Origin: an uncultured Planctomycetales bacterium
GTDB lineage: Bacteria > Omnitrophota > Gorgyraeia > Zapsychrales > Aceulaceae
Assembly: GCA_964486675.1 (NCBI GenBank)
Contig: CAZAOD010000001.1
Coordinates: 5,683 to 69,682 of the forward strand
Reading direction: 5' to 3'
Length of the DNA stretch: 64,000 bases
The first letter of the stretch is position 1, and each line of letters begins with the position of its first letter. A model generated the notes under the pieces. That model was not told the DNA's origin, did no database searches, and worked only from the letters and a program-made list of their open reading frames with translations. Shown in pieces: positions 1 to 64,000 of the stretch. The translations under genes and the position numbers were made by a program.

Positions 1-894
1 ATTTTTTTGAATGCAGAAACAGAGATCTGGCCGAATCTTTTCATGGAATTGCGTCGACGGTCTATTCCGGTCATTCAGATCAACGGACGCCTGTCTGACA
101 AAGCATTTTCACGTTATCGACGCTTTCAGAGGTTGTTGGCGCCCGCGATCAAGGCCTTTGCTTGTTGCTGTATGCAAACAGAATTGGATGCTCAGCGCAT
201 GATGTTTTTGGGTGTCGAGACTGGGCGTGTCCATACTGTCGGGAACATGAAGTTTGATGATACGTTGCCTCCTCAGGAGCAAAAGATATCGGACTCTCAA
301 GACAGCGCTCAGATCATTACGCTGATCGCGGCCAGCACACATCCTGGAGAAGAAAAGATTGTCCTGGAGATCTTGAGAGACCTTAGAAAACAATTTTCTC
401 ATTTACGATTGTTCTTGGTCCCGCGCCATCCAGAGCGCGCAGACAGTCTTGTGTCCCTTTGTCAAAAGATGGATTTTCATGCTATTAAATTTTCTCAATT
501 ATCAGCTACCCCTTTGTCACCACAGACCATTGTCATTGTTGACACGATCGGCCAGTTACGCTCCCTTTATCGATCGGCGGATATTGTCTTTGTTGGCAAA
601 AGTCTTACCGTCAAGGGAGGGCAGAACATTATTGAGCCTGCGCTTTACGCGAAGCCGATCATCGTTGGCCCGTTCACAGAGAATTTTCGTGATATTGTCA
701 GCATCTTCATTGACCATCAAGCATTGATCCAGGTCAAAGATGAGAGCGAGCTAAAAGCGGCTATTACAAGACTTATTCAGGATCCCACCTTGCGTGTCGC
801 CTTGGGCGATAAAGCCCAGAGCGTGATCGCTTGTCATCAAGGGGCGACGGAGAAAACCTTTGGTTTCGTAAAGGCCTTTATAGGAGCCACATGA
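1..894 (+). CDS. kdtA: 3-deoxy-D-manno-octulosonic acid (Kdo) transferase WaaA/KdtA, C-terminal part (5' end lies upstream of window)
   Basis: The frame is open from nt 1. It contains the GT30 signature ETEIWPNL and a C-terminal GT-B fold, and it sits directly upstream of lpxK as in many lipid A clusters. Confidence 0.8.
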   Translation: MFLNAETEIWPNLFMELRRRSIPVIQINGRLSDKAFSRYRRFQRLLAPAIKAFACCCMQTELDAQRMMFLGVETGRVHTVGNMKFDDTLPPQEQKISDSQDSAQIITLIAASTHPGEEKIVLEILRDLRKQFSHLRLFLVPRHPERADSLVSLCQKMDFHAIKFSQLSATPLSPQTIVIVDTIGQLRSLYRSADIVFVGKSLTVKGGQNIIEPALYAKPIIVGPFTENFRDIVSIFIDHQALIQVKDESELKAAITRLIQDPTLRVALGDKAQSVIACHQGATEKTFGFVKAFIGAT

Positions 895-1952
895 TCAAAA
901 AATATCTTTCTGATCTGATCGTTCAGGACCGTTGTGACGTGATCTCTCGTTTTATAAAAGGGTGTTTGCGTGGCTTGTCGTATATTTACTTTTTGGGATC
1001 AAGGTGTATTCTTTTGTGCTATCAGACAGGGGCCTTAAGGCAACGATATCTTGCTAAGCCAACGATCAGCGTTGGGAATTTGACACTTGGAGGAACGGGA
1101 AAAACGCCATTGGTGGGTTTTTTAGCAAAGATGCTTCAGCAAAAAGGGCGGCGCCCGGCGATCTTGACCAGAGGCTACATGACCTCAAAACATTTTTCTG
1201 ATGAGGTAGCGTTGTATTGTCAGATGCTTCACGATATCCCAGTTGAACAGGGAAAGGACAGGGTTTTATCCAGTCGTAAGGTCCTGCAGGACCATCCGGA
1301 TATCAATGTTTTCTTGCTTGATGATGGGTTTCAACATTGGAAAGTCAAAAGGGACCTGGATGTCGTGACCATTGATGCAACGGATGCCTTCAGCAATGGT
1401 TTCTTAATGCCGCGTGGGTTCTTGAGAGAACCGTTAACCGCGCTTAAGCGGGCAGATGTGATCGTTCTGACAAAAGTTGATCTGGCTCCAGAAACTCTCT
1501 CTCGTGTTTATCAGCAGATCAAAGAGAATAATTTTCACGCGATCTTTGTTGAAGCCGTGTACCAGCCGATCAAGTTGATCAATCTTAAAGATCCGCAGCA
1601 ATATTATGACCCAAGCTTTCTAGAGCACAAAGATGTATGTCTTTTTTCCGCGATCGGCAATCCTAAAGCATTTAAGAAAACCGTTTATGATCTTAAGGCG
1701 AACATTCAAAAAACATTTTCATTCCTCGATCACTATGTTTATACGAAGGAAGATATTGAGCGGATGATGCTTCGTGACCGCCCAAAAAAGACAACGATCT
1801 TTGTGACGACTCAGAAAGATGCTGTTAAGCTTGAAGGGTTGCTGTCCGAGGTCCCATCTTCTGTTGACTTATTTGCATTAGCTGTAGAGATGAAAATCAT
1901 TAAGGGAGAAAAAGAGTTTGAACGCAGAATTGATTCTGTTTTATTGTGTTAA
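891..1952 (+). CDS. lpxK: tetraacyldisaccharide 4'-kinase LpxK
   Basis: P-loop GNLTLGGTGKTP plus typical LpxK conservation. The ATG at 891 overlaps the kdtA stop (ATGA). The tabulated ORF start at 831 is upstream of the likely real start. Confidence 0.85.
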   Translation: MIKKYLSDLIVQDRCDVISRFIKGCLRGLSYIYFLGSRCILLCYQTGALRQRYLAKPTISVGNLTLGGTGKTPLVGFLAKMLQQKGRRPAILTRGYMTSKHFSDEVALYCQMLHDIPVEQGKDRVLSSRKVLQDHPDINVFLLDDGFQHWKVKRDLDVVTIDATDAFSNGFLMPRGFLREPLTALKRADVIVLTKVDLAPETLSRVYQQIKENNFHAIFVEAVYQPIKLINLKDPQQYYDPSFLEHKDVCLFSAIGNPKAFKKTVYDLKANIQKTFSFLDHYVYTKEDIERMMLRDRPKKTTIFVTTQKDAVKLEGLLSEVPSSVDLFALAVEMKIIKGEKEFERRIDSVLLC

Positions 1953-3864
1953 AGTTTTCGCGGCGATTGTACAGCGTTTGCCGTTAACGGTTGCCTTGTG
2001 GTTGGGGCGCATGATCGGTCTTTTAGGATACCTTTGCGATCATCGTCACCGGTCATTGGCTTATGCCAATCTAAAGATTGCTTTCGCGCGTGAAAAAAAG
2101 ACCAGCGAGATCAAGCGTATTTTACGCAGGACATTTGAGAATTACGGACAGAACTTGATCGAGTTGTTGCGCCTTCCTGTCATTGACCCAAAAACATATA
2201 TCAAGGTCGAGGGCCGAGAGCATGTGGAGAGGGCATTGGCCCAGGGAAAAGGCCTTATCTTTCTGGCTATGCATTTTGGCAGCTGGGAACTGTGCAATTT
2301 TATTCCTCAGCTTTTTCATCATCCCTATAAAGTCCTTGTGAACCCTCAAAAGCGCTATTCTCGCCTTGATGACCTTCTTAATTCTTATCGGCAGAAAGCT
2401 GGTGCTGGCCTTCTCAATCCTGGCGTTAGCACGCGTGCGTTCATTCAGACATTAAAGGATAATGAAATGGTTGGCATGGTCGTTGATCAAGGAGGCAAGA
2501 CGGGGAATCTGGTGAAGTTTTTTGGCCGTGACGCATCTATGTCGACGGGTGCCGTCAGGATGGCGCTTAAGCTGGATGTGGCGGTTTGTTTTTGTGTCTT
2601 GATCCGCGAAAAAGGCTACCATCGTCTTATTATTAAGCCTCAGCTGGCGCTTGCCAAATCTCGGGATTTAGAGGATGGTCTTCAGCAGGGTTTGTCCGGC
2701 ATCGTTCATCTGATGGAAGAGAACATCAAGAAGCATCCCTCGGAGTATATGTGGTTTTACAAGATCTGGAAATACTCAAAAGAGTCTACGATCGTTGTGC
2801 TTAATGATCGTAAGCTTGGTCATTTACATCAATCGTTGGCTGTTGCGGGTCAGATCCAAAGAGCACTGGCTCAGCGAGCGATCCAGTCCCACCTGGAAAT
2901 CATTGATATTGAATTTAAGAGTAAGACGCGTGAAAGAGTTTTTTCTGGGATCAGCTTCGCGAGCCATCGCCGAGTTTCTCAAGGACGTCTTCGCTATCTA
3001 AAATGGTTCTTGCAAAGAAAATCCTTCTTAGAGGTTATGAGCGTTAAGGGAGATTTTGTTATTTCCTGTGGGTCGTCCACGGCAGGCGTGAATTATTTTT
3101 TATCACAAGATTATCGTGCAAAAAGCATTGCTATCCAAAAGCCTGGGATCCTTGATCTTGATCGTTTTGACCTTGTTGTTTTGCCTGAGCACGACCGAAG
3201 TGTTTTTTATGAGCGTCAAAAGAACGTCCTTTACACAAAGGTCGCTCCGAATTTGATCACTCAAGAATATATTCAGTCGCAGGGCGATCAGCTGATGATG
3301 AAATTTCCAGCGTTGCGACATCGCAAAGGCATAAGGGTCGGTGTTCTTTGGGGAGGGGAATCAAAGCACCATGCGATCCCATCACCATTAGCCAGAATGG
3401 TCATGGATCAGCTGAAAGAAGCCGTTGAATCTCTGGATGGTCAGATGTTGCTGACGACATCCCGGCGCACATCGCAAGAAACAGATGATGCGATCCGTGA
3501 GGCGTTGCGCGGATTTGATCGTTGCATCTTTTCTGTTATGCCGAATCACCATAACATCGTTGAGGCCGTAGGTGGGATTTTAGGGTTGTCGGACATCTTA
3601 GTTGTTTCTTCTGATAGCATTTCAATGGTTTCTGAGGCTATCAGTTCCGGGAAGAAAGTCATTGTTTTCAAACCAGAAAAGCGTGTCCTTGGCACATGTA
3701 AGCATGATGTCTTCGTTGAAAAGCTAAGCGTTCAAGGGCATATTCTTGTCTCTGAGGCCAAGGATATCGGGCATTTTCTTTGTCGTGTTGCAAAAGAAGG
3801 TCTTGTGACTAAGCCAGTGGACCAGCAAGAGGACATATTTAAGGTTGCTCAAGAGATCATATGA
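1918..3864 (+). CDS. fusion protein with an N-terminal LpxL/HtrB-family lipid A late acyltransferase and a C-terminal ELM1/DUF1022-like domain
   Basis: The N-terminus (~300 aa) matches the LpxL pattern (LP..LG..LG, HFGSWE, Y/MWFYK end). The C-terminal ~330 aa carry TTSRRT and SISMVSEA motifs that I recall from Mito_fiss_Elm1/DUF1022 proteins. The start is TTG at 1918 and overlaps the lpxK end; an alternative ATG is at 2011. Confidence 0.6.
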   Translation: MNAELILFYCVKVFAAIVQRLPLTVALWLGRMIGLLGYLCDHRHRSLAYANLKIAFAREKKTSEIKRILRRTFENYGQNLIELLRLPVIDPKTYIKVEGREHVERALAQGKGLIFLAMHFGSWELCNFIPQLFHHPYKVLVNPQKRYSRLDDLLNSYRQKAGAGLLNPGVSTRAFIQTLKDNEMVGMVVDQGGKTGNLVKFFGRDASMSTGAVRMALKLDVAVCFCVLIREKGYHRLIIKPQLALAKSRDLEDGLQQGLSGIVHLMEENIKKHPSEYMWFYKIWKYSKESTIVVLNDRKLGHLHQSLAVAGQIQRALAQRAIQSHLEIIDIEFKSKTRERVFSGISFASHRRVSQGRLRYLKWFLQRKSFLEVMSVKGDFVISCGSSTAGVNYFLSQDYRAKSIAIQKPGILDLDRFDLVVLPEHDRSVFYERQKNVLYTKVAPNLITQEYIQSQGDQLMMKFPALRHRKGIRVGVLWGGESKHHAIPSPLARMVMDQLKEAVESLDGQMLLTTSRRTSQETDDAIREALRGFDRCIFSVMPNHHNIVEAVGGILGLSDILVVSSDSISMVSEAISSGKKVIVFKPEKRVLGTCKHDVFVEKLSVQGHILVSEAKDIGHFLCRVAKEGLVTKPVDQQEDIFKVAQEII

Positions 3865-5966
3865 AAATCTTACAGATCCTTCCTGAACTTAATGTGGGCG
3901 GTGTTGAAACAGGCACTATTGACCTTGCGCGCTATTTGACGGAACATGGCCATGAGGCCGTTGTGGTGTCCCATGGCGGAGCCCTTGTTCCAGAGCTAAA
4001 AAGTGCTGGCGCTAAGCATTATACATTGCCAGTCCATCAGAAAAATCTTTTGACCATGTTTTGGTCCATGAAAAGACTTCAGAGGATCATCATCCAAGAA
4101 AAAGTTGATATTGTTCATGCGCGTTCGCGTGTGCCAGCGTGGGTGGCATATTTTGCCTGCCGCAAAACAGGGGTCCCATTCATTACGACATGTCATGGGT
4201 ATTATTCGAAGCATTTTTTTAGTGTTGTGATGGGATGGGCCAAGCTGATCATCGTTCCCAGTCGGGTTATCGGCCATCATATGGTTGAAGATTTTGGTGT
4301 TCCACTTGAAAGTATTCGCTGTATCCCTCGCAGTGTTGATATCCGTAAATTCAACATCCCCAGAGACGAAGATCCAAAACGTCATCCGGTCATCGCGATC
4401 GTTGGCCGTATTACCCCTTTGAAAGGGCACGAATATTTTTTAAGGGCGATGGCTCGCGTTGTTCGTCAGATGCCATACGTAAAAGTTTGGGTTATCGGTG
4501 ATGCTCCCTTGGAAAAAGAGTCTTACAAAGAAGGCTTGTTGAGCTTGACGAAGCAGTTAGGGCTTGTGAACTGTGTTGAATTTTTAGGCAACCGCAAGGA
4601 TATTCCTCAGCTCCTTTCAAGAGTAGATGTTCTTGTTCTGTCGACGGTAACGCAAGAGTCATTTGGCCGTGTCATTCTCGAAGCGCAAGCAGCGGGTGTT
4701 CCTGTTGTCGCTACGCGCGTAGGAGGGGTCGTTGATATCATCGAGGAAGGGGAAACCGGACTTTTGGTAGCCCCTAGACAGCCAGATGAGATGGCTCAGG
4801 CCATTCTTAGGATACTCAATGACACCTCGTTATCAAAAGCGATCGTTGCTAATGCCAAAAAGAAGCTTTTAGAAGAGTACACCTTAGACCACATGGCAAG
4901 TCAAACGCTGGCTGTCTATCAGGAATTATTGCAAACGGTCCATCTTTTAGTGATCAAGTTGAGCGCGATCGGAGACGCGTTACTGATCACACCATCATTG
5001 AAAGCGCTAAGGGAAAAGTTTCCTTTTGCGAGGATCTCTTGTTTGGTGGGACCATCTATCAGGGAGCTCTTGCAAAGGTGCCCTTATGTGGACGAAATCA
5101 TTGTCTATGATCCGAAAGGAAAGCATCGCGGAAAGCTTGGCCTTTGGCGGCTTGGACGCACGCTGCGCAAACATCATTTTGATAAGGTGATCGATCTTCA
5201 GAATAATCGAAAAAGTCACTTGTTAGCATTTTTGAGTTTTTGCCCTGAACGTTATGGCTATAAGAATAAGAAATGGGGATTTTTATTGTCGCGAGGCATT
5301 AAAGATGATCAGGGGATCTTACCGGCTATCCCGCACCAGTTTCGTGTCTTAAAGCAGGTTGGGATCAGCATGGAAGAAGATGTTAAGCTAGAAGTCTGGC
5401 CTTCGCCTCAGGATTACCGCTATGTTCGAGAACTTTTGGAAGGTTATTGGCTTGCAAAAGGGGTAGCGGTCGTTGGTATTAATGTTTCAGCTTCAACCCG
5501 TTGGCCAAGCAAGAATTGGCCAAAAGAGCATATTGCGAAGCTTTGCGATCTCTTGGCGGCGAAAAATATTCGTGTTGTTTTGACTGGGCTAAAAATCGAT
5601 CAACCGGCCGCTCAGGCGATCATAAAGCTTACTAAGGCAAAACCCATTGACCTCACAGGAAAGACAACAGTTCTGCAAATGGCTTCGCTTATTCAGCAAT
5701 GTTCAGCTTTTGTTGTCTCGGATTCCGCGCCTATGCATCTTGCCGCAGCAGTAAGCACGCCGTTTGTTGCCCTTTTCGGTCCGACGGATCCTTTTCGTCA
5801 TTTGCCCCCGGCAAAAAAATATAAGGTCATTGCGTTAAAGCCGCATTGTGCGCCGTGCTATCAGGGGTATTGTCCGATAAAGACACATGCGTGCATGGCC
5901 AACATTTCTCCTCAGGCCGTTTTGCAGGAGATCGAGAGTTTAATCGAGAAAAAGCAGGAAATATGA
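3861..5966 (+). CDS. two-domain glycosyltransferase with an N-terminal GT4 (GT-B, E-x7-E) domain fused to a C-terminal GT9 ADP-heptose:LPS heptosyltransferase domain
   Basis: The N-terminal half has GT4 motifs (ESFGRVILEAQAAGVPVV...GETG). The C-terminal half has the GT9 N-motif LVIKLSAIGDALLITPSL and a C-terminal DSAPMHLAAA..FGPTDP. ATG 3861 overlaps the upstream stop. Confidence 0.75.
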   Translation: MKILQILPELNVGGVETGTIDLARYLTEHGHEAVVVSHGGALVPELKSAGAKHYTLPVHQKNLLTMFWSMKRLQRIIIQEKVDIVHARSRVPAWVAYFACRKTGVPFITTCHGYYSKHFFSVVMGWAKLIIVPSRVIGHHMVEDFGVPLESIRCIPRSVDIRKFNIPRDEDPKRHPVIAIVGRITPLKGHEYFLRAMARVVRQMPYVKVWVIGDAPLEKESYKEGLLSLTKQLGLVNCVEFLGNRKDIPQLLSRVDVLVLSTVTQESFGRVILEAQAAGVPVVATRVGGVVDIIEEGETGLLVAPRQPDEMAQAILRILNDTSLSKAIVANAKKKLLEEYTLDHMASQTLAVYQELLQTVHLLVIKLSAIGDALLITPSLKALREKFPFARISCLVGPSIRELLQRCPYVDEIIVYDPKGKHRGKLGLWRLGRTLRKHHFDKVIDLQNNRKSHLLAFLSFCPERYGYKNKKWGFLLSRGIKDDQGILPAIPHQFRVLKQVGISMEEDVKLEVWPSPQDYRYVRELLEGYWLAKGVAVVGINVSASTRWPSKNWPKEHIAKLCDLLAAKNIRVVLTGLKIDQPAAQAIIKLTKAKPIDLTGKTTVLQMASLIQQCSAFVVSDSAPMHLAAAVSTPFVALFGPTDPFRHLPPAKKYKVIALKPHCAPCYQGYCPIKTHACMANISPQAVLQEIESLIEKKQEI

Positions 5967-7057
5967 ACATACTGATCTTGGCAACACATTGCAATACCGG
6001 CGGCATTACCAGCTATGTTTTGACGCTTACCAAAGGACTTGTGCAAAAAGGACACAGTGTTCATATCGTGACAAGCGGCGGCGACAGAGAGAAAGAGTGT
6101 GAGCGGGTCGGTGCGATCCATGTACGTTTAAGTATACGCACAAAATCAGAGGTCAGCTATAAAGTTTTTATGGGTATACCAGCGATTATCAAGCTTGTAA
6201 AGCAGCAACAGTGTGATGTGATCCACGCCCAGACACGCGTAACGCAGGTCATGGCGGCAATTGTTTCATTTTTTACTCGGGTCCCGTATGTAGCAACATG
6301 TCATGGGTTTTTTAAGCCTCGATTTTTTCGTCGAATTTTTCCCTGCTGGGGGAACGCGACGATTGCTATCAGCCAGCAAGTCAAAGAGCATTTGATCAAT
6401 GATTTTTCTTGCGATCCAAATAGCGTTTTTCTGCTGCCGCATGGTCTTGATGTATCCACAAAAGAATGGACGCCTCAAGAAAAAGAAGAAAGAAAGAACG
6501 TTTTGGGATTAAGATCAAAAACGATCATTGGTATTGTGGCGAGACTGTCGGATGTCAAGGGTCATGATGTGCTTATCCGCGCGATGCCGAAGGTCGTTAA
6601 GCAGGTTCCCGATGTGGATTTGGTTATTGTTGGACAGGGAAAAACAGAACCTTTTCTAAGAAAACTTGTCCATGAATTCTCACTGGAAAGCTATGTTCAT
6701 TTTTTCCCGTCAGTTAACGGCGATGATAATCTTTTGCCTTTGTTCGATGTTTTTGTCATGCCTTCGCGGCAGGAAGGGTTGGGCTTGTCTGTGATGGAGG
6801 CTCAAGCGCAAGGACTTGCCGTTGTTGCCTCCAATGTTGGCGGGATCCCAAGCCTTATCGAGAACGGAAAGACAGGGGTTTTAGTTAGTAAAGAAAACCC
6901 GGAACAGCTTGCAGACGCGATCATTGATCTTTTGAAGGACACTGATAAGCGCAAAAGGATCGCGTGCGCTGCCCAGGCTTTTGCGATCAAAAATTTTTCT
7001 CTTGATCCGATGGTTCAAGGGACTTTACAGGTGTACGCTCAGGCACGTAAACTATGA
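5963..7057 (+). CDS. GT4-family glycosyltransferase (LPS core glycosyltransferase, WaaG-like), paralogue of the N-terminal domain of the preceding gene
   Basis: MNILILATH..TGGI..; ATCHGFFKPRFF aligns with TTCHGYYSKHFF in the upstream gene. It has the EGLGLSVMEAQAQGLAVV motif and an ATGA overlap at 5963; the tabulated ORF start at 5846 is upstream of the likely real start. Confidence 0.75.
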   Translation: MNILILATHCNTGGITSYVLTLTKGLVQKGHSVHIVTSGGDREKECERVGAIHVRLSIRTKSEVSYKVFMGIPAIIKLVKQQQCDVIHAQTRVTQVMAAIVSFFTRVPYVATCHGFFKPRFFRRIFPCWGNATIAISQQVKEHLINDFSCDPNSVFLLPHGLDVSTKEWTPQEKEERKNVLGLRSKTIIGIVARLSDVKGHDVLIRAMPKVVKQVPDVDLVIVGQGKTEPFLRKLVHEFSLESYVHFFPSVNGDDNLLPLFDVFVMPSRQEGLGLSVMEAQAQGLAVVASNVGGIPSLIENGKTGVLVSKENPEQLADAIIDLLKDTDKRKRIACAAQAFAIKNFSLDPMVQGTLQVYAQARKL

Positions 7058-8070
7058 AGCGAATCCTAGTCGTGAACGTAAATTGGTTAGGAGATGTTAT
7101 TTTTTCTTCTCCTGTTTTTGCTGCTCTTCACAAGCAGTATCCTGGCGCGCGTATTTGCTGCTTGACCGTGCCGCGGGTTGCGGATGTCGCTCGGCAAATC
7201 CCTTGCGTTGATGATGTCATGATCTATGACGAAAAAGGGAAGGATCGTTTCTTGCTAGGCAAGGTCAGGCTTGTGCGTGAGATCAGAGCGCAAAATTTCG
7301 ATGGCGCATTTTTACTGCATGGCTCTTGGACAAGGGCGTTATTGGTTTTCTTAGCTGGCATTCCCGTTCGTGTCGGCTATAACATAAAAAGGCGCGGATG
7401 GCTTTTAACCCATCGTGTGAATGTTCCTCAGGGCATGATACATCGAAGCGACCATTATTTGAATGTGGTTGAATCCTTCTGCGGCCTATCGACAGTCCCG
7501 CGCACAACCAGTCTTCGGGTTTCATCTGAAGATGTTGCTGCCGCTCAAGGACAGCTGGTATCTTTAGGAGTTAAGGAACATGATTTTGTAGTCTTGATGC
7601 ATATTGGTGGCAATTGGCCCTTGAAGCGCTGGCCGATAGAGAATTTTGCGAAACTTTCTGATGCGTTGACAGAAAGAGAGAATACAAAGGTGGTGATTTG
7701 CGGCGGGGTAAGCGAACAAGTATTAAAAGAGCATATTCTCAAGGAAACAGTGCGCAAGCCGATCATCATGGTCGGACATACAAATTTTTCACAGCTTGTA
7801 GGCCTTATGAAAAGTGTCCATGTCGTTGTGTCTGCTGATTCGGGGCCGCTACATGTCGCAAGCAGCGTCGCAACTCCCGTCGTTGGGCTTTTTGGCCCAA
7901 CACACCCGGATGTCACGGGTCCGCGTGGCGGGGGGCGAGCCTCTATTCTTTATTTTCATGTGGGTTGCAATATCAAGCCTTGTTATCATGAGCAATGCCA
8001 GGATAATATTTGTATGAAAGCGATTAGCGTTAAAGACGTGGTGGAAAAGATTGAACAAGTGCGAAATTAA
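7054..8070 (+). CDS. ADP-heptose:LPS heptosyltransferase (GT9)
   Basis: MKRILVVNVNWLGDVIFSSPV N-motif and C-terminal DSGPLHVASSVATPVVGLFGPT; ATGA overlap with the upstream gene. Confidence 0.8.
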   Translation: MKRILVVNVNWLGDVIFSSPVFAALHKQYPGARICCLTVPRVADVARQIPCVDDVMIYDEKGKDRFLLGKVRLVREIRAQNFDGAFLLHGSWTRALLVFLAGIPVRVGYNIKRRGWLLTHRVNVPQGMIHRSDHYLNVVESFCGLSTVPRTTSLRVSSEDVAAAQGQLVSLGVKEHDFVVLMHIGGNWPLKRWPIENFAKLSDALTERENTKVVICGGVSEQVLKEHILKETVRKPIIMVGHTNFSQLVGLMKSVHVVVSADSGPLHVASSVATPVVGLFGPTHPDVTGPRGGGRASILYFHVGCNIKPCYHEQCQDNICMKAISVKDVVEKIEQVRN

Positions 8071-8998
8071 AAAGATCCTTATTGTAAGCCTTACGAATAT
8101 CGGGGACGTGGTCTTAACGTGTCCGGTGATCGATGCGCTCATCAATCGTTTTCCCTTAGCAGAAATTTCAGTCGTCGTTGGACCAAAAGCCCAGACATTG
8201 TTCGAGCGCAATCCTTATATCAAGAAGGTGCATGTTTTTACAAAGAAGGAGACCTTCGGTGAACTTATTTCTTTCGTTCAGCAGTTGAGACAGCAACGCT
8301 TTGACGCGGTCATTGATCTGCGCAACACAGCGTTAGGGTATTTCTTGGGAGCCCCATTTCATACTTCTGTTTTTGCGTGTATTGATCCTTACCTGCATAA
8401 GCGTGACCAGCATTGGCAGAGGTTGCAAAGTCTTTTTTCTGATGTGGAGCGCACAAAAAAACGTTATGCGATCTTTATTGATGAAACGATAAGAAAGAAG
8501 TCTGAGAATATTTTACGTCAGACCTTGGAGTATGGTAAAGGATATTGCGTGATCGCCGCTGGCTCTGCAGACCGAAAAAAGCGATGGACCGCAGATGGTT
8601 TTGTTTCTGTCTGTCAAGCGTTGGTCCAAACATATCGTATGCCTGTATTCTTTGTTGGAGACATCCTTGATTACGAAGGAGCAGAAAACATTATCAAAAA
8701 GGTCTCACAAGGGGCTGTTAATCTTTGTGGCAAGCTTTCCTTGTTGGAAACAACATGGGTTTTGCGTAATAGCCGTCTTTTGCTTTGTAACGATAGCGCG
8801 GCTATGCATCTTGCCAGCTATTTTGATGTCCCGACTGTCGCTTTGTTCGGGCCCACGGACCCGCGCAAATATGGTCCTTGGGGTGAGCGCAGCTGTTTTG
8901 TCCGAGCAAAGATGATCAATGAAGCTGGCGAAGGTCTTATGACCACTATCGACCCGCAAGAAGTTTTGGATCGCATGAAAGAGCTGATAGTTTTATGA
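8051..8998 (+). CDS. ADP-heptose:LPS heptosyltransferase (GT9), second tandem copy
   Basis: KKILIVSLTNIGDVVLTCPV and DSAAMHLASYFDVPTVALFGPTDP. The start is TTG at 8051, so the exact start is uncertain. Confidence 0.7.
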   Translation: MNKCEIKKILIVSLTNIGDVVLTCPVIDALINRFPLAEISVVVGPKAQTLFERNPYIKKVHVFTKKETFGELISFVQQLRQQRFDAVIDLRNTALGYFLGAPFHTSVFACIDPYLHKRDQHWQRLQSLFSDVERTKKRYAIFIDETIRKKSENILRQTLEYGKGYCVIAAGSADRKKRWTADGFVSVCQALVQTYRMPVFFVGDILDYEGAENIIKKVSQGAVNLCGKLSLLETTWVLRNSRLLLCNDSAAMHLASYFDVPTVALFGPTDPRKYGPWGERSCFVRAKMINEAGEGLMTTIDPQEVLDRMKELIVL

Positions 8999-10083
8999 AA
9001 CAACGATATTTTAAGAATATTCTTGTTGTAAGAACTGACCGGATTGGTGATGTCGTCTTGACAACACCCGTTTTGGAGGCTCTGCGCAAGGCATATCCTT
9101 CGGCCAGGATTTCCATCATGGTGACATCCGCAACCAAGGACGTGGTAGAAGGTAATCCTTTTATCGATGAAGTGATTTCTTATGACAAGAGAGGTAAAGA
9201 CAAGGGATTTCTTGGATTTTGGCGGTTTATTCGTTTTCTAAAGAGCAAAAAATTTGATCTCGCGATCAATTATCACTTGAAGAACAGAACTAATTTTATG
9301 CTGTTCCATGCGGGGATCCCAAACCGGATCGGTTTTGCAAATGACAAGTTCGGTTTTTTGCTGACGGAGAGCTATCCAGATCCTCGAACGGATGGGACTA
9401 AGCATGAAGCGGAATATTGCTTGGACTTGCTGCGAAATATTGGCGTTGATCACCAAGGATTCCAGGTTCATGTTCCGATCCACCGCGCCTCAGAAGTGTG
9501 GGTTGCAAAACTTTTTGCTGAAAATCATATCAATCCTGATGACCGGCTTATCGCGATCCATCCTGGGGCCAGCTGTCTTTCGAAACGTTGGCCTCCGCAG
9601 CGTTTCGCGGAAGTTGCCGATATTCTGGAAAAGGAATATCAGGCAAAGATTATCGTAATAGGCTCTGGCGATAATCAACTTGTCGCTCGGGAGGTTTTGT
9701 TGTCTATGAAGCAATCTGTTGTGGATATGACGGGACGAACGACTATAAGTCATTTGATCAGCCTTTTGAAAAGATGCGCCTTGCTGATCTCGAACGATTC
9801 TGGGCCTGTTCATTTGGCTGTTGGCGTTCAGACACCTGTGGTTTCGATTTTTGGCCGCAATCAAGCAGGCTTATCGGCTACTCGCTGGAAACCCTTAGGC
9901 GAGTTAGACATTGCTTTGCATCATGATATTGGATGCAAGGTTTGTTTAGCCCATAACTGTGATCGCCATTTTCAATGCTTGCGATCGATCACGGTAGACC
10001 ATGTGGTAGAGGCCGCGCGGACGATTTTAAAGAAGAAAATATCGAAAAAAGATGAAAAAGACGATAATATTGTTAACCCCTGA
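8995..10083 (+). CDS. ADP-heptose:LPS heptosyltransferase (GT9), third tandem copy
   Basis: NILVVRTDRIGDVVLTTPVL and DSGPVHLAVGVQTPVVSIFG; ATGA overlap at 8995. Confidence 0.8.
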   Translation: MKQRYFKNILVVRTDRIGDVVLTTPVLEALRKAYPSARISIMVTSATKDVVEGNPFIDEVISYDKRGKDKGFLGFWRFIRFLKSKKFDLAINYHLKNRTNFMLFHAGIPNRIGFANDKFGFLLTESYPDPRTDGTKHEAEYCLDLLRNIGVDHQGFQVHVPIHRASEVWVAKLFAENHINPDDRLIAIHPGASCLSKRWPPQRFAEVADILEKEYQAKIIVIGSGDNQLVAREVLLSMKQSVVDMTGRTTISHLISLLKRCALLISNDSGPVHLAVGVQTPVVSIFGRNQAGLSATRWKPLGELDIALHHDIGCKVCLAHNCDRHFQCLRSITVDHVVEAARTILKKKISKKDEKDDNIVNP

Positions 10084-10099
10084 ACATGCGAGGTAATTC

Positions 10100-10456
10100 A
10101 TGGCAGAGAGATTCGATCAGCGTGAGTTTGTCCGTGTCCCAGATTGTTCCGATGTTGTCTATACGCCTATTTCGTCAGGCAAAAAGACAAAAAGCGAGAT
10201 CAAAGATATCAGCCAGGCAGGGATCTGCTTTATCTCAGAAGAAAAGCTTGAACCCGGAGCCACTATCGATCTGACGCTCACCTTGGAAAAGATCGGATTT
10301 TCTTTTGTCGCGCAGGGGGTCGTGAGATGGGTCAATGAAGTTGTGAAGAATAGGCGCTACGAGGTCGGTATCAAGTTCGTTGATCTTCCCGATCAAGATA
10401 TACGTCGTTTGCTTAATTATATGAATTCCATGAAAAAGTTTGATAGTTATCGGTAA
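10100..10456 (+). CDS. PilZ-domain c-di-GMP-binding protein (stand-alone, 118 aa)
   Basis: An N-terminal R..EFVR (RxxxR-like) and a DISQAGICF (DxSxxG) motif pair, preceded by a GAGGT ribosome-binding site. Confidence 0.65.
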   Translation: MAERFDQREFVRVPDCSDVVYTPISSGKKTKSEIKDISQAGICFISEEKLEPGATIDLTLTLEKIGFSFVAQGVVRWVNEVVKNRRYEVGIKFVDLPDQDIRRLLNYMNSMKKFDSYR

Positions 10457-10507
10457 GATGTTCAGCGCCCTGCCTTTTTTGGCTGCATTTTCTAGAGATT
10501 TATTCGT

Positions 10508-10536
10508 TTGACGCTCTTTTTAAACTATGCTAAAAT
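10508..10536 (+). promoter_or_regulatory. sigma70-type promoter TTGACG-17-TAAAAT with an extended -10 (TGc)
   Basis: It lies in the 147-bp gap between the PilZ gene and the heptose kinase gene. The -35 box is at 10508-10513 and the -10 box at 10531-10536, with TG at 10528-10529. Confidence 0.45.
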
Positions 10537-10603
10537 CGGCTCTTTAGTTGAGTCTTAAGAGAGCAAATTTGTCCTCCTTGCCGTATTAATACTTATAATA
10601 ATT

Positions 10604-11632
10604 ATGATCAATTTTCCAACACATATCATTTCTCGCTTCCGCGGAAAGAAGATCTTGGTCATCGGTGACATTATTTTGGACCAATATATCCATGGCGCCG
10701 TTGAAAGGATCTCTCCGGAAGCGCCTGTACCTGTTGTGCTGCAGGAGGGAGAGGCGCGCTTTACCCCAGGCGGCGCCGCCAATGTGGCCAACAATTTGAG
10801 CAGTTTAGGCGCGCGTGTTGTTCTCTCTGGTCAAGTAGGAGACGATCTAGAGGCGAGGATCCTGTATCGGGAGTTTAAAAAGCGCTGCGTTGGCACGGCG
10901 GGATTGATCAAAGATCTTAATGGCATGACGTCTTTAAAGACTCGCATCATTGCTCAGCACCAACAGGTGGTCCGTGTTGATCGAGAAAATGGGTCTGGCG
11001 TAAGCCCCGAAGCGAGTCAAAAGATCCTCGCGTTCATTGAGAAGAATTTCCATAAGTTCGACGCGATCATTTTGTCAGATTACGGTAAAGGTGTTATCAC
11101 AAGGGACCTTGTCCGTCGAGTCTGCGCACTAAAGCGCCGGCACCATACGATCGTTACTGTTGATCCTAAGGTGGAGCATTTTAACTACTATCACCAGGCC
11201 ACGTGCATAACGCCAAATCGAAAAGAGACTGAAAACGCGATCCGTAATATTATCATCACGCATGAAAAAGGGCGTCAGCTCAAGATCAGGAACGACAAGC
11301 TAAAGACCATCAAAGATGTTCGTTTGGCTGGACAAGAAATATTGAATTATTTGAATCTGGAATCTTTGCTTGTGACCTTGGGTGAGCAAGGGATGTGTCT
11401 TTTCCAGAAAGGCCAAGAGCCTTTTTTAATAGCCACAAAAGCTAAAGAAGTTTTTGATGTTACAGGCGCAGGGGATACGGTTATTTCTGTTTTTACGTTG
11501 AGCCTAGCAGCGGGGGCTTCTAAGCAGGAGGCCGCGATCCTTGCGAACTATGCCGCAGGCGTTGTTGTCGGGAAAACCGGAGCTGTCGCGGTGACTCCTA
11601 ATGAAATTTTAGCTGCTATGACAGAGAGTTAA
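10604..11632 (+). CDS. hldA: D-glycero-beta-D-manno-heptose-7-phosphate kinase (HldE domain I only; HldA-like monofunctional kinase)
   Basis: ILVIGDIILDQYIHG..ISPEAPVPVV..PGGAANVANN and a C-terminal DVTGAGDT pfkB-family motif. At 342 aa there is no adenylyltransferase domain. Confidence 0.8.
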   Translation: MINFPTHIISRFRGKKILVIGDIILDQYIHGAVERISPEAPVPVVLQEGEARFTPGGAANVANNLSSLGARVVLSGQVGDDLEARILYREFKKRCVGTAGLIKDLNGMTSLKTRIIAQHQQVVRVDRENGSGVSPEASQKILAFIEKNFHKFDAIILSDYGKGVITRDLVRRVCALKRRHHTIVTVDPKVEHFNYYHQATCITPNRKETENAIRNIIITHEKGRQLKIRNDKLKTIKDVRLAGQEILNYLNLESLLVTLGEQGMCLFQKGQEPFLIATKAKEVFDVTGAGDTVISVFTLSLAAGASKQEAAILANYAAGVVVGKTGAVAVTPNEILAAMTES

Positions 11633-11636
11633 TACT

Positions 11637-12377
11637 ATGAAAGCTATTGGTGTTATTCCTGCTCGATACGGTTCTACGCGTCTTAAGGCAAAAGTGTTAG
11701 CGGATATTCTCGGAAAGCCTTTGATCCAGCATGTGTGGGAGGGGGCAAGGCGTTCGCAGTACCTTGATGATCTTTATGTGGCAACGGATGATGAACGTGT
11801 TAAGGTTGTCTGTGAAGGGTTTGGAGCAAAGGTTGTAATGACAAGCCCTGATTGTCAGTCGGGATCTGATCGCGTCATTGATGTGATCAAAGACATGAGC
11901 GCCGCGCATGTTCTTAATATCCAAGGTGATGAACCTTTGATCGATGGCAGCATTATCGATGGGCTTATTGCGGCCTTAAGAAAAGAAAAAGAGGCGCCTG
12001 TCGCGACGGTTATTAAACCTATCGTCAAAGAAGAAGACTTGAGTAATCCTAACATCGTTAAGGTTGTTGTTGACAGAAAAGGATATGCGCTTTATTTTTC
12101 GCGTTCTACGATCCCTTTTAACCGAGAGGCGGCAAGCTTTTCGACTCTTAAATATTACAAGCATTTAGGGATCTATGCGTATCAAAAAAGTTTTTTAATG
12201 AGCTTTAAGAAATTGCCTCGCTCGATTCTTGAGGAGACCGAAAAGCTGGAGCAGTTGCGCGTCCTGGAGGCGGGATACAAGATCAAGACAACGCTGACAG
12301 ACAGAGAGACGTTGAGTGTTGATACGGCTGAAGACCTGGACAAGGTCAAGGCGTTTTTGCGAAAGGTTAAGAAATGA
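11637..12377 (+). CDS. kdsB: 3-deoxy-manno-octulosonate cytidylyltransferase (CMP-Kdo synthetase)
   Basis: IGVIPARYGSTRL..GKPLI..; typical KdsB length of 246 aa. Confidence 0.85.
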   Translation: MKAIGVIPARYGSTRLKAKVLADILGKPLIQHVWEGARRSQYLDDLYVATDDERVKVVCEGFGAKVVMTSPDCQSGSDRVIDVIKDMSAAHVLNIQGDEPLIDGSIIDGLIAALRKEKEAPVATVIKPIVKEEDLSNPNIVKVVVDRKGYALYFSRSTIPFNREAASFSTLKYYKHLGIYAYQKSFLMSFKKLPRSILEETEKLEQLRVLEAGYKIKTTLTDRETLSVDTAEDLDKVKAFLRKVKK

Positions 12378-13204
12378 GTACGATCGTTTCGACAGGAAAC
12401 ATCAAGATGGGCGGGTCGAATCCTTTTGTTTTGATCGCAGGGCCATGCGTGATCGAGGGGCGAACATTCGCGCTACGTCTTGCGAGTGATCTAAAGGCGA
12501 TCGCGCGCGAGGTAGGTGTGCCTTTTATTTTCAAGGCAAGTTATGATAAGGCCAATAGAACATCTTTGAATTCTTTCCGCGGTCCAGGGCTTTTAAAAGG
12601 GCTTGCAGTTTTGCACGATATTAAAGAACGTATTGGCGTTCCGATTCTCAGCGATGTCCACGGCGTGGATGAGGTCGCGGAGGCGGCGAATGTGCTGGAC
12701 ATTATTCAGATCCCTGCTTTTTTATGCCGTCAAACAGACCTAATTGTTGCTGCGGCTCAAACACGTAAGATCGTTAATGTCAAGAAAGGACAGTTTTTAG
12801 CTCCTTGGGATATCGGGCAGGTCATTAAAAAGATTGAGTCTCAGGGAAACAAAAAGATCCTTTTGACAGAGCGAGGCGTGACCTTTGGCTACAACAATCT
12901 TGTGAGTGATTTTCGTTCTGTTGAGATCATGAAGAGTACAGGTTATCCTGTTATTTATGACGCTACCCATAGTGTTCAGCAGCCAGGCGGCAAAGGGGAT
13001 CAATCTGGCGGCAACAGTGAATATGTGCCCTTGCTCTCGCGCTGCGCTGTTGCGGCTGGAATTTCCGCTCTCTTTCTGGAGGTCCATCCTCATCCTAAGC
13101 AAGCCTTGTCGGACGGGCCTAATTCCTTGCCTTTGTCCAAGCTCAAAGGGTTGTTGCGAGGCTTAAAACAGATCGATCGTGTTGTCAAACAACGTTTTCA
13201 TTAA
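12374..13204 (+). CDS. kdsA: 2-dehydro-3-deoxyphosphooctonate aldolase (Kdo-8-P synthase)
   Basis: FVLIAGPCVIE..FKASYDKANRTS..; ATGA overlap with kdsB. Confidence 0.85.
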   Translation: MSTIVSTGNIKMGGSNPFVLIAGPCVIEGRTFALRLASDLKAIAREVGVPFIFKASYDKANRTSLNSFRGPGLLKGLAVLHDIKERIGVPILSDVHGVDEVAEAANVLDIIQIPAFLCRQTDLIVAAAQTRKIVNVKKGQFLAPWDIGQVIKKIESQGNKKILLTERGVTFGYNNLVSDFRSVEIMKSTGYPVIYDATHSVQQPGGKGDQSGGNSEYVPLLSRCAVAAGISALFLEVHPHPKQALSDGPNSLPLSKLKGLLRGLKQIDRVVKQRFH

Positions 13205-13212
13205 AGGAAAAT

Positions 13213-14172
13213 ATGGTATTGCAAAGAGCAAAAAGTGTTATTACCGCTGAGCTTGAGGCTATTAGCCAACTAAAAGAAAGGTTAGGGTCAGAGTTCGTTG
13301 ATGCGGTCGACATGCTGGCGAAATGTAAAGGGCGGGTGATCGTTTGCGGCATGGGAAAAACAGGTCTGATCGGACGTAAGATCGCGGCCACTCTTTCTTC
13401 GACGGGAACTCCGTCTTTTTGGTTGCATTCTGCTGAAGCGCTGCATGGGGACCTTGGGCAGGTAACAAAGATCGATGTCATGATCCTGATCTCTCACAGT
13501 GGCGAAACTGATGAAACGAAAAGCTTGCTGCCGCTGCTGAAAAAGATCGGCATCAAATCGATCGCGATCACCGGCAACCCCCGTTCATCTTTAGGCCGCT
13601 ACTGTGATATTGTCTTGAATGTCGCTGTTAAAAAAGAAGGATGCCCTCTAGGCCTTGCGCCCATGGCGTCGACAACGGCCACCTTGGTGATTGGAGACGC
13701 GCTGGCGGCATGCTTGATCGATAAAAAGAATTTTAGGCGAGAAGATTTTGCTTTTTATCACCCCGGAGGATCCTTAGGCAGGAATCTTTTGCTTCGCGTC
13801 GCAGATATCATGCGCACAGGCTCTCAATATGCTAAGGTCAAGCCTTCTTCATCCGTCAAGGATGTCCTTTTCGCGATCACGAAAGCCCGCTGTGGCTCTG
13901 CGTGCGTTATCGATCCGAAGGGAAAGCTTGTGGGGATCTTTACGGATGGGGATTTACGTCGTCATTTAAAGAACGGATCCCTTTTTCTGCAGCAAAAAGT
14001 TGAAATGGTTATGACCAAAGATCCAGCAACGATCGCGCAGGATCATCTTGCCGCTGAAGCCATGTGCTTGTTGCAGCAGCGTCGTATCGATGAGGTTCCT
14101 GTCGTGGATGAAAAAGGAAAATCTGTTGGCTTGCTTGATGTTCAGGATTTATTAAAAGCGGGGATCGTCTAA
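13213..14172 (+). CDS. kdsD: arabinose-5-phosphate isomerase KdsD/GutQ (SIS plus tandem CBS domains)
   Basis: The SIS motif VIVCGMGKTG..SHSGET followed by CBS-like repeats; gene order kdsD-kdsC-lptC-lptB. Confidence 0.8.
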   Translation: MVLQRAKSVITAELEAISQLKERLGSEFVDAVDMLAKCKGRVIVCGMGKTGLIGRKIAATLSSTGTPSFWLHSAEALHGDLGQVTKIDVMILISHSGETDETKSLLPLLKKIGIKSIAITGNPRSSLGRYCDIVLNVAVKKEGCPLGLAPMASTTATLVIGDALAACLIDKKNFRREDFAFYHPGGSLGRNLLLRVADIMRTGSQYAKVKPSSSVKDVLFAITKARCGSACVIDPKGKLVGIFTDGDLRRHLKNGSLFLQQKVEMVMTKDPATIAQDHLAAEAMCLLQQRRIDEVPVVDEKGKSVGLLDVQDLLKAGIV

Positions 14173-14702
14173 TGAAGCTCAGCGCAGCGCTGAAAGCAAG
14201 AATGAAGAATATCAAGGTTTTAGCCATGGATGTTGATGGCGTGCTGACCAATGGCCAATTGATCTTTGATGGGCAAGGGCGAGAACTCAAAAGTTTTAAT
14301 GTCCAAGACGGGTTTGGTATTGTCATTCTTAAGCGTGCCGGTATCAAGACGGCGATCATCACGGCAGGCAATTCCAAGGTCGTCAAGGTCCGGGCAGATT
14401 ATCTTCATATCGATAGATTATATTCAGGTGTTTATCCCAAGATGACAGCCTACGAGCATATGCTAAAAGAATTTAAGGTTGTGGACGCTCAGGTTTGTTT
14501 TATCGGTGACGATATCACGGATTGTCAGATTCTTAAGCGTGCCGGATTGGGCATTGCTGTTCGTAATGCTGTTGCTGAGGCAAAGAGCGCTGCTGATGGG
14601 GTGACGACGCGTTGCGGCGGTGATGGAGCTGTGCGGGAAGTGATCGAGCTTTTGTTGAAAGCAAAAGGTTTGTGGACGAAGGTCGTTGCTGGCGACCTGT
14701 AG
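14172..14702 (+). CDS. kdsC: Kdo-8-phosphate phosphatase KdsC (HAD family)
   Basis: LAMDVDGVLTNG..FIGDDITD HAD motifs, 176 aa, 1-nt overlap with the kdsD stop. Confidence 0.8.
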   Translation: MKLSAALKARMKNIKVLAMDVDGVLTNGQLIFDGQGRELKSFNVQDGFGIVILKRAGIKTAIITAGNSKVVKVRADYLHIDRLYSGVYPKMTAYEHMLKEFKVVDAQVCFIGDDITDCQILKRAGLGIAVRNAVAEAKSAADGVTTRCGGDGAVREVIELLLKAKGLWTKVVAGDL

Positions 14703-14718
14703 CTTCAAGAGGTGCTTG

Positions 14719-15555
14719 ATGAAAAAGAATATCCTGTTTCTTATCATCTTTGCAAGCGGGATCTTTTTTGCCTGTCCGTTGCTGGCTCAAACTGATAGCC
14801 AGCAGATGGAAGGATTTAACTTATCCGGTTACGGGGATGGCGGTCAGAAGTCTTGGGATTTAAAAGGATCAACGGCGGATATTCAGAATAATGAAATTAA
14901 TATCACGGATGTTGACGCAAATTCTTATGGCGAAGAGGATATGAATGTCACCGCAAAGAAAGGGCGCATCGATAAGCAAAGCGGGGACATGAAGCTTCAG
15001 GAGGATGTCGTTGTAACAACCTCTGGCGGGATCAAGATGATCACGGATACTCTCAATTGGCAGAAAAAAGAAGACTTGATCACGACTGATGACAAAGTGA
15101 CCATCGTGCGAGAAAACATGATTGCCATTGGACAGGGGGCTGTTGCCCAGCCAGGCCTTAATAAAGCTAAGCTGAATGAGGATGTTTCAGTAGAGTATAA
15201 GCCTAAGGCCAATGACGCTATGGAGGGAGAAATTACCATTACCTCTGATGGCCCGATGGAGGTCGACTATGAGGGTCAAACAGCTGTTTTTCAGGACAAC
15301 GTGATCGCTGTTCAAGGTGATCGACGATTGATGGCGGATAAAATGGAGCTTTTTTTCGATTCTGAAAAAAAGCAGATCAAGCAGATGATCTGCACGGGTA
15401 ATGTGCTGATCGTTCAAGGAGAAAATACTTCTTTTTCCGATAAAGCTGTGTATGAGGCAGGAAGCAAAAAGATCAAACTTTACGGACGGCCGAAGTTGTT
15501 ACTGTATATGGATAACAAGGAAAAAAAAGATAGCCATGTACCTTCTGGAAGCTAA
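14719..15555 (+). CDS. LptC/LptA-like (OstA-fold) LPS transport protein with an N-terminal membrane anchor, apparently a compact LptC-LptA hybrid
   Basis: The N-terminal TM/signal is MKKNILFLIIFASGIFFACPLLA. The first half resembles LptC and the second half LptA (TAVFQDNVIAVQGDRRLMADKMELF..GNVLIVQGENTSFSDKAVYEAG..KLYGRPKL). It lies between kdsC and lptB, with ATG at 14719 after an AAGAGGTG ribosome-binding site. Confidence 0.6.
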   Translation: MKKNILFLIIFASGIFFACPLLAQTDSQQMEGFNLSGYGDGGQKSWDLKGSTADIQNNEINITDVDANSYGEEDMNVTAKKGRIDKQSGDMKLQEDVVVTTSGGIKMITDTLNWQKKEDLITTDDKVTIVRENMIAIGQGAVAQPGLNKAKLNEDVSVEYKPKANDAMEGEITITSDGPMEVDYEGQTAVFQDNVIAVQGDRRLMADKMELFFDSEKKQIKQMICTGNVLIVQGENTSFSDKAVYEAGSKKIKLYGRPKLLLYMDNKEKKDSHVPSGS

Positions 15556-16258
15556 GAACTTAGTCAAAGCATATGGCGGCCGACGGGTCGTTAATAATCT
15601 CAGCATTTCGATCGGCCGCTCTGAGATCGTCGGCTTGCTGGGGCCTAACGGCGCTGGCAAGACAACAACGTTTTATATGGCAGTCGGCATTATCCGTCCT
15701 GATGAGGGACAGGTTCTTTTTGACCAGGAAGATATTACTCATAAGCCTATCCATGACCGTTGTCATTTAGGCATTGGTTATCTGGCTCAGGAGCCGTCGA
15801 TCTTTCGGAAGTTGACGGTTGAAGAAAATATCATGCTTATTTTAGAAACATTGAGTATTTCCCCGAGGGAACGCAGGCGCCGCTTAAGCAATCTATTAGA
15901 AGAGCTAAATATTGGACATTTAGCAAAAAGTAAAGCTTATACGCTTTCAGGAGGCGAAAGGCGCCGGCTCGAGATCACGCGGGCACTTGTGACTAATCCA
16001 TCATTTTTATTGCTTGATGAACCCTTCTCGGGGATTGACCCGATCGTTGTTGCTGAAGCTCAGGAGATCATTAAAGATCTTCGAGGCAGGGGGCTGGGGA
16101 TCTTATTAACCGACCACAATGTGCGTGAAACATTATCGATCACCGACAGAGCATATCTGGTTGCTGATGGTCAGATCTTGATATCAGGAACAGCGGATGA
16201 TCTTGTTAACAATCCACGGGCGAGACAGATCTATCTTGGCGAAAAATTTCGCATGTAA
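15536..16258 (+). CDS. lptB: LPS export ABC transporter ATP-binding protein LptB
   Basis: Walker A GPNGAGKTT, the ABC signature LSGGERRRLEI, 241 aa, follows the lptC/A-like gene. Confidence 0.85.
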   Translation: MYLLEAKNLVKAYGGRRVVNNLSISIGRSEIVGLLGPNGAGKTTTFYMAVGIIRPDEGQVLFDQEDITHKPIHDRCHLGIGYLAQEPSIFRKLTVEENIMLILETLSISPRERRRRLSNLLEELNIGHLAKSKAYTLSGGERRRLEITRALVTNPSFLLLDEPFSGIDPIVVAEAQEIIKDLRGRGLGILLTDHNVRETLSITDRAYLVADGQILISGTADDLVNNPRARQIYLGEKFRM

Positions 16259-16293
16259 TAATAAAGTCGTTAAACAACTGAAGGAAAGGCAAG

Positions 16294-17205
16294 ATGATGA
16301 AAGTTGAAGTTAAGAAAGTGGACGCGACACGACGAGAACTGAGGTTCGAGGTCCCTAAGGATCGCGTCAGCCAGAGAATGGAAGAAGTCTATGGTGAAAT
16401 TTCAAAGGTCGCAAAAATTCGCGGATTTCGCCCTGGTAAAGCACCACGGCATTTAGTCGAGCAAGAGCACGGTAAGATCGCTCAAGAAAAAATGATGGAA
16501 CGGCTCATCCCTGAGGTATATCAAGAAGCCATCAAGAAAGAAAGTTTATCGCCGATCGATTTTCCAGATATCCACGATGTGCAGCTAAAGGACGGCACAT
16601 TGTTTTTTACTGCCAGTTTAGATATTCAGCCTGAGTTCGCGGTTAAAGATTACAAAGGGATCAAAGTGCAGAGGAAGTCAGCGCAAGTCAGCGACGAAGA
16701 GATCAATAAAACATTGGATTTCTTTAAAACTGCTCAAGGAAAAGAGAAAGAAGCAAAGATCGATGATGAGTTCGCTAAAGGATTAGGGTATCCTAGCTTA
16801 GAAGAACTCAAGACCTCGTTTAAGCGCCAGATGGAGCTGGAAAAGGATCGCCAAAATCGTGCGGACATTGAAAATCAGGTGATCGATTTTTTGATCAAAA
16901 ATACAAAATTGACCGTTCCCAAGACAACGATCGAGCGCCATTTACAGCGCTTGGTTGATAATGCCAAGCAGCGGTTTGAGCGGCAAAACGTGAAACCTGA
17001 AGAGATGGAAAAGCGCTTGGAGGAGTTCACGAAGAATATGCGTCCAAACGCTGAGCGGGATGTAAAAGCCTATTTTATTTTAGAGAAGATCGCTCAGCAG
17101 GAGCAAATGAAACTTGAAGAAGGGGAGAATGTCTTTCAGAAGGTCATTGGCTTTTTATTAAAAGAAGCTCAGTGGGAGGAGGCAAAAGAACATGGAAAAA
17201 AATAA
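16294..17205 (+). CDS. tig: trigger factor (N-terminal ribosome-binding and C-terminal chaperone domains; PPIase domain apparently absent)
   Basis: It has the GFRPGKAP ribosome-binding signature and lies immediately upstream of clpP. At 303 aa it is much shorter than the typical ~430 aa; in my alignment to E. coli TF the sequence jumps from the N-domain to the C-domain. Confidence 0.75.
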
Positions 17206-17797
17206 CCAGTTGTTAGTCCCGATCGTTGTTGAAAAATCTGGTCACGGGGAAAGGTCTTACGATATTTATTCCCGTCTTTTGAAAGAGCGCATTGTTTTTA
17301 TCGGAACCGCTATCGATGATAGCGTGGCCAATTTAATCATCGCGCAATTATTGTTCTTGCAGTCTGAAGACGCGACCAAAGATATCAGTGTCTATGTGAA
17401 CTCGCCAGGGGGCTCAGTGACAGCAGGATTGGCGATCTATGATACGATGCGTTTTTTGAAGCCACAGATCCGGACTTACTGCATCGGTCAGGCTGCCAGC
17501 ATGGGAGCTGTTCTTTTGACCGCCGGGACAAAGGGAAAAAGGTTCGCGCTTCCTTACGCGCGCATCATGATCCATCAGCCCTGGGGTGGTGCGCAGGGAA
17601 CAGCTAGCGATATCACGATCCAAGCGCGAGAGATCGAGCGGCTAAAGATCGATCTGATCAAGATCCTGTCTCAGCATACAGGCCAATCAGTGGAAAAGGT
17701 GACAGCGGACTCCGATAGAGACTTTTTTATGAGCGCGGAAGAAGCTAAAAAATATGGTTTGATCGATGAAGTGATCTATCATGGGGAGAATTCTTAA
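17192..17797 (+). CDS. clpP: ATP-dependent Clp protease proteolytic subunit
   Basis: Catalytic context GQAASMGA and MIHQP; 201 aa. Confidence 0.9.
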
Positions 17798-17836
17798 CAG
17801 CATTTTATTCATTAGGTGAAGAAAGGAAGTTGTTGT

Positions 17837-18979
17837 ATGAAAAGAAATTTGTTATTGTCTCCAGGTCCATCGAAAGTCCCAGCAGAACTTTGTGAAGTGT
17901 TAGGCCGTCCGATCATCCATCATCGCACGCCTCAGTTTCAGGCGATCTTAAAAGAAGTTTTCGAGGGTCTTAAAAAGGTCCTGAAAACGCAGAATGATGT
18001 TTTTATTTTTGCCTCATCGGGAACAGGGGCGATGGAGGCAGCGGTCGCGAATTTGTTATCCGCAAAAGACAAGGCAATCACCGTTGAGGCTGGAAAATTT
18101 GGCGAACGATGGACTGAGCTTTGTAAGGCGTATGGCGTTGATGCAAAAGTCCTTAAGATCGCTTGGGGCAAAGCGGTACAGCCTGCTGCCATTCAAGAGA
18201 TCTTAGCCGCTGAGAAAGATGTCAAAGCGGTCTTTATCACCCTTTGCGAAACTTCTACAGCGACCATGCCTGATGTGAAAGCCATCGCGGATATCGTTAA
18301 GCAAACAAACGCTGTGCTCGTTGTTGACGCGATCAGCGGTTTAGGGCCGGATGCATTATTAACGGACGAATGGGGCGTGGACGTTGTTTGTTCAGCCTGT
18401 CATAAGGGTTTGATGCTGCCACCAGGAGTGTCTTTTATCAGCGTCAGCCCAAAGGCGATGAAGCTTGCGGAGCAATCGACAAGCCCGAAGTATTACTACA
18501 GTTTTAAAAAGTCAAAAAAGGCCGTAGAAAAAGCAGATACGCCTTTTACACCCGCGATCAATCTTGTCATGGCCTTGAATGAAAGTTTAAAGATGGTGAA
18601 CGCCAAGGGCATCGAGAACATGTGGCCTTATTATGCTAAGATGGCGAAGGCTGTGAGAGCGGCAGCAAAGGCAATAGGTTTGACGATCTTTGCTGATGAG
18701 GCCAACGCTTCTAACGCTGTGACGGCGATCAATGTTCCGCCAGGCATTGATGGAGAAAAACTCGTCAAGGCGATGCGCGATGTCCATGGCATCACAATGG
18801 CCGGAGGGCAAGGGGAAGAGCTCAAGGGTAAAGTTGTTCGTATCGCTCACATGGGCGCTGTTGATGAGTATGATATCTTAACAGGCATTGCTGTTTTGGA
18901 GAAGGCGTTGTGTGCGATGGGGTATAAATTTGAGCTTGGCGCAGGTGTTGCCGCTGCTCAGAAAGTGTTCAATAGCTAA
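17837..18979 (+). CDS. serC: class V (AGXT-type) aminotransferase, likely a phosphoserine aminotransferase
   Basis: LLSPGPS, FIFASSGTGAMEA and a PLP-lysine context SACHKGL; adjacent to serA. ATG 17837 is preferred (AAGGAAG ribosome-binding site); GTG 17816 is an alternative start. Confidence 0.7.
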   Translation: MKRNLLLSPGPSKVPAELCEVLGRPIIHHRTPQFQAILKEVFEGLKKVLKTQNDVFIFASSGTGAMEAAVANLLSAKDKAITVEAGKFGERWTELCKAYGVDAKVLKIAWGKAVQPAAIQEILAAEKDVKAVFITLCETSTATMPDVKAIADIVKQTNAVLVVDAISGLGPDALLTDEWGVDVVCSACHKGLMLPPGVSFISVSPKAMKLAEQSTSPKYYYSFKKSKKAVEKADTPFTPAINLVMALNESLKMVNAKGIENMWPYYAKMAKAVRAAAKAIGLTIFADEANASNAVTAINVPPGIDGEKLVKAMRDVHGITMAGGQGEELKGKVVRIAHMGAVDEYDILTGIAVLEKALCAMGYKFELGAGVAAAQKVFNS

Positions 18980-18993
18980 AATAAGAGGTTGTC

Positions 18994-20580
18994 ATGATCA
19001 AGGTTTTGATAAGCGATAAATTGGCTCCGGAAGGTCTTCAGATCCTAAAGAACGTCAAAGAATTCCAGGTGGATTCTAAGCCTGGCATCTCGCCAGATGA
19101 TCTGAAGGCTATCATCAAGGATTATGATGCGCTCATTATCCGCAGCGAAACAAAAGTCACGGCGGACATCATTGCTGCTGCTGATAGGCTCAAGTTTATC
19201 GGTCGCGCGGGTGTTGGCGTGGATAATGTCGATCTGAAGGCTGCGACAAAAAAAGGAGTTGTGGTCATGAATACGCCCGGAGGCAACACGACTTCCACGG
19301 CAGAGCAGACCATGAGCCTTATCTTGGCCTTATCGCGCAATATCCCTCAGGCTTGCGCGTCATTAAAAGCTGGTAAGTGGGAGCGATCAAAATTTACCGG
19401 AGTTGAATTACACGGCAAAATATTAGGTGTCGTTGGATTAGGACGCATCGGCTCAACCGTTGCGCGCATGGCTAAAGCTTTTGGGATGAAGATCGTTGGC
19501 TATGATCCTTTTATCACGGTTGAACTTGCCAAGCAAATAGGCGTTGAGATCGTTGAAAAAGATGATCTTTTAAAGCGTGCCGATTATATTACGATCCATG
19601 TGCCAAAAAGCACGGATACAAAGAGTTTTATTTCTGACAAAGAGTTTGATCTGATGAAAAAAGATGTCCGTGTGATCAATTGTGCCCGCGGCGGGATCAT
19701 TGATGAATCTGCCCTTGTCCGCGCGTTGGAATCCGGACGGATCAAAGGATGCGCGCTGGATGTCTATGAGAAGGAGCCTCCAGATTTTCAATCGCCTCTT
19801 TTTAAATTCGACAACTGTGTCGCAACGCCGCATTTAGGGGCATCCACATCGGAGGCTCAGGTAAATGTAGCCATTGAGATCGCGGAAGCGATCCGCAATG
19901 CCTTATTGGGCCAGGGCATTGTGAATGCGACCAACTTTCCGTCGATCGATGCCGAAACGTTCAAAGTCTTGGAGCCTTACGTTGAACTGTCCGAACAGAT
20001 GGGAAAATTTGCCGGTCAGCTGATCGATGGGCGCGTCAGCAATATCAAGATCTTTTATAGCGGTGTTCTTTGTGATTATAAGACAGCGCCTGTTTCAATG
20101 GCGCTTGTTTACGGCATTTTAAAGCCTGCGCTGGGGGACAGCATTAATTTGGTCAATTCTTTAGATGTTGCCCGGGAGAGGGCGGTTAAAGTGGAAGAAA
20201 TCAAGACAAATGAGAAGCAGGAATTCGTCAACCTGATCCGCCTGGAAGTCGCGACGGATAAAGATCCGTTTGTTCTTTTTGGCACACTTTCAAGCAATAG
20301 CCAACCACGCATCGTTAAGGTGAACAATGTTTATGTCGAGGCAATTCCTCGAGGCTATATGTTGTACATTAATAACAACGACAGACCGGGGATCGTTGGC
20401 GCCGTTGGAACGATTCTTGGAAAGAACAAGATCAATATCGCGAGCATTACCTTTGGTCGCGAGCAAAAAGGAGGTCGTGTTATTAGCGTTGTCAATGTTG
20501 ATAACGAGATCCCCGAGAGTGTTCTTCAGGAGCTTCGCCAAACACCGGATATTTTATTTGTTAAATTGATTAAGGTTTAA
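18994..20580 (+). CDS. serA: D-3-phosphoglycerate dehydrogenase with a C-terminal ACT domain
   Basis: NAD-binding motif GVVGLGRIGSTVA, a catalytic His/Glu/Arg context, 528 aa with an ACT tail. Confidence 0.85.
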   Translation: MIKVLISDKLAPEGLQILKNVKEFQVDSKPGISPDDLKAIIKDYDALIIRSETKVTADIIAAADRLKFIGRAGVGVDNVDLKAATKKGVVVMNTPGGNTTSTAEQTMSLILALSRNIPQACASLKAGKWERSKFTGVELHGKILGVVGLGRIGSTVARMAKAFGMKIVGYDPFITVELAKQIGVEIVEKDDLLKRADYITIHVPKSTDTKSFISDKEFDLMKKDVRVINCARGGIIDESALVRALESGRIKGCALDVYEKEPPDFQSPLFKFDNCVATPHLGASTSEAQVNVAIEIAEAIRNALLGQGIVNATNFPSIDAETFKVLEPYVELSEQMGKFAGQLIDGRVSNIKIFYSGVLCDYKTAPVSMALVYGILKPALGDSINLVNSLDVARERAVKVEEIKTNEKQEFVNLIRLEVATDKDPFVLFGTLSSNSQPRIVKVNNVYVEAIPRGYMLYINNNDRPGIVGAVGTILGKNKINIASITFGREQKGGRVISVVNVDNEIPESVLQELRQTPDILFVKLIKV

Positions 20581-20598
20581 TATTCAAAAAGGGTGCTT

Positions 20599-21621
20599 AT
20601 GAAAAAGGTTTGTTTGTATGCTATTTGCATAGGTTTGTTCTTTGCGATAATCGGATCTGCGAGTGTTGGCTGGTGTGAGGGAACCGCCGCTGTTGAAAAG
20701 GAGTTCACGCCAAGATGCTCGAGCCATCAAGAGTGTGCGCGTCCAGGTCTTTTAGGTGTTTGTCAGTCTCCAGGCGAAAAAACTTCCCGTTGTCTTTGGC
20801 AGGAGATCGTGAAGATCCCGGTTGTTGTGATTGAGCCTGACCAGTGCCGCTCTTGTCAAAGCGAAGTTGTTTTAGAACAGCTTAGGATGTTTTTCCCAGG
20901 ATTGGAAGCTGAGCGTCTGAAAGCAAGCGATGCAGAAGCTAAAGAACTTATCGAGAAATTAAAGATCAAAATGCTGCCGGCATATATCTTAGGAAGAGAG
21001 ATCGAGCAAGAAATAAGCTTTAACGATTTTGAGCCAATGGTCTCTGCGGCTGAAGGCCAGTATTATCTTAAGCCGGAGTTCGCCGGTGTTTCATATTTCT
21101 CTGATCGCGCGCGCCGCAACAAACAATTGGACCTTTTTCTCGTTATGACATCTCCGGGCATGTATCAATCCGCTAAAATAGCCCAAGAGATCAGTAAGGA
21201 TAAAAAGCATGAGGTCAATGTCAAAATTCATTTCTTAGGATTGCAAGATGTGCAGTCCAAAAGGATCATTAGTCCTGGGGGCGAAAGGGAAATAAGCGAA
21301 AATAAAGTTTTCGCATGCGTCGAAAAATATTATCCCCAGAAAGCACTTGATTATCTTGCCGATCGTCTTCTGCAGATGGGTAATGTTTGGATTGATGATG
21401 CTTTGCAGGCCAATGGTTGCGATGTGAAGAAAATTAAGGCGTGTGCTCAATCTTCTCAAGGGGAAAAGCTGTACCAGCAGAAAGTGTCCTTGTCGCAAGA
21501 TCTCGATGTTCGTTATGCGCCGTTATTTCTCATGGAGAATACGGAGATTTTTGGTGTGACCGAAAGAACAACGGCGTCAGAAGTCCTAGAGACGTTAAAA
21601 TTATCTAATCAAAAAAAGTAA
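20599..21621 (+). CDS. exported hypothetical protein with a CxxC motif (possibly thioredoxin/DsbA-like)
   Basis: N-terminal signal peptide (MKKVCLYAICIGLFFAIIGSASVG), a PDQCRSCQ CxxC motif and several additional Cys pairs. I see no confident family match. Confidence 0.4.
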   Translation: MKKVCLYAICIGLFFAIIGSASVGWCEGTAAVEKEFTPRCSSHQECARPGLLGVCQSPGEKTSRCLWQEIVKIPVVVIEPDQCRSCQSEVVLEQLRMFFPGLEAERLKASDAEAKELIEKLKIKMLPAYILGREIEQEISFNDFEPMVSAAEGQYYLKPEFAGVSYFSDRARRNKQLDLFLVMTSPGMYQSAKIAQEISKDKKHEVNVKIHFLGLQDVQSKRIISPGGEREISENKVFACVEKYYPQKALDYLADRLLQMGNVWIDDALQANGCDVKKIKACAQSSQGEKLYQQKVSLSQDLDVRYAPLFLMENTEIFGVTERTTASEVLETLKLSNQKK

Positions 21622-21644
21622 CCTTAACCAAAGTGAGTTGACGA

Positions 21645-22916
21645 ATGAATATTGTTGTGGGTGGAGCCCAATGGGGCGATGAAGGCAAGGGAAAGCTGAT
21701 TGATATCCTTTCTCAAAAAGCAGATATTACGGTTCGGTATCAAGGAGGCAACAATGCCGGCCACACGGTCGTCGTCGGAAAAACGCAATACGTGTTCCAT
21801 CTTATTCCTTCAGCTGTTCTTCATAAAAGTAAGACATGTGTCATTGGCAATGGCGTTGTCATTGATCCGCAGGCATTGTTGGGAGAGTTGAAGCAGTTAC
21901 ATGCGCAAAAAATCGCGATCACGCCTCAAAGACTGAAGATCGCAGCTAACGCACACGTTATTATGCCATATCACAGGGTTCTCGATGGTTTACGCGAAAA
22001 AGTGCGCAAGAACCGTATTGGCACGACTGGTCGAGGTATTGGGCCTTGCTATGCGGATAAAGTAACGCGTTGCGGTATCCGCATGGTGGATCTCTTGAAC
22101 CCGCGCATCCTGCGATCAAAGCTTGAAGACAATCTGCGAGAAAAAAATGAGACCTTTCGCCTTGTCTATGGCCATAAGCCGTTTCACTTTTCAGATATTT
22201 ATAAGGAATATCTTCAGTATGGACAACAGTTGAAGCCTTTTATTTGTGATACGGCATTTTATCTTAATCAAGCGATTGACCGCAAGAAGACGATATTGTT
22301 CGAAGGCGCTCAAGGAACATTTTTGGATATTGATTTTGGAACATATCCCTATGTTACTTCTTCCAATTCTATTTGCGCTGGAGCCTGTGCGGGCGCGGGG
22401 ATATCGCCTGTCAAGATCCACAAAAGCATTTCTGCCGTAAAAGCTTATACAACGCGTGTTGGTGAGGGGCCTTTTCCAACGGAATTCTCTCAAGAGCTTG
22501 AAGAGGAGATCCGTAGCAAAGGGAAAGAGTTTGGAGCAACAACGGGGCGTCCGCGGCGTTGTGGATGGTTTGATAGCGTGTTAGTTCGTTATGCCGCCAT
22601 GTTGAATGGCTCTACTGAGTTGGCGATCATGAAGCTGGATGTTTTGGATGATCTAAAAATGATCAAGGTATGCACAGGCTATCGGTATAAAGGAAAAACG
22701 CTCAAGGAGTTCCCTTTTGACCTGGAGACTTTTTGCCATGTTGAGCCTGTTTATGTCACATTGCCCGGATGGCAGACGCCGATCAGCGGGATCCGATCTT
22801 ACGGGAAGCTTCCTGCCAACGCGAGGCGTTATATTGAATATTTAGAGAAGATTATTGGTGTAAAAGTGAAATATATTTCGATCGGCTCACGGCGCGATGA
22901 GATCATTGTCCGATAG
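21645..22916 (+). CDS. purA: adenylosuccinate synthetase
   Basis: VVGGAQWGDEGKGK P-loop and GNNAGHT; 423 aa. Confidence 0.9.
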   Translation: MNIVVGGAQWGDEGKGKLIDILSQKADITVRYQGGNNAGHTVVVGKTQYVFHLIPSAVLHKSKTCVIGNGVVIDPQALLGELKQLHAQKIAITPQRLKIAANAHVIMPYHRVLDGLREKVRKNRIGTTGRGIGPCYADKVTRCGIRMVDLLNPRILRSKLEDNLREKNETFRLVYGHKPFHFSDIYKEYLQYGQQLKPFICDTAFYLNQAIDRKKTILFEGAQGTFLDIDFGTYPYVTSSNSICAGACAGAGISPVKIHKSISAVKAYTTRVGEGPFPTEFSQELEEEIRSKGKEFGATTGRPRRCGWFDSVLVRYAAMLNGSTELAIMKLDVLDDLKMIKVCTGYRYKGKTLKEFPFDLETFCHVEPVYVTLPGWQTPISGIRSYGKLPANARRYIEYLEKIIGVKVKYISIGSRRDEIIVR

Positions 22917-23014
22917 AAAGGTATCTTTTTAAAGCCCAATCACTTACCATTATTTTCTTGACTTTGCAGAGGGCTTATGTTACTTTGGGATATTATAAAA
23001 AGGAGGAGAAATCC

Positions 23015-23665
23015 ATGCAGTTTTTACGATCGTTTATCAGTTTTTTTGTTATCGCAACACTTGTGGCAGGTCTTAGCGGGTGTACTGTTGTCATCCAAAA
23101 AGGCAGAACGAAGGATCTTCAAGAAATTTCAAATTTAAAACAAGAATTAAGCGAATTAGAGCGGGCTAAGCGAGAGTTGGAAGCAAGGCTCAGCCGAGAA
23201 ATTAACGACAAGGAAGTTTCTATTGAAATGCTTGAGCGCGGGCTTGTGATTACATTCGTTTCTGAGGTTCTTTTTGATTCTGGAAAAGCAGCTTTAAAAG
23301 CGGATTCCTTGCAAAAGCTTGGCAAGGTTGCTGGCGTTCTCAAGACGACCGTTAAGGATTTGCGTGTTGGCATTGAAGGGCACACCGACAATGTTCCGAT
23401 CCAGCGTTCTGGATGGAAATCCAACTGGGAGCTTTCTTCTGCAAGAGCGATGAGCGTCTTACACTATCTGATAGATAATGAAGGGCTTGAGCCCAACCGT
23501 TTGTCAGCGACTGGATATGGCGAGTTCCACCCTGTCGCCTCCAATGAGACAAAAGAGGGTAGGCAAAAGAACCGTCGTGTCGAGATCGTTATTTTGCCCA
23601 ATGTTTCCAAAAAGGATGCGGGAAGCGGCACAGGATCTTGGGGCGTTGAGGAAAATTTAAAGTAA
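23015..23665 (+). CDS. OmpA/MotB-domain lipoprotein (peptidoglycan-associated) with a coiled-coil linker
   Basis: Lipobox LSGC after a signal peptide and an OmpA-like C-domain (GHTDNVP..NWELSSARA..NRRVEIVI). ATG 23015 has an AGGAGG ribosome-binding site. Confidence 0.7.
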   Translation: MQFLRSFISFFVIATLVAGLSGCTVVIQKGRTKDLQEISNLKQELSELERAKRELEARLSREINDKEVSIEMLERGLVITFVSEVLFDSGKAALKADSLQKLGKVAGVLKTTVKDLRVGIEGHTDNVPIQRSGWKSNWELSSARAMSVLHYLIDNEGLEPNRLSATGYGEFHPVASNETKEGRQKNRRVEIVILPNVSKKDAGSGTGSWGVEENLK

Positions 23666-23668
23666 TTC

Positions 23669-24019
23669 ATGAAGAAGATCATCGAGAATAAAAATTTATT
23701 GATATTAGCGGCTATTAGCATTGGCTGTTTAGTAATATCGCTTGTTTCTTCTCAAAAATTTCAGCGGACGCGAGAGGATCTTAATCAAGAGCGGTATAGT
23801 CGCATGGTCGCTGAAGAGATGATGGAGAAAATGAAGTCAAAGGTCCGTATCCTTGAGGCCGACGTCAAGAAATTCCAGGCGGAGGCTGAAAAGGCGAATG
23901 CCTTATTGCAGCGCAAGGAAGGCGCTGTAGCGGAACTTAAGCTCGAACTTGAAAAGACCGAGCGTCTCAATCAAGTTCTCCAAGAGCAGTTGAAAAGCGC
24001 GCTTGTTCAGCAGAAATGA
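23669..24019 (+). CDS. small membrane-anchored coiled-coil protein (hypothetical)
   Basis: N-terminal TM helix (LLILAAISIGCLVISLV) then an Ala/Glu/Lys/Leu-rich coiled coil; the gene is followed by a strong intrinsic terminator. Confidence 0.4.
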   Translation: MKKIIENKNLLILAAISIGCLVISLVSSQKFQRTREDLNQERYSRMVAEEMMEKMKSKVRILEADVKKFQAEAEKANALLQRKEGAVAELKLELEKTERLNQVLQEQLKSALVQQK

Positions 24020-24085
24020 TGTACACCATGAATATGACAGAATAGCGCTATTAGCTTGTTGAGTAAGGATGGGTGGCATCGCGAT

Positions 24086-24112
24086 GGGGGATATATATCC
24101 CCCATTTTAATT
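24086..24112 (+). terminator. rho-independent terminator (perfect 18-nt palindrome plus U-tract)
   Basis: GGGGGATATATATCCCCC (24086-24103) followed by ATTTTAATT. Confidence 0.6.
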
Positions 24113-24127
24113 GGTGTCAGGAAAGCA

Positions 24128-24844
24128 ATGATCAGTAGTAGAATTCCAAAGCATGTCGCGATCATCATGGACGGTAATGGGCGATGGGCGAAAAAACGCC
24201 ATATGCCGCGGACCTATGGGCATCTGCAGGGGGTGCGGCGCGTAGATGATATTGTTGCTGCCGCTAGAATAGCCGGCATACAGTTCTTGACTTTATTCGC
24301 TTTTTCAGCAGAAAATTGGAATCGTCCAAGGCAGGAAGTTGATGTGCTGATGCGCACATTGGTTAAGAATTTAGACGAAAAGGCCAAGGAGCTGCACAAG
24401 GCGGATATAAAATTTCAAGTGTTAGGTTCTTTGGACGGTGTCCCTGAAAAGGTCGCCGCGGCCTTGAGCAGGGCTCAGGAACAAACTAAAGGCAACTCAG
24501 GAATGACACTTAACCTTGCCTTTAATTATGGTTCACGGCAGGAGATTTTGGATGCTGTAAAGAAGCTTTGTCGGGAAGTCAAGGACGGGCGCCTAGACCT
24601 TGATTCACTTAATGAGCAGAGCATTAGCGCTGCTTTGTATACGCGAGGAATGCCAGATCCAGATCTTTTGATCCGTACTTCTGGAGAACAGCGGATCAGT
24701 AATTTTTTATTGTGGCAGTTATCTTATAGCGAGCTTTATTTTACATCAAAATATTGGCCGGACTTTACAAAAAAAGAATTTGAGAAAGCTCTTGCGGATT
24801 ATCAAAGACGGGAAAGACGCTACGGAAAAGTTTTGGAGCCTTAA
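24128..24844 (+). CDS. uppS: undecaprenyl diphosphate synthase
   Basis: HVAIIMDGNGRWA..FSAENWNRP. Confidence 0.85.
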   Translation: MISSRIPKHVAIIMDGNGRWAKKRHMPRTYGHLQGVRRVDDIVAAARIAGIQFLTLFAFSAENWNRPRQEVDVLMRTLVKNLDEKAKELHKADIKFQVLGSLDGVPEKVAAALSRAQEQTKGNSGMTLNLAFNYGSRQEILDAVKKLCREVKDGRLDLDSLNEQSISAALYTRGMPDPDLLIRTSGEQRISNFLLWQLSYSELYFTSKYWPDFTKKEFEKALADYQRRERRYGKVLEP

Positions 24845-24848
24845 AGCT

Positions 24849-25670
24849 ATGTTGCCTCAGAGAGTATTAAGCTCAACGCTTATGGTCTTGTTAACGATCT
24901 TCGCGATCCTGAACAAGTGGTTCTTTATTGTTTTTGTTGTTGCGCTGACCATGGCTGGTCTTTATGAGTTCTTTTACCTCGTACGCAAGAAAGGGATCCC
25001 TATCTATAGTTATGTCGGGATCTTTATAGGGACCGCGATCCCTTTATCGATCTTTACGCGGTTTGAGTTGACCAAGAATTGGGAGTTATTGTTCATTGTT
25101 ATTGGATTTTTACTGTTATTGCTTTTGCAGTTTTTACGCGAAGATAATCATAACGCGATCGTCGGGATATCGACAACACTTTTTGGAGTTCTTTATGTGT
25201 CGTGGTTCTTTAGCTTTTTAGTCAAGATACGTTCGCTGATCCCGGGTGACGGGGGAATGAAACTTTTGATCTTTATCATCGCTGTCACGAAGGCAGGTGA
25301 CATTGGCGCTCTTTTAATTGGAAAAAAATATGGCAAGCATGCCTTATTAGCTAAGGTAAGCCCAAACAAAACCGTAGAGGGGTGGCTCGCGGGATTGGCT
25401 TTTGCGGCTATTGCCGCATGGTTGTGTTGGTTTTGTTTGCCAAAAGCGCTGAATTACACATTTCTACAGGTGTTACTGCTTGGCGCTTTTTTCGGGGGTA
25501 TAGGCCAGCTAGGGGACTTATCGGAGTCTATGATCAAGCGGGATTGTAATGTCAAAGATTCTGGCAAATTCTTACCCGGCTTAGGCGGCGTTTTAGATGT
25601 TATCGATAGCTTGTTGTTTGCGGCACCAGCATTTTATTTATATATGAGCTCTGCGTTAAGTACGCTTTGA
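24849..25670 (+). CDS. cdsA: phosphatidate cytidylyltransferase
   Basis: Multi-TM protein with the C-terminal CTP-transferase signature KRDCNVKDSG..PG.GGVLDV; uppS-cdsA-dxr-rseP order. Confidence 0.8.
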   Translation: MLPQRVLSSTLMVLLTIFAILNKWFFIVFVVALTMAGLYEFFYLVRKKGIPIYSYVGIFIGTAIPLSIFTRFELTKNWELLFIVIGFLLLLLLQFLREDNHNAIVGISTTLFGVLYVSWFFSFLVKIRSLIPGDGGMKLLIFIIAVTKAGDIGALLIGKKYGKHALLAKVSPNKTVEGWLAGLAFAAIAAWLCWFCLPKALNYTFLQVLLLGAFFGGIGQLGDLSESMIKRDCNVKDSGKFLPGLGGVLDVIDSLLFAAPAFYLYMSSALSTL

Positions 25671-25677
25671 TACGACA

Positions 25678-26826
25678 ATGAAGAAAATCGTTGTTTTAGG
25701 TTCGACGGGATCCATCGGCATCAATGTGTTAAAAGTTGTCGAGCGTTTTCCGCAGCAATTCCGAGTTGTCGCTTTGAGCGCTTTGAATAGTACGGATTTA
25801 TTGGCAAGGCAGATTCGTCAGTTTAAACCTCGATATGCCGCCATTGACGCAAAGCATGTTTGTGCTCTGCGTCGTGAGGTTTTCGGTTCTAAGGTATCGT
25901 TATTTGACACAAGAAGTGAGATCGACCACTTGGCAAGCTTACCGCAGGCAGATATTGTTGTTTTAGGTATTGAAGGCAGTGCGGCGCTTAGTCCATTTTT
26001 AGCGGCGATACGTTCAGGAAAGCATATTGCGCCTGCAAATAAAGAAGCGCTTGTCATGGCTGGGAGCATCTTGATGGCCGAAGCAAAAAGGCATAGAGCT
26101 TCTATTGTTCCCGTGGACAGCGAGCAGAGCGCGATCTTTCAGTGCCTTCAAGGCCAGGATCGCCAAGGATTAAAAAGAGTTTACTTGACCGCTTCTGGAG
26201 GACCTTTGCGTTGCGTACCTTGCGGCCAGCTTAAACGTGTTTCCGTTGCTGATGTGCTAAAGCATCCACGTTGGCGTATGGGCCGGAAGATAACGGTTGA
26301 CTCTGCGACCTTGATGAATAAGGGCTTAGAGGTTATTGAGGCGATGTGGCTTTTTGATTTGGCGGTATCTCATATTGAGGTTTTGATCCACCCTGAATCT
26401 ATTGTGCATTCAATGGTAGAATTTCAGGATGGCGCGGTCATGGCGCAGTTAGGTGTGACGGATATGCGCATTCCTATTCAATATGCCTTGACGTATCCGA
26501 AGCGTTCCATCGCTCCATTGCCAGCAATGGATTTTATTCGTCAGAAAACTTTGACGTTCTTAAGGCCTGATATTAAGAAGTTTCCGGCGTTGAAACTTTG
26601 CTATGATGTCGCAAAAAAAGGAACAACATTTGGCAGTGTTCTGAACGCCGCCAATGAAGAGGCTGTAAGCGCGTTCTTAAGAGAAAAGATCTCTTTTCTT
26701 AAAGTCACAGAGATCGTTCAGAAAGTGGTTGCAAAACATCGACCTTCTTCGTCGGTTACATTAAAAAGTATATTGAATGCTGATGCCTGGGCGCGAGAGG
26801 AAGCCCGGGGGTTGATCGGCAGATAG
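25678..26826 (+). CDS. dxr: 1-deoxy-D-xylulose 5-phosphate reductoisomerase
   Basis: VLGSTGSIG N-terminal NADPH motif; 382 aa. Confidence 0.9.
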   Translation: MKKIVVLGSTGSIGINVLKVVERFPQQFRVVALSALNSTDLLARQIRQFKPRYAAIDAKHVCALRREVFGSKVSLFDTRSEIDHLASLPQADIVVLGIEGSAALSPFLAAIRSGKHIAPANKEALVMAGSILMAEAKRHRASIVPVDSEQSAIFQCLQGQDRQGLKRVYLTASGGPLRCVPCGQLKRVSVADVLKHPRWRMGRKITVDSATLMNKGLEVIEAMWLFDLAVSHIEVLIHPESIVHSMVEFQDGAVMAQLGVTDMRIPIQYALTYPKRSIAPLPAMDFIRQKTLTFLRPDIKKFPALKLCYDVAKKGTTFGSVLNAANEEAVSAFLREKISFLKVTEIVQKVVAKHRPSSSVTLKSILNADAWAREEARGLIGR

Positions 26827-26832
26827 GATTAT

Positions 26833-27921
26833 ATGGGAACGCTAGTTTTTATTCTTGTTTTAAGTATTTTAGTGATCGTTCATGAATATGGTCATTTAGC
26901 TATGGCGAAGGCTTTGGGTGTGCGGGTTGAGCGATTTGCCATTGGATTTGGACCAAAGATCTTTAGTTTTAAGAAAAATGACACTGATTACGCGGTTTGC
27001 CTTATTCCTCTCGGGGGATATGTTAAAATGGCCGGCGATGAACGCGCTGACTGTAAGGGGGGCAAGGAAGAGTTCTTCTCCAAGCCTGTTGGTCATCGGG
27101 CGTTGATCGTTTTATCTGGGCCGGTCGTGAATTATCTTTTTGCGTTTATTTGTTTTTGTTTGGTTTTTATGATCGGCTATCCAGCTTTAGGGACAAATGT
27201 TAAAGAGACTGTCGCTGGTTATCCGGCACATGAGGCGGGTTTTCTTTCCGGAGACAAGATCCTTGCGATCAATAATGCTCAGGTTCATAGCTGGGAGGAT
27301 GTTCAAAAGTTCATTAGCCGTTCCTTAGATGATAATATCTCGTTTCTTGTTGACCGTAAAGGAGGGCAAAAGACCCTGATGGTGCGCTCAACGCAAGATG
27401 AAATAGAGAATATTTTCGGCCAAAAGATCAAAGCGCGTATCGTTGGCATTAAGCCTCAGGAGCAGATTGTTTTATTGCGATACAATTTCGCACAAAGCAT
27501 TGTTCGAGCAGTTGAGAAACTTATTGATATCACATGGACAACATATAAAGCGCTTTATTTGATGATCACAGGGGCAATGTCCACGAAGGACGGGATGACC
27601 GGGCCGATTGGGATCTTTTTTATCATCAAGAAAGCGGCAGAGTTAGGATTTACCTACGTTCTTTATATTATGGCTGTCATTTCCGCGAGCTTAGCGATCT
27701 TTAATCTTTTACCGTTACCTGTCTTAGATGGAGGGCATTTGTTGCTATTCGGCATTGAGAAAGTAAAAGGAAAACCGCTGCCTGCCAAGGCGGAGGAAAT
27801 CGTTTATAAGATCGGGTTAAGCGTGATCATTTGTTTAGCGGTCTTTATTTTTTATAATGATTTTGTTCGTTATGGTGTTTTTGATAAAATATTCACGATA
27901 AAGGATCGTTTAGGTTTTTAG
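26833..27921 (+). CDS. rseP: RIP metalloprotease RseP (site-2 protease, M50 family)
   Basis: HEYGHLAMA zinc motif, a PDZ-like central region and a C-terminal LDGG motif. Confidence 0.85.
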   Translation: MGTLVFILVLSILVIVHEYGHLAMAKALGVRVERFAIGFGPKIFSFKKNDTDYAVCLIPLGGYVKMAGDERADCKGGKEEFFSKPVGHRALIVLSGPVVNYLFAFICFCLVFMIGYPALGTNVKETVAGYPAHEAGFLSGDKILAINNAQVHSWEDVQKFISRSLDDNISFLVDRKGGQKTLMVRSTQDEIENIFGQKIKARIVGIKPQEQIVLLRYNFAQSIVRAVEKLIDITWTTYKALYLMITGAMSTKDGMTGPIGIFFIIKKAAELGFTYVLYIMAVISASLAIFNLLPLPVLDGGHLLLFGIEKVKGKPLPAKAEEIVYKIGLSVIICLAVFIFYNDFVRYGVFDKIFTIKDRLGF

Positions 27922-27936
27922 CGAAGAGAGGATCTC

Positions 27937-29199
27937 ATGTTAGAGCAAGTCCGTAATCTGATGCAAAAACATTTAATTACAAAAACAGATTTCTTAAAGG
28001 TCAAGGAATCATTGACCGAGGACCAGATTCGTGTTTACGCTAAAAATGCGATAGACCAGACTTGCAAAGATAATGAATTGCTTTTGTCCGAAGAGGAGCG
28101 TGGACGCCTGATCAAGCAATTCGTCGCTTCTGTGATCAGTCTAGGGCCCATACGCCCTCTGATGGAGGACAAGAGCATATCGGAGATCATGATCAATGGT
28201 CCGCATAAGATCTATGTTCAGCGTCACGGTAAGATCGAACTTAGTCCGGTCAGATTTCAAGATTCTAAGGAACTTATGCATACGATTCAAAAGATCTTGT
28301 CTGAGTCTTCATCTGGACGGCGTGTAGATGAATCATCGCCATATGTTGATTTTTCTTTGCCTGATGGATCACGTGTTAATGTGATCCTGCCGCCAGTGTC
28401 TTTGATCGGGCCGGTGGTGACCATTCGCAAGTTTTCTTCAGAGATAGAGACGATCGAAGATCTTTTAAAACTGGAAATGCTTAGCAAGCCGATGGCGGAT
28501 TTTTTGATCGCTGCGATCCATGCGAAGCTGAATATTATTTTTTCTGGGGCAACGGGAACAGGCAAAACAACAACGCTCAACGTCCTCTCGCGGTATTTGC
28601 CTGAAAGAGAGCGCATTGTGACGATCGAAGACACAGCAGAGTTGCGACTTAAACAGGAGCACGTTGTTAGTCTTCAAGCAAAGGCGGCCAACGTAGAAGG
28701 CAAGGGAACTATTAGCATCCGCGATCTTTTTGTTAATTCTTTACGTATGCGCCCTGACCGTATCATTATCGGTGAGATCCGAAGCAATGAAGCGCTGGAC
28801 CTTATCCAGTCGATCAGCAGCGGGCATTCTGGATCGCTGGCCATTGTTCATGGTGATTCACCAAAAGATTGTTACAACCGCCTTGTCACAATGCTATTGT
28901 CCACGGGCATTCCGCTAAGCGTTGATGAGATCAGGCGTCAGATCGCCGGTGCGATCGATATGATCGTGCATACGGAGATCTTTATCGATGGTAAACGCCG
29001 CATCACGCATATCACGGACCTTGTTTACAATGAAAATGCGAACGCGATATCACTAAAAGATATTTTTTATTTTAAAGAAGAACAAGTCACGTCTGATGGG
29101 CATACGATCGGAAAGTGGGTTGCGACAGGACATCAACCTTCTTGTCTGGAAAAGTTCGTCAGACGTAATATCAAGATTTTATTGCCAACACAAGGTTGA
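27937..29199 (+). CDS. CpaF/TadA-family type II/IV secretion ATPase (VirB11 superfamily), orphan
   Basis: Walker A GATGTGKTT, an Asp box, Walker B and a His box (AIVHGDS). None of the tadB/tadC/cpaB/pilin genes is nearby. Confidence 0.75.
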   Translation: MLEQVRNLMQKHLITKTDFLKVKESLTEDQIRVYAKNAIDQTCKDNELLLSEEERGRLIKQFVASVISLGPIRPLMEDKSISEIMINGPHKIYVQRHGKIELSPVRFQDSKELMHTIQKILSESSSGRRVDESSPYVDFSLPDGSRVNVILPPVSLIGPVVTIRKFSSEIETIEDLLKLEMLSKPMADFLIAAIHAKLNIIFSGATGTGKTTTLNVLSRYLPERERIVTIEDTAELRLKQEHVVSLQAKAANVEGKGTISIRDLFVNSLRMRPDRIIIGEIRSNEALDLIQSISSGHSGSLAIVHGDSPKDCYNRLVTMLLSTGIPLSVDEIRRQIAGAIDMIVHTEIFIDGKRRITHITDLVYNENANAISLKDIFYFKEEQVTSDGHTIGKWVATGHQPSCLEKFVRRNIKILLPTQG

Positions 29200-29202
29200 T
29201 CG

Positions 29203-30456
29203 ATGCGCTGGAGTCAGTTTTATATCCCAACAATCAAAGAGATCCCCATAGGGACAGAGGCGGCAAGTCATCAGCTTTTGTTGCGCTCAGGATTGGTTCA
29301 GATGCTTACCTCTGGGGTTTATTCTTATCTTCCGCTTGGGCTTCGCGCGCTGCGTAAGATCGAAGCAATCATTAACGAAGAGATGAACGTTATTGGTGCG
29401 CGAGAGCTCCTTTTGCCGTCATTGCAACCTATGGAGCTATGGAAAAGAACTGGGCGCGACGAAACATTAAAAGATGTCATGATTCAGTTCAAAGACAAAA
29501 AAGGCCGGGCCATGTGTTTGGGCCCAACGCACGAAGAAGTGATCACGGACCTGGTCAAGAATCATGTGCGTTCCTATAAGCAGTTGCCGGTTGTCCTTTA
29601 TCAGATCCAGACCAAATTTCGAGATGAAATGCGTCCACGTTTTGGCATTGTTCGCGCTTGTGAGTTTATCATGAAAGACGCATATAGTTTTGATCAGGAT
29701 GAACAAGGCTTGAGAAAAAATTATGAGCTTATGTACACAGCTTATCAGAAGATTTTCTCGCGTTGCGGGTTGAAAGTTGTGGTTGTCGAGGCTGATTCGG
29801 GTGCAATGGGAGGCGATATTTCACATGAGTATATGGTGCCAGCGGAGATTGGCGAAGACGAGGTTCTCTGCTGTGATGCATGTGATTATGCTTGCGGCAT
29901 CAATAAGGGTAAGGAGGGAAATAGTTGTCTTGTTTGCCAAAAAGGAGCGTTGATCAAGAGATCCGCGATCGAGATAGGGCATATTTTTCAGCTAGGAACA
30001 AAATATAGCAAAGCCCTGGATGTAAGCTTTTTAGATGAAAAAGGGCAGAAGAAGACTGTTGTCATGGGGTGCTATGGGATTGGTGTTAGTCGCTTGATTG
30101 CGACGATCATTGAAAAGAATCACGATGCTGCTGGTATCGTTTGGCCAAAGGAAGTAGCTCCTTTTGAGGTTGAGATCCTTCCTCTTCAGCTTAGCGATGG
30201 CGATATGATGCGTCAAGCTGATAAGCTGTATGTTGATCTGGCCAGGCAGGGGATCGACGTTTTCATGGATGATCGTGATGAAAGCCCTGGAAAGAAATTC
30301 AATGATGCGGATTTGATTGGAATTCCTTATCGTGTAACGCTTGGTAAACGCATGTTGGCAGAGGGGAAGGCTGAGATCAAGGATCGCCGTAGCGGAATGG
30401 TATTTGCTGTCGAGCTCGCGCGCGTAGCGGAAAAACTGAAAGAGGTTTTACGTTAG
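29203..30456 (+). CDS. proS: prolyl-tRNA synthetase, bacterial type, with the INS editing domain replaced by a short Cys4 insert
   Basis: Class II motifs are present and the sequence aligns to E. coli ProRS up to CDACDYACGIN (E. coli SDTSDYAANIE). About 15 aa later it rejoins at LIKRSAIEIGHIFQLGTKYS, leaving 417 aa in total. Confidence 0.8.
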   Translation: MRWSQFYIPTIKEIPIGTEAASHQLLLRSGLVQMLTSGVYSYLPLGLRALRKIEAIINEEMNVIGARELLLPSLQPMELWKRTGRDETLKDVMIQFKDKKGRAMCLGPTHEEVITDLVKNHVRSYKQLPVVLYQIQTKFRDEMRPRFGIVRACEFIMKDAYSFDQDEQGLRKNYELMYTAYQKIFSRCGLKVVVVEADSGAMGGDISHEYMVPAEIGEDEVLCCDACDYACGINKGKEGNSCLVCQKGALIKRSAIEIGHIFQLGTKYSKALDVSFLDEKGQKKTVVMGCYGIGVSRLIATIIEKNHDAAGIVWPKEVAPFEVEILPLQLSDGDMMRQADKLYVDLARQGIDVFMDDRDESPGKKFNDADLIGIPYRVTLGKRMLAEGKAEIKDRRSGMVFAVELARVAEKLKEVLR

Positions 30457-30909
30457 ATGCAGGATCTTAAAGATAAGATCTCAAGTCTGGTAGGGCCTTT
30501 TATGGCTGAGCAAGGTTTTGATCTGGTGGATGTTCATTGTCTTCATCGCAGAGGCGTAGATGCGGTACAAATTTTAGCTGACAGGCCGCGAGGGGGGATC
30601 ACAGTTGATGAATGCGCCGATCTCAGCCGGCAGATCGATACCATTCTTGAGAAAGAAAATGTTTTTTCAGGGAGCTATACACTAGAAGTTTCCTCTCCGG
30701 GTATCGATCGTCCGCTTGCCAGCGATAAAGATTTTTCTAGGGCAACAGGAAAAGAGGTCGTTTTTTACCTGAAAGAACCTGTCCAGGGACGCTTAGAGTG
30801 GCAAGGCATTATTTTACGGTCGGATGGAACAAGCGTGATCATTCAGAGCAGGGGCATTGAGGTGGATATATCTTTTCAATTGATTAACAAAGCACAACTT
30901 GTGTTCTAA
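30457..30909 (+). CDS. rimP: ribosome maturation factor RimP
   Basis: 150 aa, located upstream of nusA-infB; I recognise the conserved RimP N-domain pattern. Confidence 0.7.
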   Translation: MQDLKDKISSLVGPFMAEQGFDLVDVHCLHRRGVDAVQILADRPRGGITVDECADLSRQIDTILEKENVFSGSYTLEVSSPGIDRPLASDKDFSRATGKEVVFYLKEPVQGRLEWQGIILRSDGTSVIIQSRGIEVDISFQLINKAQLVF

Positions 30910-30925
30910 AGGAAGGATGTTTTGT

Positions 30926-32122
30926 ATGGACAGTGAATTGTTGATGATTTTAGACCAAATTGAACGCGATAAAGGCGTTGATAAGGAGATCTTAATTCAG
31001 GCTGTGGAAACAGCTGTGGCTTCAGCCGCTAAGAAGATCTGGACGGTTGGTAAAGAGCAAGAGATCCAGGTTGTTCTTGACCGAAAGACAGGCAAGCTGA
31101 TGGCTTATGCTGACGGCGAAGAGATCAAATCGAAGGATTTTGGTCGTATTGCTGCTCAAACTGCTAAGCAGGTCGTTATTCAGAAGATCCGGGAAGCAGA
31201 AAAAGATGTGGTGTTCAGCGAATATCAAGCACGTATCGGTCAGATCGTTACGGGCAGCGTGTACCGCATCGATAAAGGGAATATTATTGTTGACTTAAGC
31301 AAGACAGAAGCGTTTATCCCCCGCAGCGAGCAATCCGGCAAGGAAGAGTTCAAGCAGGGAGATCGAATTCGTGCTTATGTGCTTGATGTTCGACGGGAAA
31401 CAAAAGGTCCTCAGATCGTTCTTTCGCGGGCGCATCCACATTTTGTAAAGCGTTTGTTTGAGCTAGAAGTTCCTGAGATCTACGATGGTATCGTAGAGGT
31501 TAAATCGATTGCCCGTGATCCAGGAGAGCGTACGAAGATAGCGGTTTATTCCAAGGAAGAGAAGATCGACTGCGTGGGTGCGTGCGTGGGAATGCGAGGG
31601 TCACGCGTTAAGAGCATCGTGACAGAGCTTCACGGAGAGAAGATCGATATTGTTCGTTATGGTGAAGATAAAAAAACATATATTCAGGCGGCCATGTCAC
31701 CGGCGGAGATCGCACAAATGCATCTTTATGCGGCCGAGAAGCGTGCGGATATTGTCGTGGCTGATGATCAACTGTCGATTGCGATCGGTAAGCACGGCCA
31801 GAACATCCGTCTTGCAAGCCAGCTTGTTGGATGGCAGCTGGAGGTTTTTTCTTTAACTCAATGGAAAGAACACGCAGAGAAGCTTCCAGAAAAATCTTCA
31901 GAGGTCGTTACATCCGCAGAACAGTCAGCGGAGCCGTCTGTGTTGGCTCAGCTAAGCGGTGTCGGGGGCAAGCTCGTTGCATTATTGCAAGAAAAAGGAT
32001 TTACCACTCTTGAGTCGATCGCCACAAGTTCAGTTGACGAATTGTCCCAGATCAAGGGGTTGGGAAAGGTGAAGGCGGCAAAGATCATCAAAGAAGCCAA
32101 GTCTCTGTCTTTAAAAAAATAA
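30926..32122 (+). CDS. nusA: transcription termination/antitermination factor NusA
   Basis: S1 domain, two KH domains and a C-terminal acidic/HhH region; ATG 30926 lies after an AAGGAAGG ribosome-binding site. Confidence 0.85.
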   Translation: MDSELLMILDQIERDKGVDKEILIQAVETAVASAAKKIWTVGKEQEIQVVLDRKTGKLMAYADGEEIKSKDFGRIAAQTAKQVVIQKIREAEKDVVFSEYQARIGQIVTGSVYRIDKGNIIVDLSKTEAFIPRSEQSGKEEFKQGDRIRAYVLDVRRETKGPQIVLSRAHPHFVKRLFELEVPEIYDGIVEVKSIARDPGERTKIAVYSKEEKIDCVGACVGMRGSRVKSIVTELHGEKIDIVRYGEDKKTYIQAAMSPAEIAQMHLYAAEKRADIVVADDQLSIAIGKHGQNIRLASQLVGWQLEVFSLTQWKEHAEKLPEKSSEVVTSAEQSAEPSVLAQLSGVGGKLVALLQEKGFTTLESIATSSVDELSQIKGLGKVKAAKIIKEAKSLSLKK

Positions 32123-32140
32123 TAGCCAAGAAGGATATCC

Positions 32141-34588
32141 ATGAAAGTTTCTGATCTCGCAAAAGAATATGGTTTGAAGAGCGAAGACGTTCTCGCAGAG
32201 CTAAAATCATTTAAGATGAAAGCAGTGAACGCACAGCAGGAACTGAGCGTTGCCGCTATCGCGATCGTGCGTCGTTCCTTGGACGCTAAGGGTAAGAAAA
32301 TTATCCCCTTAAAAAAAGAGGAAGGCCGTCCAATGGCGCCAAAGCCTAAATGGGCCCATATCGAAGTTAAGGAGCCTGAAGAGAAAAAGATATCCAAGAC
32401 CTCAAAAAGTAAAAAAATTTCTGAGAAGAAAGAAAAATCAGCGAAAACCCTTAAGAAGGCTGTTGAAAAAAAGATCTCTACGATTGAAAAAAAGCCTAAG
32501 AGCGATCTGAAAAAAGCGAAGCAGATAAAGACTCCTGCCATCGCTAAAGAAAAGGTTCAAGCTGTTGCGAAAGAAAAGGCTCAAAAAAAGTCAGCTATTC
32601 CCGCTGCGATCGTTTCGGCCCCTGAAAAGCCAGTCGAATCCGTGACCGCGCGACCTCAACCAACCGTTGCGCAGCCTACAAGCCCAGTCGCTAAGCCCGT
32701 GCCTTCGCAGGTTGAGATCGTTATTCCAAAGTATTCTGACCATCGACGATCAAGACATCCTGAATCCCACCGGCCATTTCGACCAGAACATCATCGTCCG
32801 CAGCCTGCGGAAGTGATCGTCAGCCAAAGGCCTTCCCGAGAGGTTGAGCTCAGCTTTCCTATTAACGTTAAGGACTTGTCGGTTAAAATTCAGCAGAAAC
32901 CAAGCGCTATCTTGAAGGTTTTGATGCAAAAAGGCGTCTTGGCGACGATCAATCAGAGTTTAACGGAAGAAATTATTTTAAAGATACAGACAGATCTAAG
33001 TTTTACATATCGCGTGGCGAAAACAGAAGAAGAGCAGCTTTTTGCTTTGCATACAGAGAATGATGATCCTTCCTTGCTGAAGCCCCGTCCTCCGGTCATT
33101 ACGTTCATGGGGCATGTTGATCATGGTAAGACATCTTTGTTGGACCGCATTCGTAAAAGTAATGTTGTTGATCAAGAGCATGGCGGCATTACTCAGCATA
33201 TGGCGGCATATTCTGTTGAAACCCCTCGGGGAAAGATCACATTTTTGGATACTCCGGGACACGCGGCATTTACAGCTATGCGTGCTCGAGGTGCGCATAT
33301 CACTGATATTGTCATCCTTGTGGTTGCCGCAGATGAGGGCGTTATGCCTCAAACAGAAGAGGCCATCGATCATGCGCGCGCAGCGAATGTTCCGATCGTC
33401 GTCGCGATCAATAAAATTGATAAACGCAATATCAATTTAGACCGCGTTAAGAAACAGCTTTCCGAAAAAGATCTTATGCCGGAGGATTGGGGAGGAAAAA
33501 CGATTACGGTGGGTGTTTCGGCCACGACCGGGGAAGGCGTTGATAAACTACTTGAAATGATCCTTCTGGAAGCTGAGATATTAGAGCTCAAGGCCAATTA
33601 TGATAGGCCTGCAACAGGTATTGTTGTTGAGGCGCACCTCAGCCATGGTAGAGGATCCGTGGCTTCGGTCATCGTTCAGGCAGGAACCTTAAAGGATGGG
33701 GATATTGTTGTCGCTGGTCCTTATTCAGGCCGCATCAAGGCTATGTTAGATGATTATGGCCGCGCGCTAAAAGTTGCTACACCGGCTGTTCCGGTGGAGA
33801 TCTTAGGCCTTTCGGGAGTTCCAGAAGCGGGAGAAATATTTTATGTGGTTTCTGATGAGAAGAAGGCTAGAGAGATCTGCGAAATGCGCTCAGAACAGAT
33901 CAAAAATAAACGTCTTCAATCAGCCCAGCGCATTACCTTGGAGGATCTGTATTCTCAGATCCAAGAAGGGAAGGTCAAGGATCTGAATATTATCCTGAAA
34001 ACCGATGTCCAGGGTTCTTTGGAGGCGTTAAAGGATTCTTTGGCTAAGCTTTCCAATAGTGAAGTGCAAATTAAATTTTTGCATACCGGTATCGGTGAGA
34101 TCAATGCGGCCGATGTGATCTTAGCCCAAGTTTCTAATGCGATCATTGTCGGGTTCCAAGTGGAGGCTGACACAAAAGCCAAAGAAGAGCTTGCCAAGCA
34201 GAGCGTAGACATCAGAACATATCGCATTATTTATGATGCGGTCGATGATATTAAAAAAGCCTTGTCTGGCCTTTTAGAGCCGAAGATTCGAAAGAAGTTC
34301 ATGGGCCGGGTGGATATTCGTCAAGTCTTTAAATTGAGTAAATCAGGCGTTGTCGCCGGATGCTTTGTGCAAAAAGGACGCATCGACCGTAAAGCGAAGA
34401 TCGCGATCATGCGTAACGGACAAGAAATTTTTGCTGGAGAGATCGATTCCCTTAAGCGTTTTAAAGATGATGTCCGCGAAGTCAAGGAAGGCTTTGAGTG
34501 CGGCATTACTTTGAAAGGTTTTACAGGTATCGAGCCTGGTGATGTCATTGAGGCGTACGAGCTTGAAACTATTCAGCGGGAACTGTAA
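32141..34588 (+). CDS. infB: translation initiation factor IF-2
   Basis: A Lys-rich N-terminal region and GTPase motifs [14 protein letters not shown] and NKID; 815 aa. Confidence 0.9.
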
Positions 34589-34600
34589 GGCGGGGATCTG

Positions 34601-35584
34601 ATGAGTTTAAAGACCATTTTTAGCGGCATGCGTCCTACCGGTAAATTGCATTTGGGCCATCTTGTTGGGGCGCTGCAGAATTGGGTCGTGCTGCAAAAAG
34701 AATACCGCTGTATTTTTAGCATTGTTGATTGGCATGCGCTGATGGGAGAGTACGAAGACAGTTCGCAGATCAAGGAAAACATTTTTGAGATGGCTGTGGA
34801 TTGGATGGCCTGTGGGATCGACCCTGAAAGGTCGATCGTGTTCGTTCAATCAGATGTTCCTGAACATCTTGAGCTATACATGACATTCTCGTGCTTTACG
34901 CCCTTAGGATGGCTCGAGCGTAACCCAACGTATAAAGAGCAGCTGAGGGAGATTAAAACCAGGGATCTGCATACCTATGGTTTTCTTGGATATCCTGTCC
35001 TGCAGGCCGCGGACATCTTGCTGTACAAGGCCAATTCTGTCCCGATCGGAGAAGATCAGCTTCCTCATATCGAATTGACTCGAGAGATCGCCCGCAAGTT
35101 CAACCATTTGTATAACAAGGAAGTCTTTGAAGATTGCCAGGCGATCCTTACTCAGACGCCTCGCCTTTTAGGACTCGATGGCCGTAAGATGAGCAAAAGC
35201 TATGATAACGCGATCAATCTTTCTGATTCTTTGCCTGTTATTGAAAAGAAGATATCATCCATGATCACAGACCCTCAGCGGATAAAGCTCAGCGATCCTG
35301 GCCATCCAGATGTGTGCAATGTCTTTAGTTATTACAAGGTTTTTGATCCAGCACAGACACAGGATGTTTGCGTCTGGTGCACAAAGGCTCAGAAAGGGTG
35401 CACGGAATGTAAGAAGATCCTCGCGCGGGCAATCATCAAGAAGCTTGAGCCCATACAGCAAAGACGTCAAGAGATCGCCGCTAATCCAGACAAGGTTCGG
35501 GAGGTTTTAGCTTTTGGCGCTAAAAAGGCGAAGGCGATCGCGGAAGAAACCATGCGGCAAGTCCGTCAGCAGATTTTTCGATAA
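34601..35584 (+). CDS. trpS: tryptophanyl-tRNA synthetase
   Basis: Class I HIGH motif (TGKLHLGH) and KMSKS. Confidence 0.9.
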   Translation: MSLKTIFSGMRPTGKLHLGHLVGALQNWVVLQKEYRCIFSIVDWHALMGEYEDSSQIKENIFEMAVDWMACGIDPERSIVFVQSDVPEHLELYMTFSCFTPLGWLERNPTYKEQLREIKTRDLHTYGFLGYPVLQAADILLYKANSVPIGEDQLPHIELTREIARKFNHLYNKEVFEDCQAILTQTPRLLGLDGRKMSKSYDNAINLSDSLPVIEKKISSMITDPQRIKLSDPGHPDVCNVFSYYKVFDPAQTQDVCVWCTKAQKGCTECKKILARAIIKKLEPIQQRRQEIAANPDKVREVLAFGAKKAKAIAEETMRQVRQQIFR

Positions 35585-35586
35585 AT

Positions 35587-36423
35587 ATGAACTATAAGAT
35601 CAAACTTGAAGTTTTTGAAGGTCCTCTCGATCTTCTCTTGTACCTCATCAAGAAAGATGAGCTGAATATTTACGATATTCCTATATCGCAGATCACGGAT
35701 CAGTACATGGAATACCTTGATATGATGAAACTCCTTGATCTGGATGTTGTAGGTGATTTTCTGGTCATGGCCGCAACACTTATGCAGATCAAGTCTAAGA
35801 TGCTGCTTCCGCCGGATCCGTCTGAGCAGGCGGCTGAAGAGATAGATCCGCGCGATGAACTTGTTCAGCGTCTTTTGGAGTACAAGAAGTTCAAGGAAGC
35901 GGCAGAGGACCTTCGCCAGAAAGAGCTTAGCCGTCAAGATTTTTTTAACCGTAAGATCGATGAAGAAAAGATCAAGGCGTTGAAAGAGGACGCGACCGAG
36001 GTTTATTTTGAGGCGAGCCTTTTCGATCTTATTTCTGCATTCGCCAACGCTTTAAAAAATGTTCCAAGAGATGTTTTTTATGAGGTTATCAAGGAAGAGT
36101 TTACCGTTGAGCAGAAGATCCACGATATCCTTCATTTGTTCTTGCACCAGAACACAGTGGTCTTGACGGATCTATTCGCGAAGGCGCGCAGTAAAGATGA
36201 GGTGATCGTGACCTTTATGGCCATCTTGGAGTTGATCCGCTTGCGCGAGGTCGTGGCGATGCAAAAGGGGATCTTTGGCGAGATAGAGGTTGTTCGCAAT
36301 AAAGAGAACTTAGAGTTGTCACACAGCGATCAAGAGCCTGAGGGGCCTGGACCACAACCGCAGCCTGAAGGACCAGTATCGGATGATGTGGGCTCTCAAG
36401 GGACAACGGAACCAGCGAGTTGA
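35587..36423 (+). CDS. scpA: segregation and condensation protein A
   Basis: EVFEGPLDLLL..I.I..IT.QY motif at the N-terminus. Confidence 0.75.
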   Translation: MNYKIKLEVFEGPLDLLLYLIKKDELNIYDIPISQITDQYMEYLDMMKLLDLDVVGDFLVMAATLMQIKSKMLLPPDPSEQAAEEIDPRDELVQRLLEYKKFKEAAEDLRQKELSRQDFFNRKIDEEKIKALKEDATEVYFEASLFDLISAFANALKNVPRDVFYEVIKEEFTVEQKIHDILHLFLHQNTVVLTDLFAKARSKDEVIVTFMAILELIRLREVVAMQKGIFGEIEVVRNKENLELSHSDQEPEGPGPQPQPEGPVSDDVGSQGTTEPAS

Positions 36424-36424
36424 C

Positions 36425-37462
36425 ATGCCACAGGAACGACAACGACTTGTTTTAAATACAGAAACAGAAGAGGACGCAATTGTCAGTTTGTCTTTGCGTC
36501 CGATGAAGCTTGATGATTTTATCGGCCAAAAAGACCTCGTTGAGAATTTAAAGGTTTCTTTGCAGGCCGCCACCCAGCGCGGCGAACCTGTTGAGCATAT
36601 GCTTTTTTCTGGCCCGCCCGGATTAGGAAAAACATCCCTTGCGTATATCATTGCCCATGAGATGAATACGCGCATTACGGTCACGTCTGGACCGGCGATC
36701 GATCGGGCTGGTGACTTCATTGGAATCCTGACAAATTTAGAAAAGGGGGATGTCCTTTTTATCGATGAAATCCATCGCCTTTCTAAGGCTGTGGAAGAAT
36801 TTTTGTATCCGGCAATGGAGAATTTCCAAATCGATTTTATCGTGGATAAAGGGCCTTACGCGAAGACGATCAAATTTAATTTAAAGCCGTTTACCTTGAT
36901 CGGTGCGACAACACGCAGTGGGCTTTTGGCATCACCCCTGCGAGATCGATTCGGGATCTTCCATCATCTTGATTTTTATCGCCTTGAAGATCTGCAGCAG
37001 ATCGTTTTGAATTCTTCCAAAAAGCTTTCCGTTACGATCGACGAGCAGGCCGCAGCGGAGGTCGCTAAGCGCGCGCGAGGAACCCCCCGCATTGCCAACC
37101 GTTTATTGCGTCGTGTGCGCGATTACGCGCAAGTTAAGACTTCTGCGGGCGCTGTGACGATCGATGTTGTTCTCAAAGCCATGGCAACATTAGGTATTGA
37201 TACTGAAGGGCTTGATGAATCTGACCGAAAGCTTTTGATGGTTATCCGTGATCAATACAACGGTGGCCCTGTTGGCGTTGAGTCGCTGGCGGCAACCTTG
37301 AACGAAGAAGTGGACACGATCACGGACGTTGTCGAGCCTTTTCTTTTAAAAAGGGGATTTCTGAAAAGGACCCAGCGAGGCCGGGAACTGACCGATCAAG
37401 GTTTTAAGCATATAGGGTCAGATTTTATTTCACGCAACAATCAGCAGCAATTATTCAAATAA
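36425..37462 (+). CDS. ruvB: Holliday junction branch-migration helicase RuvB
   Basis: LRP..L.DFIGQ, Walker A GPPGLGKTS and FIDEIHRL. Confidence 0.9.
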   Translation: MPQERQRLVLNTETEEDAIVSLSLRPMKLDDFIGQKDLVENLKVSLQAATQRGEPVEHMLFSGPPGLGKTSLAYIIAHEMNTRITVTSGPAIDRAGDFIGILTNLEKGDVLFIDEIHRLSKAVEEFLYPAMENFQIDFIVDKGPYAKTIKFNLKPFTLIGATTRSGLLASPLRDRFGIFHHLDFYRLEDLQQIVLNSSKKLSVTIDEQAAAEVAKRARGTPRIANRLLRRVRDYAQVKTSAGAVTIDVVLKAMATLGIDTEGLDESDRKLLMVIRDQYNGGPVGVESLAATLNEEVDTITDVVEPFLLKRGFLKRTQRGRELTDQGFKHIGSDFISRNNQQQLFK

Positions 37463-37465
37463 TTT

Positions 37466-37684
37466 ATGCTAGGTTCCGGCAAAATATGCATTGCCGCAGG
37501 CATTGTCCTGATTCTCATCGGGATCATTCTCCTGTTAGCAGAGCGCATTCCTGGCGCAGGACGCCTTCCAGGGGATATCGTGATCCACAAGGGAAATTTT
37601 ACTTTTTATTTTCCCCTTATGACCTCCATTTTGCTCAGCATTGCCGTCAGTTTTCTTTTATTTCTTTTTAATAAACGTTCATGA
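37466..37684 (+). CDS. small membrane protein, DUF2905 family
   Basis: 72 aa with two TM segments and a central RLPGDI motif. Confidence 0.55.
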   Translation: MLGSGKICIAAGIVLILIGIILLLAERIPGAGRLPGDIVIHKGNFTFYFPLMTSILLSIAVSFLLFLFNKRS

Positions 37685-38858
37685 TGAAGAAATATTTTAT
37701 TATTTTAATCTTATCGGTTTTCTTTCTGCCAAGCTGCAGTTTTACAAGTTTTTTCTTAACCGCTGATCAGCCTGCAATAGAGACTATCCGTGTGGCGATT
37801 TTGAGGGAAGCTGATATTTTTCTCATCCGTATCCAAGGGCCGTATGTTCTATACGACCACAGAACGGATCGCATCCTTTTGGAAGGCTCGGGTCTTAAGG
37901 AGTCTCGCGTGAGCATATTAGAATCGGGGATCCATGTTGCCGGAACAAGTTTCCCTGTTAGCGCCCTTAAGGTTTTTGCGAACCGTGACGCATCCATTTT
38001 TATCAATAATAAGAGTTTCCGCGGTGAGATCGACATCTTTAAGACAGACAACAGCAAGCTGACCGTTGTGAACGTTGTTGAGCTTGAGAAATATATCAAA
38101 GGAGTTCTTCCCAGCGAAGTTCCTAATCGCTGGCCTATGGAAACATTGAAGGCTCAAGCAATCGCTGCTCGGACATACGCGTTCTATGTGAAGCAAAACA
38201 AACGACACGCGCTTTATGACCTTACTAACGATATTTTTTCGCAGGTTTACGGAGGGCGCAGCAGGGAAAAGTACCGAACGAATTTAGCGGTTGATCGTAC
38301 TAAAGGGCTTATCCTGGTCTATGACAATAAAATCCTTGCGTCATATTATCATTCCACATGCGCAGGTTACACAGAAAATGTCTGCGAGCTTTGGAATCAA
38401 GAAGTCGGCGCTTTGGCGGGACAGCCGTGTATTTTCTGCAAAGACTCGCCTCACGCATCATGGAAAAAGAACATGCGGCTAAAGGATATCCAGGACAAGC
38501 TAAATGAACATGATTATCGCTTGGGTCTGATCAAAGAGATCCAAGTTGTGGAGCGCAATCGCAGTCAGCGCATTAAAACGCTCAAGATTATCGCTCGCGA
38601 CGGGAAAGAAGTTTTGATATCTGGTAAGGATTTTCGCAATATTCTCGGGCCCAACATCCTCAAAAGCAATAGCTATGATATTGAGATGAAAGGTTATTAT
38701 GTTGATTTCTTCGGAAGAGGATGGGGACACGGCGTTGGCCTTTGCCAGTGGGGCGCGCGCGCGATGGCTCAGCAGCAATATCGCTTCGAAGATATTCTAA
38801 AATATTATTATCCAGGCGCAAAGATCGTTCATTATCAGAGTCTTGAGCGAAAAGCACG

Positions 38859-38862
<4 letters not shown>
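37681..38862 (+). CDS. SpoIID/LytB-domain protein (peptidoglycan amidase-enhancer family)
   Basis: N-terminal signal peptide, then LEKYIKGVLPSE.P..WP.E.LKAQAIAARTYA and YHSTCAGYTEN motifs. Confidence 0.75.
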
Positions 38863-41652
<2,790 letters not shown>

Positions 41653-41680
41653 TATCACCGAAGTAAAAAGGAGTTTTTGT

Positions 41681-42064
41681 ATGGCGATCAATATTGGAGA
41701 AATCATTAAGAACATTGAGAATAAATATCAGAAAGAATTGCCCCCGTTCAAGGTTGGCGACCAGGTGAAGATGTTTGTCAAGGTCGCGGAAGGCGACAAG
41801 GTACGCCTCCATCCTTTTGAGGGGACGGTCGTGCGCAAGACCGGACGCGGGCTTAGAGGTATTTTTACCATCCGTAAAGTTTCTTTCGGAGAAGGCGTCG
41901 AGCGAACCTTTCCTCTTTGCTCACCTGTCGTGGATAGCCTGAAAGTCGTTGCCAAGGGCGTTGCTAAACGAAGCCGCCTTTATTATTTAAGATCACGCAC
42001 CGGTAAGAGTGCCCGCATGGAAAAAGAAGATGTCGCTGTGACCGCTGCGCCATCATCTAGCTGA
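41681..42064 (+). CDS. rplS: 50S ribosomal protein L19
   Basis: 127 aa, FKVGD.V.V......EG.K.R.Q.FEG pattern; AAAAAGGAG ribosome-binding site. Confidence 0.9.
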   Translation: MAINIGEIIKNIENKYQKELPPFKVGDQVKMFVKVAEGDKVRLHPFEGTVVRKTGRGLRGIFTIRKVSFGEGVERTFPLCSPVVDSLKVVAKGVAKRSRLYYLRSRTGKSARMEKEDVAVTAAPSSS

Positions 42065-42075
42065 TCTTCCTCTGA

Positions 42076-42702
42076 ATGCTTTCCTTTGAGCGTCAAGCCA
42101 AGAAAAAAGGTTTTGAAGTAATTATTGGTATTGATGAAGCTGGCCGAGGTCCTCTCGCAGGGCCTGTGGTCGCTTCTGCTGTATGGCTTACACGCGATCG
42201 ATTTCCTTGTGTTATCAAAGATTCAAAGCAAATGACACCACAGCAACGTCAAAAGGCCTATCATGAGATCTTGGGCCATGCCCATGTTGGAATCGGCATG
42301 GTCGATGCTAAGACCATTGACCGGATCAATATCTTGCAAGCAACTTTTCAGGCGATGGCTAAAGCGGTTTGTGATCTTGTAGAAAAGATCCCTGAGAATA
42401 AGATGCGTTCTTTGGATTTTCAGAAGAAGGTTTTTCTTCTTGTCGATGGTAACCGCTTTGAAACATCCTTACCTTTTGCTTATCAAACGATCATCGCAGG
42501 GGATTCTCACAGCCTATCGATCGCGTGCGCGTCGATCGTTGCGAAGGTCACGCGGGATGTTATCATGGATCGCTACGATAAGATGTATCCGCAGTATGGA
42601 TTTCGAAAGCATAAAGGGTATCCTACGTTTGCGCACAGACAGCAGATCGAACGTCTGGGGTTTTGCGCGATCCATCGAAAAACATTTCATTGCGGGGTTT
42701 GA
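42076..42702 (+). CDS. rnhB: ribonuclease HII
   Basis: GIDEAGRGPLAGPVV active-site motif; 208 aa. Confidence 0.9.
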   Translation: MLSFERQAKKKGFEVIIGIDEAGRGPLAGPVVASAVWLTRDRFPCVIKDSKQMTPQQRQKAYHEILGHAHVGIGMVDAKTIDRINILQATFQAMAKAVCDLVEKIPENKMRSLDFQKKVFLLVDGNRFETSLPFAYQTIIAGDSHSLSIACASIVAKVTRDVIMDRYDKMYPQYGFRKHKGYPTFAHRQQIERLGFCAIHRKTFHCGV

Positions 42703-42704
42703 TC

Positions 42705-43082
42705 ATGAATACCCGGCAGGCAGGCGATTTAGGAGAAGACGCGGCAGCGCGTTTCTTGCAAAAGCAAGGATATCTGATCCTGGAGCGTAATTATCGCAAT
42801 CAGCTTGGGGAAATAGATATTATCGCACAAGACAAGGATGTGATCTGTTTTGTTGAGGTAAAAATGAGAAAAGGTAACGCGCAAGAATTCGCGTTGGAAG
42901 CTGTGACCAGATCAAAACAGCGAAAGATCTCCCAGGTGGCGCTTAGTTATCTAAAAAATAACAATAGGTTGGATTCTCATGCCCGGTTCGATGTTGTAAC
43001 AGTTGCAAGAGATGCGCAAGGGATCATGGATTTTGATCTGATCCAGGACGCTTTTGATCTCGCGCAACCCTATTTATATTAA
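42705..43082 (+). CDS. yraN: YraN-family (UPF0102) predicted endonuclease
   Basis: G..GE.AA..FL...GY.IL.RN.R...GEID.I. pattern; downstream of rnhB as is commonly seen. Confidence 0.75.
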   Translation: MNTRQAGDLGEDAAARFLQKQGYLILERNYRNQLGEIDIIAQDKDVICFVEVKMRKGNAQEFALEAVTRSKQRKISQVALSYLKNNNRLDSHARFDVVTVARDAQGIMDFDLIQDAFDLAQPYLY

Positions 43083-43106
43083 TATTTACAAAAAAATAGA
43101 AGTTGT

Positions 43107-43135
43107 TTGAAAATATTTTAAAATTAGGATATGAT
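43107..43135 (+). promoter_or_regulatory. sigma70-type promoter TTGAAA-17-TATGAT
   Basis: Located in the AT-rich 124-bp gap upstream of the cyclodeaminase-folD pair. Confidence 0.45.
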
Positions 43136-43206
43136 AGACACGCATTAAGAAAACATTTCTTTTTCGTTTCGCGTCAAAACATATCACATGATCTAACCAT
43201 CAAAAC

Positions 43207-43698
43207 ATGAAACCTTTTCGCCGTCAGACACTTACAATGTATTTGGATCGCCTTGCTTCACGTGATCCAATTCCGGGAGGTGGTTCTGCCGCAGCCTTGG
43301 TTGCAGCGACAGGGGTTGCTTTGATCGCTATGGTGGCGCGGTATTCTCTTAAACGACAACAGGCTAAGTTTATTGAGGTCAAGATAGATGGGATCGTGCG
43401 CAAGGCCGACAATATTCGCAAGCGTCTTTTGCTGTTGGTCGACTTAGATGCCAAGGTCTATCTTCAGGTCGTTAAGGCGCGCAAATTAGCCGCACGTGAT
43501 AAGCGTCAAGCTTTGAAGAATGCCCAAAAGGTACCGCTTGAGGTGTGTCGTCTATCCTACGCGGCGCTCCAGCTAATACCGTTTTTGGTACAGTATGGTA
43601 ATCCATATTTGTTAAGTGACGCGGAATGCGCATCTGAGATGTTATCGGCGGCTTTCCATGCGGCAACGGCGAACGTAAAAGCAAATCAGGTATCCTGA
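43207..43698 (+). CDS. FTCD_C-family cyclodeaminase/cyclohydrolase (FchA-like methenyl-THF cyclohydrolase or formimino-THF cyclodeaminase)
   Basis: PGGGSAAALVAATGVALIAMV signature and all-helical 163 aa; directly upstream of folD. Confidence 0.65.
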   Translation: MKPFRRQTLTMYLDRLASRDPIPGGGSAAALVAATGVALIAMVARYSLKRQQAKFIEVKIDGIVRKADNIRKRLLLLVDLDAKVYLQVVKARKLAARDKRQALKNAQKVPLEVCRLSYAALQLIPFLVQYGNPYLLSDAECASEMLSAAFHAATANVKANQVS

Positions 43699-43700
43699 TC

Positions 43701-44567
43701 ATGAGCGCTCAACTATTAGACGGTAAAGTCCTTGCTGGAAAGATCAAAGAAAAGCTTAAGACGCAGGTCGCTGAGATCTTAAGAGAAAAACGTCGAGTAC
43801 CGCGTGTCATTAATATTGCGGTTGGCGACCATCATGCAGCCTGTGCCTATGCTAATGCTCAGATCCGCGTTGCCGAAGAAATTGGTATTGATTATAAGCT
43901 TGATGTCTTGCCTAAGGATATCCCTCAAGGAAAGCTGATCGATCATGTCCGAAAACTCAATCTTGATCCTGAGGTTAACGGCATCATGGTGCATAAGCCT
44001 GTGCCTGCCCATATTGATCATCACGCGGTTGCCAACCAGATAGATGTTATCAAGGACCTTGAAGGCGTGAATGTTGTCAATATTGGGAAAATGATGCTGA
44101 GCAAGACCAGTATTATTCCTTGCACGCCAGCAGCTGTGATGGCGCATATTGATTCTACGGGTGTCCTTTTGAGAGGAAAAGAGGTGGTGATCATTGGTCA
44201 CAGCGAGATCGTTGGCAAGCCCTTGAGTCTTTTATTGTTGCAGCGTATGGCAACGGTAACTGTTTGTCATCTTGGGACAAGCGAAGCAGGGAAGCTTGTT
44301 GACCATGTATCGCGCGCGGATATTCTTGTTGTCGCTGTTGGGAAGCCTGAACTCATAAAGGGCCAGTGGATTAAAAAAGATGCGATCGTTATCGATGTGG
44401 GGATCAACCAGGTAGGGTCACGTATTGTAGGAGATGTTGAATTTTATGCGGCGCAACAAAAGGCTGCGTATTTAACGCCTGTTCCTGGAGGTGTCGGGCC
44501 AGTCACAGTTGTGATGCTGATGAAGAACGCTATTGAAGCCTTTTTTTCGCAGATGGAGCAAAGATAA
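43701..44567 (+). CDS. folD: bifunctional methylenetetrahydrofolate dehydrogenase / methenyl-THF cyclohydrolase
   Basis: LDGK.LA..I, PVPGGVGP.T and the VIIGHSEIVGKP NADP motif. Confidence 0.9.
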   Translation: MSAQLLDGKVLAGKIKEKLKTQVAEILREKRRVPRVINIAVGDHHAACAYANAQIRVAEEIGIDYKLDVLPKDIPQGKLIDHVRKLNLDPEVNGIMVHKPVPAHIDHHAVANQIDVIKDLEGVNVVNIGKMMLSKTSIIPCTPAAVMAHIDSTGVLLRGKEVVIIGHSEIVGKPLSLLLLQRMATVTVCHLGTSEAGKLVDHVSRADILVVAVGKPELIKGQWIKKDAIVIDVGINQVGSRIVGDVEFYAAQQKAAYLTPVPGGVGPVTVVMLMKNAIEAFFSQMEQR

Positions 44568-44571
44568 AATT

Positions 44572-45750
44572 ATGCATTATGTGGTTATCGGCAATTCTTC
44601 GTTTTCATTCGAGGTCGCGCAGGGGATACGTCATGCTGATCAGGCTAGCGAGATCTCGCTTTTTTGTCCTGAAGGGGTTTTACCGTATTATCGCCATGCT
44701 TTACCATCTTTGATCTTAGGGGCGGCGGATGATCAGATGATTTGCGCATCAAAAGATCTGTATGCGCAGCAGAACATTAGTCTTGTTATGGATAAAAAGA
44801 TCGTCCGCGTTCAGCCAAAGCGAAAGCGTCTTCTGACAGCAGATAAGGAGCAGATCCCATTTGACATTCTTATTATCGAAGAGACTGGGCCTTTTGTTTT
44901 GCCGGATTTTAAAGGCGTTCAAAAGCAAGGCGTATTCCATTTGAAGACATTTGAAGACACTAAGAAAATGGTTGACTGCGCGGGTTTGACGGATACTGCG
45001 ATCGTTGAGGTTCATAGTTTCCTTGGCCTTCAGGCTGCTTGTCACTTGCGCAAGATCGAGCAGGAGGTCATCGCTGTCGTTCCGGGTAATCATTTGTTTG
45101 CCGACCTTTTAGATAAGGATGTGGCGGATTATATTGTTGAGCAATGTCAGAAAAAAGGATTAAGATTTATTTTTAATAACGCCATTACGGAAGTTCTAGG
45201 AGACGCCGAAGCGAAAGCGATCCGCTTAAAAACAGGGAAAGTTCTGGAAAGCGAGATCGTTGTGTTCGGCCACGCCGATCGTCAGCAAAATTTATTCAAC
45301 ACAGAGGAGCTTTTTCATCAGGAAAACGATTATTATACGCAATACGAAGATGTGTATTGCGCTAAGGACTTGATGCACTTTCTTGATAAGACTGTCTGGG
45401 AAGAATCCTTTGTCAGCCGATACGCAACTTCTGAGCACGCGGCTTGTTTTGTCGCCGGTCTTATGAAGCAACCTCTGCTGACGATCCCTATTCCGGCTAT
45501 TCGTTCAGTTCAGGTGGATGATCTGTTGGTCAGTCTTTTGGGCTCCTGCAAGAAAGGCGACAATCGGGTTGCCTACTTGAAAGCTGATTATAAGGCGAAT
45601 CTTTACAAAAAGATATTCATCGAAGACAATGTGATCAAAGGGGCTGTGTTGATCAACGATCAGGTAGGTGAGGCCGCCGTGGCGAATCTCGTCAGGGAGG
45701 CTGTCACGATTAGCTCTATTCCCGGGTCCATTGTCGATTATCAGGGTTGA
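44572..45750 (+). CDS. pyridine-nucleotide-disulfide-oxidoreductase-like protein with degenerate dinucleotide-binding motifs (possible pseudo-enzyme)
   Basis: The NADH-oxidase/CoA-disulfide-reductase-like fold is recognisable. The first GxGxxG is replaced by VVIGNSSFSFE and the second by VHSFLGLQAA. Confidence 0.5.
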   Translation: MHYVVIGNSSFSFEVAQGIRHADQASEISLFCPEGVLPYYRHALPSLILGAADDQMICASKDLYAQQNISLVMDKKIVRVQPKRKRLLTADKEQIPFDILIIEETGPFVLPDFKGVQKQGVFHLKTFEDTKKMVDCAGLTDTAIVEVHSFLGLQAACHLRKIEQEVIAVVPGNHLFADLLDKDVADYIVEQCQKKGLRFIFNNAITEVLGDAEAKAIRLKTGKVLESEIVVFGHADRQQNLFNTEELFHQENDYYTQYEDVYCAKDLMHFLDKTVWEESFVSRYATSEHAACFVAGLMKQPLLTIPIPAIRSVQVDDLLVSLLGSCKKGDNRVAYLKADYKANLYKKIFIEDNVIKGAVLINDQVGEAAVANLVREAVTISSIPGSIVDYQG

Positions 45751-45824
45751 TACTTGATGCATTTAAGAAATTTCTTGTAAAACAGGGTGGCATGTATTAT
45801 TCTAATTTTAAGGAAAAATTCTTA

Positions 45825-46664
45825 ATGAAATTCTTTTCACGAATCCTTGTCCTGCTCCTTTTTTTCTGCCTTTTTCAAGCACCTGTTAGCGCTCAAACAA
45901 AGTCGCAAATTATTGAGGAATATCGAGCTAAGGGTGTTGACGCGCAGGAAAAGGGCCTTTATGATGACGCCTTGGCCTATTATCAAAAAGCGCTTAGCTT
46001 GGACCTTGAGCGGGCAGAAATTTATAATGATCTTGGTGTTCTTTGTGAGGTGATGGGAAATTTTTATGAAGCGCGAAATTATTATTTAGACGCTCTGCGC
46101 GTTGATAAGAATTATTTGTCGACATATTTTAATCTGGCTTTTTATTATAAGCGCCAGGGCGATCTTGCGAAGGCGGCCCAATATTTCAAGGAGCGCGTTG
46201 AGCGCAGCCACCCGGAAGATCCTTGGGTTCAGCGGTCTTTAGAGGAGCTGAAGGCGTTTATTCCGATCTTTCCAGATCTCAAGCGCTGGATACAAGAATA
46301 CGAGGCAAGCTTTTTGGCGTATCGCGCTTCTGTTCTGGACAAAAAATTAAAAGAACAGGAAGAGAAGTTTAACGCTGAAAACCTCAAGCAGTCTGATTTT
46401 TGTGTGCAGCAGGCAAAACTTTATGAAGAACAGCAGATGTATGAGCAGGCCTTGGCAGAATATGACAAGGCTTTGTCAAGAACCCCCGATAGCCCTCGGA
46501 TCATAGAATATCGGCGGCTTGCCGCAATGAAGCTCAAGGAACGCGACATGAAAAAACTGATGGACTCTGCACTTGAAAAGTTCCAGGCAGGGCAGACAGG
46601 TTCCTCGAAGGAAGATATTCGTCAAATACTTACCATAATTCCTGACGAAGAAATCAAAAGATAG
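45825..46664 (+). CDS. exported TPR-repeat protein
   Basis: Signal peptide (MKFFSRILVLLLFFCLFQAPVSA) and several 34-aa TPR-like repeats (AYYQKAL, ARNYYLDAL, AAQYFKE..). Confidence 0.6.
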   Translation: MKFFSRILVLLLFFCLFQAPVSAQTKSQIIEEYRAKGVDAQEKGLYDDALAYYQKALSLDLERAEIYNDLGVLCEVMGNFYEARNYYLDALRVDKNYLSTYFNLAFYYKRQGDLAKAAQYFKERVERSHPEDPWVQRSLEELKAFIPIFPDLKRWIQEYEASFLAYRASVLDKKLKEQEEKFNAENLKQSDFCVQQAKLYEEQQMYEQALAEYDKALSRTPDSPRIIEYRRLAAMKLKERDMKKLMDSALEKFQAGQTGSSKEDIRQILTIIPDEEIKR

Positions 46665-46701
46665 ATTTTAGTATTCACGATTCTTTCTGATCCCAAAAAA
46701 A

Positions 46702-49275
46702 ATGTCAAAATCCAGACTTGTTCTTATTGATGCGCATGCGTTATGCTATCGATCTTTTTTTGCGGTTCGCGATCTGCGGACGAGCCAGGGTCAGCCGACA
46801 AACGCGGTCTTTGGATTCGTCAACATATTGCGCAAGATTCTTCGGGACTGTCATCCTGATTACGTAGTCGCTTGTTTTGACGTAGGAAAGAAAACGCATC
46901 GTCAAGAGCGCTTTGCGCAATACAAGATCCATCGTCCATCCATGCCGGATGATCTGATCAGCCAGATCCCTTTGATCAAGGAACTTATTTTGGCGTACAA
47001 CATTCCAGTCTTTGAGCTGGAAGGTTTCGAGGCGGATGATGTGATCGCCACCATCACGCGTAAGGTTTCTGAAAAGGATATTGAAGTTTTGATCGTCAGC
47101 GGTGATAAGGATATGGCGCAGCTGGTCAATAAAACGGTAAAGATCTACGATTATCGTAGTGATGAGATCCTCGATGAGAAGAAGATCCTGGAAAAATATG
47201 GTTTTCAGCCACGACAAATGGTCGATTTTCTTGCATTGGCGGGTGACGCCACAGATAATATCCCTGGGGTCCATGGTATTGGCAAGGTTACAGCAACGGA
47301 TTTGGTCGTCGAGCATGGAAGCGTAGAAGATATCTACGCGCATTTATCTGCTATAAAGTCAGAAAAGATTCGGCAAAAACTTATAGAGCAAAAAGAAATA
47401 GCAATGCTTAGCAAGGATCTCGCGCTTTTAGACAGCCAGGTCCCGATCGATTTTGATCTTAAATCTGTTCGCTTGATTCCTGCGGATGAGGCGCGCCTTG
47501 TTCCGTTCTTTGAGAAATTAGAGTTTCGTAAGTTCGCGCAAGAGTTCGGCGGCAGTCAAGCGCAGGTTGCGTGTTCTGAATTTACGCTTACGACGCACAA
47601 GGAAATAACCGCGTTTATTAAAGAGGCCTTAAACGTCAAGCGATTTGGCCTGGTAATTGACGCTCAGGCACAGGAAGACGAAACAGGCGATGTTCGTATC
47701 GGACTTGTTCTTCAAGATGAGGCCATGTTTCATCTTCCGTTGAATAAGCTTGGACAGATACAAAAAGTGTTTGATGCCGAGGATGTTTTTCTGGTCTGCA
47801 ACGATCTTAAGGCGTGCCTTAAGGTCTTTAACGATCAAGGTATTTTCTTTCACAACAAAGTTTTTGATGTGATGCTGGCAGGATACTTGCTGGAGCCGTC
47901 GCAGGCCAACAAGGACATCTCGACCTTATGCTGGAAATATTTAAAGGTTACGGTGCCTCAGCAGGATGGATTTGCCATTGCAACATCGCAGTTGTTAAGA
48001 CTGCATGCGATTCTGGCGGATGAGCTAAAGACAAAAGAGCTAGAGAGCCTTTTTTGGGAAGTGGAAATGCCTTTGGCGAGGGTGCTGTTTGGCATGGAAA
48101 AGCAGGGTGTCGGACTTGATATCGCGTTTTTAAAAAATCTTTCCTTGCGTACGCATCAGCAGATCCAGGCGATCACAAAGAAGCTTTATCAGCTGGCGGG
48201 ACAGGAATTTAATCTTAATTCGCCTAAACAGCTTTCGCATATTCTTTTTGAAAAATTAGAACTTCCGGCCGTAAAAAAGACTAAGACGGGATATTCGACG
48301 GATGAAGATGTCTTAAAACGGTTAGCGTCAAGACATGAATTACCCCAGGAGATCTTGAGCTATCGCCAATTAACTAAGCTCACAACGACCTATATCGATG
48401 CTTTACCGAAAATGGTGGACGCTAAGACGCATCGGATCCATGCGGTCTTCGATCAGACAGGGACAGAAACCGGACGTTTAAGCTCGCGTAATCCTAATTT
48501 GCAGAATATTCCGATCCGGACCGAGCTTGGGCGTCAGATTCGTAAAGCCTTTATTGCAGGCGGCAAGGACCACGTATTGGTCTCAGCGGATTATTCTCAG
48601 ATCGAACTGCGGATCCTCGCGCATTTATCGCAGGATATGAACTTGATCGAAGCGTTCGCGCGCGGGGCAGATATCCACACGATGACAGCCGCTAATATTT
48701 TTAATGTTAGCGAGAAGAGCGTCACGCAGGATATGAGAGTCATCGCCAAGCGTATCAATTTTGGCATTGTCTACGGGATGAGCGCGTTTGGTCTTTCAAA
48801 AGATCTGAATGTCACACAGAAAGAAGCGCAGGATTTCATCGATAAATATTTTTTACAGTATCCCGGCGTCCCGCGCTTTATGCAGGAGCAGATCCGTAAA
48901 GCCGAAAAAGACGGCTTTGTGACAACGCTGCTTAATCGTCGGCGATATATCCCGGAGATCCATAGCGATAATATGGCGTTGCGACAATTTTCTCAGCGTC
49001 AGGCATTTAATACGCCTGTTCAGGGAACGGCGGCGGATCTGATCAAGGTAGGCATGATCCATGTGCAGAAAAAGTTAGACGAAGGGCAATTCAGATCAAA
49101 AATGACTATTACGGTCCACGATGAGCTTGTGTTTGACGTGCTCAAAAAAGAGCAAGATGACCTTGTTGATCTGGTCCGTCAGCAGATGGAAGGGCCTTTA
49201 AATCTTTTGGTGCCGATCCAGGTGAGTATCAAAATGGGAAACAATTGGCTTGAGATGCAGGAGGTTTTACGATGA
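46702..49275 (+). CDS. polA: DNA polymerase I
   Basis: 5'-3' exonuclease N-domain plus polymerase motifs A (DYSQIELRILAH), B (RR.AK..NFG..YG) and C (VHDE). Confidence 0.9.
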   Translation: MSKSRLVLIDAHALCYRSFFAVRDLRTSQGQPTNAVFGFVNILRKILRDCHPDYVVACFDVGKKTHRQERFAQYKIHRPSMPDDLISQIPLIKELILAYNIPVFELEGFEADDVIATITRKVSEKDIEVLIVSGDKDMAQLVNKTVKIYDYRSDEILDEKKILEKYGFQPRQMVDFLALAGDATDNIPGVHGIGKVTATDLVVEHGSVEDIYAHLSAIKSEKIRQKLIEQKEIAMLSKDLALLDSQVPIDFDLKSVRLIPADEARLVPFFEKLEFRKFAQEFGGSQAQVACSEFTLTTHKEITAFIKEALNVKRFGLVIDAQAQEDETGDVRIGLVLQDEAMFHLPLNKLGQIQKVFDAEDVFLVCNDLKACLKVFNDQGIFFHNKVFDVMLAGYLLEPSQANKDISTLCWKYLKVTVPQQDGFAIATSQLLRLHAILADELKTKELESLFWEVEMPLARVLFGMEKQGVGLDIAFLKNLSLRTHQQIQAITKKLYQLAGQEFNLNSPKQLSHILFEKLELPAVKKTKTGYSTDEDVLKRLASRHELPQEILSYRQLTKLTTTYIDALPKMVDAKTHRIHAVFDQTGTETGRLSSRNPNLQNIPIRTELGRQIRKAFIAGGKDHVLVSADYSQIELRILAHLSQDMNLIEAFARGADIHTMTAANIFNVSEKSVTQDMRVIAKRINFGIVYGMSAFGLSKDLNVTQKEAQDFIDKYFLQYPGVPRFMQEQIRKAEKDGFVTTLLNRRRYIPEIHSDNMALRQFSQRQAFNTPVQGTAADLIKVGMIHVQKKLDEGQFRSKMTITVHDELVFDVLKKEQDDLVDLVRQQMEGPLNLLVPIQVSIKMGNNWLEMQEVLR

Positions 49276-50675
49276 AGGTCGTTTTTTGCTGCTCGGAGAT
49301 GGCTCCTTTTGCCAAAACGGGAGGGCTTGCGGATGTTTGTGGTTCTTTACCTTTAGCGTTGATGAAGGAAGAAGTAGACGTTTGCGTTGTTATGCCTTTT
49401 TACCGTGAGGTCCAGCAAAGAAATATTCCTTTTAAGATGCTCGACCATGATGTTGCTGTGGCGAACTACCAGAACCTAGATGTCTTTTTTATTAAGAATG
49501 AGGTGTTTTTTAATCGCGATGGACTTTATGGCACGCCGCATGGTGATTATGGGGATAACTTGGAGCGTTTTACGTTCTTTAACAAGCGCGTCTTGCAATT
49601 GTTAAAGGATATCCGCCTTGCGCCGGATATTATTCATTGCCATGATTGGCAGACAGCCTTGATCCCTGCTTATTTAAAGTTTTATTATCAGGGAGATTCC
49701 TTGTTTGAGAAGACAAAAACATTTTTTACGATCCATAATTTAGCATATCAAGGTATTTTCCCTAGGGATAAGTTTTTTGTGCTAGGCTTGCCGCACGAAT
49801 TGAACTCGATCAACGGGGTGGAGTATTACGGCCAGCTCAGCCTTTTGAAAGCTGGGCTACTTTTTAGCGATTATATTACAACTGTAAGTCCGCAATACGC
49901 CAAAGAGATTCAGCACCGCGAATCCGGAAGAGGAATGGAAGGCGTCATCCGCTTTCGCTCAGACCGCCTTTTTGGTATCTTGAACGGGATCGATGCAGAA
50001 TACTGGAATCCAGAGAAAGATCCCCTGATCGTTCACCCTTACAGCATGAACGATATGAGCGGAAAGGCTAAAAATAAGGTCATCCTCCAGAAAGAAAGCG
50101 GTTTACCGGTGTGCGCGTATATTCCGGTCTTTGGTTTTGTCGGGCGTCTATCCGAGCAGAAAGGGATAGATGTGATCGCGCAGGGGATCGAAGAGATGAT
50201 GCAGTATCCTGTTCAGCTTATTTTTCAAGGGGTTGGGGAACGGCGCTTTGAGGATCTGCTGCGTAGTTTTCAGCAGCGTTTTCCAGAGAAGATCGCTGTC
50301 CATATTCAGTTTGATGAAACGATGGCACACCGTATTTACGCAGGAAGCGATTTACTGCTGATGCCATCAGTTTATGAGCCATGCGGCTTGAGCCAGCTGA
50401 TCGCGTTTCGCTATGGCACGATTCCCTTGGTTCATCACACCGGAGGGCTTGTGGACACAGTGATGCCCTTTAAGCTCACAAACAATCAGGGTGATGGATT
50501 TGTGTTCACTCGCTTTGATAAAGAGTCGCTGCTTAAGACTTTTGAAATAGCGGTCAAAGTCTTTGAGGATCGTGACCTCTTTCTGGATCTTTCAACACGT
50601 GTGATGCGTTATGATTTTTCGTGGATGACCTCCGCCGTCGAATATAGAAAACTTTACCAGACATGCATATCGTAG
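49272..50675 (+). CDS. glgA: glycogen (starch) synthase, GT5
   Basis: MKVVF..SE..PFAKTGGLADV N-terminal KTGGL motif; 467 aa. Confidence 0.85.
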   Translation: MKVVFCCSEMAPFAKTGGLADVCGSLPLALMKEEVDVCVVMPFYREVQQRNIPFKMLDHDVAVANYQNLDVFFIKNEVFFNRDGLYGTPHGDYGDNLERFTFFNKRVLQLLKDIRLAPDIIHCHDWQTALIPAYLKFYYQGDSLFEKTKTFFTIHNLAYQGIFPRDKFFVLGLPHELNSINGVEYYGQLSLLKAGLLFSDYITTVSPQYAKEIQHRESGRGMEGVIRFRSDRLFGILNGIDAEYWNPEKDPLIVHPYSMNDMSGKAKNKVILQKESGLPVCAYIPVFGFVGRLSEQKGIDVIAQGIEEMMQYPVQLIFQGVGERRFEDLLRSFQQRFPEKIAVHIQFDETMAHRIYAGSDLLLMPSVYEPCGLSQLIAFRYGTIPLVHHTGGLVDTVMPFKLTNNQGDGFVFTRFDKESLLKTFEIAVKVFEDRDLFLDLSTRVMRYDFSWMTSAVEYRKLYQTCIS

Positions 50676-51265
50676 GGATCACCGGAAGTTTTGGTTCAGG
50701 GAAAACCACTGTCGCACGTATGTTGCGCGAGAGGGGAGCGAAGGTTTTTGACGCCGACAAAGCTGTTCACGCGCTTTTTCTGCCCAAGCATCCATGTTTT
50801 AAGAAGATAGCGTCTTCTTTTGGCCGAGAGATCCTGACGCGTGGCCGCATTGATCGCCGCAAGCTTGCGAAGATCGTTTTCAGAAACCCGCAAGCCTTAA
50901 GAAAGCTTTGCCGTATCACGCATCCATTGATCATCCAGCAGATAAAAAAGGAGGTTGGCCGGCACCGCGGTATGCGAACGCCGGGCTTATTTGTTCTTGA
51001 TGTCCCTTTATTGTTTGAAGCAAGATTGGAAGGATTGTGCGATTGCGTTGTTGTTGTCCGATCGACCATTCGCGCGCAGATCACGCGTTTACAAAAAAGG
51101 AACCATTTTTCTCAATCAGAAATCCTGCGACGTATTAACGCGCAAATGCCTATAGCCCTTAAGGCTGCTAAGGCGGATTTCGTTATTCATAACCAAGGAA
51201 GCATTCAGAAAACAAAAAAACAAGTAGAGGAATTATGCCGAAAACTAAAGAAAAAGAAATTGTAA
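50663..51265 (+). CDS. coaE: dephospho-CoA kinase
   Basis: [14 protein letters not shown]-loop; 200 aa. Confidence 0.85.
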
Positions 51266-52572
51266 ATGGTGGTGCAAATGGAAAGACTGATCAGGTCCCA
51301 ATGACGAATGCTGATAAGCTTTTTATTGACAGCTTAAAAGATAAAAAGATGTCGGATCTAACGCAGATCGCCAAAGACATGAAGATCGAAGGCTTAAGTG
51401 GCATCAAGAAGCAGGATTTGATCTTAAAGATCCTTCAGGCCCAAGCTGAAAAAGAAGGCGTTATGTTCGGCGCTGGTACGCTGGAGGTCTTATCCGAAGG
51501 ATTTGGTTTCTTGCGAAACGCCAATTATAATTATCTGCCATGCCCGGATGATATTTATGTCTCTCCATCCCAGATCAGAAAGTTTGATCTTAAGACGGGC
51601 GATAATGTCAGCGGGCAGATCCGGCCTCCTAAAGAAGGTGAGAAATATTTCGCGCTTCTTAAAGTAGAAGCGGTCAATTTTGAGAATCCCGAGAAATGCA
51701 AAGAAAAGATCCTGTTCGATCAGCTCACACCGCTTTATCCTCAGGAGCGTTTTCTTTTGGAAACAAGCCCCGAAGAACTATCCACGCGCGTCATGGACCT
51801 TCTGTCGCCGCTTGGAAAAGGGCAGCGCGCGTTGATCGTCGCGCCGCCGTATAGCGGAAAAACAGTTCTTTTGCAGAAGATCGCTAATTCCATCACGCGT
51901 AATCACCCCGATGCGATCCTGATCGTTCTTTTGATCGATGAACGCCCAGAAGAGGTCACGGATATGCAGCGTAGCGTCAAAGGGGAGGTTATTTCTTCAA
52001 CATTTGATGAGCCGGCAGAGCGCCATGTCCAGGTCGCTGAGATCGTTTTGGAAAAGGCCAAGCGGCTTGTAGAGCATAAAAGGGACGTCGTGATCCTTCT
52101 AGACAGCATCACGCGTTTAGCCCGGGCCTACAACACGGTCGTTCCGCATAGCGGCAAGATTCTTTCTGGAGGCGTGGACTCTAACGCGCTTCATAAACCC
52201 AAGAGGTTTTTTGGCGCTGCTCGCTGTATTGAAGAGGGCGGCAGTTTAACGATCATCGCGACAGGGCTGGTGGACACCGGAAGTCGCATGGATGAGGTTA
52301 TCTTTGAGGAATTCAAAGGAACCGGCAATATGGAATTACAGCTTGACAGAACGCTTTTTCAGAGGAGAATATATCCCGCGATTGACATCAAAAGGTCAAA
52401 TACACGCCATGAAGAGCTATTGATCCCCGAGGGTGATCTGCAGCGCATTTGGCTTTTACGCAAGGCGCTCAATGATCTTAATCTATCGGAGTCAATGGAA
52501 CTTTTGTTGGCGAAACTTGCGAAATATAAGACCAACAAAGATTTCTTAAACAACATGAACAGAGCTGACTAA
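51235..52572 (+). CDS. rho: transcription termination factor Rho
   Basis: N-terminal OB/RNA-binding domain, Walker A PPYSGKT, Q- and R-loops. Confidence 0.9.
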
Positions 52573-52596
52573 GCCTATCAAGGAGGACAATGACGT

Positions 52597-52803
52597 ATGA
52601 AAAAAGATATTCACCCTAAATATGAAGAAGCCACGATCACATGTTCTTGCGGGGAGATTATTCAGACGCGCTCGACCCGCAAAGGCATCCATGTGGAAAT
52701 TTGCTCTAAGTGCCATCCATTCTTCACGGGCGATAAAAAGTTTGTCGATACCGCCGGCCGCATTGATCGTTTTAAAAAGCGTTACGCCAAGAAAGATAAA
52801 TAA
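52597..52803 (+). CDS. rpmE: 50S ribosomal protein L31
   Basis: [11 protein letters not shown] zinc-ribbon pattern, 68 aa, AAGGAGG ribosome-binding site. Confidence 0.9.
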
Positions 52804-52805
52804 CA

Positions 52806-52895
52806 GCTCGGCGCAAAATGCGCTGAGTTGTTCCGAGCCAATAGGCAAAGGACAAAGAAATTGCTCAGCGTGAAATGCGTTGAGATACTCCGAGC
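52806..52895 (+). repeat. tandem direct repeat of two 33-nt hairpin-forming units (REP-like) in the rpmE-prfA spacer
   Basis: Unit 1 (52806-52838) is GCTCGGCGCAAAATGCGCTGAGTTGTTCCGAGC and unit 2 (52863-52895) is GCTCAGCGTGAAATGCGTTGAGATACTCCGAGC, 26/33 identical. Each has an outer GCTCGG/CCGAGC stem and an inner CTCRGCG/CGYTGAG stem. Confidence 0.55.
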
Positions 52896-52919
52896 GTTTG
52901 CGCGAGGAGATGACAGACG

Positions 52920-53984
52920 ATGAATATTGATAAACTTCAGAAGGCCCAAGAGCGTTGTGGTGAGCTAGAGGTCCTTTTGGCGGATCCGCAAGTGATCGCT
53001 GATAATAAGCGATATCAATCTTTTGCCAAAGAGATGGCAGAATTGATGCCGTTTGCCAGCGCTTACCGCGAGCATCAAAATCTTCTTAAAGAAAAACAGG
53101 ATCTTGAGCATCTTTTGAAGGAAAAGCATGATAAGGATTTTATCGATCTTGCGCATTTCGAACTCTCTGAGCTGCAAGCCCGCCAAGAAGCTCTTGAGCT
53201 TCAGATCAATGAACTGCTAAATCCCAAACGACAAGAGCAAGAAAAAGATATCATCATCGAGATCCGTGCCGGTACTGGCGGAGCCGAAGCCTCTTTGTTT
53301 GCTGGCGATCTGTACCGAATGTATACTAAGTACGCAGCTCAGAAGAATTGGCGCGTTGATCTTATGAGCAGTCATCCGGCAGAGGGTGGAGGATTTAAAG
53401 AGATCGTTTTTGGGATTAGCGGAAAAGGTACCTGGGAGCGTTTAAAGTGGGAAAGCGGAGCGCATCGCGTTCAACGCGTTCCAACAACAGAAGCTTCGGG
53501 GCGCATTCATACATCTGCGGCGACTGTCGTTGTCATGGCAGAGCCGGAAGAAATAGATCTTGTGATCGACCCTAAGGATCTAAAAATCGATGTTTTTCGT
53601 TCGTCCGGCCCTGGAGGACAGAGCGTTAATACGACTGACTCAGCGATACGCGTCACGCACTTGCCGACGGGAACCGTTGTCGTTTGCCAAGATGAACGCT
53701 CACAGCTTAAAAATAGGTTAAAGGCCATGCGTGTTTTACGCGCGCGAATCTTAGATAAGATGCAAGAAGACAGTCGCGCAAAGGAATCCCAAGAGCGCAA
53801 GGCGAAAGTAGGGACAGGGGATCGTAGTGAAAAGATCCGTACTTATAATTTTCCAGATCGCCGCGTTACGGACCACCGTATTGGGTTTACAAGTCATCAG
53901 CTTCCCAGCATCTTAGATGGTGAAATGGATGAGCTTACAAGCGCTCTGATCGAAGCTGAGCTTAGGGCGGAGGTGCAAGAATGA
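52920..53984 (+). CDS. prfA: peptide chain release factor 1
   Basis: PAT-like tripeptide region and GGQ motif (SGPGGQSVN). Confidence 0.9.
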   Translation: MNIDKLQKAQERCGELEVLLADPQVIADNKRYQSFAKEMAELMPFASAYREHQNLLKEKQDLEHLLKEKHDKDFIDLAHFELSELQARQEALELQINELLNPKRQEQEKDIIIEIRAGTGGAEASLFAGDLYRMYTKYAAQKNWRVDLMSSHPAEGGGFKEIVFGISGKGTWERLKWESGAHRVQRVPTTEASGRIHTSAATVVVMAEPEEIDLVIDPKDLKIDVFRSSGPGGQSVNTTDSAIRVTHLPTGTVVVCQDERSQLKNRLKAMRVLRARILDKMQEDSRAKESQERKAKVGTGDRSEKIRTYNFPDRRVTDHRIGFTSHQLPSILDGEMDELTSALIEAELRAEVQE

Positions 53985-54769
53985 ACGAGCAAGAACTCAT
54001 TCTCACATCCGTTCTGCAATGTCGCAGAGTTGATCTTTACACAGGCTCCGTTGAAATGACCGAAGATCAAAAACAGCAGCTTGATGATATCTACAGCAGA
54101 CGTTCTTTGAGCGAGCCCGCGCAATATATTTTACGTACTTGTGAGTTTATGGGGTTTGATTTTTATGTTGATCAGCGCGTATTGATCCCTCGTCCGGAAA
54201 CAGAGTTGATAGTAGAGGCTGCGGCGACTTTTTTGCAAAAGGCAGATAAGTCTTTAAGCATTCTTGATATCGGAACGGGAAGCGGCAATATGATCATTAG
54301 CCTCGCGAAGAATTTTCCTCACCATCATTTTCTAGCCCTGGATATTTCTATAGAGGCGCTTGAGGTTGCTAAGCAGAACGCACGGACGCACGATGTCTTT
54401 TCGCAGATCACATTTCTTGAGGGTGATATTTTTAGCGATGCATGTATCCGCAAGATGCCGCCATGCGATATCATTATTTCGAATCCGCCGTATATTCCAA
54501 GCGGCGATATCGTAGATCTTCAGCCGGAAGTCCTCCAAGAGCCCCATGGCGCTTTGGATGGCGGAGAGGATGGATTACGTTTTTATCGTCAGATCGCGCA
54601 ATTCACAAAATATGTCTTATCCCATCATGGCTTTCTTTTTCTTGAGATCGGACAAGGCCAGGCAAAAGATGTTAAAGACATTTTAGAAAAGACAGGTCAT
54701 CTGATCGTTCAAGGATGTTTAAACGATTATTCACATATAGAACGTGTTATTATGGCGCAAAGGATATAG
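53981..54769 (+). CDS. prmC: release factor glutamine N5-methyltransferase (HemK/PrmC)
   Basis: DIGTGSG SAM motif and IISNPPY; ATGA overlap with prfA. Confidence 0.85.
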   Translation: MNEQELILTSVLQCRRVDLYTGSVEMTEDQKQQLDDIYSRRSLSEPAQYILRTCEFMGFDFYVDQRVLIPRPETELIVEAAATFLQKADKSLSILDIGTGSGNMIISLAKNFPHHHFLALDISIEALEVAKQNARTHDVFSQITFLEGDIFSDACIRKMPPCDIIISNPPYIPSGDIVDLQPEVLQEPHGALDGGEDGLRFYRQIAQFTKYVLSHHGFLFLEIGQGQAKDVKDILEKTGHLIVQGCLNDYSHIERVIMAQRI

Positions 54770-54772
54770 TCT

Positions 54773-56035
54773 ATGGACAAGCTTGTGATCGAAGGGGGAA
54801 AACGTTTATCTGGAGAAGTTCGCATTAGCGGGGCAAAGAATTCGGCGTTGCCTATTATGGCGGCTACTCTTTTGACGGATCAGCCGTGCACGATCCATAA
54901 TGTGCCCAAATTACGCGACACATTGACCATGATCAAACTTCTGGAGTCTTTAGGCAAGGTCACGCGTTATGAAAAAGGAAAGCTGGTCGTTTCGAACAAG
55001 GGGCCGATCAAAGATACTGCTCCCTATGACCTTGTTTCCACGATGCGCGGATCGTTCTGTGTCTTAGGGCCTCTTTTAGGAAAGCTTCGCCGGGCCCGTG
55101 TTTCTTTGCCCGGAGGTTGCGTGATCGGTATTCGCCCTGTTGATCTTCATGTTAAAGGCTTGAAGGCTTTAGGTGCTGAGATGACAACGGATGCGGGATA
55201 TATTGTCGCTAAAGCCAAACGCTTGCGAGGAGCACGTATCTATTTAGGAGGGGTCTTTGGGTCATCAGTCCTGGCAACGGCCAATGTGATGATGGCGGCT
55301 GTTCTGGCCAATGGTGAGACGGTCATTGAGTCAGCGGCTTGCGAACCGGAGATCGAGGATCTAGGGAATTTTTTAGTGCGCATGGGCGCTCATGTGATAG
55401 GACACGGGACGCCGCGCATCATTATTCGCGGGGTTAAGGAGCTTTTAGGGGCAGACCATAGCATTATCGCGGATCGTATCGAAGCAGGGACATTTATATT
55501 GATGTCCGTGGCTACGCGCAGCGACTTGACGATCCGTGATGCGTATCACGGGCATTTGCTATCCTTGATCGATGTCTTAGAGTCCATAGGGGTCCGTTTT
55601 GAGTGTACCGATGATGTGATCCGTGTGATCAATCGCCGAACGATCACACCGGCCAGCATCAATACATATCCTTATCCAGGATTTCCAACGGATCTCCAAG
55701 CCCAATTCATGGCCTTAATGGCAACGACACCCGGCGTGAGTGTTATCACGGACCGTGTCTATCCTGATCGATTTATGCATATTGCTGAACTTGACCGCAT
55801 GGGGGCTAATATTCGTCGGGAAGGTTTACACGCGATTGTCCAGGGGGTCAAAACCCTACACGGAGCCCCGGTTATGGCTTCAGACCTACGCGCATCGGCC
55901 GCTCTTGTCATTGCCGGCTTGACCGCGAAAGGCCTGACGGAGATCCACCGCATCTATCATCTGGAACGTGGGTATGAGGACCTCGAGAAAAAACTTTTGA
56001 ACATTGGCGCAAAGATCTCAAGGAAAAAAGTGTGA
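54773..56035 (+). CDS. murA: UDP-N-acetylglucosamine 1-carboxyvinyltransferase
   Basis: [18 protein letters not shown] and an active-site Cys context; 420 aa. Confidence 0.9.
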
Positions 56036-56036
56036 T

Positions 56037-56609
56037 ATGATCCTCATGCTGGATAATTATGATTCCTTTACCTACAATCTCGTTCAGTACCTGGCGGAAT
56101 TGAAAGCGGATGTTGAGGTTTTTCGCAACGATGCCATCACGATCGATGATATCAAAAGCATGGGGCCGGAACGTATCGTTGTCTCTCCTGGGCCGGGACG
56201 GCCAGAGGATGCAGGTATATCTGTTGCGTTAATACGAGAATTTGCCGGTCAGATCCCGATCTTAGGGGTTTGCTTAGGCCATCAGGCCATTGGCTATGCC
56301 TATGGCGGGAGCATCATCGGCGCGAAAAAATTGATGCATGGCAAAACCTCTTTGATCCATCATAATAAAAAAGAGATCTTTAAAGATCTACCTAATCCGT
56401 TCGAAGCGACACGCTATCATTCCTTAGTTATCGATCGAAAAACCATTCCTTCTTGCCTTGAGGTTACCGCTTGGACAGATGATGGCGAGATCATGGGCGT
56501 ACGGCACAAGGATCATCCGCTTTGGGGTGTTCAATTTCATCCGGAGTCTATTTTGACCAAAGAAGGCAAAAAGTTGCTTCAGAATTTTCTAATCTTAAAC
56601 CCTAAATAA
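56037..56609 (+). CDS. trpG: anthranilate synthase component II / glutamine amidotransferase (TrpG/PabA)
   Basis: [15 protein letters not shown], catalytic GVCLGHQ and a HPES motif. Confidence 0.85.
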
Positions 56610-56622
56610 ATTTTCTATCTGC

Positions 56623-57630
56623 ATGCAAGAGTATATAAATAAGATCCAGCAACATCATGACCTCACCGCCCAAGAGATGTCTGATGTGATGCGACGCATC
56701 ATGACCGGAACAGTGCCGAAAGAGGAGCTTAGCGCGTTTCTTTTAGCGTTGCGCAAGAAAGGGGCCGCGGTCAATGAGATCACCGGTGCGGCACGTATCA
56801 TGCGCGAGTTCGCGATCGCGGTAGATACAGATAAAGACGTTGTGCTCGATACCTGCGGGACTGGAGGCGATAGGGCAGGCACATTCAATATCTCGACCGC
56901 CGTCGCTTTTGTGGTTGCTGGCGCTGGTTGCGTGGTGGCCAAGCATGGCAACCGTTCTGTTTCCAGCAAATGTGGCAGCGCGGATGTGCTTGAGTATTTA
57001 GGTGTCAATGTGGGCATGAAGGTCGAGCGTTTATCGGATTGCCTGCGCCAGGTGGGCATCGCTTTTTTATTCGCGCAAAATTTACATCCGGCCATGCGTT
57101 ATGCGGCCGCGGTTCGCAAAGAACTAGGGGTTGAGACGATCTTTAATGTTTTGGGGCCTCTGACGAACCCGTCCAAAGCCACGCATCAGATGATGGGTGT
57201 TTATAGCAAAGAATTAGTTGAGCCCATGGCGCATGTTTTGCAGAATCTGGGATTAAAGAAAGCTTTGGTGGTGCATGGAGAGGATGGCTTAGATGAGATC
57301 ACGACCACTGCCAAGACATTTGCTAGTGAGTATAATAGCCAAGATATCATTTCATATGAGATCGATCCATCTTTCTACGGCATTCCAAGAGCTCTTCCTC
57401 AAGACCTTAAGGGAGGAAACGCTGAAACCAATGCGCAGATCATTTCTGATGTTCTAAGCGGTCAGGCTGGAGCCCAAAGAGATATCGTTATTTTAAATGC
57501 TGCTCACGCGTTGTACGTCGCTGGCAGAACCCCAACAGTTCATAAGGGCATAGAGGCAGCCCGCCAATCGGTCGATACAAAAAAAGCCAAAGAAAAACTT
57601 GATTCCTTGATCGCGTTTACTAATCAATGA
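56623..57630 (+). CDS. trpD: anthranilate phosphoribosyltransferase
   Basis: DTCGTGGD and NGN/HG motifs; 335 aa. Confidence 0.85.
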   Translation: MQEYINKIQQHHDLTAQEMSDVMRRIMTGTVPKEELSAFLLALRKKGAAVNEITGAARIMREFAIAVDTDKDVVLDTCGTGGDRAGTFNISTAVAFVVAGAGCVVAKHGNRSVSSKCGSADVLEYLGVNVGMKVERLSDCLRQVGIAFLFAQNLHPAMRYAAAVRKELGVETIFNVLGPLTNPSKATHQMMGVYSKELVEPMAHVLQNLGLKKALVVHGEDGLDEITTTAKTFASEYNSQDIISYEIDPSFYGIPRALPQDLKGGNAETNAQIISDVLSGQAGAQRDIVILNAAHALYVAGRTPTVHKGIEAARQSVDTKKAKEKLDSLIAFTNQ

Positions 57631-58412
57631 CAAAAGATTTCCTAAAAGATATTATTGCGTACAAACAAGACCTAATCAAAAAGAAAAAAGTCTTCCTACA
57701 GGAGCTTAAGGCAAAGAATAAGAATGACAAGCACACATCGTATCATATATTCCAGAAAGCCATATCAAAGCCGGGCCAGCTAAATCTTATCGCTGAGATC
57801 AAAAAAGCTTCACCATCTCAAGGGGTTATACGTGGTGATTTTAGCGTGCTGGATCTATCGCACACCTATCAGAAAGCTGGCGCAGCCGCCATTTCTGTTT
57901 TGACCGAAGATAAGTATTTTTTAGGCAAGCCGCCGTATGTGCGCGAGGTGGCTGAGTATGTAAGCTTGCCTGTTTTGACCAAGGATTTTATTATTGACGA
58001 GCTGCAGATCTTTGAAACCTTTTCGTTCGGCAGTAGCGCGGTGCTGTTGATCGTTGCCATCCTTACGGATAAAAAGCTACAACAGCTTCTTGAGACCGCT
58101 CACGGTTTAGGCATGGATGCCTTAGTCGAGGTCCATGACGAGAAAGAACTTCAGCGCGCCATCAATAGCGGGGCTAAGATCATAGGGGTCAACAACCGTA
58201 ACCTTAAAACGCTTGAAGTTGATCTTGCGACCTGCGAAAAGCTGATCCCGCGTATTCCTAAAGGAATAGCGATCGTTGCTGAAAGTGGGATCAAAGATCA
58301 TGCGGATATTCAGAAGCTTCAACAGTTGGGCGCGCATGCTGTTTTGATCGGAGAAACTTTTTTGCGTGCCGCTGATGTTGGGGCAAAGGTGAAAGAACTG
58401 ATGCATGGTTAA
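57627..58412 (+). CDS. trpC: indole-3-glycerol phosphate synthase
   Basis: IAEIKKASPS and (beta/alpha)8 motifs; ATGA overlap with trpD. Confidence 0.85.
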   Translation: MTKDFLKDIIAYKQDLIKKKKVFLQELKAKNKNDKHTSYHIFQKAISKPGQLNLIAEIKKASPSQGVIRGDFSVLDLSHTYQKAGAAAISVLTEDKYFLGKPPYVREVAEYVSLPVLTKDFIIDELQIFETFSFGSSAVLLIVAILTDKKLQQLLETAHGLGMDALVEVHDEKELQRAINSGAKIIGVNNRNLKTLEVDLATCEKLIPRIPKGIAIVAESGIKDHADIQKLQQLGAHAVLIGETFLRAADVGAKVKELMHG

Positions 58413-59019
58413 GATCAAGGTTTGTGGAATAACGAACAGCAAAGACGCTCAGCTCGCGTGCCGTCTTGGCGCTTGGGCCGTTGGGTTTATCTTTTATTTC
58501 AAGAGCCCGCGCTATGTTGCGCCCGCAAAAGCTCAAAAGATCATCCGAGCCTTGCCGAAGGCGGTTGTTCCTGTCGGTGTTTTTGTTGACGAACCGCTTG
58601 AAAGTATAAGAGCGATCGTGGCTCAATGCAAATTAAAAGCAGTCCAGCTGCATGGCAGCGAAACACCTGCAGCCTGTTCATGTATCAAGAACGTTTTGAC
58701 CATCAAGGCTGTTCGTGTCAAAAGCAGGGCGGATATCGTCAAAGCTTTACGCTATTCCACGGATTTCATATTGTTAGATGCCTATCACAAAGATCTGCTT
58801 GGTGGCACAGGAAAAATCTTTAATTGGGACTTGTTGTCGAATAGAAAAAAGACAAAAAGCAAGATTATCCTTTCAGGGGGATTGAATCCTGAGAACATCC
58901 GGAAGGCTGTCGCCTTAAAGAATATTTATGCTTTTGATGTTGCTAGCGGTGTTGAGAAAAGGCCGGGGAAAAAATGTGTACGCCTGTTAAGAAAGTTTTT
59001 TAGGCAAGCAAAAAACTAA
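58405..59019 (+). CDS. trpF: phosphoribosylanthranilate isomerase
   Basis: VKIKVCGIT; 204 aa; overlaps the trpC end. Confidence 0.8.
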   Translation: MVKIKVCGITNSKDAQLACRLGAWAVGFIFYFKSPRYVAPAKAQKIIRALPKAVVPVGVFVDEPLESIRAIVAQCKLKAVQLHGSETPAACSCIKNVLTIKAVRVKSRADIVKALRYSTDFILLDAYHKDLLGGTGKIFNWDLLSNRKKTKSKIILSGGLNPENIRKAVALKNIYAFDVASGVEKRPGKKCVRLLRKFFRQAKN

Positions 59020-59155
59020 ATCCGAAGCTCTAAGTGCTAAACAAATACAAATGTTAAAATTTCAACGATGAAGATATTTGTGAAATTCTGGAATTGATTT
59101 TTTGAAATTATTTAGGATTTAGGGTTTCGATATTCGGATTTTAAGGAGTATTTCT

Positions 59156-59824
59156 ATGAGCAAGATCGTTTTTGATATTGAAACCGCAGGGCAGGATTTT
59201 GATAGCTTAGATGAAACATCTAAAGAATACTTCTTAAAGTTTGCCGACAACGAACAAAAGGTCGAAGATGTTAAGAATAGTATGAGTTTTTATCCTGTGA
59301 CAGCCCAAGTGATCACGATCGGTATGTTGGATGTCGAAACGAATAAAAGTTTTGTGTTCTTTCAGAACGGTGGCAAGAAAGAGAAATTCCAGGAAGGGGA
59401 CATCACCTATGTTTCCGGTGATGAAAAAGAGATCCTGATGCATTTCTGGAAGCTCATTGAAAAGGCCAATGTTTTTATTACCTTCAATGGCCGGACTTTT
59501 GACTGTCCTTTTATCATGTTGCGCTCCGCTATTAATAACGTCCGCGCGACCAAGAATCTTGTACCTTATCGTTATGATGCGAAGCTGCATGTTGATCTTT
59601 GCGATCAGCTGACTTTTTATGATGCCATGCGTCGGCGCTTCAGTCTGGATATGTGGTGTAAAGCCTTTGGCATCAAAAGTCCAAAAGAAGAGGGGATCAC
59701 AGGCCTTCAGGTCAAAGAGCTTTTTTCTAAGGGTGCGTTCCATGATATCGCTCGATATTGCGCGCGCGATCTGCAGGCGACCAAAGAGCTATATCTTTAT
59801 TGGGAGAATTATTTAAAGTTTTAA
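59156..59824 (+). CDS. RNase H-like 3'-5' exonuclease of the PolB-exo/YprB-like (DnaQ-like) family
   Basis: Exo I FDIETAG near the N-terminus and an Exo III-like YCARDL near the C-terminus; 222 aa; TAAGGAG ribosome-binding site. Confidence 0.55.
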   Translation: MSKIVFDIETAGQDFDSLDETSKEYFLKFADNEQKVEDVKNSMSFYPVTAQVITIGMLDVETNKSFVFFQNGGKKEKFQEGDITYVSGDEKEILMHFWKLIEKANVFITFNGRTFDCPFIMLRSAINNVRATKNLVPYRYDAKLHVDLCDQLTFYDAMRRRFSLDMWCKAFGIKSPKEEGITGLQVKELFSKGAFHDIARYCARDLQATKELYLYWENYLKF

Positions 59825-59826
59825 AA

Positions 59827-60001
59827 GAAATCAAAATTCAAAAGTCAAAATCCAAAGCTAAAAAACTGATACAAAATCACAAAAATAAGAACATAAAAAT
59901 TTTAATTTCATTCTTATTAGACTATTTTTTGAGCTTAAATTATATTTTTTGTGCTAATGGATCGTTAAATTCTGAATTTTGACTTTTAATTTTTAAATTT
60001 C
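59827..60001. repeat. AT-rich ~175-bp element bounded by ~25-nt imperfect inverted repeats (perfect 12-nt core AAAAGTCAAAAT / ATTTTGACTTTT)
   Basis: The left arm (59827-59851) is GAAATCAAAATTCAAAAGTCAAAAT. The reverse complement of the right arm (59976-60001) is GAAATTTAAAAATTAAAAGTCAAAAT. The perfect cores are at 59840-59851 and 59976-59987. No coding potential. Confidence 0.5.
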
Positions 60002-60034
60002 TGAAACCGCTTTCCCAGACCCATTTTTACCCCC

Positions 60035-60062
60035 TTGTTTTTTATTGATCACGTGCTATATT
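60035..60062 (+). promoter_or_regulatory. promoter TTGTTT-16-TATATT with an extended -10 (TGcTATATT) driving the structured RNA
   Basis: -35 at 60035-60040, TG at 60054-60055, -10 at 60057-60062; predicted transcription start near 60069-60070. Confidence 0.4.
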
Positions 60063-60067
60063 CTCCA

Positions 60068-60262
60068 TTGAGCCGATAAAGGCAAACCCGGGGAAACCCG
60101 GGGGCGCAAAACCACAGACCTAAGTTGTCTGAAGCAGCTTGCGCCCCGCACCCGGAGTGGTGCAGGGGCTACCTCAAGGGCCGGTTGGGCCGCAGTGGAT
60201 GACAAGACGGTGGCTGGGTTGCCGAAGTGGACATACTTTGTCGGCTCTTTCTTTTTTCCTTC
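60068..60262 (+). ncRNA. candidate c-di-GMP-I (GEMM) riboswitch with a terminator-type expression platform
   Basis: The core GGCAAACC-CGGG-GAAA-CCCG-GGGGCGCAAAACC at 60081-60113 closely matches the V. cholerae Vc2 core GGCAAACC-AUUC-GAAA-GAGU-GGGACGCAAAGCC. The next hairpin is CAGAC-CUAAGUU-GUCUG and carries a CCUAAG tetraloop-receptor motif. The 3' junction GGGGCUACC (60165-60173) resembles Vc2 GGGGUUACC. A P1-like pairing forms between 60068-60074 and 60167-60177. GGGUUGCC (60216-60223) can pair with GGCAAACCC (60081-60089) and overlaps the terminator stem. Confidence 0.6.
60221..60257 (+). terminator. intrinsic terminator of the riboswitch expression platform
   Basis: Stem GCCGA (60221-60225) / TCGGC (60241-60245), a 15-nt loop, then the U-tract TCTTTCTTTTTT (60246-60257). 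Confidence 0.5.
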
Positions 60263-60278
60263 CTTTAAATCCTTCTCC

Positions 60279-60306
60279 TTGAAATTTGCAAAAAGTATGC
60301 TATATT
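60279..60306 (+). promoter_or_regulatory. second promoter TTGAAA-16-TATATT with the same extended -10 TGCTATATT (or a duplicated sequence)
   Basis: -35 at 60279-60284 and -10 at 60301-60306; TATGCTATATTTTCC parallels ACGTGCTATATTCTCC at 60051-60066. It lies between the terminator and the large ORF. Confidence 0.4.
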
Positions 60307-60448
60307 TTCCCAAAAGAAACCGCTTTCTTATCCAATCTGTTCTAATTTCCTGCCACGGAAAAAAGGTTTAAGGCTTGCTTTTTTAGCCTTTGAGTACGTA
60401 TGTTGATCAATTTTGATTCTAACAAGTTGTCAAAAAAGGAGAAGTTTC

Positions 60449-63400
60449 ATGACCGCCTGCGGTAACAAAGCCCAAAGAAAATTCATTTCAAAGATCATTT
60501 CTGTCTTTATCGCCTTTAGTTTTCTTTTCACCTCTGTTATTCCAAGCTATGCCCAGAGTCTCTCTGGGCCTGCGGTCATTCCATCGGGGCTAATCACGCC
60601 CACGGCAGCCTTTATGCCTGTTATGTTGCGCGCTATTGAGATCGACCCTGTTAATCCTTTGCATTTTGGCTTTATCGTGGATAACGGTGACACTGGTCTA
60701 GAAGGTGAGGCCTTGACCGCGGAAGCCAAGAATCTCATTCGCTACTTTTTAGCCTCCTTGACAACCCCTGAAAAAGAAATGTGGGTTAACCTTTCGCCGT
60801 ATGAAAAAGACCGCATCATTCCTGATAGCTTCGGCCAGACCCAGATGGGCCGAGACCTTTTAGCCCAAGACTACATGTTGAAACAATTGACAGCTTCCTT
60901 GATATATCCGGAAGATGAACTTGGCAAGAAGTTTTGGGACAAGATTTACAAGACTGCTTATGAGAAGTATGGCACCACCGAGATGCCCATGGATACATTC
61001 AACAAGATCTGGATCTTGCCTAAGAAGGCCACCGTTTATGAAAACAATAACCGAGTTTTTGTTGTTGATAGTGAGCTCGCCGTTATGATGGAGGAGGATG
61101 TTCTGGCACTGCAGAAAAGTAGAGAGGAGAAAGTAGAGAGTAGAGAGATTGGAAAAGATGCGGGTGGCTTGAGCCAGAGCTCTCAGCCGCGCGCAGCGGC
61201 AGGGGTTCCCCGCGGGGGGATGGGTGCCGCGAGCACGGATGAGATGGCGAAAGACAGGACCCGCACCTTGACATCCCAGATCGTGCGCGAGATCGTATTG
61301 CCTGAGATCGAAAAAGAGGTCAATTTTGGCAAGAATTTTGCTGCCCTTCGCCAGGTTTACAGTGCGATGATCCTGGCAGCGTGGTACAAGAACAATTTGA
61401 GGGAAAGCTTGCTTGGAAAAGTCTATATGGATCAAAATAAGATCAAGGGGATCGATCTTGTTGATAAAACTGAGAAGCAGAGGATCTATGATGAATACGT
61501 TAATGCCTTTAAAAAAGGTATTTATGACTTTATTAAGGTTGAGCACGACCAATACACGGGAAAAAATATTCCGCGTAAGTATTTTTCAGGCGGTTTCACG
61601 CCTACTACTTCTGATGGGATCCCTTTAGGCGAGGCGTTGGAAGAGGTCACTCCATCCGCAGATAAATTGCAAGCAAAGGGAAGTGCAACGAGATTTGACG
61701 CGAATCTAAGGGAAAGTAAGGACGGAAAGGGTTCCCCCGGCTCTGCGATCATTTCAAGGATATCGTCTTTAGAGCCGGCATCTGTTCTTTTGCGAGAGAT
61801 CGCGTCTAAGTTCGAGCTGGCTGGAAAAATGCTTTTAAGCTTTAATATTCTTACAGAGGAAGGATATTCTTACGGATTTTCTTTAAGCGATCCCCAGGCT
61901 TCAGGTCGCCTAAGCGTTGTTTTGCCAAAAGCTAAGAAGGTTACGATGTTCTTTAAAGATAGGACCTCTTTAGCCTTTGCCAAAGATGCAGCAAATAGCC
62001 GATGGAAGATAACACAGTTTTACGGTCAAGGATTTAATTTCAAGGACGAAGGAGCAAAATGGAGTGAGCTCGGTGGCTCTGTCAATATCCCTAAGTTTCA
62101 CGCTATTGTGGATCAAAGAGATATGACAACAGGGATCATCGCGGAAAATATGGCTTTAGGGTTGGTCAGTGACGACATCAAGCAGGTCGAGTGGTATAGG
62201 CCCAGCAGTAAAAACCTCATGGCTGAAAAACTTGCTTCTGTGCCGCAAGATGTCAGAGAACCTTTGACGGTAAAGATGTTTATTCGTGACGGCTATGTTG
62301 TTCTTCATCGAGCCAAAAAGGCAAATTTTTGGGAGTTTGTATCGCAGGGGATGCCACTGGCAGAAGATAAAGAAGAAGCCGTGTCTTCCAGCATTCGTAT
62401 TATTTCAAAGGAGGAGATCGATCCGTTCGTTCAAAAGTTAGGCATGGACAAGCCGGGTAGCACTTTTAACCGAGATTATTTTGCAAGTCTTATTGCTCAA
62501 TATAATCAGCAAATGGTCGATAAGCAAAAAGGAATTGTTAACGATCTGGTTATTGGCAAGAATTTCTTTCCAAATTCTATGATCTCAGCGTCAAAAATGA
62601 AAGAGATCATGAACGCGACGGATTTCGCGACAGAGATCTTGTCGCAGGAGGAAAAGTATCTTGAGGCTGCCAAGAATGTTGATCATCGCATTGATTTTAT
62701 GAACGGCGGAGCAGGGACTTCTGTGGGGGGAGTTGGGGCGAAGTCCATGGCCTTGACCTTTGTTGAAGATCTACAAGGATTTGATAAAGGCGGAAATCCT
62801 AAGATCTTTAAAAATGTGGAATTTAGCATTCTCGATGTAAAGTATGTCCACAACATCATTGCCGCCCAAAAAGGTCGCGTTGCGCGCGCCAGTATTCGTG
62901 AGCTTGTAAGCAAAGATACCGTTGGCCCTATCTCAGAGTTTCGCAATAATCATATTTGCCTTCTTGATAAGATCGATGATCGCATCCCAGAAAGTAAAAA
63001 GCGCACGTACGCTGAATATATTAAAGGAATGCAGGGGATTAACTTAGACGAAGACATGATCGTGCAGGCAATCCAACCCGTTGTTGATGTGGCAACAGGA
63101 GAGCTAACAGATCGAAAAACATCTCCAGGCGGTCATGGTGTTTTTGGGCGAATGTCTTTTGAAGAAATCCTTAATGATGTTCTGCCTGAAGATAAGGTAG
63201 TGATCCGCGATATTACTAATGGGGATGGTCCGAACAATCAAATTCCGTCCGTTGTTTTAGGCTGGATGGCGGCCAACAAGGTCCCCATGGTACTTTTGTC
63301 ATCGACAACCATGGAATTGGATAAAAAAGGTGGCAAGGTGGGTGCCCAGCCTGTCGAGGACGGCCTTTTGCTGCAGGATCTTACCGCTGACAACACGCGC

Positions 63401-64000
63401 ATTAACATGATGGAAACTGTTCAAGCGGGCAAGGTTGGGCAGGGTGAGCTTTTTCAGAAGATCGGTTTGACTACAGGTCCTGTTGAAGATGTTGGGCAGG
63501 AGGGGGAGCAGTTCTTTAATACAAACATTATGGGTATCAACGAGACTGTGCTTCAGCCATTCTTGCGCGAGCTGGAACAGATCATCGGACACGAACAATA
63601 TGTGCAGTGGACATCGCCAACTTTTATCGATAACCCAAAAGAAAACGGCACGATCTATCAGATCGAGGGCGCCTTGGGCCATGTGCTTCAGAATCTTGAT
63701 TACCACGTGCGCTACACCGATAACCAGAAAGTAAAAGACTTGATGAAAAAGTACGGTTGGACGAGGCTTTTGCATATCGTGAATTTTACACCTGAATACC
63801 GAGAACTATGCTTTACGCCGGTTAAATTTGCCTTGGATTGGAATTATTATTTATCTGAGCATTTTACGATGGACACAAAAGAATGGTCCATGAGAAACAA
63901 CAAGCCAGGACATTTGGCACGGTTTGAATTTTCTAAGTCCTACGAGGATTATTATCAGAAAAACAAGATCAACGCGCATAAAATTCTTCCATTGGGTTCT
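60449..64000 (+). CDS. very large protein (>1184 aa, 3' end beyond window) with an N-terminal signal peptide/anchor, a ~600-aa uncharacterised region and a C-terminal UDPGP-family (UTP-sugar-1-phosphate uridylyltransferase-like) domain
   Basis: The frame is open from ATG 60449 (AAGGAG ribosome-binding site 8 nt upstream) to the window end. The N-terminus is MTACGNKAQRKFISKIISVFIAFSFLFTSVIPSYAQS. UDPGP motifs are FMNGGAGTSVGG..KS (eukaryotic LNGGLGTSMG..KS), SPGGHG (PPGHGD), KKGGKVG (KGGTL) and FNTNIMGIN (FNTNNLW). Minus-strand ORFs here are antisense artefacts. Confidence 0.7.
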   Translation, partial: MTACGNKAQRKFISKIISVFIAFSFLFTSVIPSYAQSLSGPAVIPSGLITPTAAFMPVMLRAIEIDPVNPLHFGFIVDNGDTGLEGEALTAEAKNLIRYFLASLTTPEKEMWVNLSPYEKDRIIPDSFGQTQMGRDLLAQDYMLKQLTASLIYPEDELGKKFWDKIYKTAYEKYGTTEMPMDTFNKIWILPKKATVYENNNRVFVVDSELAVMMEEDVLALQKSREEKVESREIGKDAGGLSQSSQPRAAAGVPRGGMGAASTDEMAKDRTRTLTSQIVREIVLPEIEKEVNFGKNFAALRQVYSAMILAAWYKNNLRESLLGKVYMDQNKIKGIDLVDKTEKQRIYDEYVNAFKKGIYDFIKVEHDQYTGKNIPRKYFSGGFTPTTSDGIPLGEALEEVTPSADKLQAKGSATRFDANLRESKDGKGSPGSAIISRISSLEPASVLLREIASKFELAGKMLLSFNILTEEGYSYGFSLSDPQASGRLSVVLPKAKKVTMFFKDRTSLAFAKDAANSRWKITQFYGQGFNFKDEGAKWSELGGSVNIPKFHAIVDQRDMTTGIIAENMALGLVSDDIKQVEWYRPSSKNLMAEKLASVPQDVREPLTVKMFIRDGYVVLHRAKKANFWEFVSQGMPLAEDKEEAVSSSIRIISKEEIDPFVQKLGMDKPGSTFNRDYFASLIAQYNQQMVDKQKGIVNDLVIGKNFFPNSMISASKMKEIMNATDFATEILSQEEKYLEAAKNVDHRIDFMNGGAGTSVGGVGAKSMALTFVEDLQGFDKGGNPKIFKNVEFSILDVKYVHNIIAAQKGRVARASIRELVSKDTVGPISEFRNNHICLLDKIDDRIPESKKRTYAEYIKGMQGINLDEDMIVQAIQPVVDVATGELTDRKTSPGGHGVFGRMSFEEILNDVLPEDKVVIRDITNGDGPNNQIPSVVLGWMAANKVPMVLLSSTTMELDKKGGKVGAQPVEDGLLLQDLTADNTRINMMETVQAGKVGQGELFQKIGLTTGPVEDVGQEGEQFFNTNIMGINETVLQPFLRELEQIIGHEQYVQWTSPTFIDNPKENGTIYQIEGALGHVLQNLDYHVRYTDNQKVKDLMKKYGWTRLLHIVNFTPEYRELCFTPVKFALDWNYYLSEHFTMDTKEWSMRNNKPGHLARFEFSKSYEDYYQKNKINAHKILPLGS

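Follow-up and report, generated by a model that had tools for sequence, protein, structure and literature searches.

A candidate tandem RNA module between rpmE and prfA in a small group of uncultivated Omnitrophota

The spacer between the genes rpmE and prfA of an uncultivated Omnitrophota bacterium carries two tandem copies of a structured RNA module. Judged from comparison with related loci, this module is clade-restricted, under selection, and tandemly duplicated; it is absent from Rfam and is not dispersed. The whole stretch of DNA that was analysed, 64 kb in length, is called the window here, and loci of relatives carry L numbers. About an even chance is given to the reading that it is a cis-acting intercistronic RNA module of a rho-rpmE-prfA-prmC-murA co-transcript, which would insulate or stabilise rpmE and damp the translation of prfA. 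The module would work most like the known mRNA structures that follow stop codons and occlude Shine-Dalgarno (SD) sequences, and a minority chance is left for a specific regulator of RF1 synthesis.

Genes around the spacer

On the + strand of the window the gene order is glgA, coaE, rho (51235-52572), rpmE (52597..52803), a 116-nt spacer, prfA (52920..53984), prmC, and murA. In the list of open reading frames rpmE encodes ribosomal protein bL31, a Zn-ribbon type of 68 aa (the identical locus L001 matches Pfam PF01197), and its stop codon TAA lies at 52801-52803. prfA encodes peptide chain release factor 1 (RF1; 354 aa; Pfam PCRF/RF-1), whose closest homologues are Omnitrophota MAG proteins, with 93% identity in MAG JAKQPK01. 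The genes prmC and murA come next, likewise on the + strand, and either overlap or leave gaps of 3 nt (Pfam PrmC_N, and EPSP_synthase for murA on the related locus L002), and the rho-rpmE spacer measures 24 nt. Nearly all genes from 449 to 59824 are on the + strand, about 58 in a row as counted crudely from ORFs, and they overlap or stand a few bases apart. The rpmE-prfA spacer is therefore among the few real intergenic stretches. In outgroup loci this spacer is only 5-15 nt long, and therefore rpmE and prfA appear to have been ancestrally one unit.

A consensus scan lists no promoter-like and no terminator-like site in the spacer. The best internal promoter candidate found by eye, TTGCTC-17 nt-GATACT, matches at only 7 of 12 positions, falls under the scan threshold, and is not kept in L002; it was rejected.

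The repeat pair

Two direct repeats of 33 nt, with 26/33 identical positions and a 57-nt period, had been reported in the initial annotation, and the same coordinates were recovered here. They form one family with two copies, 52806-52838 (GCTCGGCGCAAAATGCGCTGAGTTGTTCCGAGC) and 52863-52895 (GCTCAGCGTGAAATGCGTTGAGATACTCCGAGC), which are 79% (26/33) identical and stand 57 nt apart from start to start. The 116-nt spacer was shuffled 2000 times with its dinucleotides preserved. Non-overlapping 33-mers then matched at 21/33 positions at best, and 26/33 was found in none of the shuffles; the repeat pair is not a product of chance. The 33-nt repeats thus exist, but they are not the whole unit. The repeat covers the full 57-nt period (34/57 identical), and the 33-nt unit takes in hairpin A and only the 5' arm of hairpin B. 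The true repeat unit is the 57-nt period, consisting of hairpin A, hairpin B, and a tail.

Folding of the whole spacer, which had been proposed as a check, gives four hairpins with a minimum free energy (MFE) of -49.4 kcal/mol (z = -5.2), far better than the shuffles. No U tract follows either repeat hairpin in the spacer (CCGAGCC comes after hairpin A of copy 1 and AUACUCC after that of copy 2). The earlier view that these hairpins are not classical terminators is borne out by the inspected tails and by the scan, and the repeats do lie where a prfA leader would be on an rpmE-prfA co-transcript.

Hairpin anatomy of the two modules

Module copy 1 (m1; 52804..52862, + strand) is built from the hairpins A1 and B1 followed by an A-rich tail, and it is matched by the covariance model R1 with 72.7 bits (E 1e-17). 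Hairpin A1 (52802..52832, +) has a stem of 13-14 bp with covariation-supported pairs and a loop AAA, and its predicted energy is -21.2 kcal/mol. It begins within the rpmE stop codon TAA, and it is both the longest perfect stem-loop and the strongest one on either strand of the 64-kb window. The 40 nt that follow the rpmE stop fold with -21.7 kcal/mol against a median of -4.4, which ranks first among 58 genes. Hairpin B1 (52832..52852, +), of the form UCC-GA-GCC-AAUA-GGC-AAA-GGA, belongs to the MFE structure with -5.5 kcal/mol.

Module copy 2 (m2; 52864..52919, +) is made of hairpin A2, hairpin B2, and a 10-nt spacer to the prfA AUG, and R1 matches it with 56.3 bits (E 3e-13). Hairpin A2 (52864..52884, +) folds with a stem of 8-9 bp and -10.5 kcal/mol. 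All four differences between the A1 and A2 stems keep the pairing (G-U to A-U, C-G to U-G, A-U to G-U, and G-C to G-U). Hairpin B2 (52888..52909, +) folds as CUCC-GA-GCG-UUUG-CGC-GA-GGAG with -9.8 kcal/mol.

Hairpin B has the general form YCC-RA-GSS-loop-SSC-RA-GGR, in which a purine-purine (RA/RA) internal loop interrupts the stem. B1 shares this architecture with B2, but in place of GGAG it has the decayed form AGGA, and no start codon adjoins it. The GCC/GGC stem of B1 and the GCG/CGC stem of B2 differ by a compensatory change. B1 has the stretch CCAATAGGC[A/G]AGG in common with L002 and L017, and the CCGAGCG...CGCGAGG core of B2 is also present in L005 and L034.

The 3' arm of B2 contains the Shine-Dalgarno sequence GGAG (52906-52909), which pairs with CUCC at 52888-52891. 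It stands 10 nt 5' of the prfA AUG, and the SD-to-AUG spacing of rpmE is identical. On account of this shared spacing, GGAG at 52906-52909 is likely the working prfA SD, and B2 would therefore occlude it. In a constrained fold with the 12 nt after the stop codon masked, B2 remains closed.

A mini-ORF of six codons (52910-52930, +; ATG ACA GAC GAT GAA TAT TGA) lies directly 3' of GGAG and runs out of frame over the prfA start. The sequence GAGGAGATGACAGACGATGAA at this place is the same in the window, L002, L005, and L006. Since there is no spacing from the SD, the mini-ORF is probably not translated.

The module in relatives

A protein scan of genome contigs for relatives yielded 11 loci. Among all relatives examined, the loci with RF1 93% identical to that of the window (L002, L004, L006, and L029) have the same 116-nt spacer with two modules that carry substitutions. 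At 81% RF1 identity, L005 and L026 have a 59-nt spacer with one module, which is exactly 57 nt shorter. Among loci with 75-76% RF1 identity the arrangement varies. L031-33 (75%) have two intact modules in a 127-nt spacer, and L034 (75%) has two partly decayed modules in 110 nt. One module and an extra GC-rich hairpin are present in L030 (76%), and a partial module after rpmE together with a full extra copy between rho and rpmE is found in L017 and L018 (76%). In L019, L020, and L015 (75%) there are only remnants in spacers of 58-70 nt. No module is present in the spacers of 5-15 nt of L024, L035, and L038, which are outgroups on the RF1 tree (72-73%), nor in the short spacers of the more distant L008, L010, and L014 (57-58%). 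The hairpin that follows rpmE begins 0-1 nt from the stop codon in L005, L030, and L031 as well.

The extra module of the L017/L018 lineage lies in the rho-rpmE spacer (L017 258-314 and L018 1052-1108; 35 bits, E 7e-9), so that rpmE is flanked by modules on both sides, and the rho stop codon UAG falls within hairpin A of this extra copy. In L031, and likewise in the L017 copy upstream of rpmE, 21-31 nt separate hairpin B from the start codon, and therefore it cannot be a working SD there. The relatives that lost the module (L019, L020, and L015) have weak, unstructured SDs. Since they let the module decay, the module is dispensable.

In L030, a 10-bp GC-rich hairpin (GCGCCGCCCC...GGGGCGGCGC) at 260-302 is followed by CCAUUUGUUU and ends 0-1 nt before the prfA AUG. 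This hairpin is terminator-like, prfA has no obvious SD there, and the region has AUCUUGCGCC and a U-rich tail in common with L017. In L034, the gene caller of the source placed a 72-aa ORF without Pfam match at 1332-1550, over the end of rpmE, the spacer, and the prfA start; this ORF is probably an artefact of the structured spacer. Two distant Omnitrophota, L007 and L009, have rpmE-prfA spacers of 140 and 122 nt with unrelated, very long and strong hairpins (z -8.9 and -7.1). Overall, the length of the rpmE-prfA spacer looks bimodal, and strong structure seems to recur at this junction.

Conservation of the structure and its strand

Hairpins A and B were examined in an alignment of ten module copies from relatives. 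The structure is paired in 90.3% of the alignment cells, and when the partners are slid by 1-3 columns the value drops to 29-43%. The covariation score of 0.324 compares with a shuffle mean of 0.224 and was reached by none of 500 shuffles. Double-sided changes occur in six pairs, among them 5-25 (C-G to G-C in L030), 9-21 (G-C to A-U in L031), and 37-42 (C-G to G-C between B1 and B2). RNAalifold, without being prompted, returned the same two hairpins on the ten-copy alignment.

The initial annotation had described each repeat as a nested hairpin. Both repeats do form hairpins, but the outer nested pairing has no support in relatives. The pairing GCUCGG...CCGAGC is present in unit 1, and its share of paired cells over the alignment, 70%, equals what shuffles give on average (70.3%). 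Where L031 has changed its 5' arm, the inner 3' arm carries the matching change and CCGAG shows none. The nested pairing was therefore rejected as an antiterminator-like alternative.

Wobble pairs are asymmetric, with 20 G.U cells against 6 A.C cells, and pairing amounts to 90.3% when read on the + strand versus 82.7% on the - strand. This bias points to an RNA read from the + strand rather than to a DNA site or an antisense RNA. Fourteen columns are invariant in the ten copies, including A14 in the A-loop and A34 in the internal loop. The stem pairs 6-24 and 10-20, A16 in the A-loop, and A46 in the internal loop are nearly unvarying. Conservation of the sequence thus goes beyond the need of a generic hairpin, which hints at a specific partner. 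Among the possibilities that had been listed for the repeats, a processing or attenuation structure, that is a cis element at the RNA level, is the best fit to the conservation, the covariation, and the + strand wobble bias.

Search for further copies and known families

Degenerate pattern searches of the window with up to 3 mismatches recovered only the two copies. With the filters off, R1 found in the 64-kb window only 52804-52862 and 52864-52919, and the next best match had 10.9 bits. Over 33 related loci (about 138 kb), significant R1 matches occur only at the flanks of rpmE. A pattern scan of 241 M metagenome records returned four stretches, two of which are the same locus in relatives; the other two are chance matches within a coding region of a high-GC organism that is unrelated. 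With a looser pattern, 56 matches came up on viral contigs, approximately the chance expectation, and none of them passes R1 (best 16 bits). In Rfam release 15, nothing in the spacer reaches the gathering score, and nothing appears at E <= 10 in 52560-52960.

The search for more copies that had been called for earlier thus produced none beyond the rpmE flanks in the window, the related loci, the metagenome records, or the viral contigs. Therefore, over the 64-kb window and the related loci, the element is locus-specific and a REP/BIME identity is rejected, and the module would be a local gene-expression device and not a member of a genome-wide repeat family. The suggestion of REP/BIME-like elements does not hold up, since there are no dispersed copies and the two copies are direct and not alternating. 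A DNA-level site for a regulator is disfavoured as well, since substitutions keep RNA pairing through G.U and degrade the DNA symmetry.

Selection and history of the duplication

At four-fold degenerate sites of rpmE and prfA, the window is only 25-31% identical to L031 and 32% to L034, which means saturation. In the same comparison, m1 of the window is 82% identical to m1 of L031 and 73% to m1 of L034, and it is 63% identical to m2 of the window. m2 of the window is 88% identical to m2 of L002 and 82% to the single module of L005. Since m1 of the window resembles its counterparts in other subclades more than the m2 beside it, the duplication predates the split of the subclades. Since the identity of m1 is high despite saturated four-fold sites, both copies have been under purifying selection in the lineage of the window.

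The single module of L005 is m1-like at 16 of the first 17 columns and then m2-like at 30/33 and 10/10 positions. This chimera of m1 and m2, together with a spacer that is exactly 57 nt shorter, points to a 57-nt deletion by recombination between the copies. m2 of L031 is 86% identical to its own m1 and 69% to m2 of the window, which indicates conversion or re-duplication.

A recent lineage-specific duplication from a single unit such as that of L005 is ruled out by the pairs in L031 and L034, the grouping of m1 over subclades, and the L005 chimera. The module pair arose when the entire spacer was duplicated in tandem at this place long ago, and in other lineages it has collapsed to one copy by recombination between the repeats, become homogenised, or decayed. 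The conservation check that had been suggested with the initial annotation turned out in favour of the element: the module is clearly kept in relatives. A chance local duplication is therefore rejected, even though no copies were found elsewhere. Thus, selection has evidently maintained the tandem module within a single small group of uncultivated Omnitrophota.

Proposed role of the module

Co-transcription, an insulating or stabilising role of hairpin A, and translational damping by hairpin B are what we infer for this module. The proposed role can be potentially described as follows. Two tandem modules of about 57 nt would be read from the + strand within a rho-rpmE-prfA-prmC-murA co-transcript. 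A1 would act as a ribosome termination structure (RTS) after the stop codon, by which ribosomes that finish the abundant L31 cistron are kept out of prfA, and it may also shield the upstream mRNA from 3' exonucleases as a 3' barrier. B2 would hold a strong SD (GAGGAG) partly closed, so that the low-abundance RF1 is translated far less than L31. The relatives without the module have weak, unstructured SDs, which fits the idea that a strong SD with a hairpin is equivalent to a weak SD. Therefore, the module may serve as a set-point rather than as a switch.

RTS are stable structures directly after stop codons, stronger after genes of abundant proteins, which were proposed to insulate downstream translation; by definition, the 40-nt window directly after the stop folds at -6 kcal/mol or below and more stably than its surroundings, and in the published survey they are depleted after mid-operon genes (Chemla et al. 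2020, PMC7518266). A1 resembles an RTS in that it is a stable stem-loop (-21 kcal/mol) at the very stop codon of a gene whose protein is abundant, within a spacer of more than 25 nt. The value of -21.7 kcal/mol after the rpmE stop exceeds both the -6 kcal/mol limit and the surroundings. However, RTS are generic and independent of sequence, whereas here the sequence is conserved, a second hairpin is coupled, and the unit is tandemly duplicated; the module also lies mid-operon, where published RTS are depleted. Hairpin A of copy 2 adjoins no stop codon, and hence the RTS idea covers copy 1 only.

Hairpins that sequester an SD are known from translational operators and RNA-thermometer-like stems. 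The likeness of B2 to these lies in the pairing of CUCC, which is anti-SD-like, with GGAG 10 nt from the start, in a stem that is supported on the alignment and has a non-canonical internal loop. The difference is that no alternative fold that opens the SD in dependence on a signal is predicted by masking in the window, L002, L005, or L006, and that some B copies lie off start codons. These copies that are no SD (B1, L031, and L017 upstream of rpmE) are misfits with the simple reading.

Two switch-like mechanisms were considered and rejected. In a ribosome relay, a ribosome on the rpmE stop would open the prfA SD; when the region is masked, the 3' arm of A1 re-pairs with the 5' arm of A2 and hairpin B stays closed. 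Sensing that is specific for RF1 through the rpmE stop is contradicted by the stop codons, which are UAA in the window, L002, L005, L019, L024, and L015; UAG is confined to L017 and L020.

If the set-point reading is right, the spacer would be a natural case of a compact, almost promoter-less genome that uses a hairpin after the stop codon and an occluded SD to set the output of a scarce translation factor apart from that of a very abundant ribosomal protein encoded on the same transcript. The spacer would also document the evolution of such a module by tandem duplication, repeat-mediated collapse, conversion, and decay, and it adds a candidate structured RNA motif that is absent from Rfam. 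To our knowledge, nothing has been established on gene regulation in the Omnitrophota, which are an uncultivated phylum.

Alternative explanations

It is unlikely, though worth weighing, that the spacer is a leaky transcription terminator or attenuator, a U-less cluster of hairpins at which most rho-rpmE transcripts would end and a minority would read into prfA-prmC-murA. Clusters of hairpins within 80 nt of stop codons have been described as termination units in which U trails are not required (Gupta & Pal 2021, PMC8355165). The spacer resembles these with four consecutive hairpins within 110 nt of the stop codon, several of them adjacent within about 80-110 nt of it and with no U tract; furthermore, the homologous hairpin of L017 has the top GCGCA-UCU-UGCGC followed by UUUUUGUUU, and the extra GC-rich hairpin of L030 is followed by CCAUUUGUUU. 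A1 is a G+C-rich hairpin (14 bp, -21.2 kcal/mol) as in canonical intrinsic terminators, but no U tract comes after any spacer hairpin. U-tract terminators do exist in this genome, as indicated by a canonical, UUUU-tailed hairpin at 24083-24106 (+; GAUGGGGGAUAUAUAUCCCCCAUU followed by UUAAUU), downstream of a gene that ends at 24019. The essential genes downstream have no promoter-like site, and in outgroups the co-directional genes are fused or only 5-15 nt apart. Termination would also leave the pairing of the SD by B unexplained; the last hairpin of the module holds the SD of the next gene. A different kind of rival, which we consider quite improbable, is that hairpin A, the internal loop of hairpin B, or both are a sequence-specific operator for a trans-acting factor, such as free bL31 or another translation protein, and that tandem copies give cooperative feedback on prfA translation or on rpmE mRNA stability. 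Conservation beyond the need of pairing speaks for it (14 invariant columns, and 82% identity of m1 over a saturated split), as does the linkage of every copy to rpmE, including the copy in leader position in L017/L018. In E. coli, bL31 binds a purine-bulged stem-loop in the rpmE 5'UTR and represses rpmE (Aseev et al. 2020, PMC7297116); the module is like this operator in being an rpmE-associated stem-loop with conserved unpaired purines near an SD. It differs in that it lies 3' of rpmE and not in the leader in the window and most relatives, with an upstream copy only in L017/L018, and in that it belongs to another phylum and has no sequence or Rfam relation to known ribosomal protein leaders. 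The decay of the module in close relatives is a further point against an operator. More broadly, the conserved sequence, the stop-distant A2, the non-SD copies of B, and the linkage of all module copies found to rpmE, even in leader position in L017, leave room for a trans-acting partner. On this basis, a small chance is given to the idea that the module is a clade-specific cis-regulatory RNA for a sequence-specific partner (free bL31, RF1, or the terminating ribosome at the rpmE stop), which would couple RF1 synthesis to the status of ribosomes or termination, with cooperativity from the tandem copies. The gene prfB is autoregulated by a frameshift, and we know of no specific regulatory mechanism for the synthesis of RF1. 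If true, this coupling would give prfA its first proposed feedback device, a counterpart to that of prfB.

Pairing between the modules (the 3' arm of A1 with the 5' arm of A2, and the 5' arm of A1 with the 3' arm of A2) could produce a long irregular duplex that is an RNase III-type site and separates the rpmE and prfA mRNAs, which we regard as very improbable. The long-range fold is the predicted MFE structure in L002, L006, and L034, and masking of the 5' arm brings it out in the window too; L034 keeps only the helix of A1-3' with A2-5' intact. Nevertheless, the MFE structure of the window itself consists of the local hairpins, which would form first during transcription, the long-range option is automatic once a palindrome is duplicated, and the single-module loci L005 and L030 cannot form the duplex. 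Least credible of all, and close to dismissed, are REP/BIME-like mobile palindromes or DNA sites for a dimeric transcription factor. REP/BIME elements are extragenic palindromes, and intercistronic stem-loops of the malE-malF type stabilise the upstream mRNA. The repeats are similar to them as imperfect palindromes of about 20-40 nt, extragenic and just past a stop codon within an operon, where a barrier to 3' exonucleases that leads to differential expression is plausible, and a further copy occupies the adjacent rho-rpmE spacer of one relative. On the other hand, the module is confined to one locus, with two copies in 64 kb by R1 and matches only at the rpmE flanks over 138 kb of relatives. 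From the metagenome scan came this locus again, in two relatives, and two chance matches in coding sequence, and the 56 viral matches fail the model. The copies are direct instead of alternating, and the G.U-preserving substitutions spoil the symmetry of the DNA while keeping the pairing of the RNA.

Genomic surroundings

The GC skew is positive throughout the region 449-59824 (0.05-0.18), and from about 60 kb onward the genes are on the - strand. At the end of the + strand series, Rfam identifies a c-di-GMP-I-GGC riboswitch aptamer (RF03167) at 60072-60227 (+) with 61.5 bits, against a gathering score of 59 (E 4e-12).

What the first reader, a model, noticed from the sequence alone, without database searches (positions are those of the whole stretch)
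60035..60262. Candidate c-di-GMP-I (GEMM) riboswitch with an OFF-type terminator platform upstream of a giant ORF
A ~190-nt RNA with its own extended -10 promoter folds into the three-helix architecture of the c-di-GMP-I aptamer. The core GGCAAACC-(4 bp)-GAAA-(4 bp)-GGGGCGCAAAACC is nearly identical to the Vibrio cholerae Vc2 core. The following hairpin carries a canonical CCUAAG tetraloop-receptor half-site, and the 3' junction GGGGCUACC mirrors Vc2 GGGGUUACC. Downstream, GGGUUGCC can pair with the aptamer's GGCAAACCC and overlaps the 5' strand of a terminator hairpin plus U-tract. This is the switching arrangement expected if ligand binding promotes termination. Together with the PilZ gene in the LPS cluster, it points to c-di-GMP control of envelope functions in this organism.
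Basis: partly seen in the sequence, partly recalled or inferred. Interest (0 to 1): 0.8.

Follow-up and report, generated by a model that had tools for sequence, protein, structure and literature searches.

The report
c-di-GMP riboswitch with self-clamping terminator

Summary
A class-I c-di-GMP (GEMM-I) aptamer is present, at 60072-60227 rather than 60068-60180. Rfam scores it 61.5 bits (E 4e-12). Eight distinct syntenic orthologues from Omnitrophota metagenomes keep the fold: 97% of cells paired, 13 pairs with compensatory changes.

The ligand-contact equivalents G20, A47 and C92 are G60081, A60108 and C60222. The interhelical pair C44-G83 is C60105-G60213. The best-scoring Rfam model is the 'GGC' variant, but the RNA has A, not G, at the variant-defining position, so it is the canonical type.

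The first 12 nt of the transcript (P1 5' strand, J1/2, G20) pair perfectly with 60236-60247, which is followed by a U-tract. Ligand pocket and terminator stem therefore exclude each other. I predict an ON switch, not OFF; this is inferred, not tested.

The downstream gene has its own conserved promoter. Five of eight orthologues carry a second constitutive-looking terminator in between. Cis control of the gene is uncertain, and an autonomous c-di-GMP-binding small RNA is a live alternative.

It is a known class with unusual periphery and context.

The parts
60035..60062 (+). Riboswitch promoter: -35-like TTGTTT (60035-60040), 16-nt spacer, extended -10 TGcTATATT (60054-60062). Predicted start is about 60069-60071.
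   Evidence: Invariant CCTTGTT...TG(C/T)TATATT in orthologues. The scanner calls it in L001 and L086. It is not called in the window because the -35 matches only 3 of 6.
60070..60081 (+). Leader GAGCCGAUAAAG. It holds the P1 5' strand (60073-60075) and J1/2 (60076-60081), with the G20 equivalent at G60081. It is also the 5' strand of the 12-bp terminator clamp.
   Evidence: Invariant in 8 of 8 orthologues. It is paired to 60236-60247 in the MFE and RNAalifold structures.
60072..60227 (+). c-di-GMP-I (GEMM-I) aptamer, full length.
   Evidence: RF03167 61.5 bits against a gathering score of 59, E 4.3e-12, model positions 1-80. The orthologues L001 and L002 match RF01051 at 62.1 and 68.2 bits against a gathering score of 35.
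60082..60107 (+). P2. Closing pairs are G60082-C60107 and C60083-G60106, with an AAA bulge and a 6-bp stem. The GAAA tetraloop is at 60093-60096. The C44 equivalent is C60105.
   Evidence: cmscan alignment. Compensatory changes: C-G to U-A at 60083/60106 in 4 of 8 sequences, plus two more pairs.
60108..60108 (+). A47 equivalent (it intercalates between the two guanines of the ligand in Vc2). The RF03167 'GGC' consensus has G here.
   Evidence: Blank in the match line at model position 37. The RF01051 consensus has A there.
60110..60124 (+). P3 proximal 5' strand (60110-60120) and the tetraloop-receptor half CCUAAG (60119-60124).
   Evidence: cmscan alignment. 10 pairs, 100% paired, A-U to G-C at 60118/60211.
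60125..60205 (+). Lineage-specific P3 distal extension. It contains the helix UUGUC/GACAA and the conserved internal loop UGAA (60130-60133) / GGAU (60197-60200). A short helix follows, then a three-way junction with hairpin A (60143-60169) and hairpin B (60179-60191).
   Evidence: cmscan treats it as an 81-nt insertion. RNAalifold predicts this fold. Hairpin A has 6 pairs with compensatory changes and hairpin B has 2.
60206..60222 (+). Receptor 3' half GACGG (60206-60210) and P3 3' strand (60209-60220), with the G83 equivalent at G60213. J3/1 is G60221 and C60222; C60222 is the C92 equivalent.
   Evidence: cmscan alignment. GGCUGGGUU(G/A)CCG is invariant apart from one position.
60223..60227 (+). 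P1 3' strand CGAAG. Pairs are C60223-G60075, G60224-C60074 and G60227-C60073, with an AA bulge. It can alternatively pair with 60236-60245.
   Evidence: cmscan P1 columns. Pair check and energies.
60228..60235 (+). Spacer UGGACAUA. It is variable: 8-10 nt in the window clade and 25-34 nt with an extra hairpin in the L001, L002, L086 and L087 clade.
   Evidence: Alignments.
60236..60247 (+). Terminator 3' strand CUUUGUCGGCUC. It is perfectly complementary (one G-U) to the leader at 60070-60081.
   Evidence: Invariant in 6 of 8 orthologues, with one extra U in L086 and L087. The duplex energy is -18.2 kcal/mol, and forming the pairing lowers the computed energy from -60.8 to -79.3.
60248..60257 (+). 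U-tract UUUCUUUUUU.
   Evidence: A U-rich tract directly follows the clamp in 8 of 8 orthologues.
60279..60306 (+). Second promoter (P2): TTGAAA, 16-nt spacer, TGcTATATT. It lies downstream of the riboswitch terminator.
   Evidence: 10 of 12 matches plus TG. It is present in all 8 orthologues at variable distance from the riboswitch.
60307..60448 (+). Conserved 5' UTR of the P2 transcript. It includes the GAAACCGCUUUC box (60316-60327), the CCUGCCACGG motif (60349-60358) and the RBS AAGGAGAAG (60436-60444).
   Evidence: Near-identical in L078. The GCCACGG motif is shared with paralogue leaders.
60449..64000 (+). Start of a giant ORF (at least 1184 aa, running off the window). It has a signal/TM segment, a conserved ~380-aa Omnitrophota family N-domain, a middle region and a UDP-glucose-pyrophosphorylase-like part.
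   Evidence: Translation. Homologues. 33% identity to the UDPGP region of P0005. No Pfam or NCBIfam hit for the ORF itself.

Best explanation
The region 60070-60257 encodes a canonical (G20/A47/C92-type) class-I c-di-GMP riboswitch RNA, transcribed from its own extended -10 promoter. The aptamer is the usual three-helix junction: P1, P2 with a GAAA tetraloop, and P3 with a receptor. The tip of P3 is extended by an ~80-nt three-way junction specific to this Omnitrophota lineage.

The expression platform is an intrinsic terminator whose 3' strand (60236-60247, followed by a U-tract) pairs with the first 12 nt of the transcript. That leader contains the P1 5' strand, J1/2 and the ligand-contacting G20 equivalent. 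More weakly, the same 3' strand can pair with the P1 3' strand instead.

Without ligand, the leader-tail clamp closes the three-way junction and terminates transcription. With c-di-GMP bound, both the leader and the P1 3' strand are held in the ligand pocket. The terminator strand then has no strong partner, and RNA polymerase reads through. This is an ON switch under kinetic control.

In the window, read-through transcripts would run across the gene's own promoter into the giant ORF.

Shown: the aptamer identity, its boundaries, covariation, and conservation of clamp and U-tract. Inferred: ligand binding, the direction of switching, and the effect on the gene.
For: - Rfam: RF03167 at 61.5 bits, E 4e-12. 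A second same-clan match also passes its own gathering score but is hidden by clan competition. The orthologues L001 and L002 match RF01051 at 62 and 68 bits.
- The G20, A47, C92, C44 and G83 equivalents are present by model alignment. Their roles are described in PMC4744006.
- Covariation across eight distinct syntenic orthologues: 97.1% of cells paired and 13 pairs with double-sided changes, against 1-2 in slid controls and 0 of 500 shuffles.
- The leader is invariant in 8 of 8 and the tail in 6 of 8 (one extra U in the other two), while the spacer between aptamer and tail varies from 8 to 34 nt. A U-tract follows in all eight.
- The MFE and RNAalifold structures of all tested orthologues contain the 12-bp clamp.
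- Computed energies: core alone -60.8, core plus clamp -79.3, core plus the local alternative -65.7, core plus P1 -56.4 kcal/mol.
- Tail hairpins compatible with the bound aptamer are weak in the window clade, -3.8 to -8.4 kcal/mol.
- Precedent: terminator T1 of the class-I riboswitch Bc1 unfolds when c-di-GMP is added (PMC11218506).
Against: - No covariation supports the clamp, because both strands are invariant. The pairing is inferred from conservation and energy only.
- The simple terminator scanner does not call a + strand terminator here.
- At equilibrium the clamp outcompetes any realistic ligand binding energy, so the model needs a kinetic trap.
- In the L001, L002, L086 and L087 clade, composite local hairpins of -13 to -16 kcal/mol could still form next to the U-tract in the bound state.
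- Five of 8 orthologues have a second strong terminator between T1 and the gene, and all 8 have a separate gene promoter. Read-through at T1 may therefore not reach the gene.
- Ligand binding was not and cannot be tested here.
Confidence: 0.5

Rival explanations
1. Autonomous c-di-GMP-binding small RNA. The unit from promoter through aptamer to clamp terminator (plus a second terminator in most relatives) is its own gene. It would make a stable RNA of about 190 nt whose ends are zipped together. c-di-GMP binding would change its conformation by opening the inner clamp and freeing the 3' tail, or change which of two 3' ends is made. The output would be something other than read-through into the giant gene, for example a trans-acting or protein-binding role involving the P3 extension.
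For: - It has its own strong, conserved promoter.
- Five of 8 orthologues have a canonical second terminator 10-110 nt after T1 and before the gene's promoter. These terminators differ in sequence between clades, which suggests selection for insulation.
- The gene has its own conserved promoter and a leader shared with riboswitch-less paralogues.
- The distance from riboswitch to P2 varies from 21 to about 240 nt.
- The P3 extension is conserved and covarying, with invariant loop sequences and no known role in ligand binding.
- Bc1 shows that a class-I riboswitch with a dual terminator can fail to regulate its downstream genes (PMC11218506).
Against: - In the window, L078 and L082 there is no second terminator, and only 21 nt separate the U-tract from P2 in the window. 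Read-through would enter the gene there.
- The unit is always found directly upstream of the same orthologous gene. These genomes are related, however, so synteny is weak evidence.
- No target or partner is known.
- Stand-alone riboswitch-like sRNAs are rare.
Confidence: 0.22
2. c-di-GMP binding would free the tail to fold into a local terminator hairpin. Without ligand, an alternative pairing (GGGUUGCC with GGCAAACCC, or leader with tail) would act as an anti-terminator.
For: - GGGUUGCC (60216-60223) can pair 7 of 8 with GGCAAACC (60082-60089), from the sequence.
- A local hairpin at 60226-60246 next to the U-tract is compatible with a 2-bp P1 (-8.4 kcal/mol in isolation).
- In the L001, L002, L086 and L087 clade, local composite hairpins reach -13 to -16 kcal/mol.
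- A paralogue's compact riboswitch (L041) does look OFF-type.
Against: - The model was built on an aptamer ending at 60180, which Rfam and covariation refute.
- The GGCAAACC / GGGcUGCC complementarity is part of the family consensus itself, not a feature of this platform.
- The strongest and only invariant partner of the terminator strand is the leader. A leader-tail helix ends at the U-tract just as a local hairpin does, so it is itself terminator-like rather than an anti-terminator.
- The local hairpin is not conserved between clades.
Confidence: 0.13
3. Member of the c-di-GMP-I-GGC variant class (RF03167), with an altered or unknown ligand.
For: RF03167 is the top-scoring clan member for the window, L078, L082 and L083, at 60-62 bits against a gathering score of 59.
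Against: - The position that distinguishes the RF03167 consensus (CGC-G-AA) from RF01051 (CGC-A-AA) is A in all eight sequences.
- The margin over the gathering score is 1-3 bits.
- The orthologues L001 and L002 score best with RF01051.
- That 'GGC' names positions 20/47/92 is my inference from the two consensus lines. The original paper could not be read.
Confidence: 0.03

Closest known systems
c-di-GMP-I (GEMM-I) riboswitch, RF01051, e.g. Vibrio cholerae Vc2 and Vc1
   Same: - The same three-helix junction.
- GAAA tetraloop in P2 and a CCUAAG-type receptor in P3.
- G20/A47/C92 and C44-G83 equivalents present.
- Located in a 5' region with its own promoter.
- According to the discussion in PMC11218506, the tfoY gene downstream of Vc2 is controlled both by the riboswitch and by the transcription factor VpsT. 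This resembles the dual-promoter arrangement here.
   Different: - An ~80-nt three-way-junction extension beyond the receptor in P3; the RF01051 consensus has a 4-bp stem and a small loop there.
- P1 is only about 3 bp.
- The transcript's first 12 nt, including J1/2 and G20, form the terminator stem.
- The host phylum is Omnitrophota.
Bc1 c-di-GMP-I riboswitch of the Bacillus cereus group (PMC11218506)
   Same: - Class-I aptamer followed by terminator T1, which is reported to unfold with c-di-GMP.
- A second terminator T2 that stays folded. Five of 8 orthologues of this locus likewise have a second, ordinary terminator downstream of the riboswitch terminator.
   Different: - In the window itself there is no second terminator.
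- Here a separate promoter for the gene lies after the terminator(s).
- The T1 stem is built from the transcript's 5' end rather than from a local hairpin.
- The organisms and regulated genes are unrelated.
c-di-GMP-I-GGC variant (RF03167)
   Same: It is the best-scoring Rfam model. The sequence shares GGCAAACC...UGCCGAAG and a modelled P1.
   Different: This RNA has A where the variant consensus has G (model position 37, the A47 equivalent). It also has a tetraloop receptor, which the variant consensus lacks.
Compact GEMM-I upstream of a paralogous gene in another Omnitrophota MAG (L041:1082-1160)
   Same: It belongs to the same riboswitch clan and lies upstream of a member of the same giant-protein family. 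It also has A at position 47.
   Different: - It has no P3 extension and a GUAA loop.
- It has an independent 13-bp terminator whose 5' strand is complementary to the P3 3' part (-16.2 kcal/mol). This is an OFF-type layout.
- It has no leader-tail clamp.

Membership tests
c-di-GMP-I / GEMM-I (Rfam clan CL00126, RF01051) | Covariance-model score at or above the curated gathering score | tested here: met
   In the window, RF03167 scores 61.5 against 59, and one further same-clan match above its own gathering score is hidden by clan competition. The orthologues L001 and L002 match RF01051 at 62.1 and 68.2 against 35. The RF01051 score of the window itself could not be displayed.
c-di-GMP-I / GEMM-I (Rfam clan CL00126, RF01051) | P2 hairpin with GNRA tetraloop, and P3 with a tetraloop receptor, forming a three-helix junction | tested here: met
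   GAAA is at 60093-60096. The receptor is CCUAAG at 60119-60124 paired with GACGG at 60206-60210. The receptor's 3' half varies at two positions among orthologues (GACGG, GAGGG, AAUGG, GAUGG).
c-di-GMP-I / GEMM-I (Rfam clan CL00126, RF01051) | Ligand-contact nucleotides G20, A47 and C92 (Vc2 numbering; PMC4744006) | tested here: met
   By model alignment these are G60081, A60108 and C60222, invariant in 8 orthologues. The mapping of Vc2 numbers to model columns is my inference.
c-di-GMP-I / GEMM-I (Rfam clan CL00126, RF01051) | Interhelical Watson-Crick pair C44-G83, described as universally conserved (PMC4744006) | tested here: met
   C60105 lies in the P2 3' bulge and G60213 in the P3 3' bulge. 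Both are invariant.
c-di-GMP-I / GEMM-I (Rfam clan CL00126, RF01051) | Helices supported by covariation in homologues | tested here: met
   Eight distinct sequences: 97.1% paired, 13 pairs with double-sided changes against 1-2 in slid controls. P1 and most of proximal P3 are invariant and therefore uninformative.
c-di-GMP-I / GEMM-I (Rfam clan CL00126, RF01051) | Binds c-di-GMP and changes gene expression in response | not testable with these tools
   This needs in-line probing or ITC, and transcription or reporter assays.
c-di-GMP-I-GGC variant (RF03167) | G instead of A at the A47-equivalent position (consensus CGC-G-AA against CGC-A-AA) | tested here: not met
   A60108 is present and the match line is blank at model position 37. 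The same A is present in all 8 orthologues.
c-AMP-GMP riboswitch (GEMM-Ib) | A instead of G at the G20-equivalent position (from my own knowledge; PMC9481103 mentions a key pocket change in c-AMP-GMP variants) | tested here: not met
   G60081 is invariant.
Intrinsic (rho-independent) terminator | Stable GC-containing stem ending 0-2 nt before a U-tract | tested here: inconclusive
   A 12-bp leader-tail helix (-18.2 kcal/mol duplex) ends at 60247 and the U-tract starts at 60248. However, its 'loop' is the whole 154-nt aptamer, the local alternative is only -9.2 kcal/mol, and the scanner does not call it.

The most novel reading that the evidence does not exclude
The unit may be a free-standing c-di-GMP-sensing small RNA rather than a cis riboswitch. 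Its features are its own promoter, a canonical aptamer, an added three-way-junction domain on P3, a 12-bp clamp joining its 5' and 3' ends that must partly open for ligand binding, and in most relatives a back-up terminator that insulates it from the neighbouring gene. Its output would be in trans or through a bound protein. It would link c-di-GMP to the large Omnitrophota family of membrane-anchored enzyme-fusion proteins by a route other than read-through.
Probability: 0.2. Interest if true: 0.65.

Novelty: new member of a known kind. Interest (0 to 1): 0.4.

Why it matters
- It places c-di-GMP RNA sensing in Omnitrophota, an uncultured phylum of mostly ultra-small, possibly host-dependent bacteria. 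I found no paper describing a riboswitch in this phylum: the only papers holding both 'Omnitrophota' and 'riboswitch' concern the ComFB c-di-NMP receptor protein family.
- The aptamer core is textbook, so the ligand call is safe. The periphery is not textbook. A covarying 80-nt domain grafted onto P3, and a terminator stem made from the very 5' end of the transcript including the ligand-contacting G, make a compact and testable example of how pocket formation and termination can exclude each other.
- The extra terminators and the separate gene promoter in relatives echo the puzzling Bc1 case. This locus could help decide whether some class-I 'riboswitches' are really independent RNAs.
- The neighbouring gene belongs to a very large, undescribed family of Omnitrophota proteins. 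They fuse a conserved anchored N-domain to ordinary metabolic enzymes, which is worth its own study.

Tried and rejected
- I tried to display the RF01051 score for the window by a lenient search and by trimming P1. RF03167 still won the clan competition, so the score stays hidden.
- The paper that defined the GGC variant could not be read by DOI or PMC id. The meaning of 'GGC' is therefore inferred from the two consensus lines.
- I tested whether riboswitch control is general for the paralogue family. Only 3 of 76 loci have a GEMM-I upstream: L001, L002 and L041. Twenty loci were checked with Rfam and the rest with regular expressions only.
- L077 from the metagenome pattern scan is a chance match. 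L088 (P0071) has no riboswitch.
- P0023 and P0086 are paralogues, not the genes of L001 and L002. The cargo domains of those orthologues remain unknown.
- The anti-RBS idea: CUUCUCCUU at 60272-60280 is perfectly complementary to the RBS at 60436-60444. Across orthologues the complementarity is no better than composition-preserving shuffles, so I dismissed it.
- I looked by eye for a relay between the freed tail and the second terminator in orthologues. No consistent pairing was found.
- The N-domain of the giant protein has no Pfam or NCBIfam hit. It has no sequence match in the PDB. The AF2 model (pLDDT 67.7) has no fold match in the PDB.
Full report
**What is in the sequence**

A scan of the whole window against Rfam gives one match above gathering score. 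It lies at 60072-60227 on the + strand and matches RF03167 (c-di-GMP-I-GGC) at 61.5 bits against a gathering score of 59, E 4.3e-12, covering the full model. A second match from the same clan also passes its own threshold but is hidden by clan competition.

The alignment puts an 81-nt insertion in the terminal part of P3. The aptamer therefore ends at 60227, not near 60180. The 3' half is not. The true 3' core is GGUGGCUGGGUUGCCGAAG at 60209-60227.

**Organism and relatives**

The downstream ORF starts at ATG 60449 and runs at least 1184 aa off the window. It has thousands of homologues, all in Candidatus Omnitrophota. The upstream genes are aroA, trpD, trpC, trpF and a PolB-exonuclease-like gene.

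Seven distinct syntenic orthologues of the RNA were recovered:
- by protein-anchored loci (L001 from Ca. Aceula lacicola, and L002);
- by a DNA pattern taken from the insertion (L078, L082, L083);
- by contig look-ups for the closest proteins (L086, and L087 from Ca. Aceula meridiana).

L082, L084, L086 and L087 show the same neighbouring genes. L001 and L002 score best with the canonical model RF01051, at 62.1 and 68.2 bits against a gathering score of 35. The window, L078, L082 and L083 score best with RF03167 by 1-3 bits over its threshold.

**Canonical type or GGC variant**

The two Rfam consensus lines differ at one pocket position. RF01051 has ACGC-A-AAgCc and RF03167 has ACGC-G-AAgCc. 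All eight sequences have A there (A60108 in the window).

Using the published roles of G20, A47, C92 and the C44-G83 interhelical pair (PMC4744006), the equivalents here are G60081, A60108, C60222 and C60105-G60213. All are invariant.

I therefore file this RNA as a canonical c-di-GMP-I aptamer. The RF03167 label is a scoring artefact of the flanks. That 'GGC' names positions 20/47/92 is my inference, because the defining paper could not be read.

**Structure and covariation**

RNAalifold on the orthologues predicts four elements:
- P2.
- P3 with the receptor internal loop.
- A 5-bp continuation (UUGUC/GACAA) followed by an invariant internal loop, UGAA against GGAU.
- A short helix and a three-way junction with two hairpins.

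On the eight-sequence alignment, the aptamer plus extension has 97.1% of cells paired. Thirteen pairs show changes on both sides (29 cells), against 1-2 pairs when partners are slid by 1-3 columns and 0 of 500 shuffles reaching the observed values. Hairpin A of the extension carries six of those pairs, so the extension is a real, selected structure.

This refutes it as a junction.

**Expression platform**

The promoter (TTGTTT at 60035-60040, TGcTATATT at 60054-60062) is conserved, and the scanner calls it in L001 and L086. It places the start at about 60070.

The first 12 nt, GAGCCGAUAAAG, are invariant in all eight sequences. They comprise the P1 5' strand, J1/2 and the G20 equivalent. They are perfectly complementary (one G-U) to CUUUGUCGGCUC at 60236-60247. 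That segment is invariant in six sequences, has one extra U in two, and is followed by a U-tract in all eight. The spacer before it ranges from 8 to 34 nt.

Every MFE and consensus fold contains this 12-bp clamp. Computed energies for the window RNA:

| Structure | Energy (kcal/mol) |
|---|---|
| Helical core alone | -60.8 |
| Core plus clamp | -79.3 |
| Core plus local alternative (P1 3' strand with the tail) | -65.7 |
| Core plus canonical P1 | -56.4 |

Hairpins of the tail that remain possible when the pocket is formed are weak in the window clade, at -3.8 to -8.4 kcal/mol. In the other clade they are composite and not conserved.

**Mechanism**

The ligand pocket needs J1/2, G20, C92 and P1. 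The terminator strand needs either the leader or the P1 3' strand. The two states therefore exclude each other.

My best reading is that the clamp, acting as terminator, forms by default. c-di-GMP captured during transcription would prevent it, giving read-through (ON). At equilibrium the clamp would win, so this requires kinetic control. From my own knowledge, the very slow ligand off-rates reported for this class make that plausible.

In addition, the complementarity between GGCAAACC and GGGcUGCC is part of the family consensus itself.

A compact GEMM-I upstream of a paralogue in another MAG (L041) shows what an OFF layout looks like. It has an independent 13-bp terminator whose 5' strand is complementary to P3. 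The window locus is built differently.

**Does it control the giant gene?**

This is the weak point.
- A second near-consensus promoter (TTGAAA, 16 nt, TGcTATATT, at 60279-60306) lies downstream of the riboswitch terminator in all eight loci.
- It is followed by a conserved leader that is shared with riboswitch-less paralogues.
- Five of eight orthologues (L083, L001, L002, L086, L087) have a second, ordinary GC-hairpin-plus-U-run terminator 10-110 nt after the first and before that promoter. The hairpins score -7.4 to -19.2 kcal/mol, and the scanner calls the one in L001.
- The window, L078 and L082 have none.
- Only 3 of 76 paralogue loci have any GEMM-I.

The arrangement recalls Bc1 of Bacillus thuringiensis. 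There T1 unfolds with c-di-GMP, T2 stays folded, and the downstream genes do not respond (PMC11218506).

I therefore keep a substantial probability (about 0.2) that the unit is an autonomous c-di-GMP-binding small RNA.

**The gene**

The ORF has a signal/TM segment and a ~380-aa N-domain ending IPRKYFSGG, conserved across the family at about 50% identity. A middle region is shared with the syntenic orthologue P0001 up to residue ~640. A C-terminal part is 33% identical to the UDP-glucose pyrophosphorylase region of P0005.

Family members fuse the same N-domain to many different enzymes. The N-domain has no Pfam, NCBIfam or PDB match by sequence or fold.

A PilZ ORF elsewhere in the window and a GGDEF-containing paralogue (P0059) show that the lineage uses c-di-GMP.

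**Verdict**

| Claim | My probability |
|---|---|
| Real c-di-GMP-I riboswitch aptamer | about 0.95 |
| ON switch acting on read-through from its own promoter | about 0.5 |
| Autonomous small RNA | about 0.2 |
| OFF switch | about 0.13 |

This is a new member of a known class, with an unusual P3 domain, an unusual clamp terminator and an uncertain regulatory target. Interest is moderate.

Noticed in passing
window 60449-64000 (+); loci L001-L076: The ORF belongs to a very large Omnitrophota-specific paralogue family: more than 3400 database hits and many copies per genome (at least 9 in MAG OFTM38). Members have a TM/signal segment, a conserved ~380-aa N-domain ending IPRKYFSGG, a variable 'cargo' of ordinary cytoplasmic enzymes, and a conserved C-terminal tail. 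The cargo includes UDPGP, phosphoglucomutase, PEPCK, enolase, PGK, hexokinase and GGDEF domains. The N-domain has no Pfam, NCBIfam or PDB match. The Omnitrophota papers I searched do not mention it.
   Followed up: partly
window 60306-60363; L009, L013, L015, L029, L032, L061 about 75-220 nt upstream of the start codons: A candidate 5' UTR RNA motif, ...CC(N)GCCACGG..., is closed by a stem whose sequence varies. The stem is UUUUCC/GGAAAA in the window and CCAAU/AUUGG in several paralogues. It occurs in 11 of 66 paralogue leaders against 1-2 of 66 control regions. It has no Rfam match.
   Followed up: partly
window 60003-60014 and 60316-60327; similar boxes in L001, L009, L015, L029, L032: A palindrome-like box, GAAACCGCTTTC, occurs just upstream of the riboswitch promoter and again just after the -10 of the gene's own promoter. 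Related AAGAAAACG(C/T)TTT boxes follow the -10 in paralogue loci. It may be an operator for a regulator shared by the family.
   Followed up: no
L001:1123-1149, L002:1090-1116, L083:13443-13472, L086:1227-1264, L087 about 975-1065: Second, canonical intrinsic terminators lie between the riboswitch terminator and the gene's promoter in 5 of 8 orthologues. Their sequences differ between clades. They are absent in the window, L078 and L082.
   Followed up: yes
window 59828-59854 / 59973-59999; L078 2228-2258 / 2385-2415: Inverted repeats of 27-31 nt, separated by about 120 nt of AT-rich DNA, lie between the PolB-exonuclease-like gene and the riboswitch promoter. They occupy the same position in two loci but have unrelated sequences. 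L082 has none.
   Followed up: partly
L041:1082-1222: A compact GEMM-I (69 bits, GUAA loop, no P3 extension) lies upstream of a paralogous gene in another MAG. It has an independent 13-bp terminator, and its P3 segment is complementary to the terminator 5' strand (-16.2 kcal/mol). This is an OFF-type layout, unlike the window locus.
   Followed up: partly
window 10097-10453 (+): A 119-aa ORF with a PilZ domain (PF07238, 55.7 bits).
   Followed up: yes
window 60449-62368 compared with P0001 (L082, L084): The syntenic orthologue P0001 (1908 aa) is 67% identical over the first ~640 residues and then diverges completely. The cargo part of even the orthologous gene is therefore exchanged between close relatives.
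   Followed up: partly
window 60130-60133 / 60197-60200: An invariant internal loop, UGAA opposite GGAU, sits in the P3 extension. It could form tandem sheared G-A pairs, as in a kink or loop-E-like motif. Its role is unknown.
   Followed up: no

What the first reader, a model, noticed from the sequence alone, without database searches (positions are those of the whole stretch)
60449..64000. Giant signal-anchored protein with an unknown ~600-aa N-region fused to a eukaryotic-type UDP-sugar pyrophosphorylase domain, apparently riboswitch-controlled
UDPGP-family enzymes are normally ~470-aa cytosolic proteins. Here the domain is found from roughly residue 700 of a protein of at least 1184 aa. 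Its N-terminus looks like a cleavable signal peptide or type II anchor, and the first 600 residues match nothing I recognise; they are partly low-complexity and Gln/Ser/Ala-rich. The gene is the only one in the window placed behind a riboswitch-like leader. A c-di-GMP-gated, membrane-anchored nucleotide-sugar-activating enzyme could feed an exopolysaccharide or glycan-modification route.
Basis: partly seen in the sequence, partly recalled or inferred. Interest (0 to 1): 0.75.

Follow-up and report, generated by a model that had tools for sequence, protein, structure and literature searches.

The report
Riboswitch-led exported giant protein, swappable enzymes
The window ends with the first third of a ~3,200-residue, apparently exported Omnitrophota protein that sits behind a c-di-GMP riboswitch; it belongs to a very large, apparently undescribed family in which a fixed head and tail frame interchangeable, normally cytosolic enzymes, and its UDP-sugar pyrophosphorylase-like domain is just one such cargo.

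Summary
The ORF 60449-64000 is open, real (dN/dS 0.05-0.11 against an 88%-identical orthologue) and runs off the window; the orthologue is 3,239 aa. It starts with a cleavable-type Sec signal peptide and has no other hydrophobic segment. Residues ~691-1184 are a divergent UDPGP-fold nucleotidyltransferase with all catalytic motifs kept, shown by profile and fold searches but not by Pfam directly. A c-di-GMP-I-class aptamer (60072-60227) with a terminator-type platform lies upstream and recurs at syntenic loci.

Residues 1-385 are a conserved N-module found in at least 8,354 protein clusters, essentially all Omnitrophota, nearly always paired with a ~60-aa C-terminal tag. Between them sit very diverse enzymes. 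At the same syntenic, riboswitch-led locus, other lineages carry GAPDH plus acyl-CoA dehydrogenase, NDK plus guanylate kinase, or nothing recognisable. So c-di-GMP control belongs to the locus and frame, not to UDP-sugar synthesis.

No glycosyltransferase or export genes follow the gene in the orthologue. A conserved second promoter lies between aptamer and gene, so riboswitch control may be partial. Rfam's 'GGC variant' label is marginal; the aptamer has the canonical A at the diagnostic position. How the family works is unknown.

The parts
60035..60062 (+). Promoter-like element P1 (TTGTTT, 16-nt spacer, TGcTATATT) immediately upstream of the aptamer
   Evidence: Read from the sequence. The -35 (CTTGTT) and the extended -10 (TGCTATATT) recur at the same place in L001, L002 and L003; L024 has TGCTATTCT there instead. 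It falls below the scan tool's -35 threshold in the window. Function is inferred.
60072..60227 (+). c-di-GMP-I-class riboswitch aptamer with an ~80-nt structured insertion in P1b
   Evidence: Rfam RF03167, 61.5 bits against gathering 59, full model 1-80. Homologous aptamers lie upstream of syntenic genes in L001 (61.7 bits), L002 and L003 (RF01051, 62-68 bits against 35). 10 pairs show compensatory changes, mostly in the insertion. A, not G, sits at the column where the GGC model has G.
60216..60257 (+). Expression platform: a 13-bp hairpin (60216-60247) whose 5' half is the aptamer's 3' side, ending in the conserved element CTTTGTCGGCTC (60236-60247), followed by the T-run TTTCTTTTTT (60248-60257)
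   Evidence: Fold -13 kcal/mol, z = -2.1. CTTTGTCGGCTC is also perfectly complementary to the aptamer 5' strand GAGCCGATAAAG (60070-60081). That helix keeps 12 of 12 pairs in 5 loci with one compensatory change; the local hairpin keeps 86%. The element is identical in L001, L002 and L003.
60279..60306 (+). Second promoter-like element P2 (TTGAAA, 16-nt spacer, TGcTATATT) between the terminator and the gene
   Evidence: Best promoter match in the region, 10 of 12 with an extended -10. The hexamers and spacing are invariant in window, L001, L002 and L003 while surrounding sequence diverges. Similar boxes occur in L062 and L125.
60347..60363 (+). Conserved leader box TTCCTGCCACGGAAAAA of unknown role, in the 5' UTR downstream of P2
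   Evidence: Invariant in the 4-locus alignment. GCCACGGAAAAA matches 3 of 32 genome loci, L001, L002 and L003. Related GCCACGG boxes occur in L062 and L125.
60436..60451 (+). Ribosome-binding site AAGGAG (60436-60441) and ATG start codon (60449-60451)
   Evidence: Read from the sequence. The start is conserved with L001.
60449..60553 (+). Sec-type signal peptide, residues 1-35, with predicted cleavage at SYA|QS
   Evidence: Feature statistics across 112 family members. It is the only hydrophobic segment in the protein. Cleavage and export are inferred, not shown.
60554..61603 (+). Conserved Omnitrophota N-module, residues ~36-385 (motifs WVNLSPYE, MGRDLLAQDY, RKYFSGG), with a variable low-complexity linker at residues ~225-275
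61604..62518 (+). Middle region, residues ~386-690, of unknown small domains separated by Ser-rich linkers
   Evidence: Shared only with P0001 (59% identity) and the L001 orthologue. No Pfam hit. dN/dS is 0.11.
62519..64000 (+). UDPGP-fold nucleotidyltransferase domain, residues ~691-1184, truncated by the window end. Catalytic motifs: GGAGT (754-758), K765, GHG (895-897, H896), NGD (924-926), FNTN (1023-1026), FTPVK (1122-1126)
   Evidence: Profile against PDB UGPases, E=1.9e-11. 9 of 12 relatives hit PF01704. AF2 pLDDT 83. Foldseek top 50 are all UGPase/UAP. Invariant columns mapped to window coordinates. H896, N924 and D926 align with H191, N219 and D221 of L. major UGP (alignment). dN/dS is 0.048.

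Best explanation
The last 3.5 kb of the window are the 5' third of a ~9.7-kb gene from an Omnitrophota bacterium, a diderm with LPS genes and a PilZ protein in the same window. The gene encodes a ~3,240-aa modular protein with four kinds of part.

(a) A cleavable Sec signal peptide.
(b) A ~350-aa conserved N-module of unknown fold.
(c) A long variable 'cargo' stretch of small unknown domains plus one divergent but catalytically intact UDPGP-fold NTP:sugar-1-phosphate nucleotidyltransferase.
(d) In the orthologue, a conserved ~60-aa C-terminal tag.

N-module and C-tag form a fixed frame used by thousands of Omnitrophota proteins. The enzymes between them (sugar-phosphate, nucleotide and central-carbon enzymes) are exchanged like cassettes, even at this one syntenic locus.

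Inferred: the frame directs export across the inner membrane (signal peptide) and some further targeting or assembly step (N-module and C-tag). The enzyme cargo would then act outside the cytoplasm, in the periplasm, at the cell surface or at a host or prey interface.

Expression: a promoter drives a c-di-GMP-I-class aptamer whose 5' and 3' strands can each be captured by a conserved downstream element abutting a U-run. Without ligand this forms a terminator. With c-di-GMP bound the aptamer holds those strands and transcription reads on, giving an ON switch (inferred, about 60% likely). A second conserved promoter after the terminator probably gives c-di-GMP-independent basal expression.
For: Gene reality and length.

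Omnitrophota origin: source names of the homologues and loci. Diderm and c-di-GMP machinery: lipid A acyltransferase, GT9 heptosyltransferases and PilZ (55.7 bits).

Signal peptide.

N-module family: all 120 top hits share it; 8,354 clusters match.

C-tag: found in 101 of 120 hits, almost always within about 50 residues of the C-terminus; present in the L001, L002 and L003 proteins at 61-66% identity while the cargo does not align.

Cargo diversity: precomputed Pfam for the hits includes PGM, UDPGP, NDK, PEPCK, enolase, PGK, PGI, hexokinase, HMGL and GGDEF. UDPGP-like plus phosphohexomutase occurs in P0002, and UDPGP-like plus NDK in P0004.

Cassette exchange at a syntenic locus: PolB-exo-like gene, aptamer, framed gene, M20 peptidase in window, L001, L002 and L003, and partly in L125 and L150, each with different cargo.

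UDPGP fold and motifs.

Aptamer and platform. G20, A47 and C92 are the ligand contacts per PMC11218506.

Second promoter.
Against: Export is inferred from sequence features only; no SignalP run or experiment was available. The cargo enzymes need NTPs, sugar phosphates, NAD or FAD, which are not expected outside the cytoplasm, so an extracytoplasmic catalytic role is hard to rationalise.

The window copy of the UDPGP domain fails Pfam on its own.

The N-module model is of only moderate confidence (pLDDT 64) and no function can be read from it.

The riboswitch direction rests on two alternative pairings, with only five sequences and a single compensatory change (121 of 500 shuffles do as well).

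P2 could make the riboswitch irrelevant to the gene. In L002, L003, L024 and L062 a second clean terminator follows the first. In the studied Bc1 riboswitch such a second terminator stays folded with ligand and the gene does not respond (PMC11218506).

The aptamer is found at only 4 of 32 N-module loci from genomes.
Confidence: 0.68

Rival explanations
1. One reading: a membrane-anchored, c-di-GMP-gated UDP-sugar pyrophosphorylase that makes activated sugars for an exopolysaccharide or glycan-modification pathway.
For: The UDPGP fold has intact catalytic motifs. A c-di-GMP aptamer lies upstream, and c-di-GMP classically up-regulates exopolysaccharide production (general knowledge). Relatives fuse the domain to a phosphohexomutase or NDK, which are consecutive steps of nucleotide-sugar synthesis.
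Against: The same aptamer, N-module and synteny hold unrelated cargo in L002, L003 and L125. No glycosyltransferase or export genes lie downstream in the orthologue. The hydrophobic segment looks cleaved, and by the positive-inside rule the enzyme would sit outside the cytoplasm, away from UTP. The enzyme domain is a small part of a 3,239-aa protein.
Confidence: 0.08
2. The family is not exported. The N-terminal hydrophobic helix is an uncleaved tether and the proteins are membrane-associated cytoplasmic multi-enzyme assemblies (metabolons). The UDPGP-like domain would then do ordinary nucleotide-sugar metabolism.
For: The cargo is overwhelmingly cytosolic-type enzymes that need NTP, NAD or FAD. 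Consecutive pathway steps are fused. Strong purifying selection acts on the catalytic domain (dN/dS 0.048). The 2026 preprint considers a cytoplasmic-face reading for TM-only long proteins.
Against: The n-region is strongly positive (3.65 K/R against 0.27 D/E), which predicts N-in and C-out. At the predicted cleavage site -1 is Ala, with small residues at -3 (88 of 104) and Gln at +1 (97 of 104), which is the signature of signal peptidase I cleavage and not of an anchor. Stand-alone coaE and glgA-type genes exist in this window, while other family members carry CoaE and starch-synthase domains, so the framed copies need not be the housekeeping ones.
Confidence: 0.15
3. The aptamer unit is a self-contained, terminated small RNA or an insulated leader that does not control the giant gene. 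The gene would be transcribed from P2, and the co-location would be inherited synteny.
For: P2 and its leader are conserved. The closing element abuts a U-run whichever partner it pairs with. A second strong terminator follows in L002, L003, L024 and L062. In L024 two other genes separate the aptamer from the N-module gene. The Bc1 precedent shows no in vivo response. The same aptamer subtype precedes unrelated genes (GH1 beta-glucosidases, an SDR) elsewhere.
Against: The arrangement aptamer then framed gene is kept across lineages whose N-modules are only 56-63% identical and whose cargo has been replaced. The window and L001 have no second terminator, and in the window only ~20 nt separate the T-run from P2. 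Both alternative pairings overlap ligand-pocket or P1 nucleotides, as expected of a functional switch.
Confidence: 0.25
4. The UDPGP-like domain is a catalytically dead binding module, for example a nucleotide-sugar or glycan-binding domain in an adhesin-like surface protein.
For: The extracytoplasmic location lacks substrates. The window copy is the most divergent member and has no direct Pfam hit. Long Omnitrophota proteins have been proposed to act as adhesins (PMC10066038).
Against: Every motif that contacts nucleotide, phosphate or metal in UGPases is invariant across 12 members at 26-43% identity. dN/dS is 0.048.
Confidence: 0.07

Closest known systems
Eukaryote-type UDP-sugar pyrophosphorylases (Pfam PF01704: UGPase, UAP/AGX, USP; e.g. 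Leishmania major UGP, PDB 2oef, and yeast Ugp1p, 2i5k)
   Same: Same fold over ~430-480 residues (Foldseek E 5e-16, TM 0.5-0.57). Same motif set: G-rich NB loop plus Lys, GHG His (H191 of the L. major enzyme), NGD, FNTN and F.PVK Lys.
   Different: Only 16-18% identity, and below Pfam detection for this copy. It is embedded at residues ~700-1260 of a 3,239-aa protein that carries a signal peptide, instead of being a ~470-500-aa cytosolic enzyme. Substrate is unknown.
c-di-GMP-I (GEMM-I) riboswitches in front of large secreted or surface proteins, e.g. Bc2 with the collagen-adhesion protein Cap in B. thuringiensis (PMC4933901) and Vc1 with gbpA in V. cholerae (PMC4744006); also Bc1 with its dual-terminator platform (PMC11218506)
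   Same: Same aptamer class, with a GAAA tetraloop on the first hairpin and G/A/C at the three ligand-contact positions. A terminator-type platform overlaps the aptamer. The regulated product is a large exported protein. Tandem terminators in relatives resemble Bc1.
   Different: An ~80-nt structured, covarying insertion in P1b. A conserved long-range helix between the aptamer 5' strand and the platform. A second conserved promoter between switch and gene. The host phylum is Omnitrophota, for which I found no riboswitch report.
Omnitrophota long or giant 'multi-enzyme metabolic' proteins and Archaeovorins (bioRxiv 10.1101/2023.11.21.568195; bioRxiv 10.64898/2026.06.07.730766)
   Same: Same phylum. 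A signal peptide plus tiling of normally cytosolic sugar and nucleotide enzymes along one polypeptide. Same unresolved puzzle of where such enzymes act. A link to c-di-GMP: those papers note PilZ genes next to giant genes and GGDEF domains within them.
   Different: Those catalogues cover proteins of 10,000 aa or more (30,000 or more in one), mostly with many TM helices. This protein is 3.2 kaa with a signal peptide only. The shared N-module and C-tag frame, the cargo exchange at a syntenic locus and the riboswitch are not mentioned in the text I could search.
Secretion cargo with conserved trafficking ends and variable payload (type IX secretion substrates with a C-terminal domain; polymorphic toxins). 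An analogy from general knowledge, not tested.
   Same: The logic: signal peptide, interchangeable functional domains, and a short conserved C-terminal element present in hundreds to thousands of paralogues.
   Different: No sequence or profile similarity to any curated sorting signal or C-terminal domain. There is an additional conserved 350-aa N-module. The payloads are metabolic enzymes, not hydrolases, adhesins or toxins. No secretion machinery has been linked to it.

Membership tests
UDPGP family (Pfam PF01704) | Match to the family HMM above the curated threshold | tested here: not met
   No PF01704 hit for the window protein at E<=1, whole protein or C-region alone. 9 of its 12 closest family members do hit at E<=0.01 (best E 6.6e-16), and several homologues carry precomputed PF01704.
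UDPGP family (Pfam PF01704) | Significant profile-level homology to experimentally solved UGPases | tested here: met
   A profile of 12 sequences hits 3gue, 2oef, 4m2b, 8c0b, 2i5k and 1z90 at E 1.9e-11 to 1.8e-4.
UDPGP family (Pfam PF01704) | UGPase/UAP three-dimensional fold | tested here: met
   AF2 model pLDDT 83, pTM 0.87. The Foldseek PDB top 50 are all UGPase/UAP, probability 1.00. The C-terminal beta-helix part lies beyond the window end.
UDPGP family (Pfam PF01704) | Catalytic and nucleotide-binding residues: G-rich loop plus Lys, GHG His, NGD Asn/Asp, C-terminal F.PVK Lys | tested here: met
   G754, G756, K765, H896, N924, D926 and K1126 are all in invariant columns. H896, N924 and D926 align to H191, N219 and D221 of L. 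major UGP.
UDPGP family (Pfam PF01704) | NTP:sugar-1-phosphate nucleotidyltransferase activity | not testable with these tools
   Needs an enzyme assay.
c-di-GMP-I riboswitch (Rfam RF01051, clan CL00126) | Covariance-model score above gathering for a model of the clan | tested here: met
   RF03167, 61.5 bits against 59, for the window. A lower-scoring overlapping match to another family of the same clan was left out of the table, so its identity and score are not visible. Syntenic aptamers in L002 and L003 score 62-68 bits on RF01051 against 35.
c-di-GMP-I riboswitch (Rfam RF01051, clan CL00126) | Ligand-contact nucleotides equivalent to Vc2 G20, A47 and C92, and a GAAA tetraloop on the first hairpin | tested here: met
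   AAAG-G (G20 equivalent), CGC-A-AAA (A47 equivalent) and UUG-C-CG (C92 equivalent) are read from the model alignment. The GAAA loop is at CCCGGGGAAACCCGGG. The identities of the contact positions come from PMC11218506. Mapping them onto the window is my own alignment. The tetraloop receptor was not checked.
c-di-GMP-I riboswitch (Rfam RF01051, clan CL00126) | Expression platform that competes with the aptamer | tested here: met
   The 13-bp hairpin plus U-run overlaps the aptamer's 3' side. An alternative 12-bp helix with the aptamer's 5' strand is conserved in 5 loci.
c-di-GMP-I riboswitch (Rfam RF01051, clan CL00126) | Binds c-di-GMP and changes gene expression | not testable with these tools
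   Needs in-line probing or ITC, and transcription or reporter assays.
c-di-GMP-I-GGC variant (Rfam RF03167) | G instead of A at the intercalating position (A47 equivalent). My recollection is that the variant is named after the three pocket nucleotides; I could not retrieve the defining paper. | tested here: not met
   The model consensus has G in 'CGC-G-AA'. The window, L001, L002, L003 and L024 all have A. The window exceeds the gathering score by only 2.5 bits, and L002 scores 54.2, below it.
Omnitrophota N-module / C-tag framed proteins (unnamed; defined here) | N-terminal signal peptide plus the ~350-aa N-module | tested here: met
Omnitrophota N-module / C-tag framed proteins (unnamed; defined here) | ~60-aa C-terminal tag (GGI..LDLQI.RD..G..L..Q..E..NI.GF) | tested here: inconclusive
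   The window ends before the C-terminus. The 88%-identical orthologue has the tag at residues ~3144-3207 of 3,239, as do 101 of 120 family members.
Omnitrophota giant proteins (Archaeovorin or multi-enzyme class of the 2023 and 2026 preprints) | Length of at least 10,000 aa (2026 catalogue) or 30,000 aa (2023), with many TM helices | tested here: not met
   The orthologue is 3,239 aa with a single N-terminal hydrophobic segment. It resembles the class in content but not in scale.

The most novel reading that the evidence does not exclude
Omnitrophota possess a dedicated, phylum-wide delivery frame (Sec signal, N-module and C-terminal tag) that exports thousands of different, catalytically intact 'cytosolic' enzymes, including nucleotide-sugar, nucleotide-kinase, glycolytic and acyl-CoA enzymes. 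This would amount to an extracytoplasmic or host/prey-directed metabolic effector system with cassette-like payload exchange. At one syntenic locus its expression is switched by c-di-GMP through a riboswitch, linking the attach-or-not second messenger to deployment of metabolic effectors by these ultra-small, probably host-dependent bacteria.
Probability: 0.3. Interest if true: 0.85.

Novelty: new variant of a known kind. Interest (0 to 1): 0.66.

Why it matters
Omnitrophota are widespread, uncultivated, ultra-small bacteria suspected of being predators or parasites. Their long proteins full of housekeeping-type enzymes are an acknowledged puzzle. This locus gives that puzzle three handles.

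1. A sharply defined, very large family of at least 8,354 clusters, with a fixed head and tail that can be searched, counted and modelled.
2. Direct evidence that the enzyme payload is exchanged between lineages at one conserved locus. This argues that the frame, not the enzyme, is the unit of function.
3. A predicted small-molecule switch (c-di-GMP) in front of it, which is testable in vitro without cultivating the organism.

If the frame really exports active metabolic enzymes, that would be an unusual way for a bacterium to act on its surroundings or on a host. If the proteins are cytoplasmic after all, the signal-peptide-like N-terminus of thousands of proteins needs a new explanation.

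For annotation: the UDPGP domain here should not be read as evidence of an exopolysaccharide pathway, and Rfam's 'GGC variant' call should not be read as evidence of an altered ligand.

Tried and rejected
(1) Recovering the source contig through the neighbour gene: no record for the exact PolB-exo-like protein. The genome scan gave an orthologue instead.

(2) Direct Pfam and NCBIfam on the window protein and on the 3,239-aa orthologue: nothing significant. Only profile and fold methods showed UDPGP.

(3) Internal repeats in the orthologue by self-BLAST: none.

(5) C-tag: no Pfam or NCBIfam hit and no credible PDB relative (best E=0.061, rejected as noise). The word-indexed search with the tag profile returned only 60-109-aa fragments, many on very short contigs, and says nothing about distribution.

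(6) Riboswitch as a general feature of the family: rejected, only 4 of 32 genome loci.

(7) The leader motifs (GCCACGGAAAAA, CTTTGTCGGCTC) as family-wide signals: rejected, only in the closest relatives.

(8) Another family member in the window: none.

(9) Retrieving the paper that defines the GGC variant: not held. The definition rests on my recollection plus the model consensus.

(10) Deciding between the two platform pairings by covariation: too little variation.

(11) The SNORD60 hit at 60370-60458 (21 bits against 42): rejected as chance.

(12) The eS25 ribosomal-protein hit of the C-region in PDB (E=0.012): rejected as a compositional match.

Full report

The + strand from 60449 to the window end is a single open frame of 1184 codons. 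It begins with a good ribosome-binding site (AAGGAG, 7 nt before the ATG). A genome-collection scan found an orthologue in an independent Omnitrophota MAG (L001, JAKQPK010000050). It is 88% identical over residues 414-1184 and 73.5% over residues 1-434. There the frame continues to 3,239 aa.

Codon-level comparison gives dN/dS of 0.08 (N-module, residues 1-225), 0.11 (middle region) and 0.048 (C-region). For residues 276-400 synonymous sites were saturated and no ratio could be computed. The ORF is therefore a real, strongly constrained gene and not a frameshift or assembly artefact. The window holds only its first 37%.

**2. The organism and the neighbourhood**

Essentially all named homologues and related loci are from Candidatus Omnitrophota/Omnitrophica MAGs; some are deposited as 'uncultured Planctomycetales'. 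Apart from ORFs that overlap them on the opposite strand, all ORFs of at least 150 aa in the window are on the + strand.

Upstream of the finding lie a starch-synthase-type (glgA-like) gene, coaE, rho, prfA, prmC, aroA, trpD, trpC, trpF and a 222-aa PolB-exonuclease-like gene. Elsewhere in the window there is an LPS-core cluster (lipid A acyltransferase, GT9 heptosyltransferases, a pfkB-family carbohydrate kinase). Within it sits a 118-aa PilZ protein at 10100-10456, scoring 55.7 bits against a cutoff of 22.5. The organism is thus a diderm and has c-di-GMP effector machinery.

**3. Anatomy of the protein**

*(a) Signal peptide, residues 1-35.* The n-region has four K/R and no D/E. An uninterrupted hydrophobic stretch follows, then SYA|QS. 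Of 112 family N-termini, 104 have an A[QNR] site after the h-region, defined with Ala at -1. Among those 104, S/A/G/V is at -3 in 88 and Gln at +1 in 97, with a median cleavage position of 36. This is the pattern of a signal peptidase I substrate and not of a type II anchor. It is the only TM-like segment in the orthologue's 3,239 residues. Export is inferred from these features and has not been shown.

*(b) N-module, residues ~36-385.* This region is not 'nothing'. All 120 listed homologues share it at 47-73% identity. In 19 diverse members, 66 columns are invariant, including WVNLSPYE, G.D.L..DY.LKQ and RKYFSGG.

An exhaustive HMM search of 1.84 billion cluster representatives finds 8,354 proteins at E<=1e-3 and 6,697 at E<=1e-30. 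In the top 150 the module begins within about 65 residues of the N-terminus, in proteins of 420 to 5,312 aa.

*(c) Middle region, residues ~386-690.* It is shared only with the orthologue and one other protein, P0001, and has no family match.

*(d) C-region, residues ~691-1184.* Pfam does not hit it, and single-sequence search of PDB gives only E of about 0.5 to UGPases. Four lines of evidence nevertheless show UDPGP:

- Sixteen of the top 120 homologues share this region at 24-41% identity (BLASTP), and most of them carry a precomputed PF01704 hit.
- A 12-sequence alignment (A2) used as a profile hits solved UGPases of Trypanosoma, Leishmania, Aspergillus, yeast, human and plants at E 1.9e-11 to 1.8e-4.
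- Nine of the 12 members hit PF01704 individually.
- The AlphaFold model is confident (pLDDT 83, pTM 0.87), and its 50 best Foldseek matches in PDB are all UGPase or UDP-GlcNAc pyrophosphorylase structures (E to 5e-16, 430-480 aligned columns, 16-18% identity for the UGPase hits).

The invariant columns are the catalytic set: GG.GT (754-758) with K765, GHG with H896, NGD with N924 and D926, FNTN (1023-1026) and F.PVK with K1126. In the alignment, H896, N924 and D926 fall on H191, N219 and D221 of the L. major enzyme. PDB entry 4j18 is the H191L mutant of that enzyme.

The domain continues beyond the window, to about residue 1259 of the orthologue plus a beta-helix.

*(e) Beyond the window (from L001).* About 1,900 more residues follow with no recognisable family. 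The protein ends in a ~60-aa conserved tag, NLGGISMDSKTLDLQIKRDGNGIPLPISQQPPELMNIQGF….

**4. The frame and its cargo**

The C-terminal tag is found in 101 of the 120 N-module proteins, almost always within about 50 residues of the C-terminus. I did not check whether the 19 without it are truncated at contig ends. The tag has no match in Pfam or NCBIfam and no credible PDB relative, and it is not hydrophobic enough to be a membrane anchor.

Between head and tail the family carries a wide range of enzymes. The list includes phosphohexomutase, UDPGP, NDK, PEPCK, enolase, PGK, PGI, hexokinase, ROK and PfkB kinases, HMG-CoA-lyase-like, isocitrate lyase/malate synthase, LpxC, CoaE, NUDIX, methyltransferases and GGDEF, plus HEAT, ankyrin and WD40 repeats. 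The UDPGP-like domain occurs next to a phosphohexomutase in P0002 and next to an NDK in P0004. These enzymes supply its two substrates.

**5. The key comparative result**

The locus is syntenic across lineages: trp genes, PolB-exo-like gene, c-di-GMP aptamer, framed gene, M20 peptidase. This holds in the window (upstream part), L001, L002 and L003. It holds partly in the metagenome contigs L125 and L150.

The encoded proteins align only in the N-module (60-63% identity) and the C-tag (61-66%). The cargo is unrelated:

- Window and L001: UDPGP-like domain.
- L002 (2,769 aa): GAPDH plus acyl-CoA dehydrogenase.
- L003 (2,397 aa): nothing recognisable.
- L125: NDK plus guanylate kinase plus ankyrin repeats.

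What is conserved at this locus is the riboswitch and the frame. The enzyme content has been replaced repeatedly.

In addition, no glycosyltransferase or export genes follow the gene, and the enzyme is predicted to lie outside the cytoplasm.

**6. The riboswitch**

The only Rfam gathering-level hit in the 64 kb is at 60072-60227 (+): RF03167 'c-di-GMP-I-GGC', 61.5 bits against a cutoff of 59, covering the full model with an 81-nt insertion in the second hairpin. Homologous aptamers precede the syntenic genes in L001 (GGC model, 61.7 bits) and in L002 and L003 (canonical RF01051, 62-68 bits against 35). The insertion is structured, and 10 pairs show compensatory changes across four sequences.

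The 'GGC' label is marginal. L002 scores 54.2 on that model, below its cutoff. At the column where the GGC consensus has G (CGC-G-AA), all five aptamers have A. The ligand contacts of the reference aptamer Vc2 are G20, A47 and C92 (PMC11218506). By my alignment the window has G, A and C at those positions. I therefore read it as a canonical c-di-GMP aptamer. That the variant's name refers to A47G is my recollection; I could not retrieve the defining paper.

*Platform.* Directly after the aptamer, 60216-60247 folds into a 13-bp hairpin (-13 kcal/mol, z = -2.1), followed by TTTCTTTTTT. Its 5' half is the aptamer's own 3' side (GGGUUGCCGAAG). Its 3' half, CUUUGUCGGCUC, is also perfectly complementary to the aptamer's 5' strand GAGCCGAUAAAG, which includes the G20 equivalent.

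That long-range helix keeps 12 of 12 pairs in five loci, with one compensatory G-C to A-U change in L024. The local hairpin keeps 86% of cells paired, with no compensatory change. With five sequences neither test is significant. Both pairings are incompatible with the ligand-bound aptamer and both end at the U-run. The simplest reading is termination without ligand and read-through with c-di-GMP, an ON switch. This is inferred.

*Caveats.*

- A promoter-like element is the best in the region: TTGAAA, 16 nt, TGcTATATT at 60279-60306. It lies between the terminator and the gene and is invariant in four loci while flanking sequence diverges. The same is true of a downstream box, TTCCYGCCACGGAAAAA.
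- L002, L003, L024 and L062 have a second clean terminator after the first. In the studied Bc1 riboswitch, such a second terminator stays folded with ligand and the gene does not respond in vivo (PMC11218506). The window and L001 lack this second terminator.
- Only 4 of 32 N-module loci from genomes have an aptamer.
- In L024 a small Cys-rich ORF and a DAHP synthase gene lie between the aptamer and the N-module gene.
- A metagenome scan with the aptamer's 5' core found about 22-30 further aptamers. Two (L062, L125) directly precede N-module genes. Others precede GH1 beta-glucosidases (L040 confirmed by Pfam; L059, L110 and L138 similar in sequence) or an SDR.

'Riboswitch-controlled' is therefore plausible for this locus but may mean partial control, on top of a constitutive promoter.

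**7. How it most likely works**

*Shown:* the gene; the family; the frame; cargo exchange; the UDPGP fold with intact motifs; the aptamer class; and a competing hairpin plus U-run.

*Inferred:*

- Sec export and signal-peptide cleavage.
- A targeting or assembly role for the N-module and C-tag.
- Catalytic competence of the UDPGP-like domain, in either direction. Outside the cell, pyrophosphorolysis or scavenging of nucleotide sugars is as conceivable as synthesis.
- An ON response to c-di-GMP.

*Not known:* where the protein ends up, what the frame binds, and why enzymes that need NTP, NAD or FAD would be exported. The cytoplasmic-tether rival removes that paradox, but it conflicts with the positive-inside rule and with the conserved cleavage motif.

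**8. Comparison with what is known, and novelty**

- The enzyme domain is a remote member of the PF01704 superfamily by fold and motifs, but it fails the family HMM.
- The RNA is a c-di-GMP-I-class aptamer with an unusual structured insertion and a long-range closing helix.
- The protein resembles in content the 'multi-enzyme metabolic' long proteins of Omnitrophota described in two preprints, which also report signal peptides, nearby PilZ genes and the same localisation puzzle. It is far smaller and has a signal peptide only.
- I found no description of the N-module and C-tag frame, of cargo exchange at a syntenic locus, or of riboswitches in this phylum. The library is incomplete and holds few subscription-journal papers, so absence is not proof.

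I rate it a new variant of a known kind.

Noticed in passing
window 10100-10456 (+): A 118-aa stand-alone PilZ-domain protein (Pfam 55.7 bits against 22.5) sits inside an LPS-core gene cluster: lipid A acyltransferase/ELM1-like at 1918-3864, a GT4+GT9 fusion at 3861-5966, GT9 at 8995-10083 and a pfkB-family kinase at 10604-11632. It shows that the organism uses c-di-GMP and is a diderm.
   Followed up: partly
window 1-64000: Apart from ORFs that overlap them on the opposite strand, every ORF of at least 150 aa is on the + strand, and GC skew is positive throughout. This is extreme co-orientation of genes over 64 kb.
   Followed up: no
window 60347-60363; L001 9904-9915; L002 6743-6754; L003 9893-9904: An invariant box, TTCCYGCCACGGAAAAA, lies in the 5' leader downstream of the second promoter. 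It could form a 4-bp hairpin (UUCC/GGAA) or be a protein-binding site. Related GCCACGG boxes occur in L062 and L125.
   Followed up: partly
window 60003-60014 and 60316-60327: The 12-mer GAAACCGCTTTC occurs twice, once ~20 nt upstream of the P1 -35 and once just downstream of P2. The same pair is present in L001, and a one-mismatch copy follows P2 in L002. It may be a regulator site.
   Followed up: no
L001 10001-19720 (orthologue) and P0001: The Ser-rich motif SS[ASG][ILVA] recurs in L001 and P0001, apparently between domains: 6 observed against 1.3 +/- 1.2 expected in the orthologue, 7 against 0.46 +/- 0.68 in P0001, and 0 in P0002. It could mark linkers, glycosylation sites or processing sites.
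   Followed up: partly
L001 residues 413-487 relative to window residue ~414-434: The orthologue carries an extra ~75-aa segment that the window protein lacks, and the two differ in the N-module's variable linker. Domain gain or loss therefore occurs even between proteins that are 88% identical elsewhere.
   Followed up: no
L040, L059, L110, L138 (metagenome loci): The same aptamer subtype (5' core AGCCGATAAAGGYAAAC) precedes ~410-aa glycoside hydrolase family 1 enzymes. L040 is confirmed by Pfam (279.6 bits); the other three are similar in sequence. Another copy precedes a short-chain dehydrogenase in L045.
   Followed up: partly
L024 8121-8264 and 8393-9790: Here the aptamer directly follows trpF and precedes a 100-aa Cys-rich ORF with no Pfam hit and a DAHP synthase. 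The N-module gene starts ~1.7 kb further on.
   Followed up: partly
L005, L006, L007, L026, L028; also L010, L012, L017, L025, L029 (one MAG): Five loci hold two N-module genes within ~10 kb, and five of the 32 loci come from a single 'Candidatus Zapsychrus exili' MAG. Each genome therefore carries many paralogues, some of them clustered.
   Followed up: no
L125 (syntenic framed gene, partial): Its cargo is NDK plus guanylate kinase, which together convert GMP to GTP, the precursor of c-di-GMP. It sits behind a c-di-GMP aptamer and is followed by ankyrin repeats. This may be coincidence.
   Followed up: no
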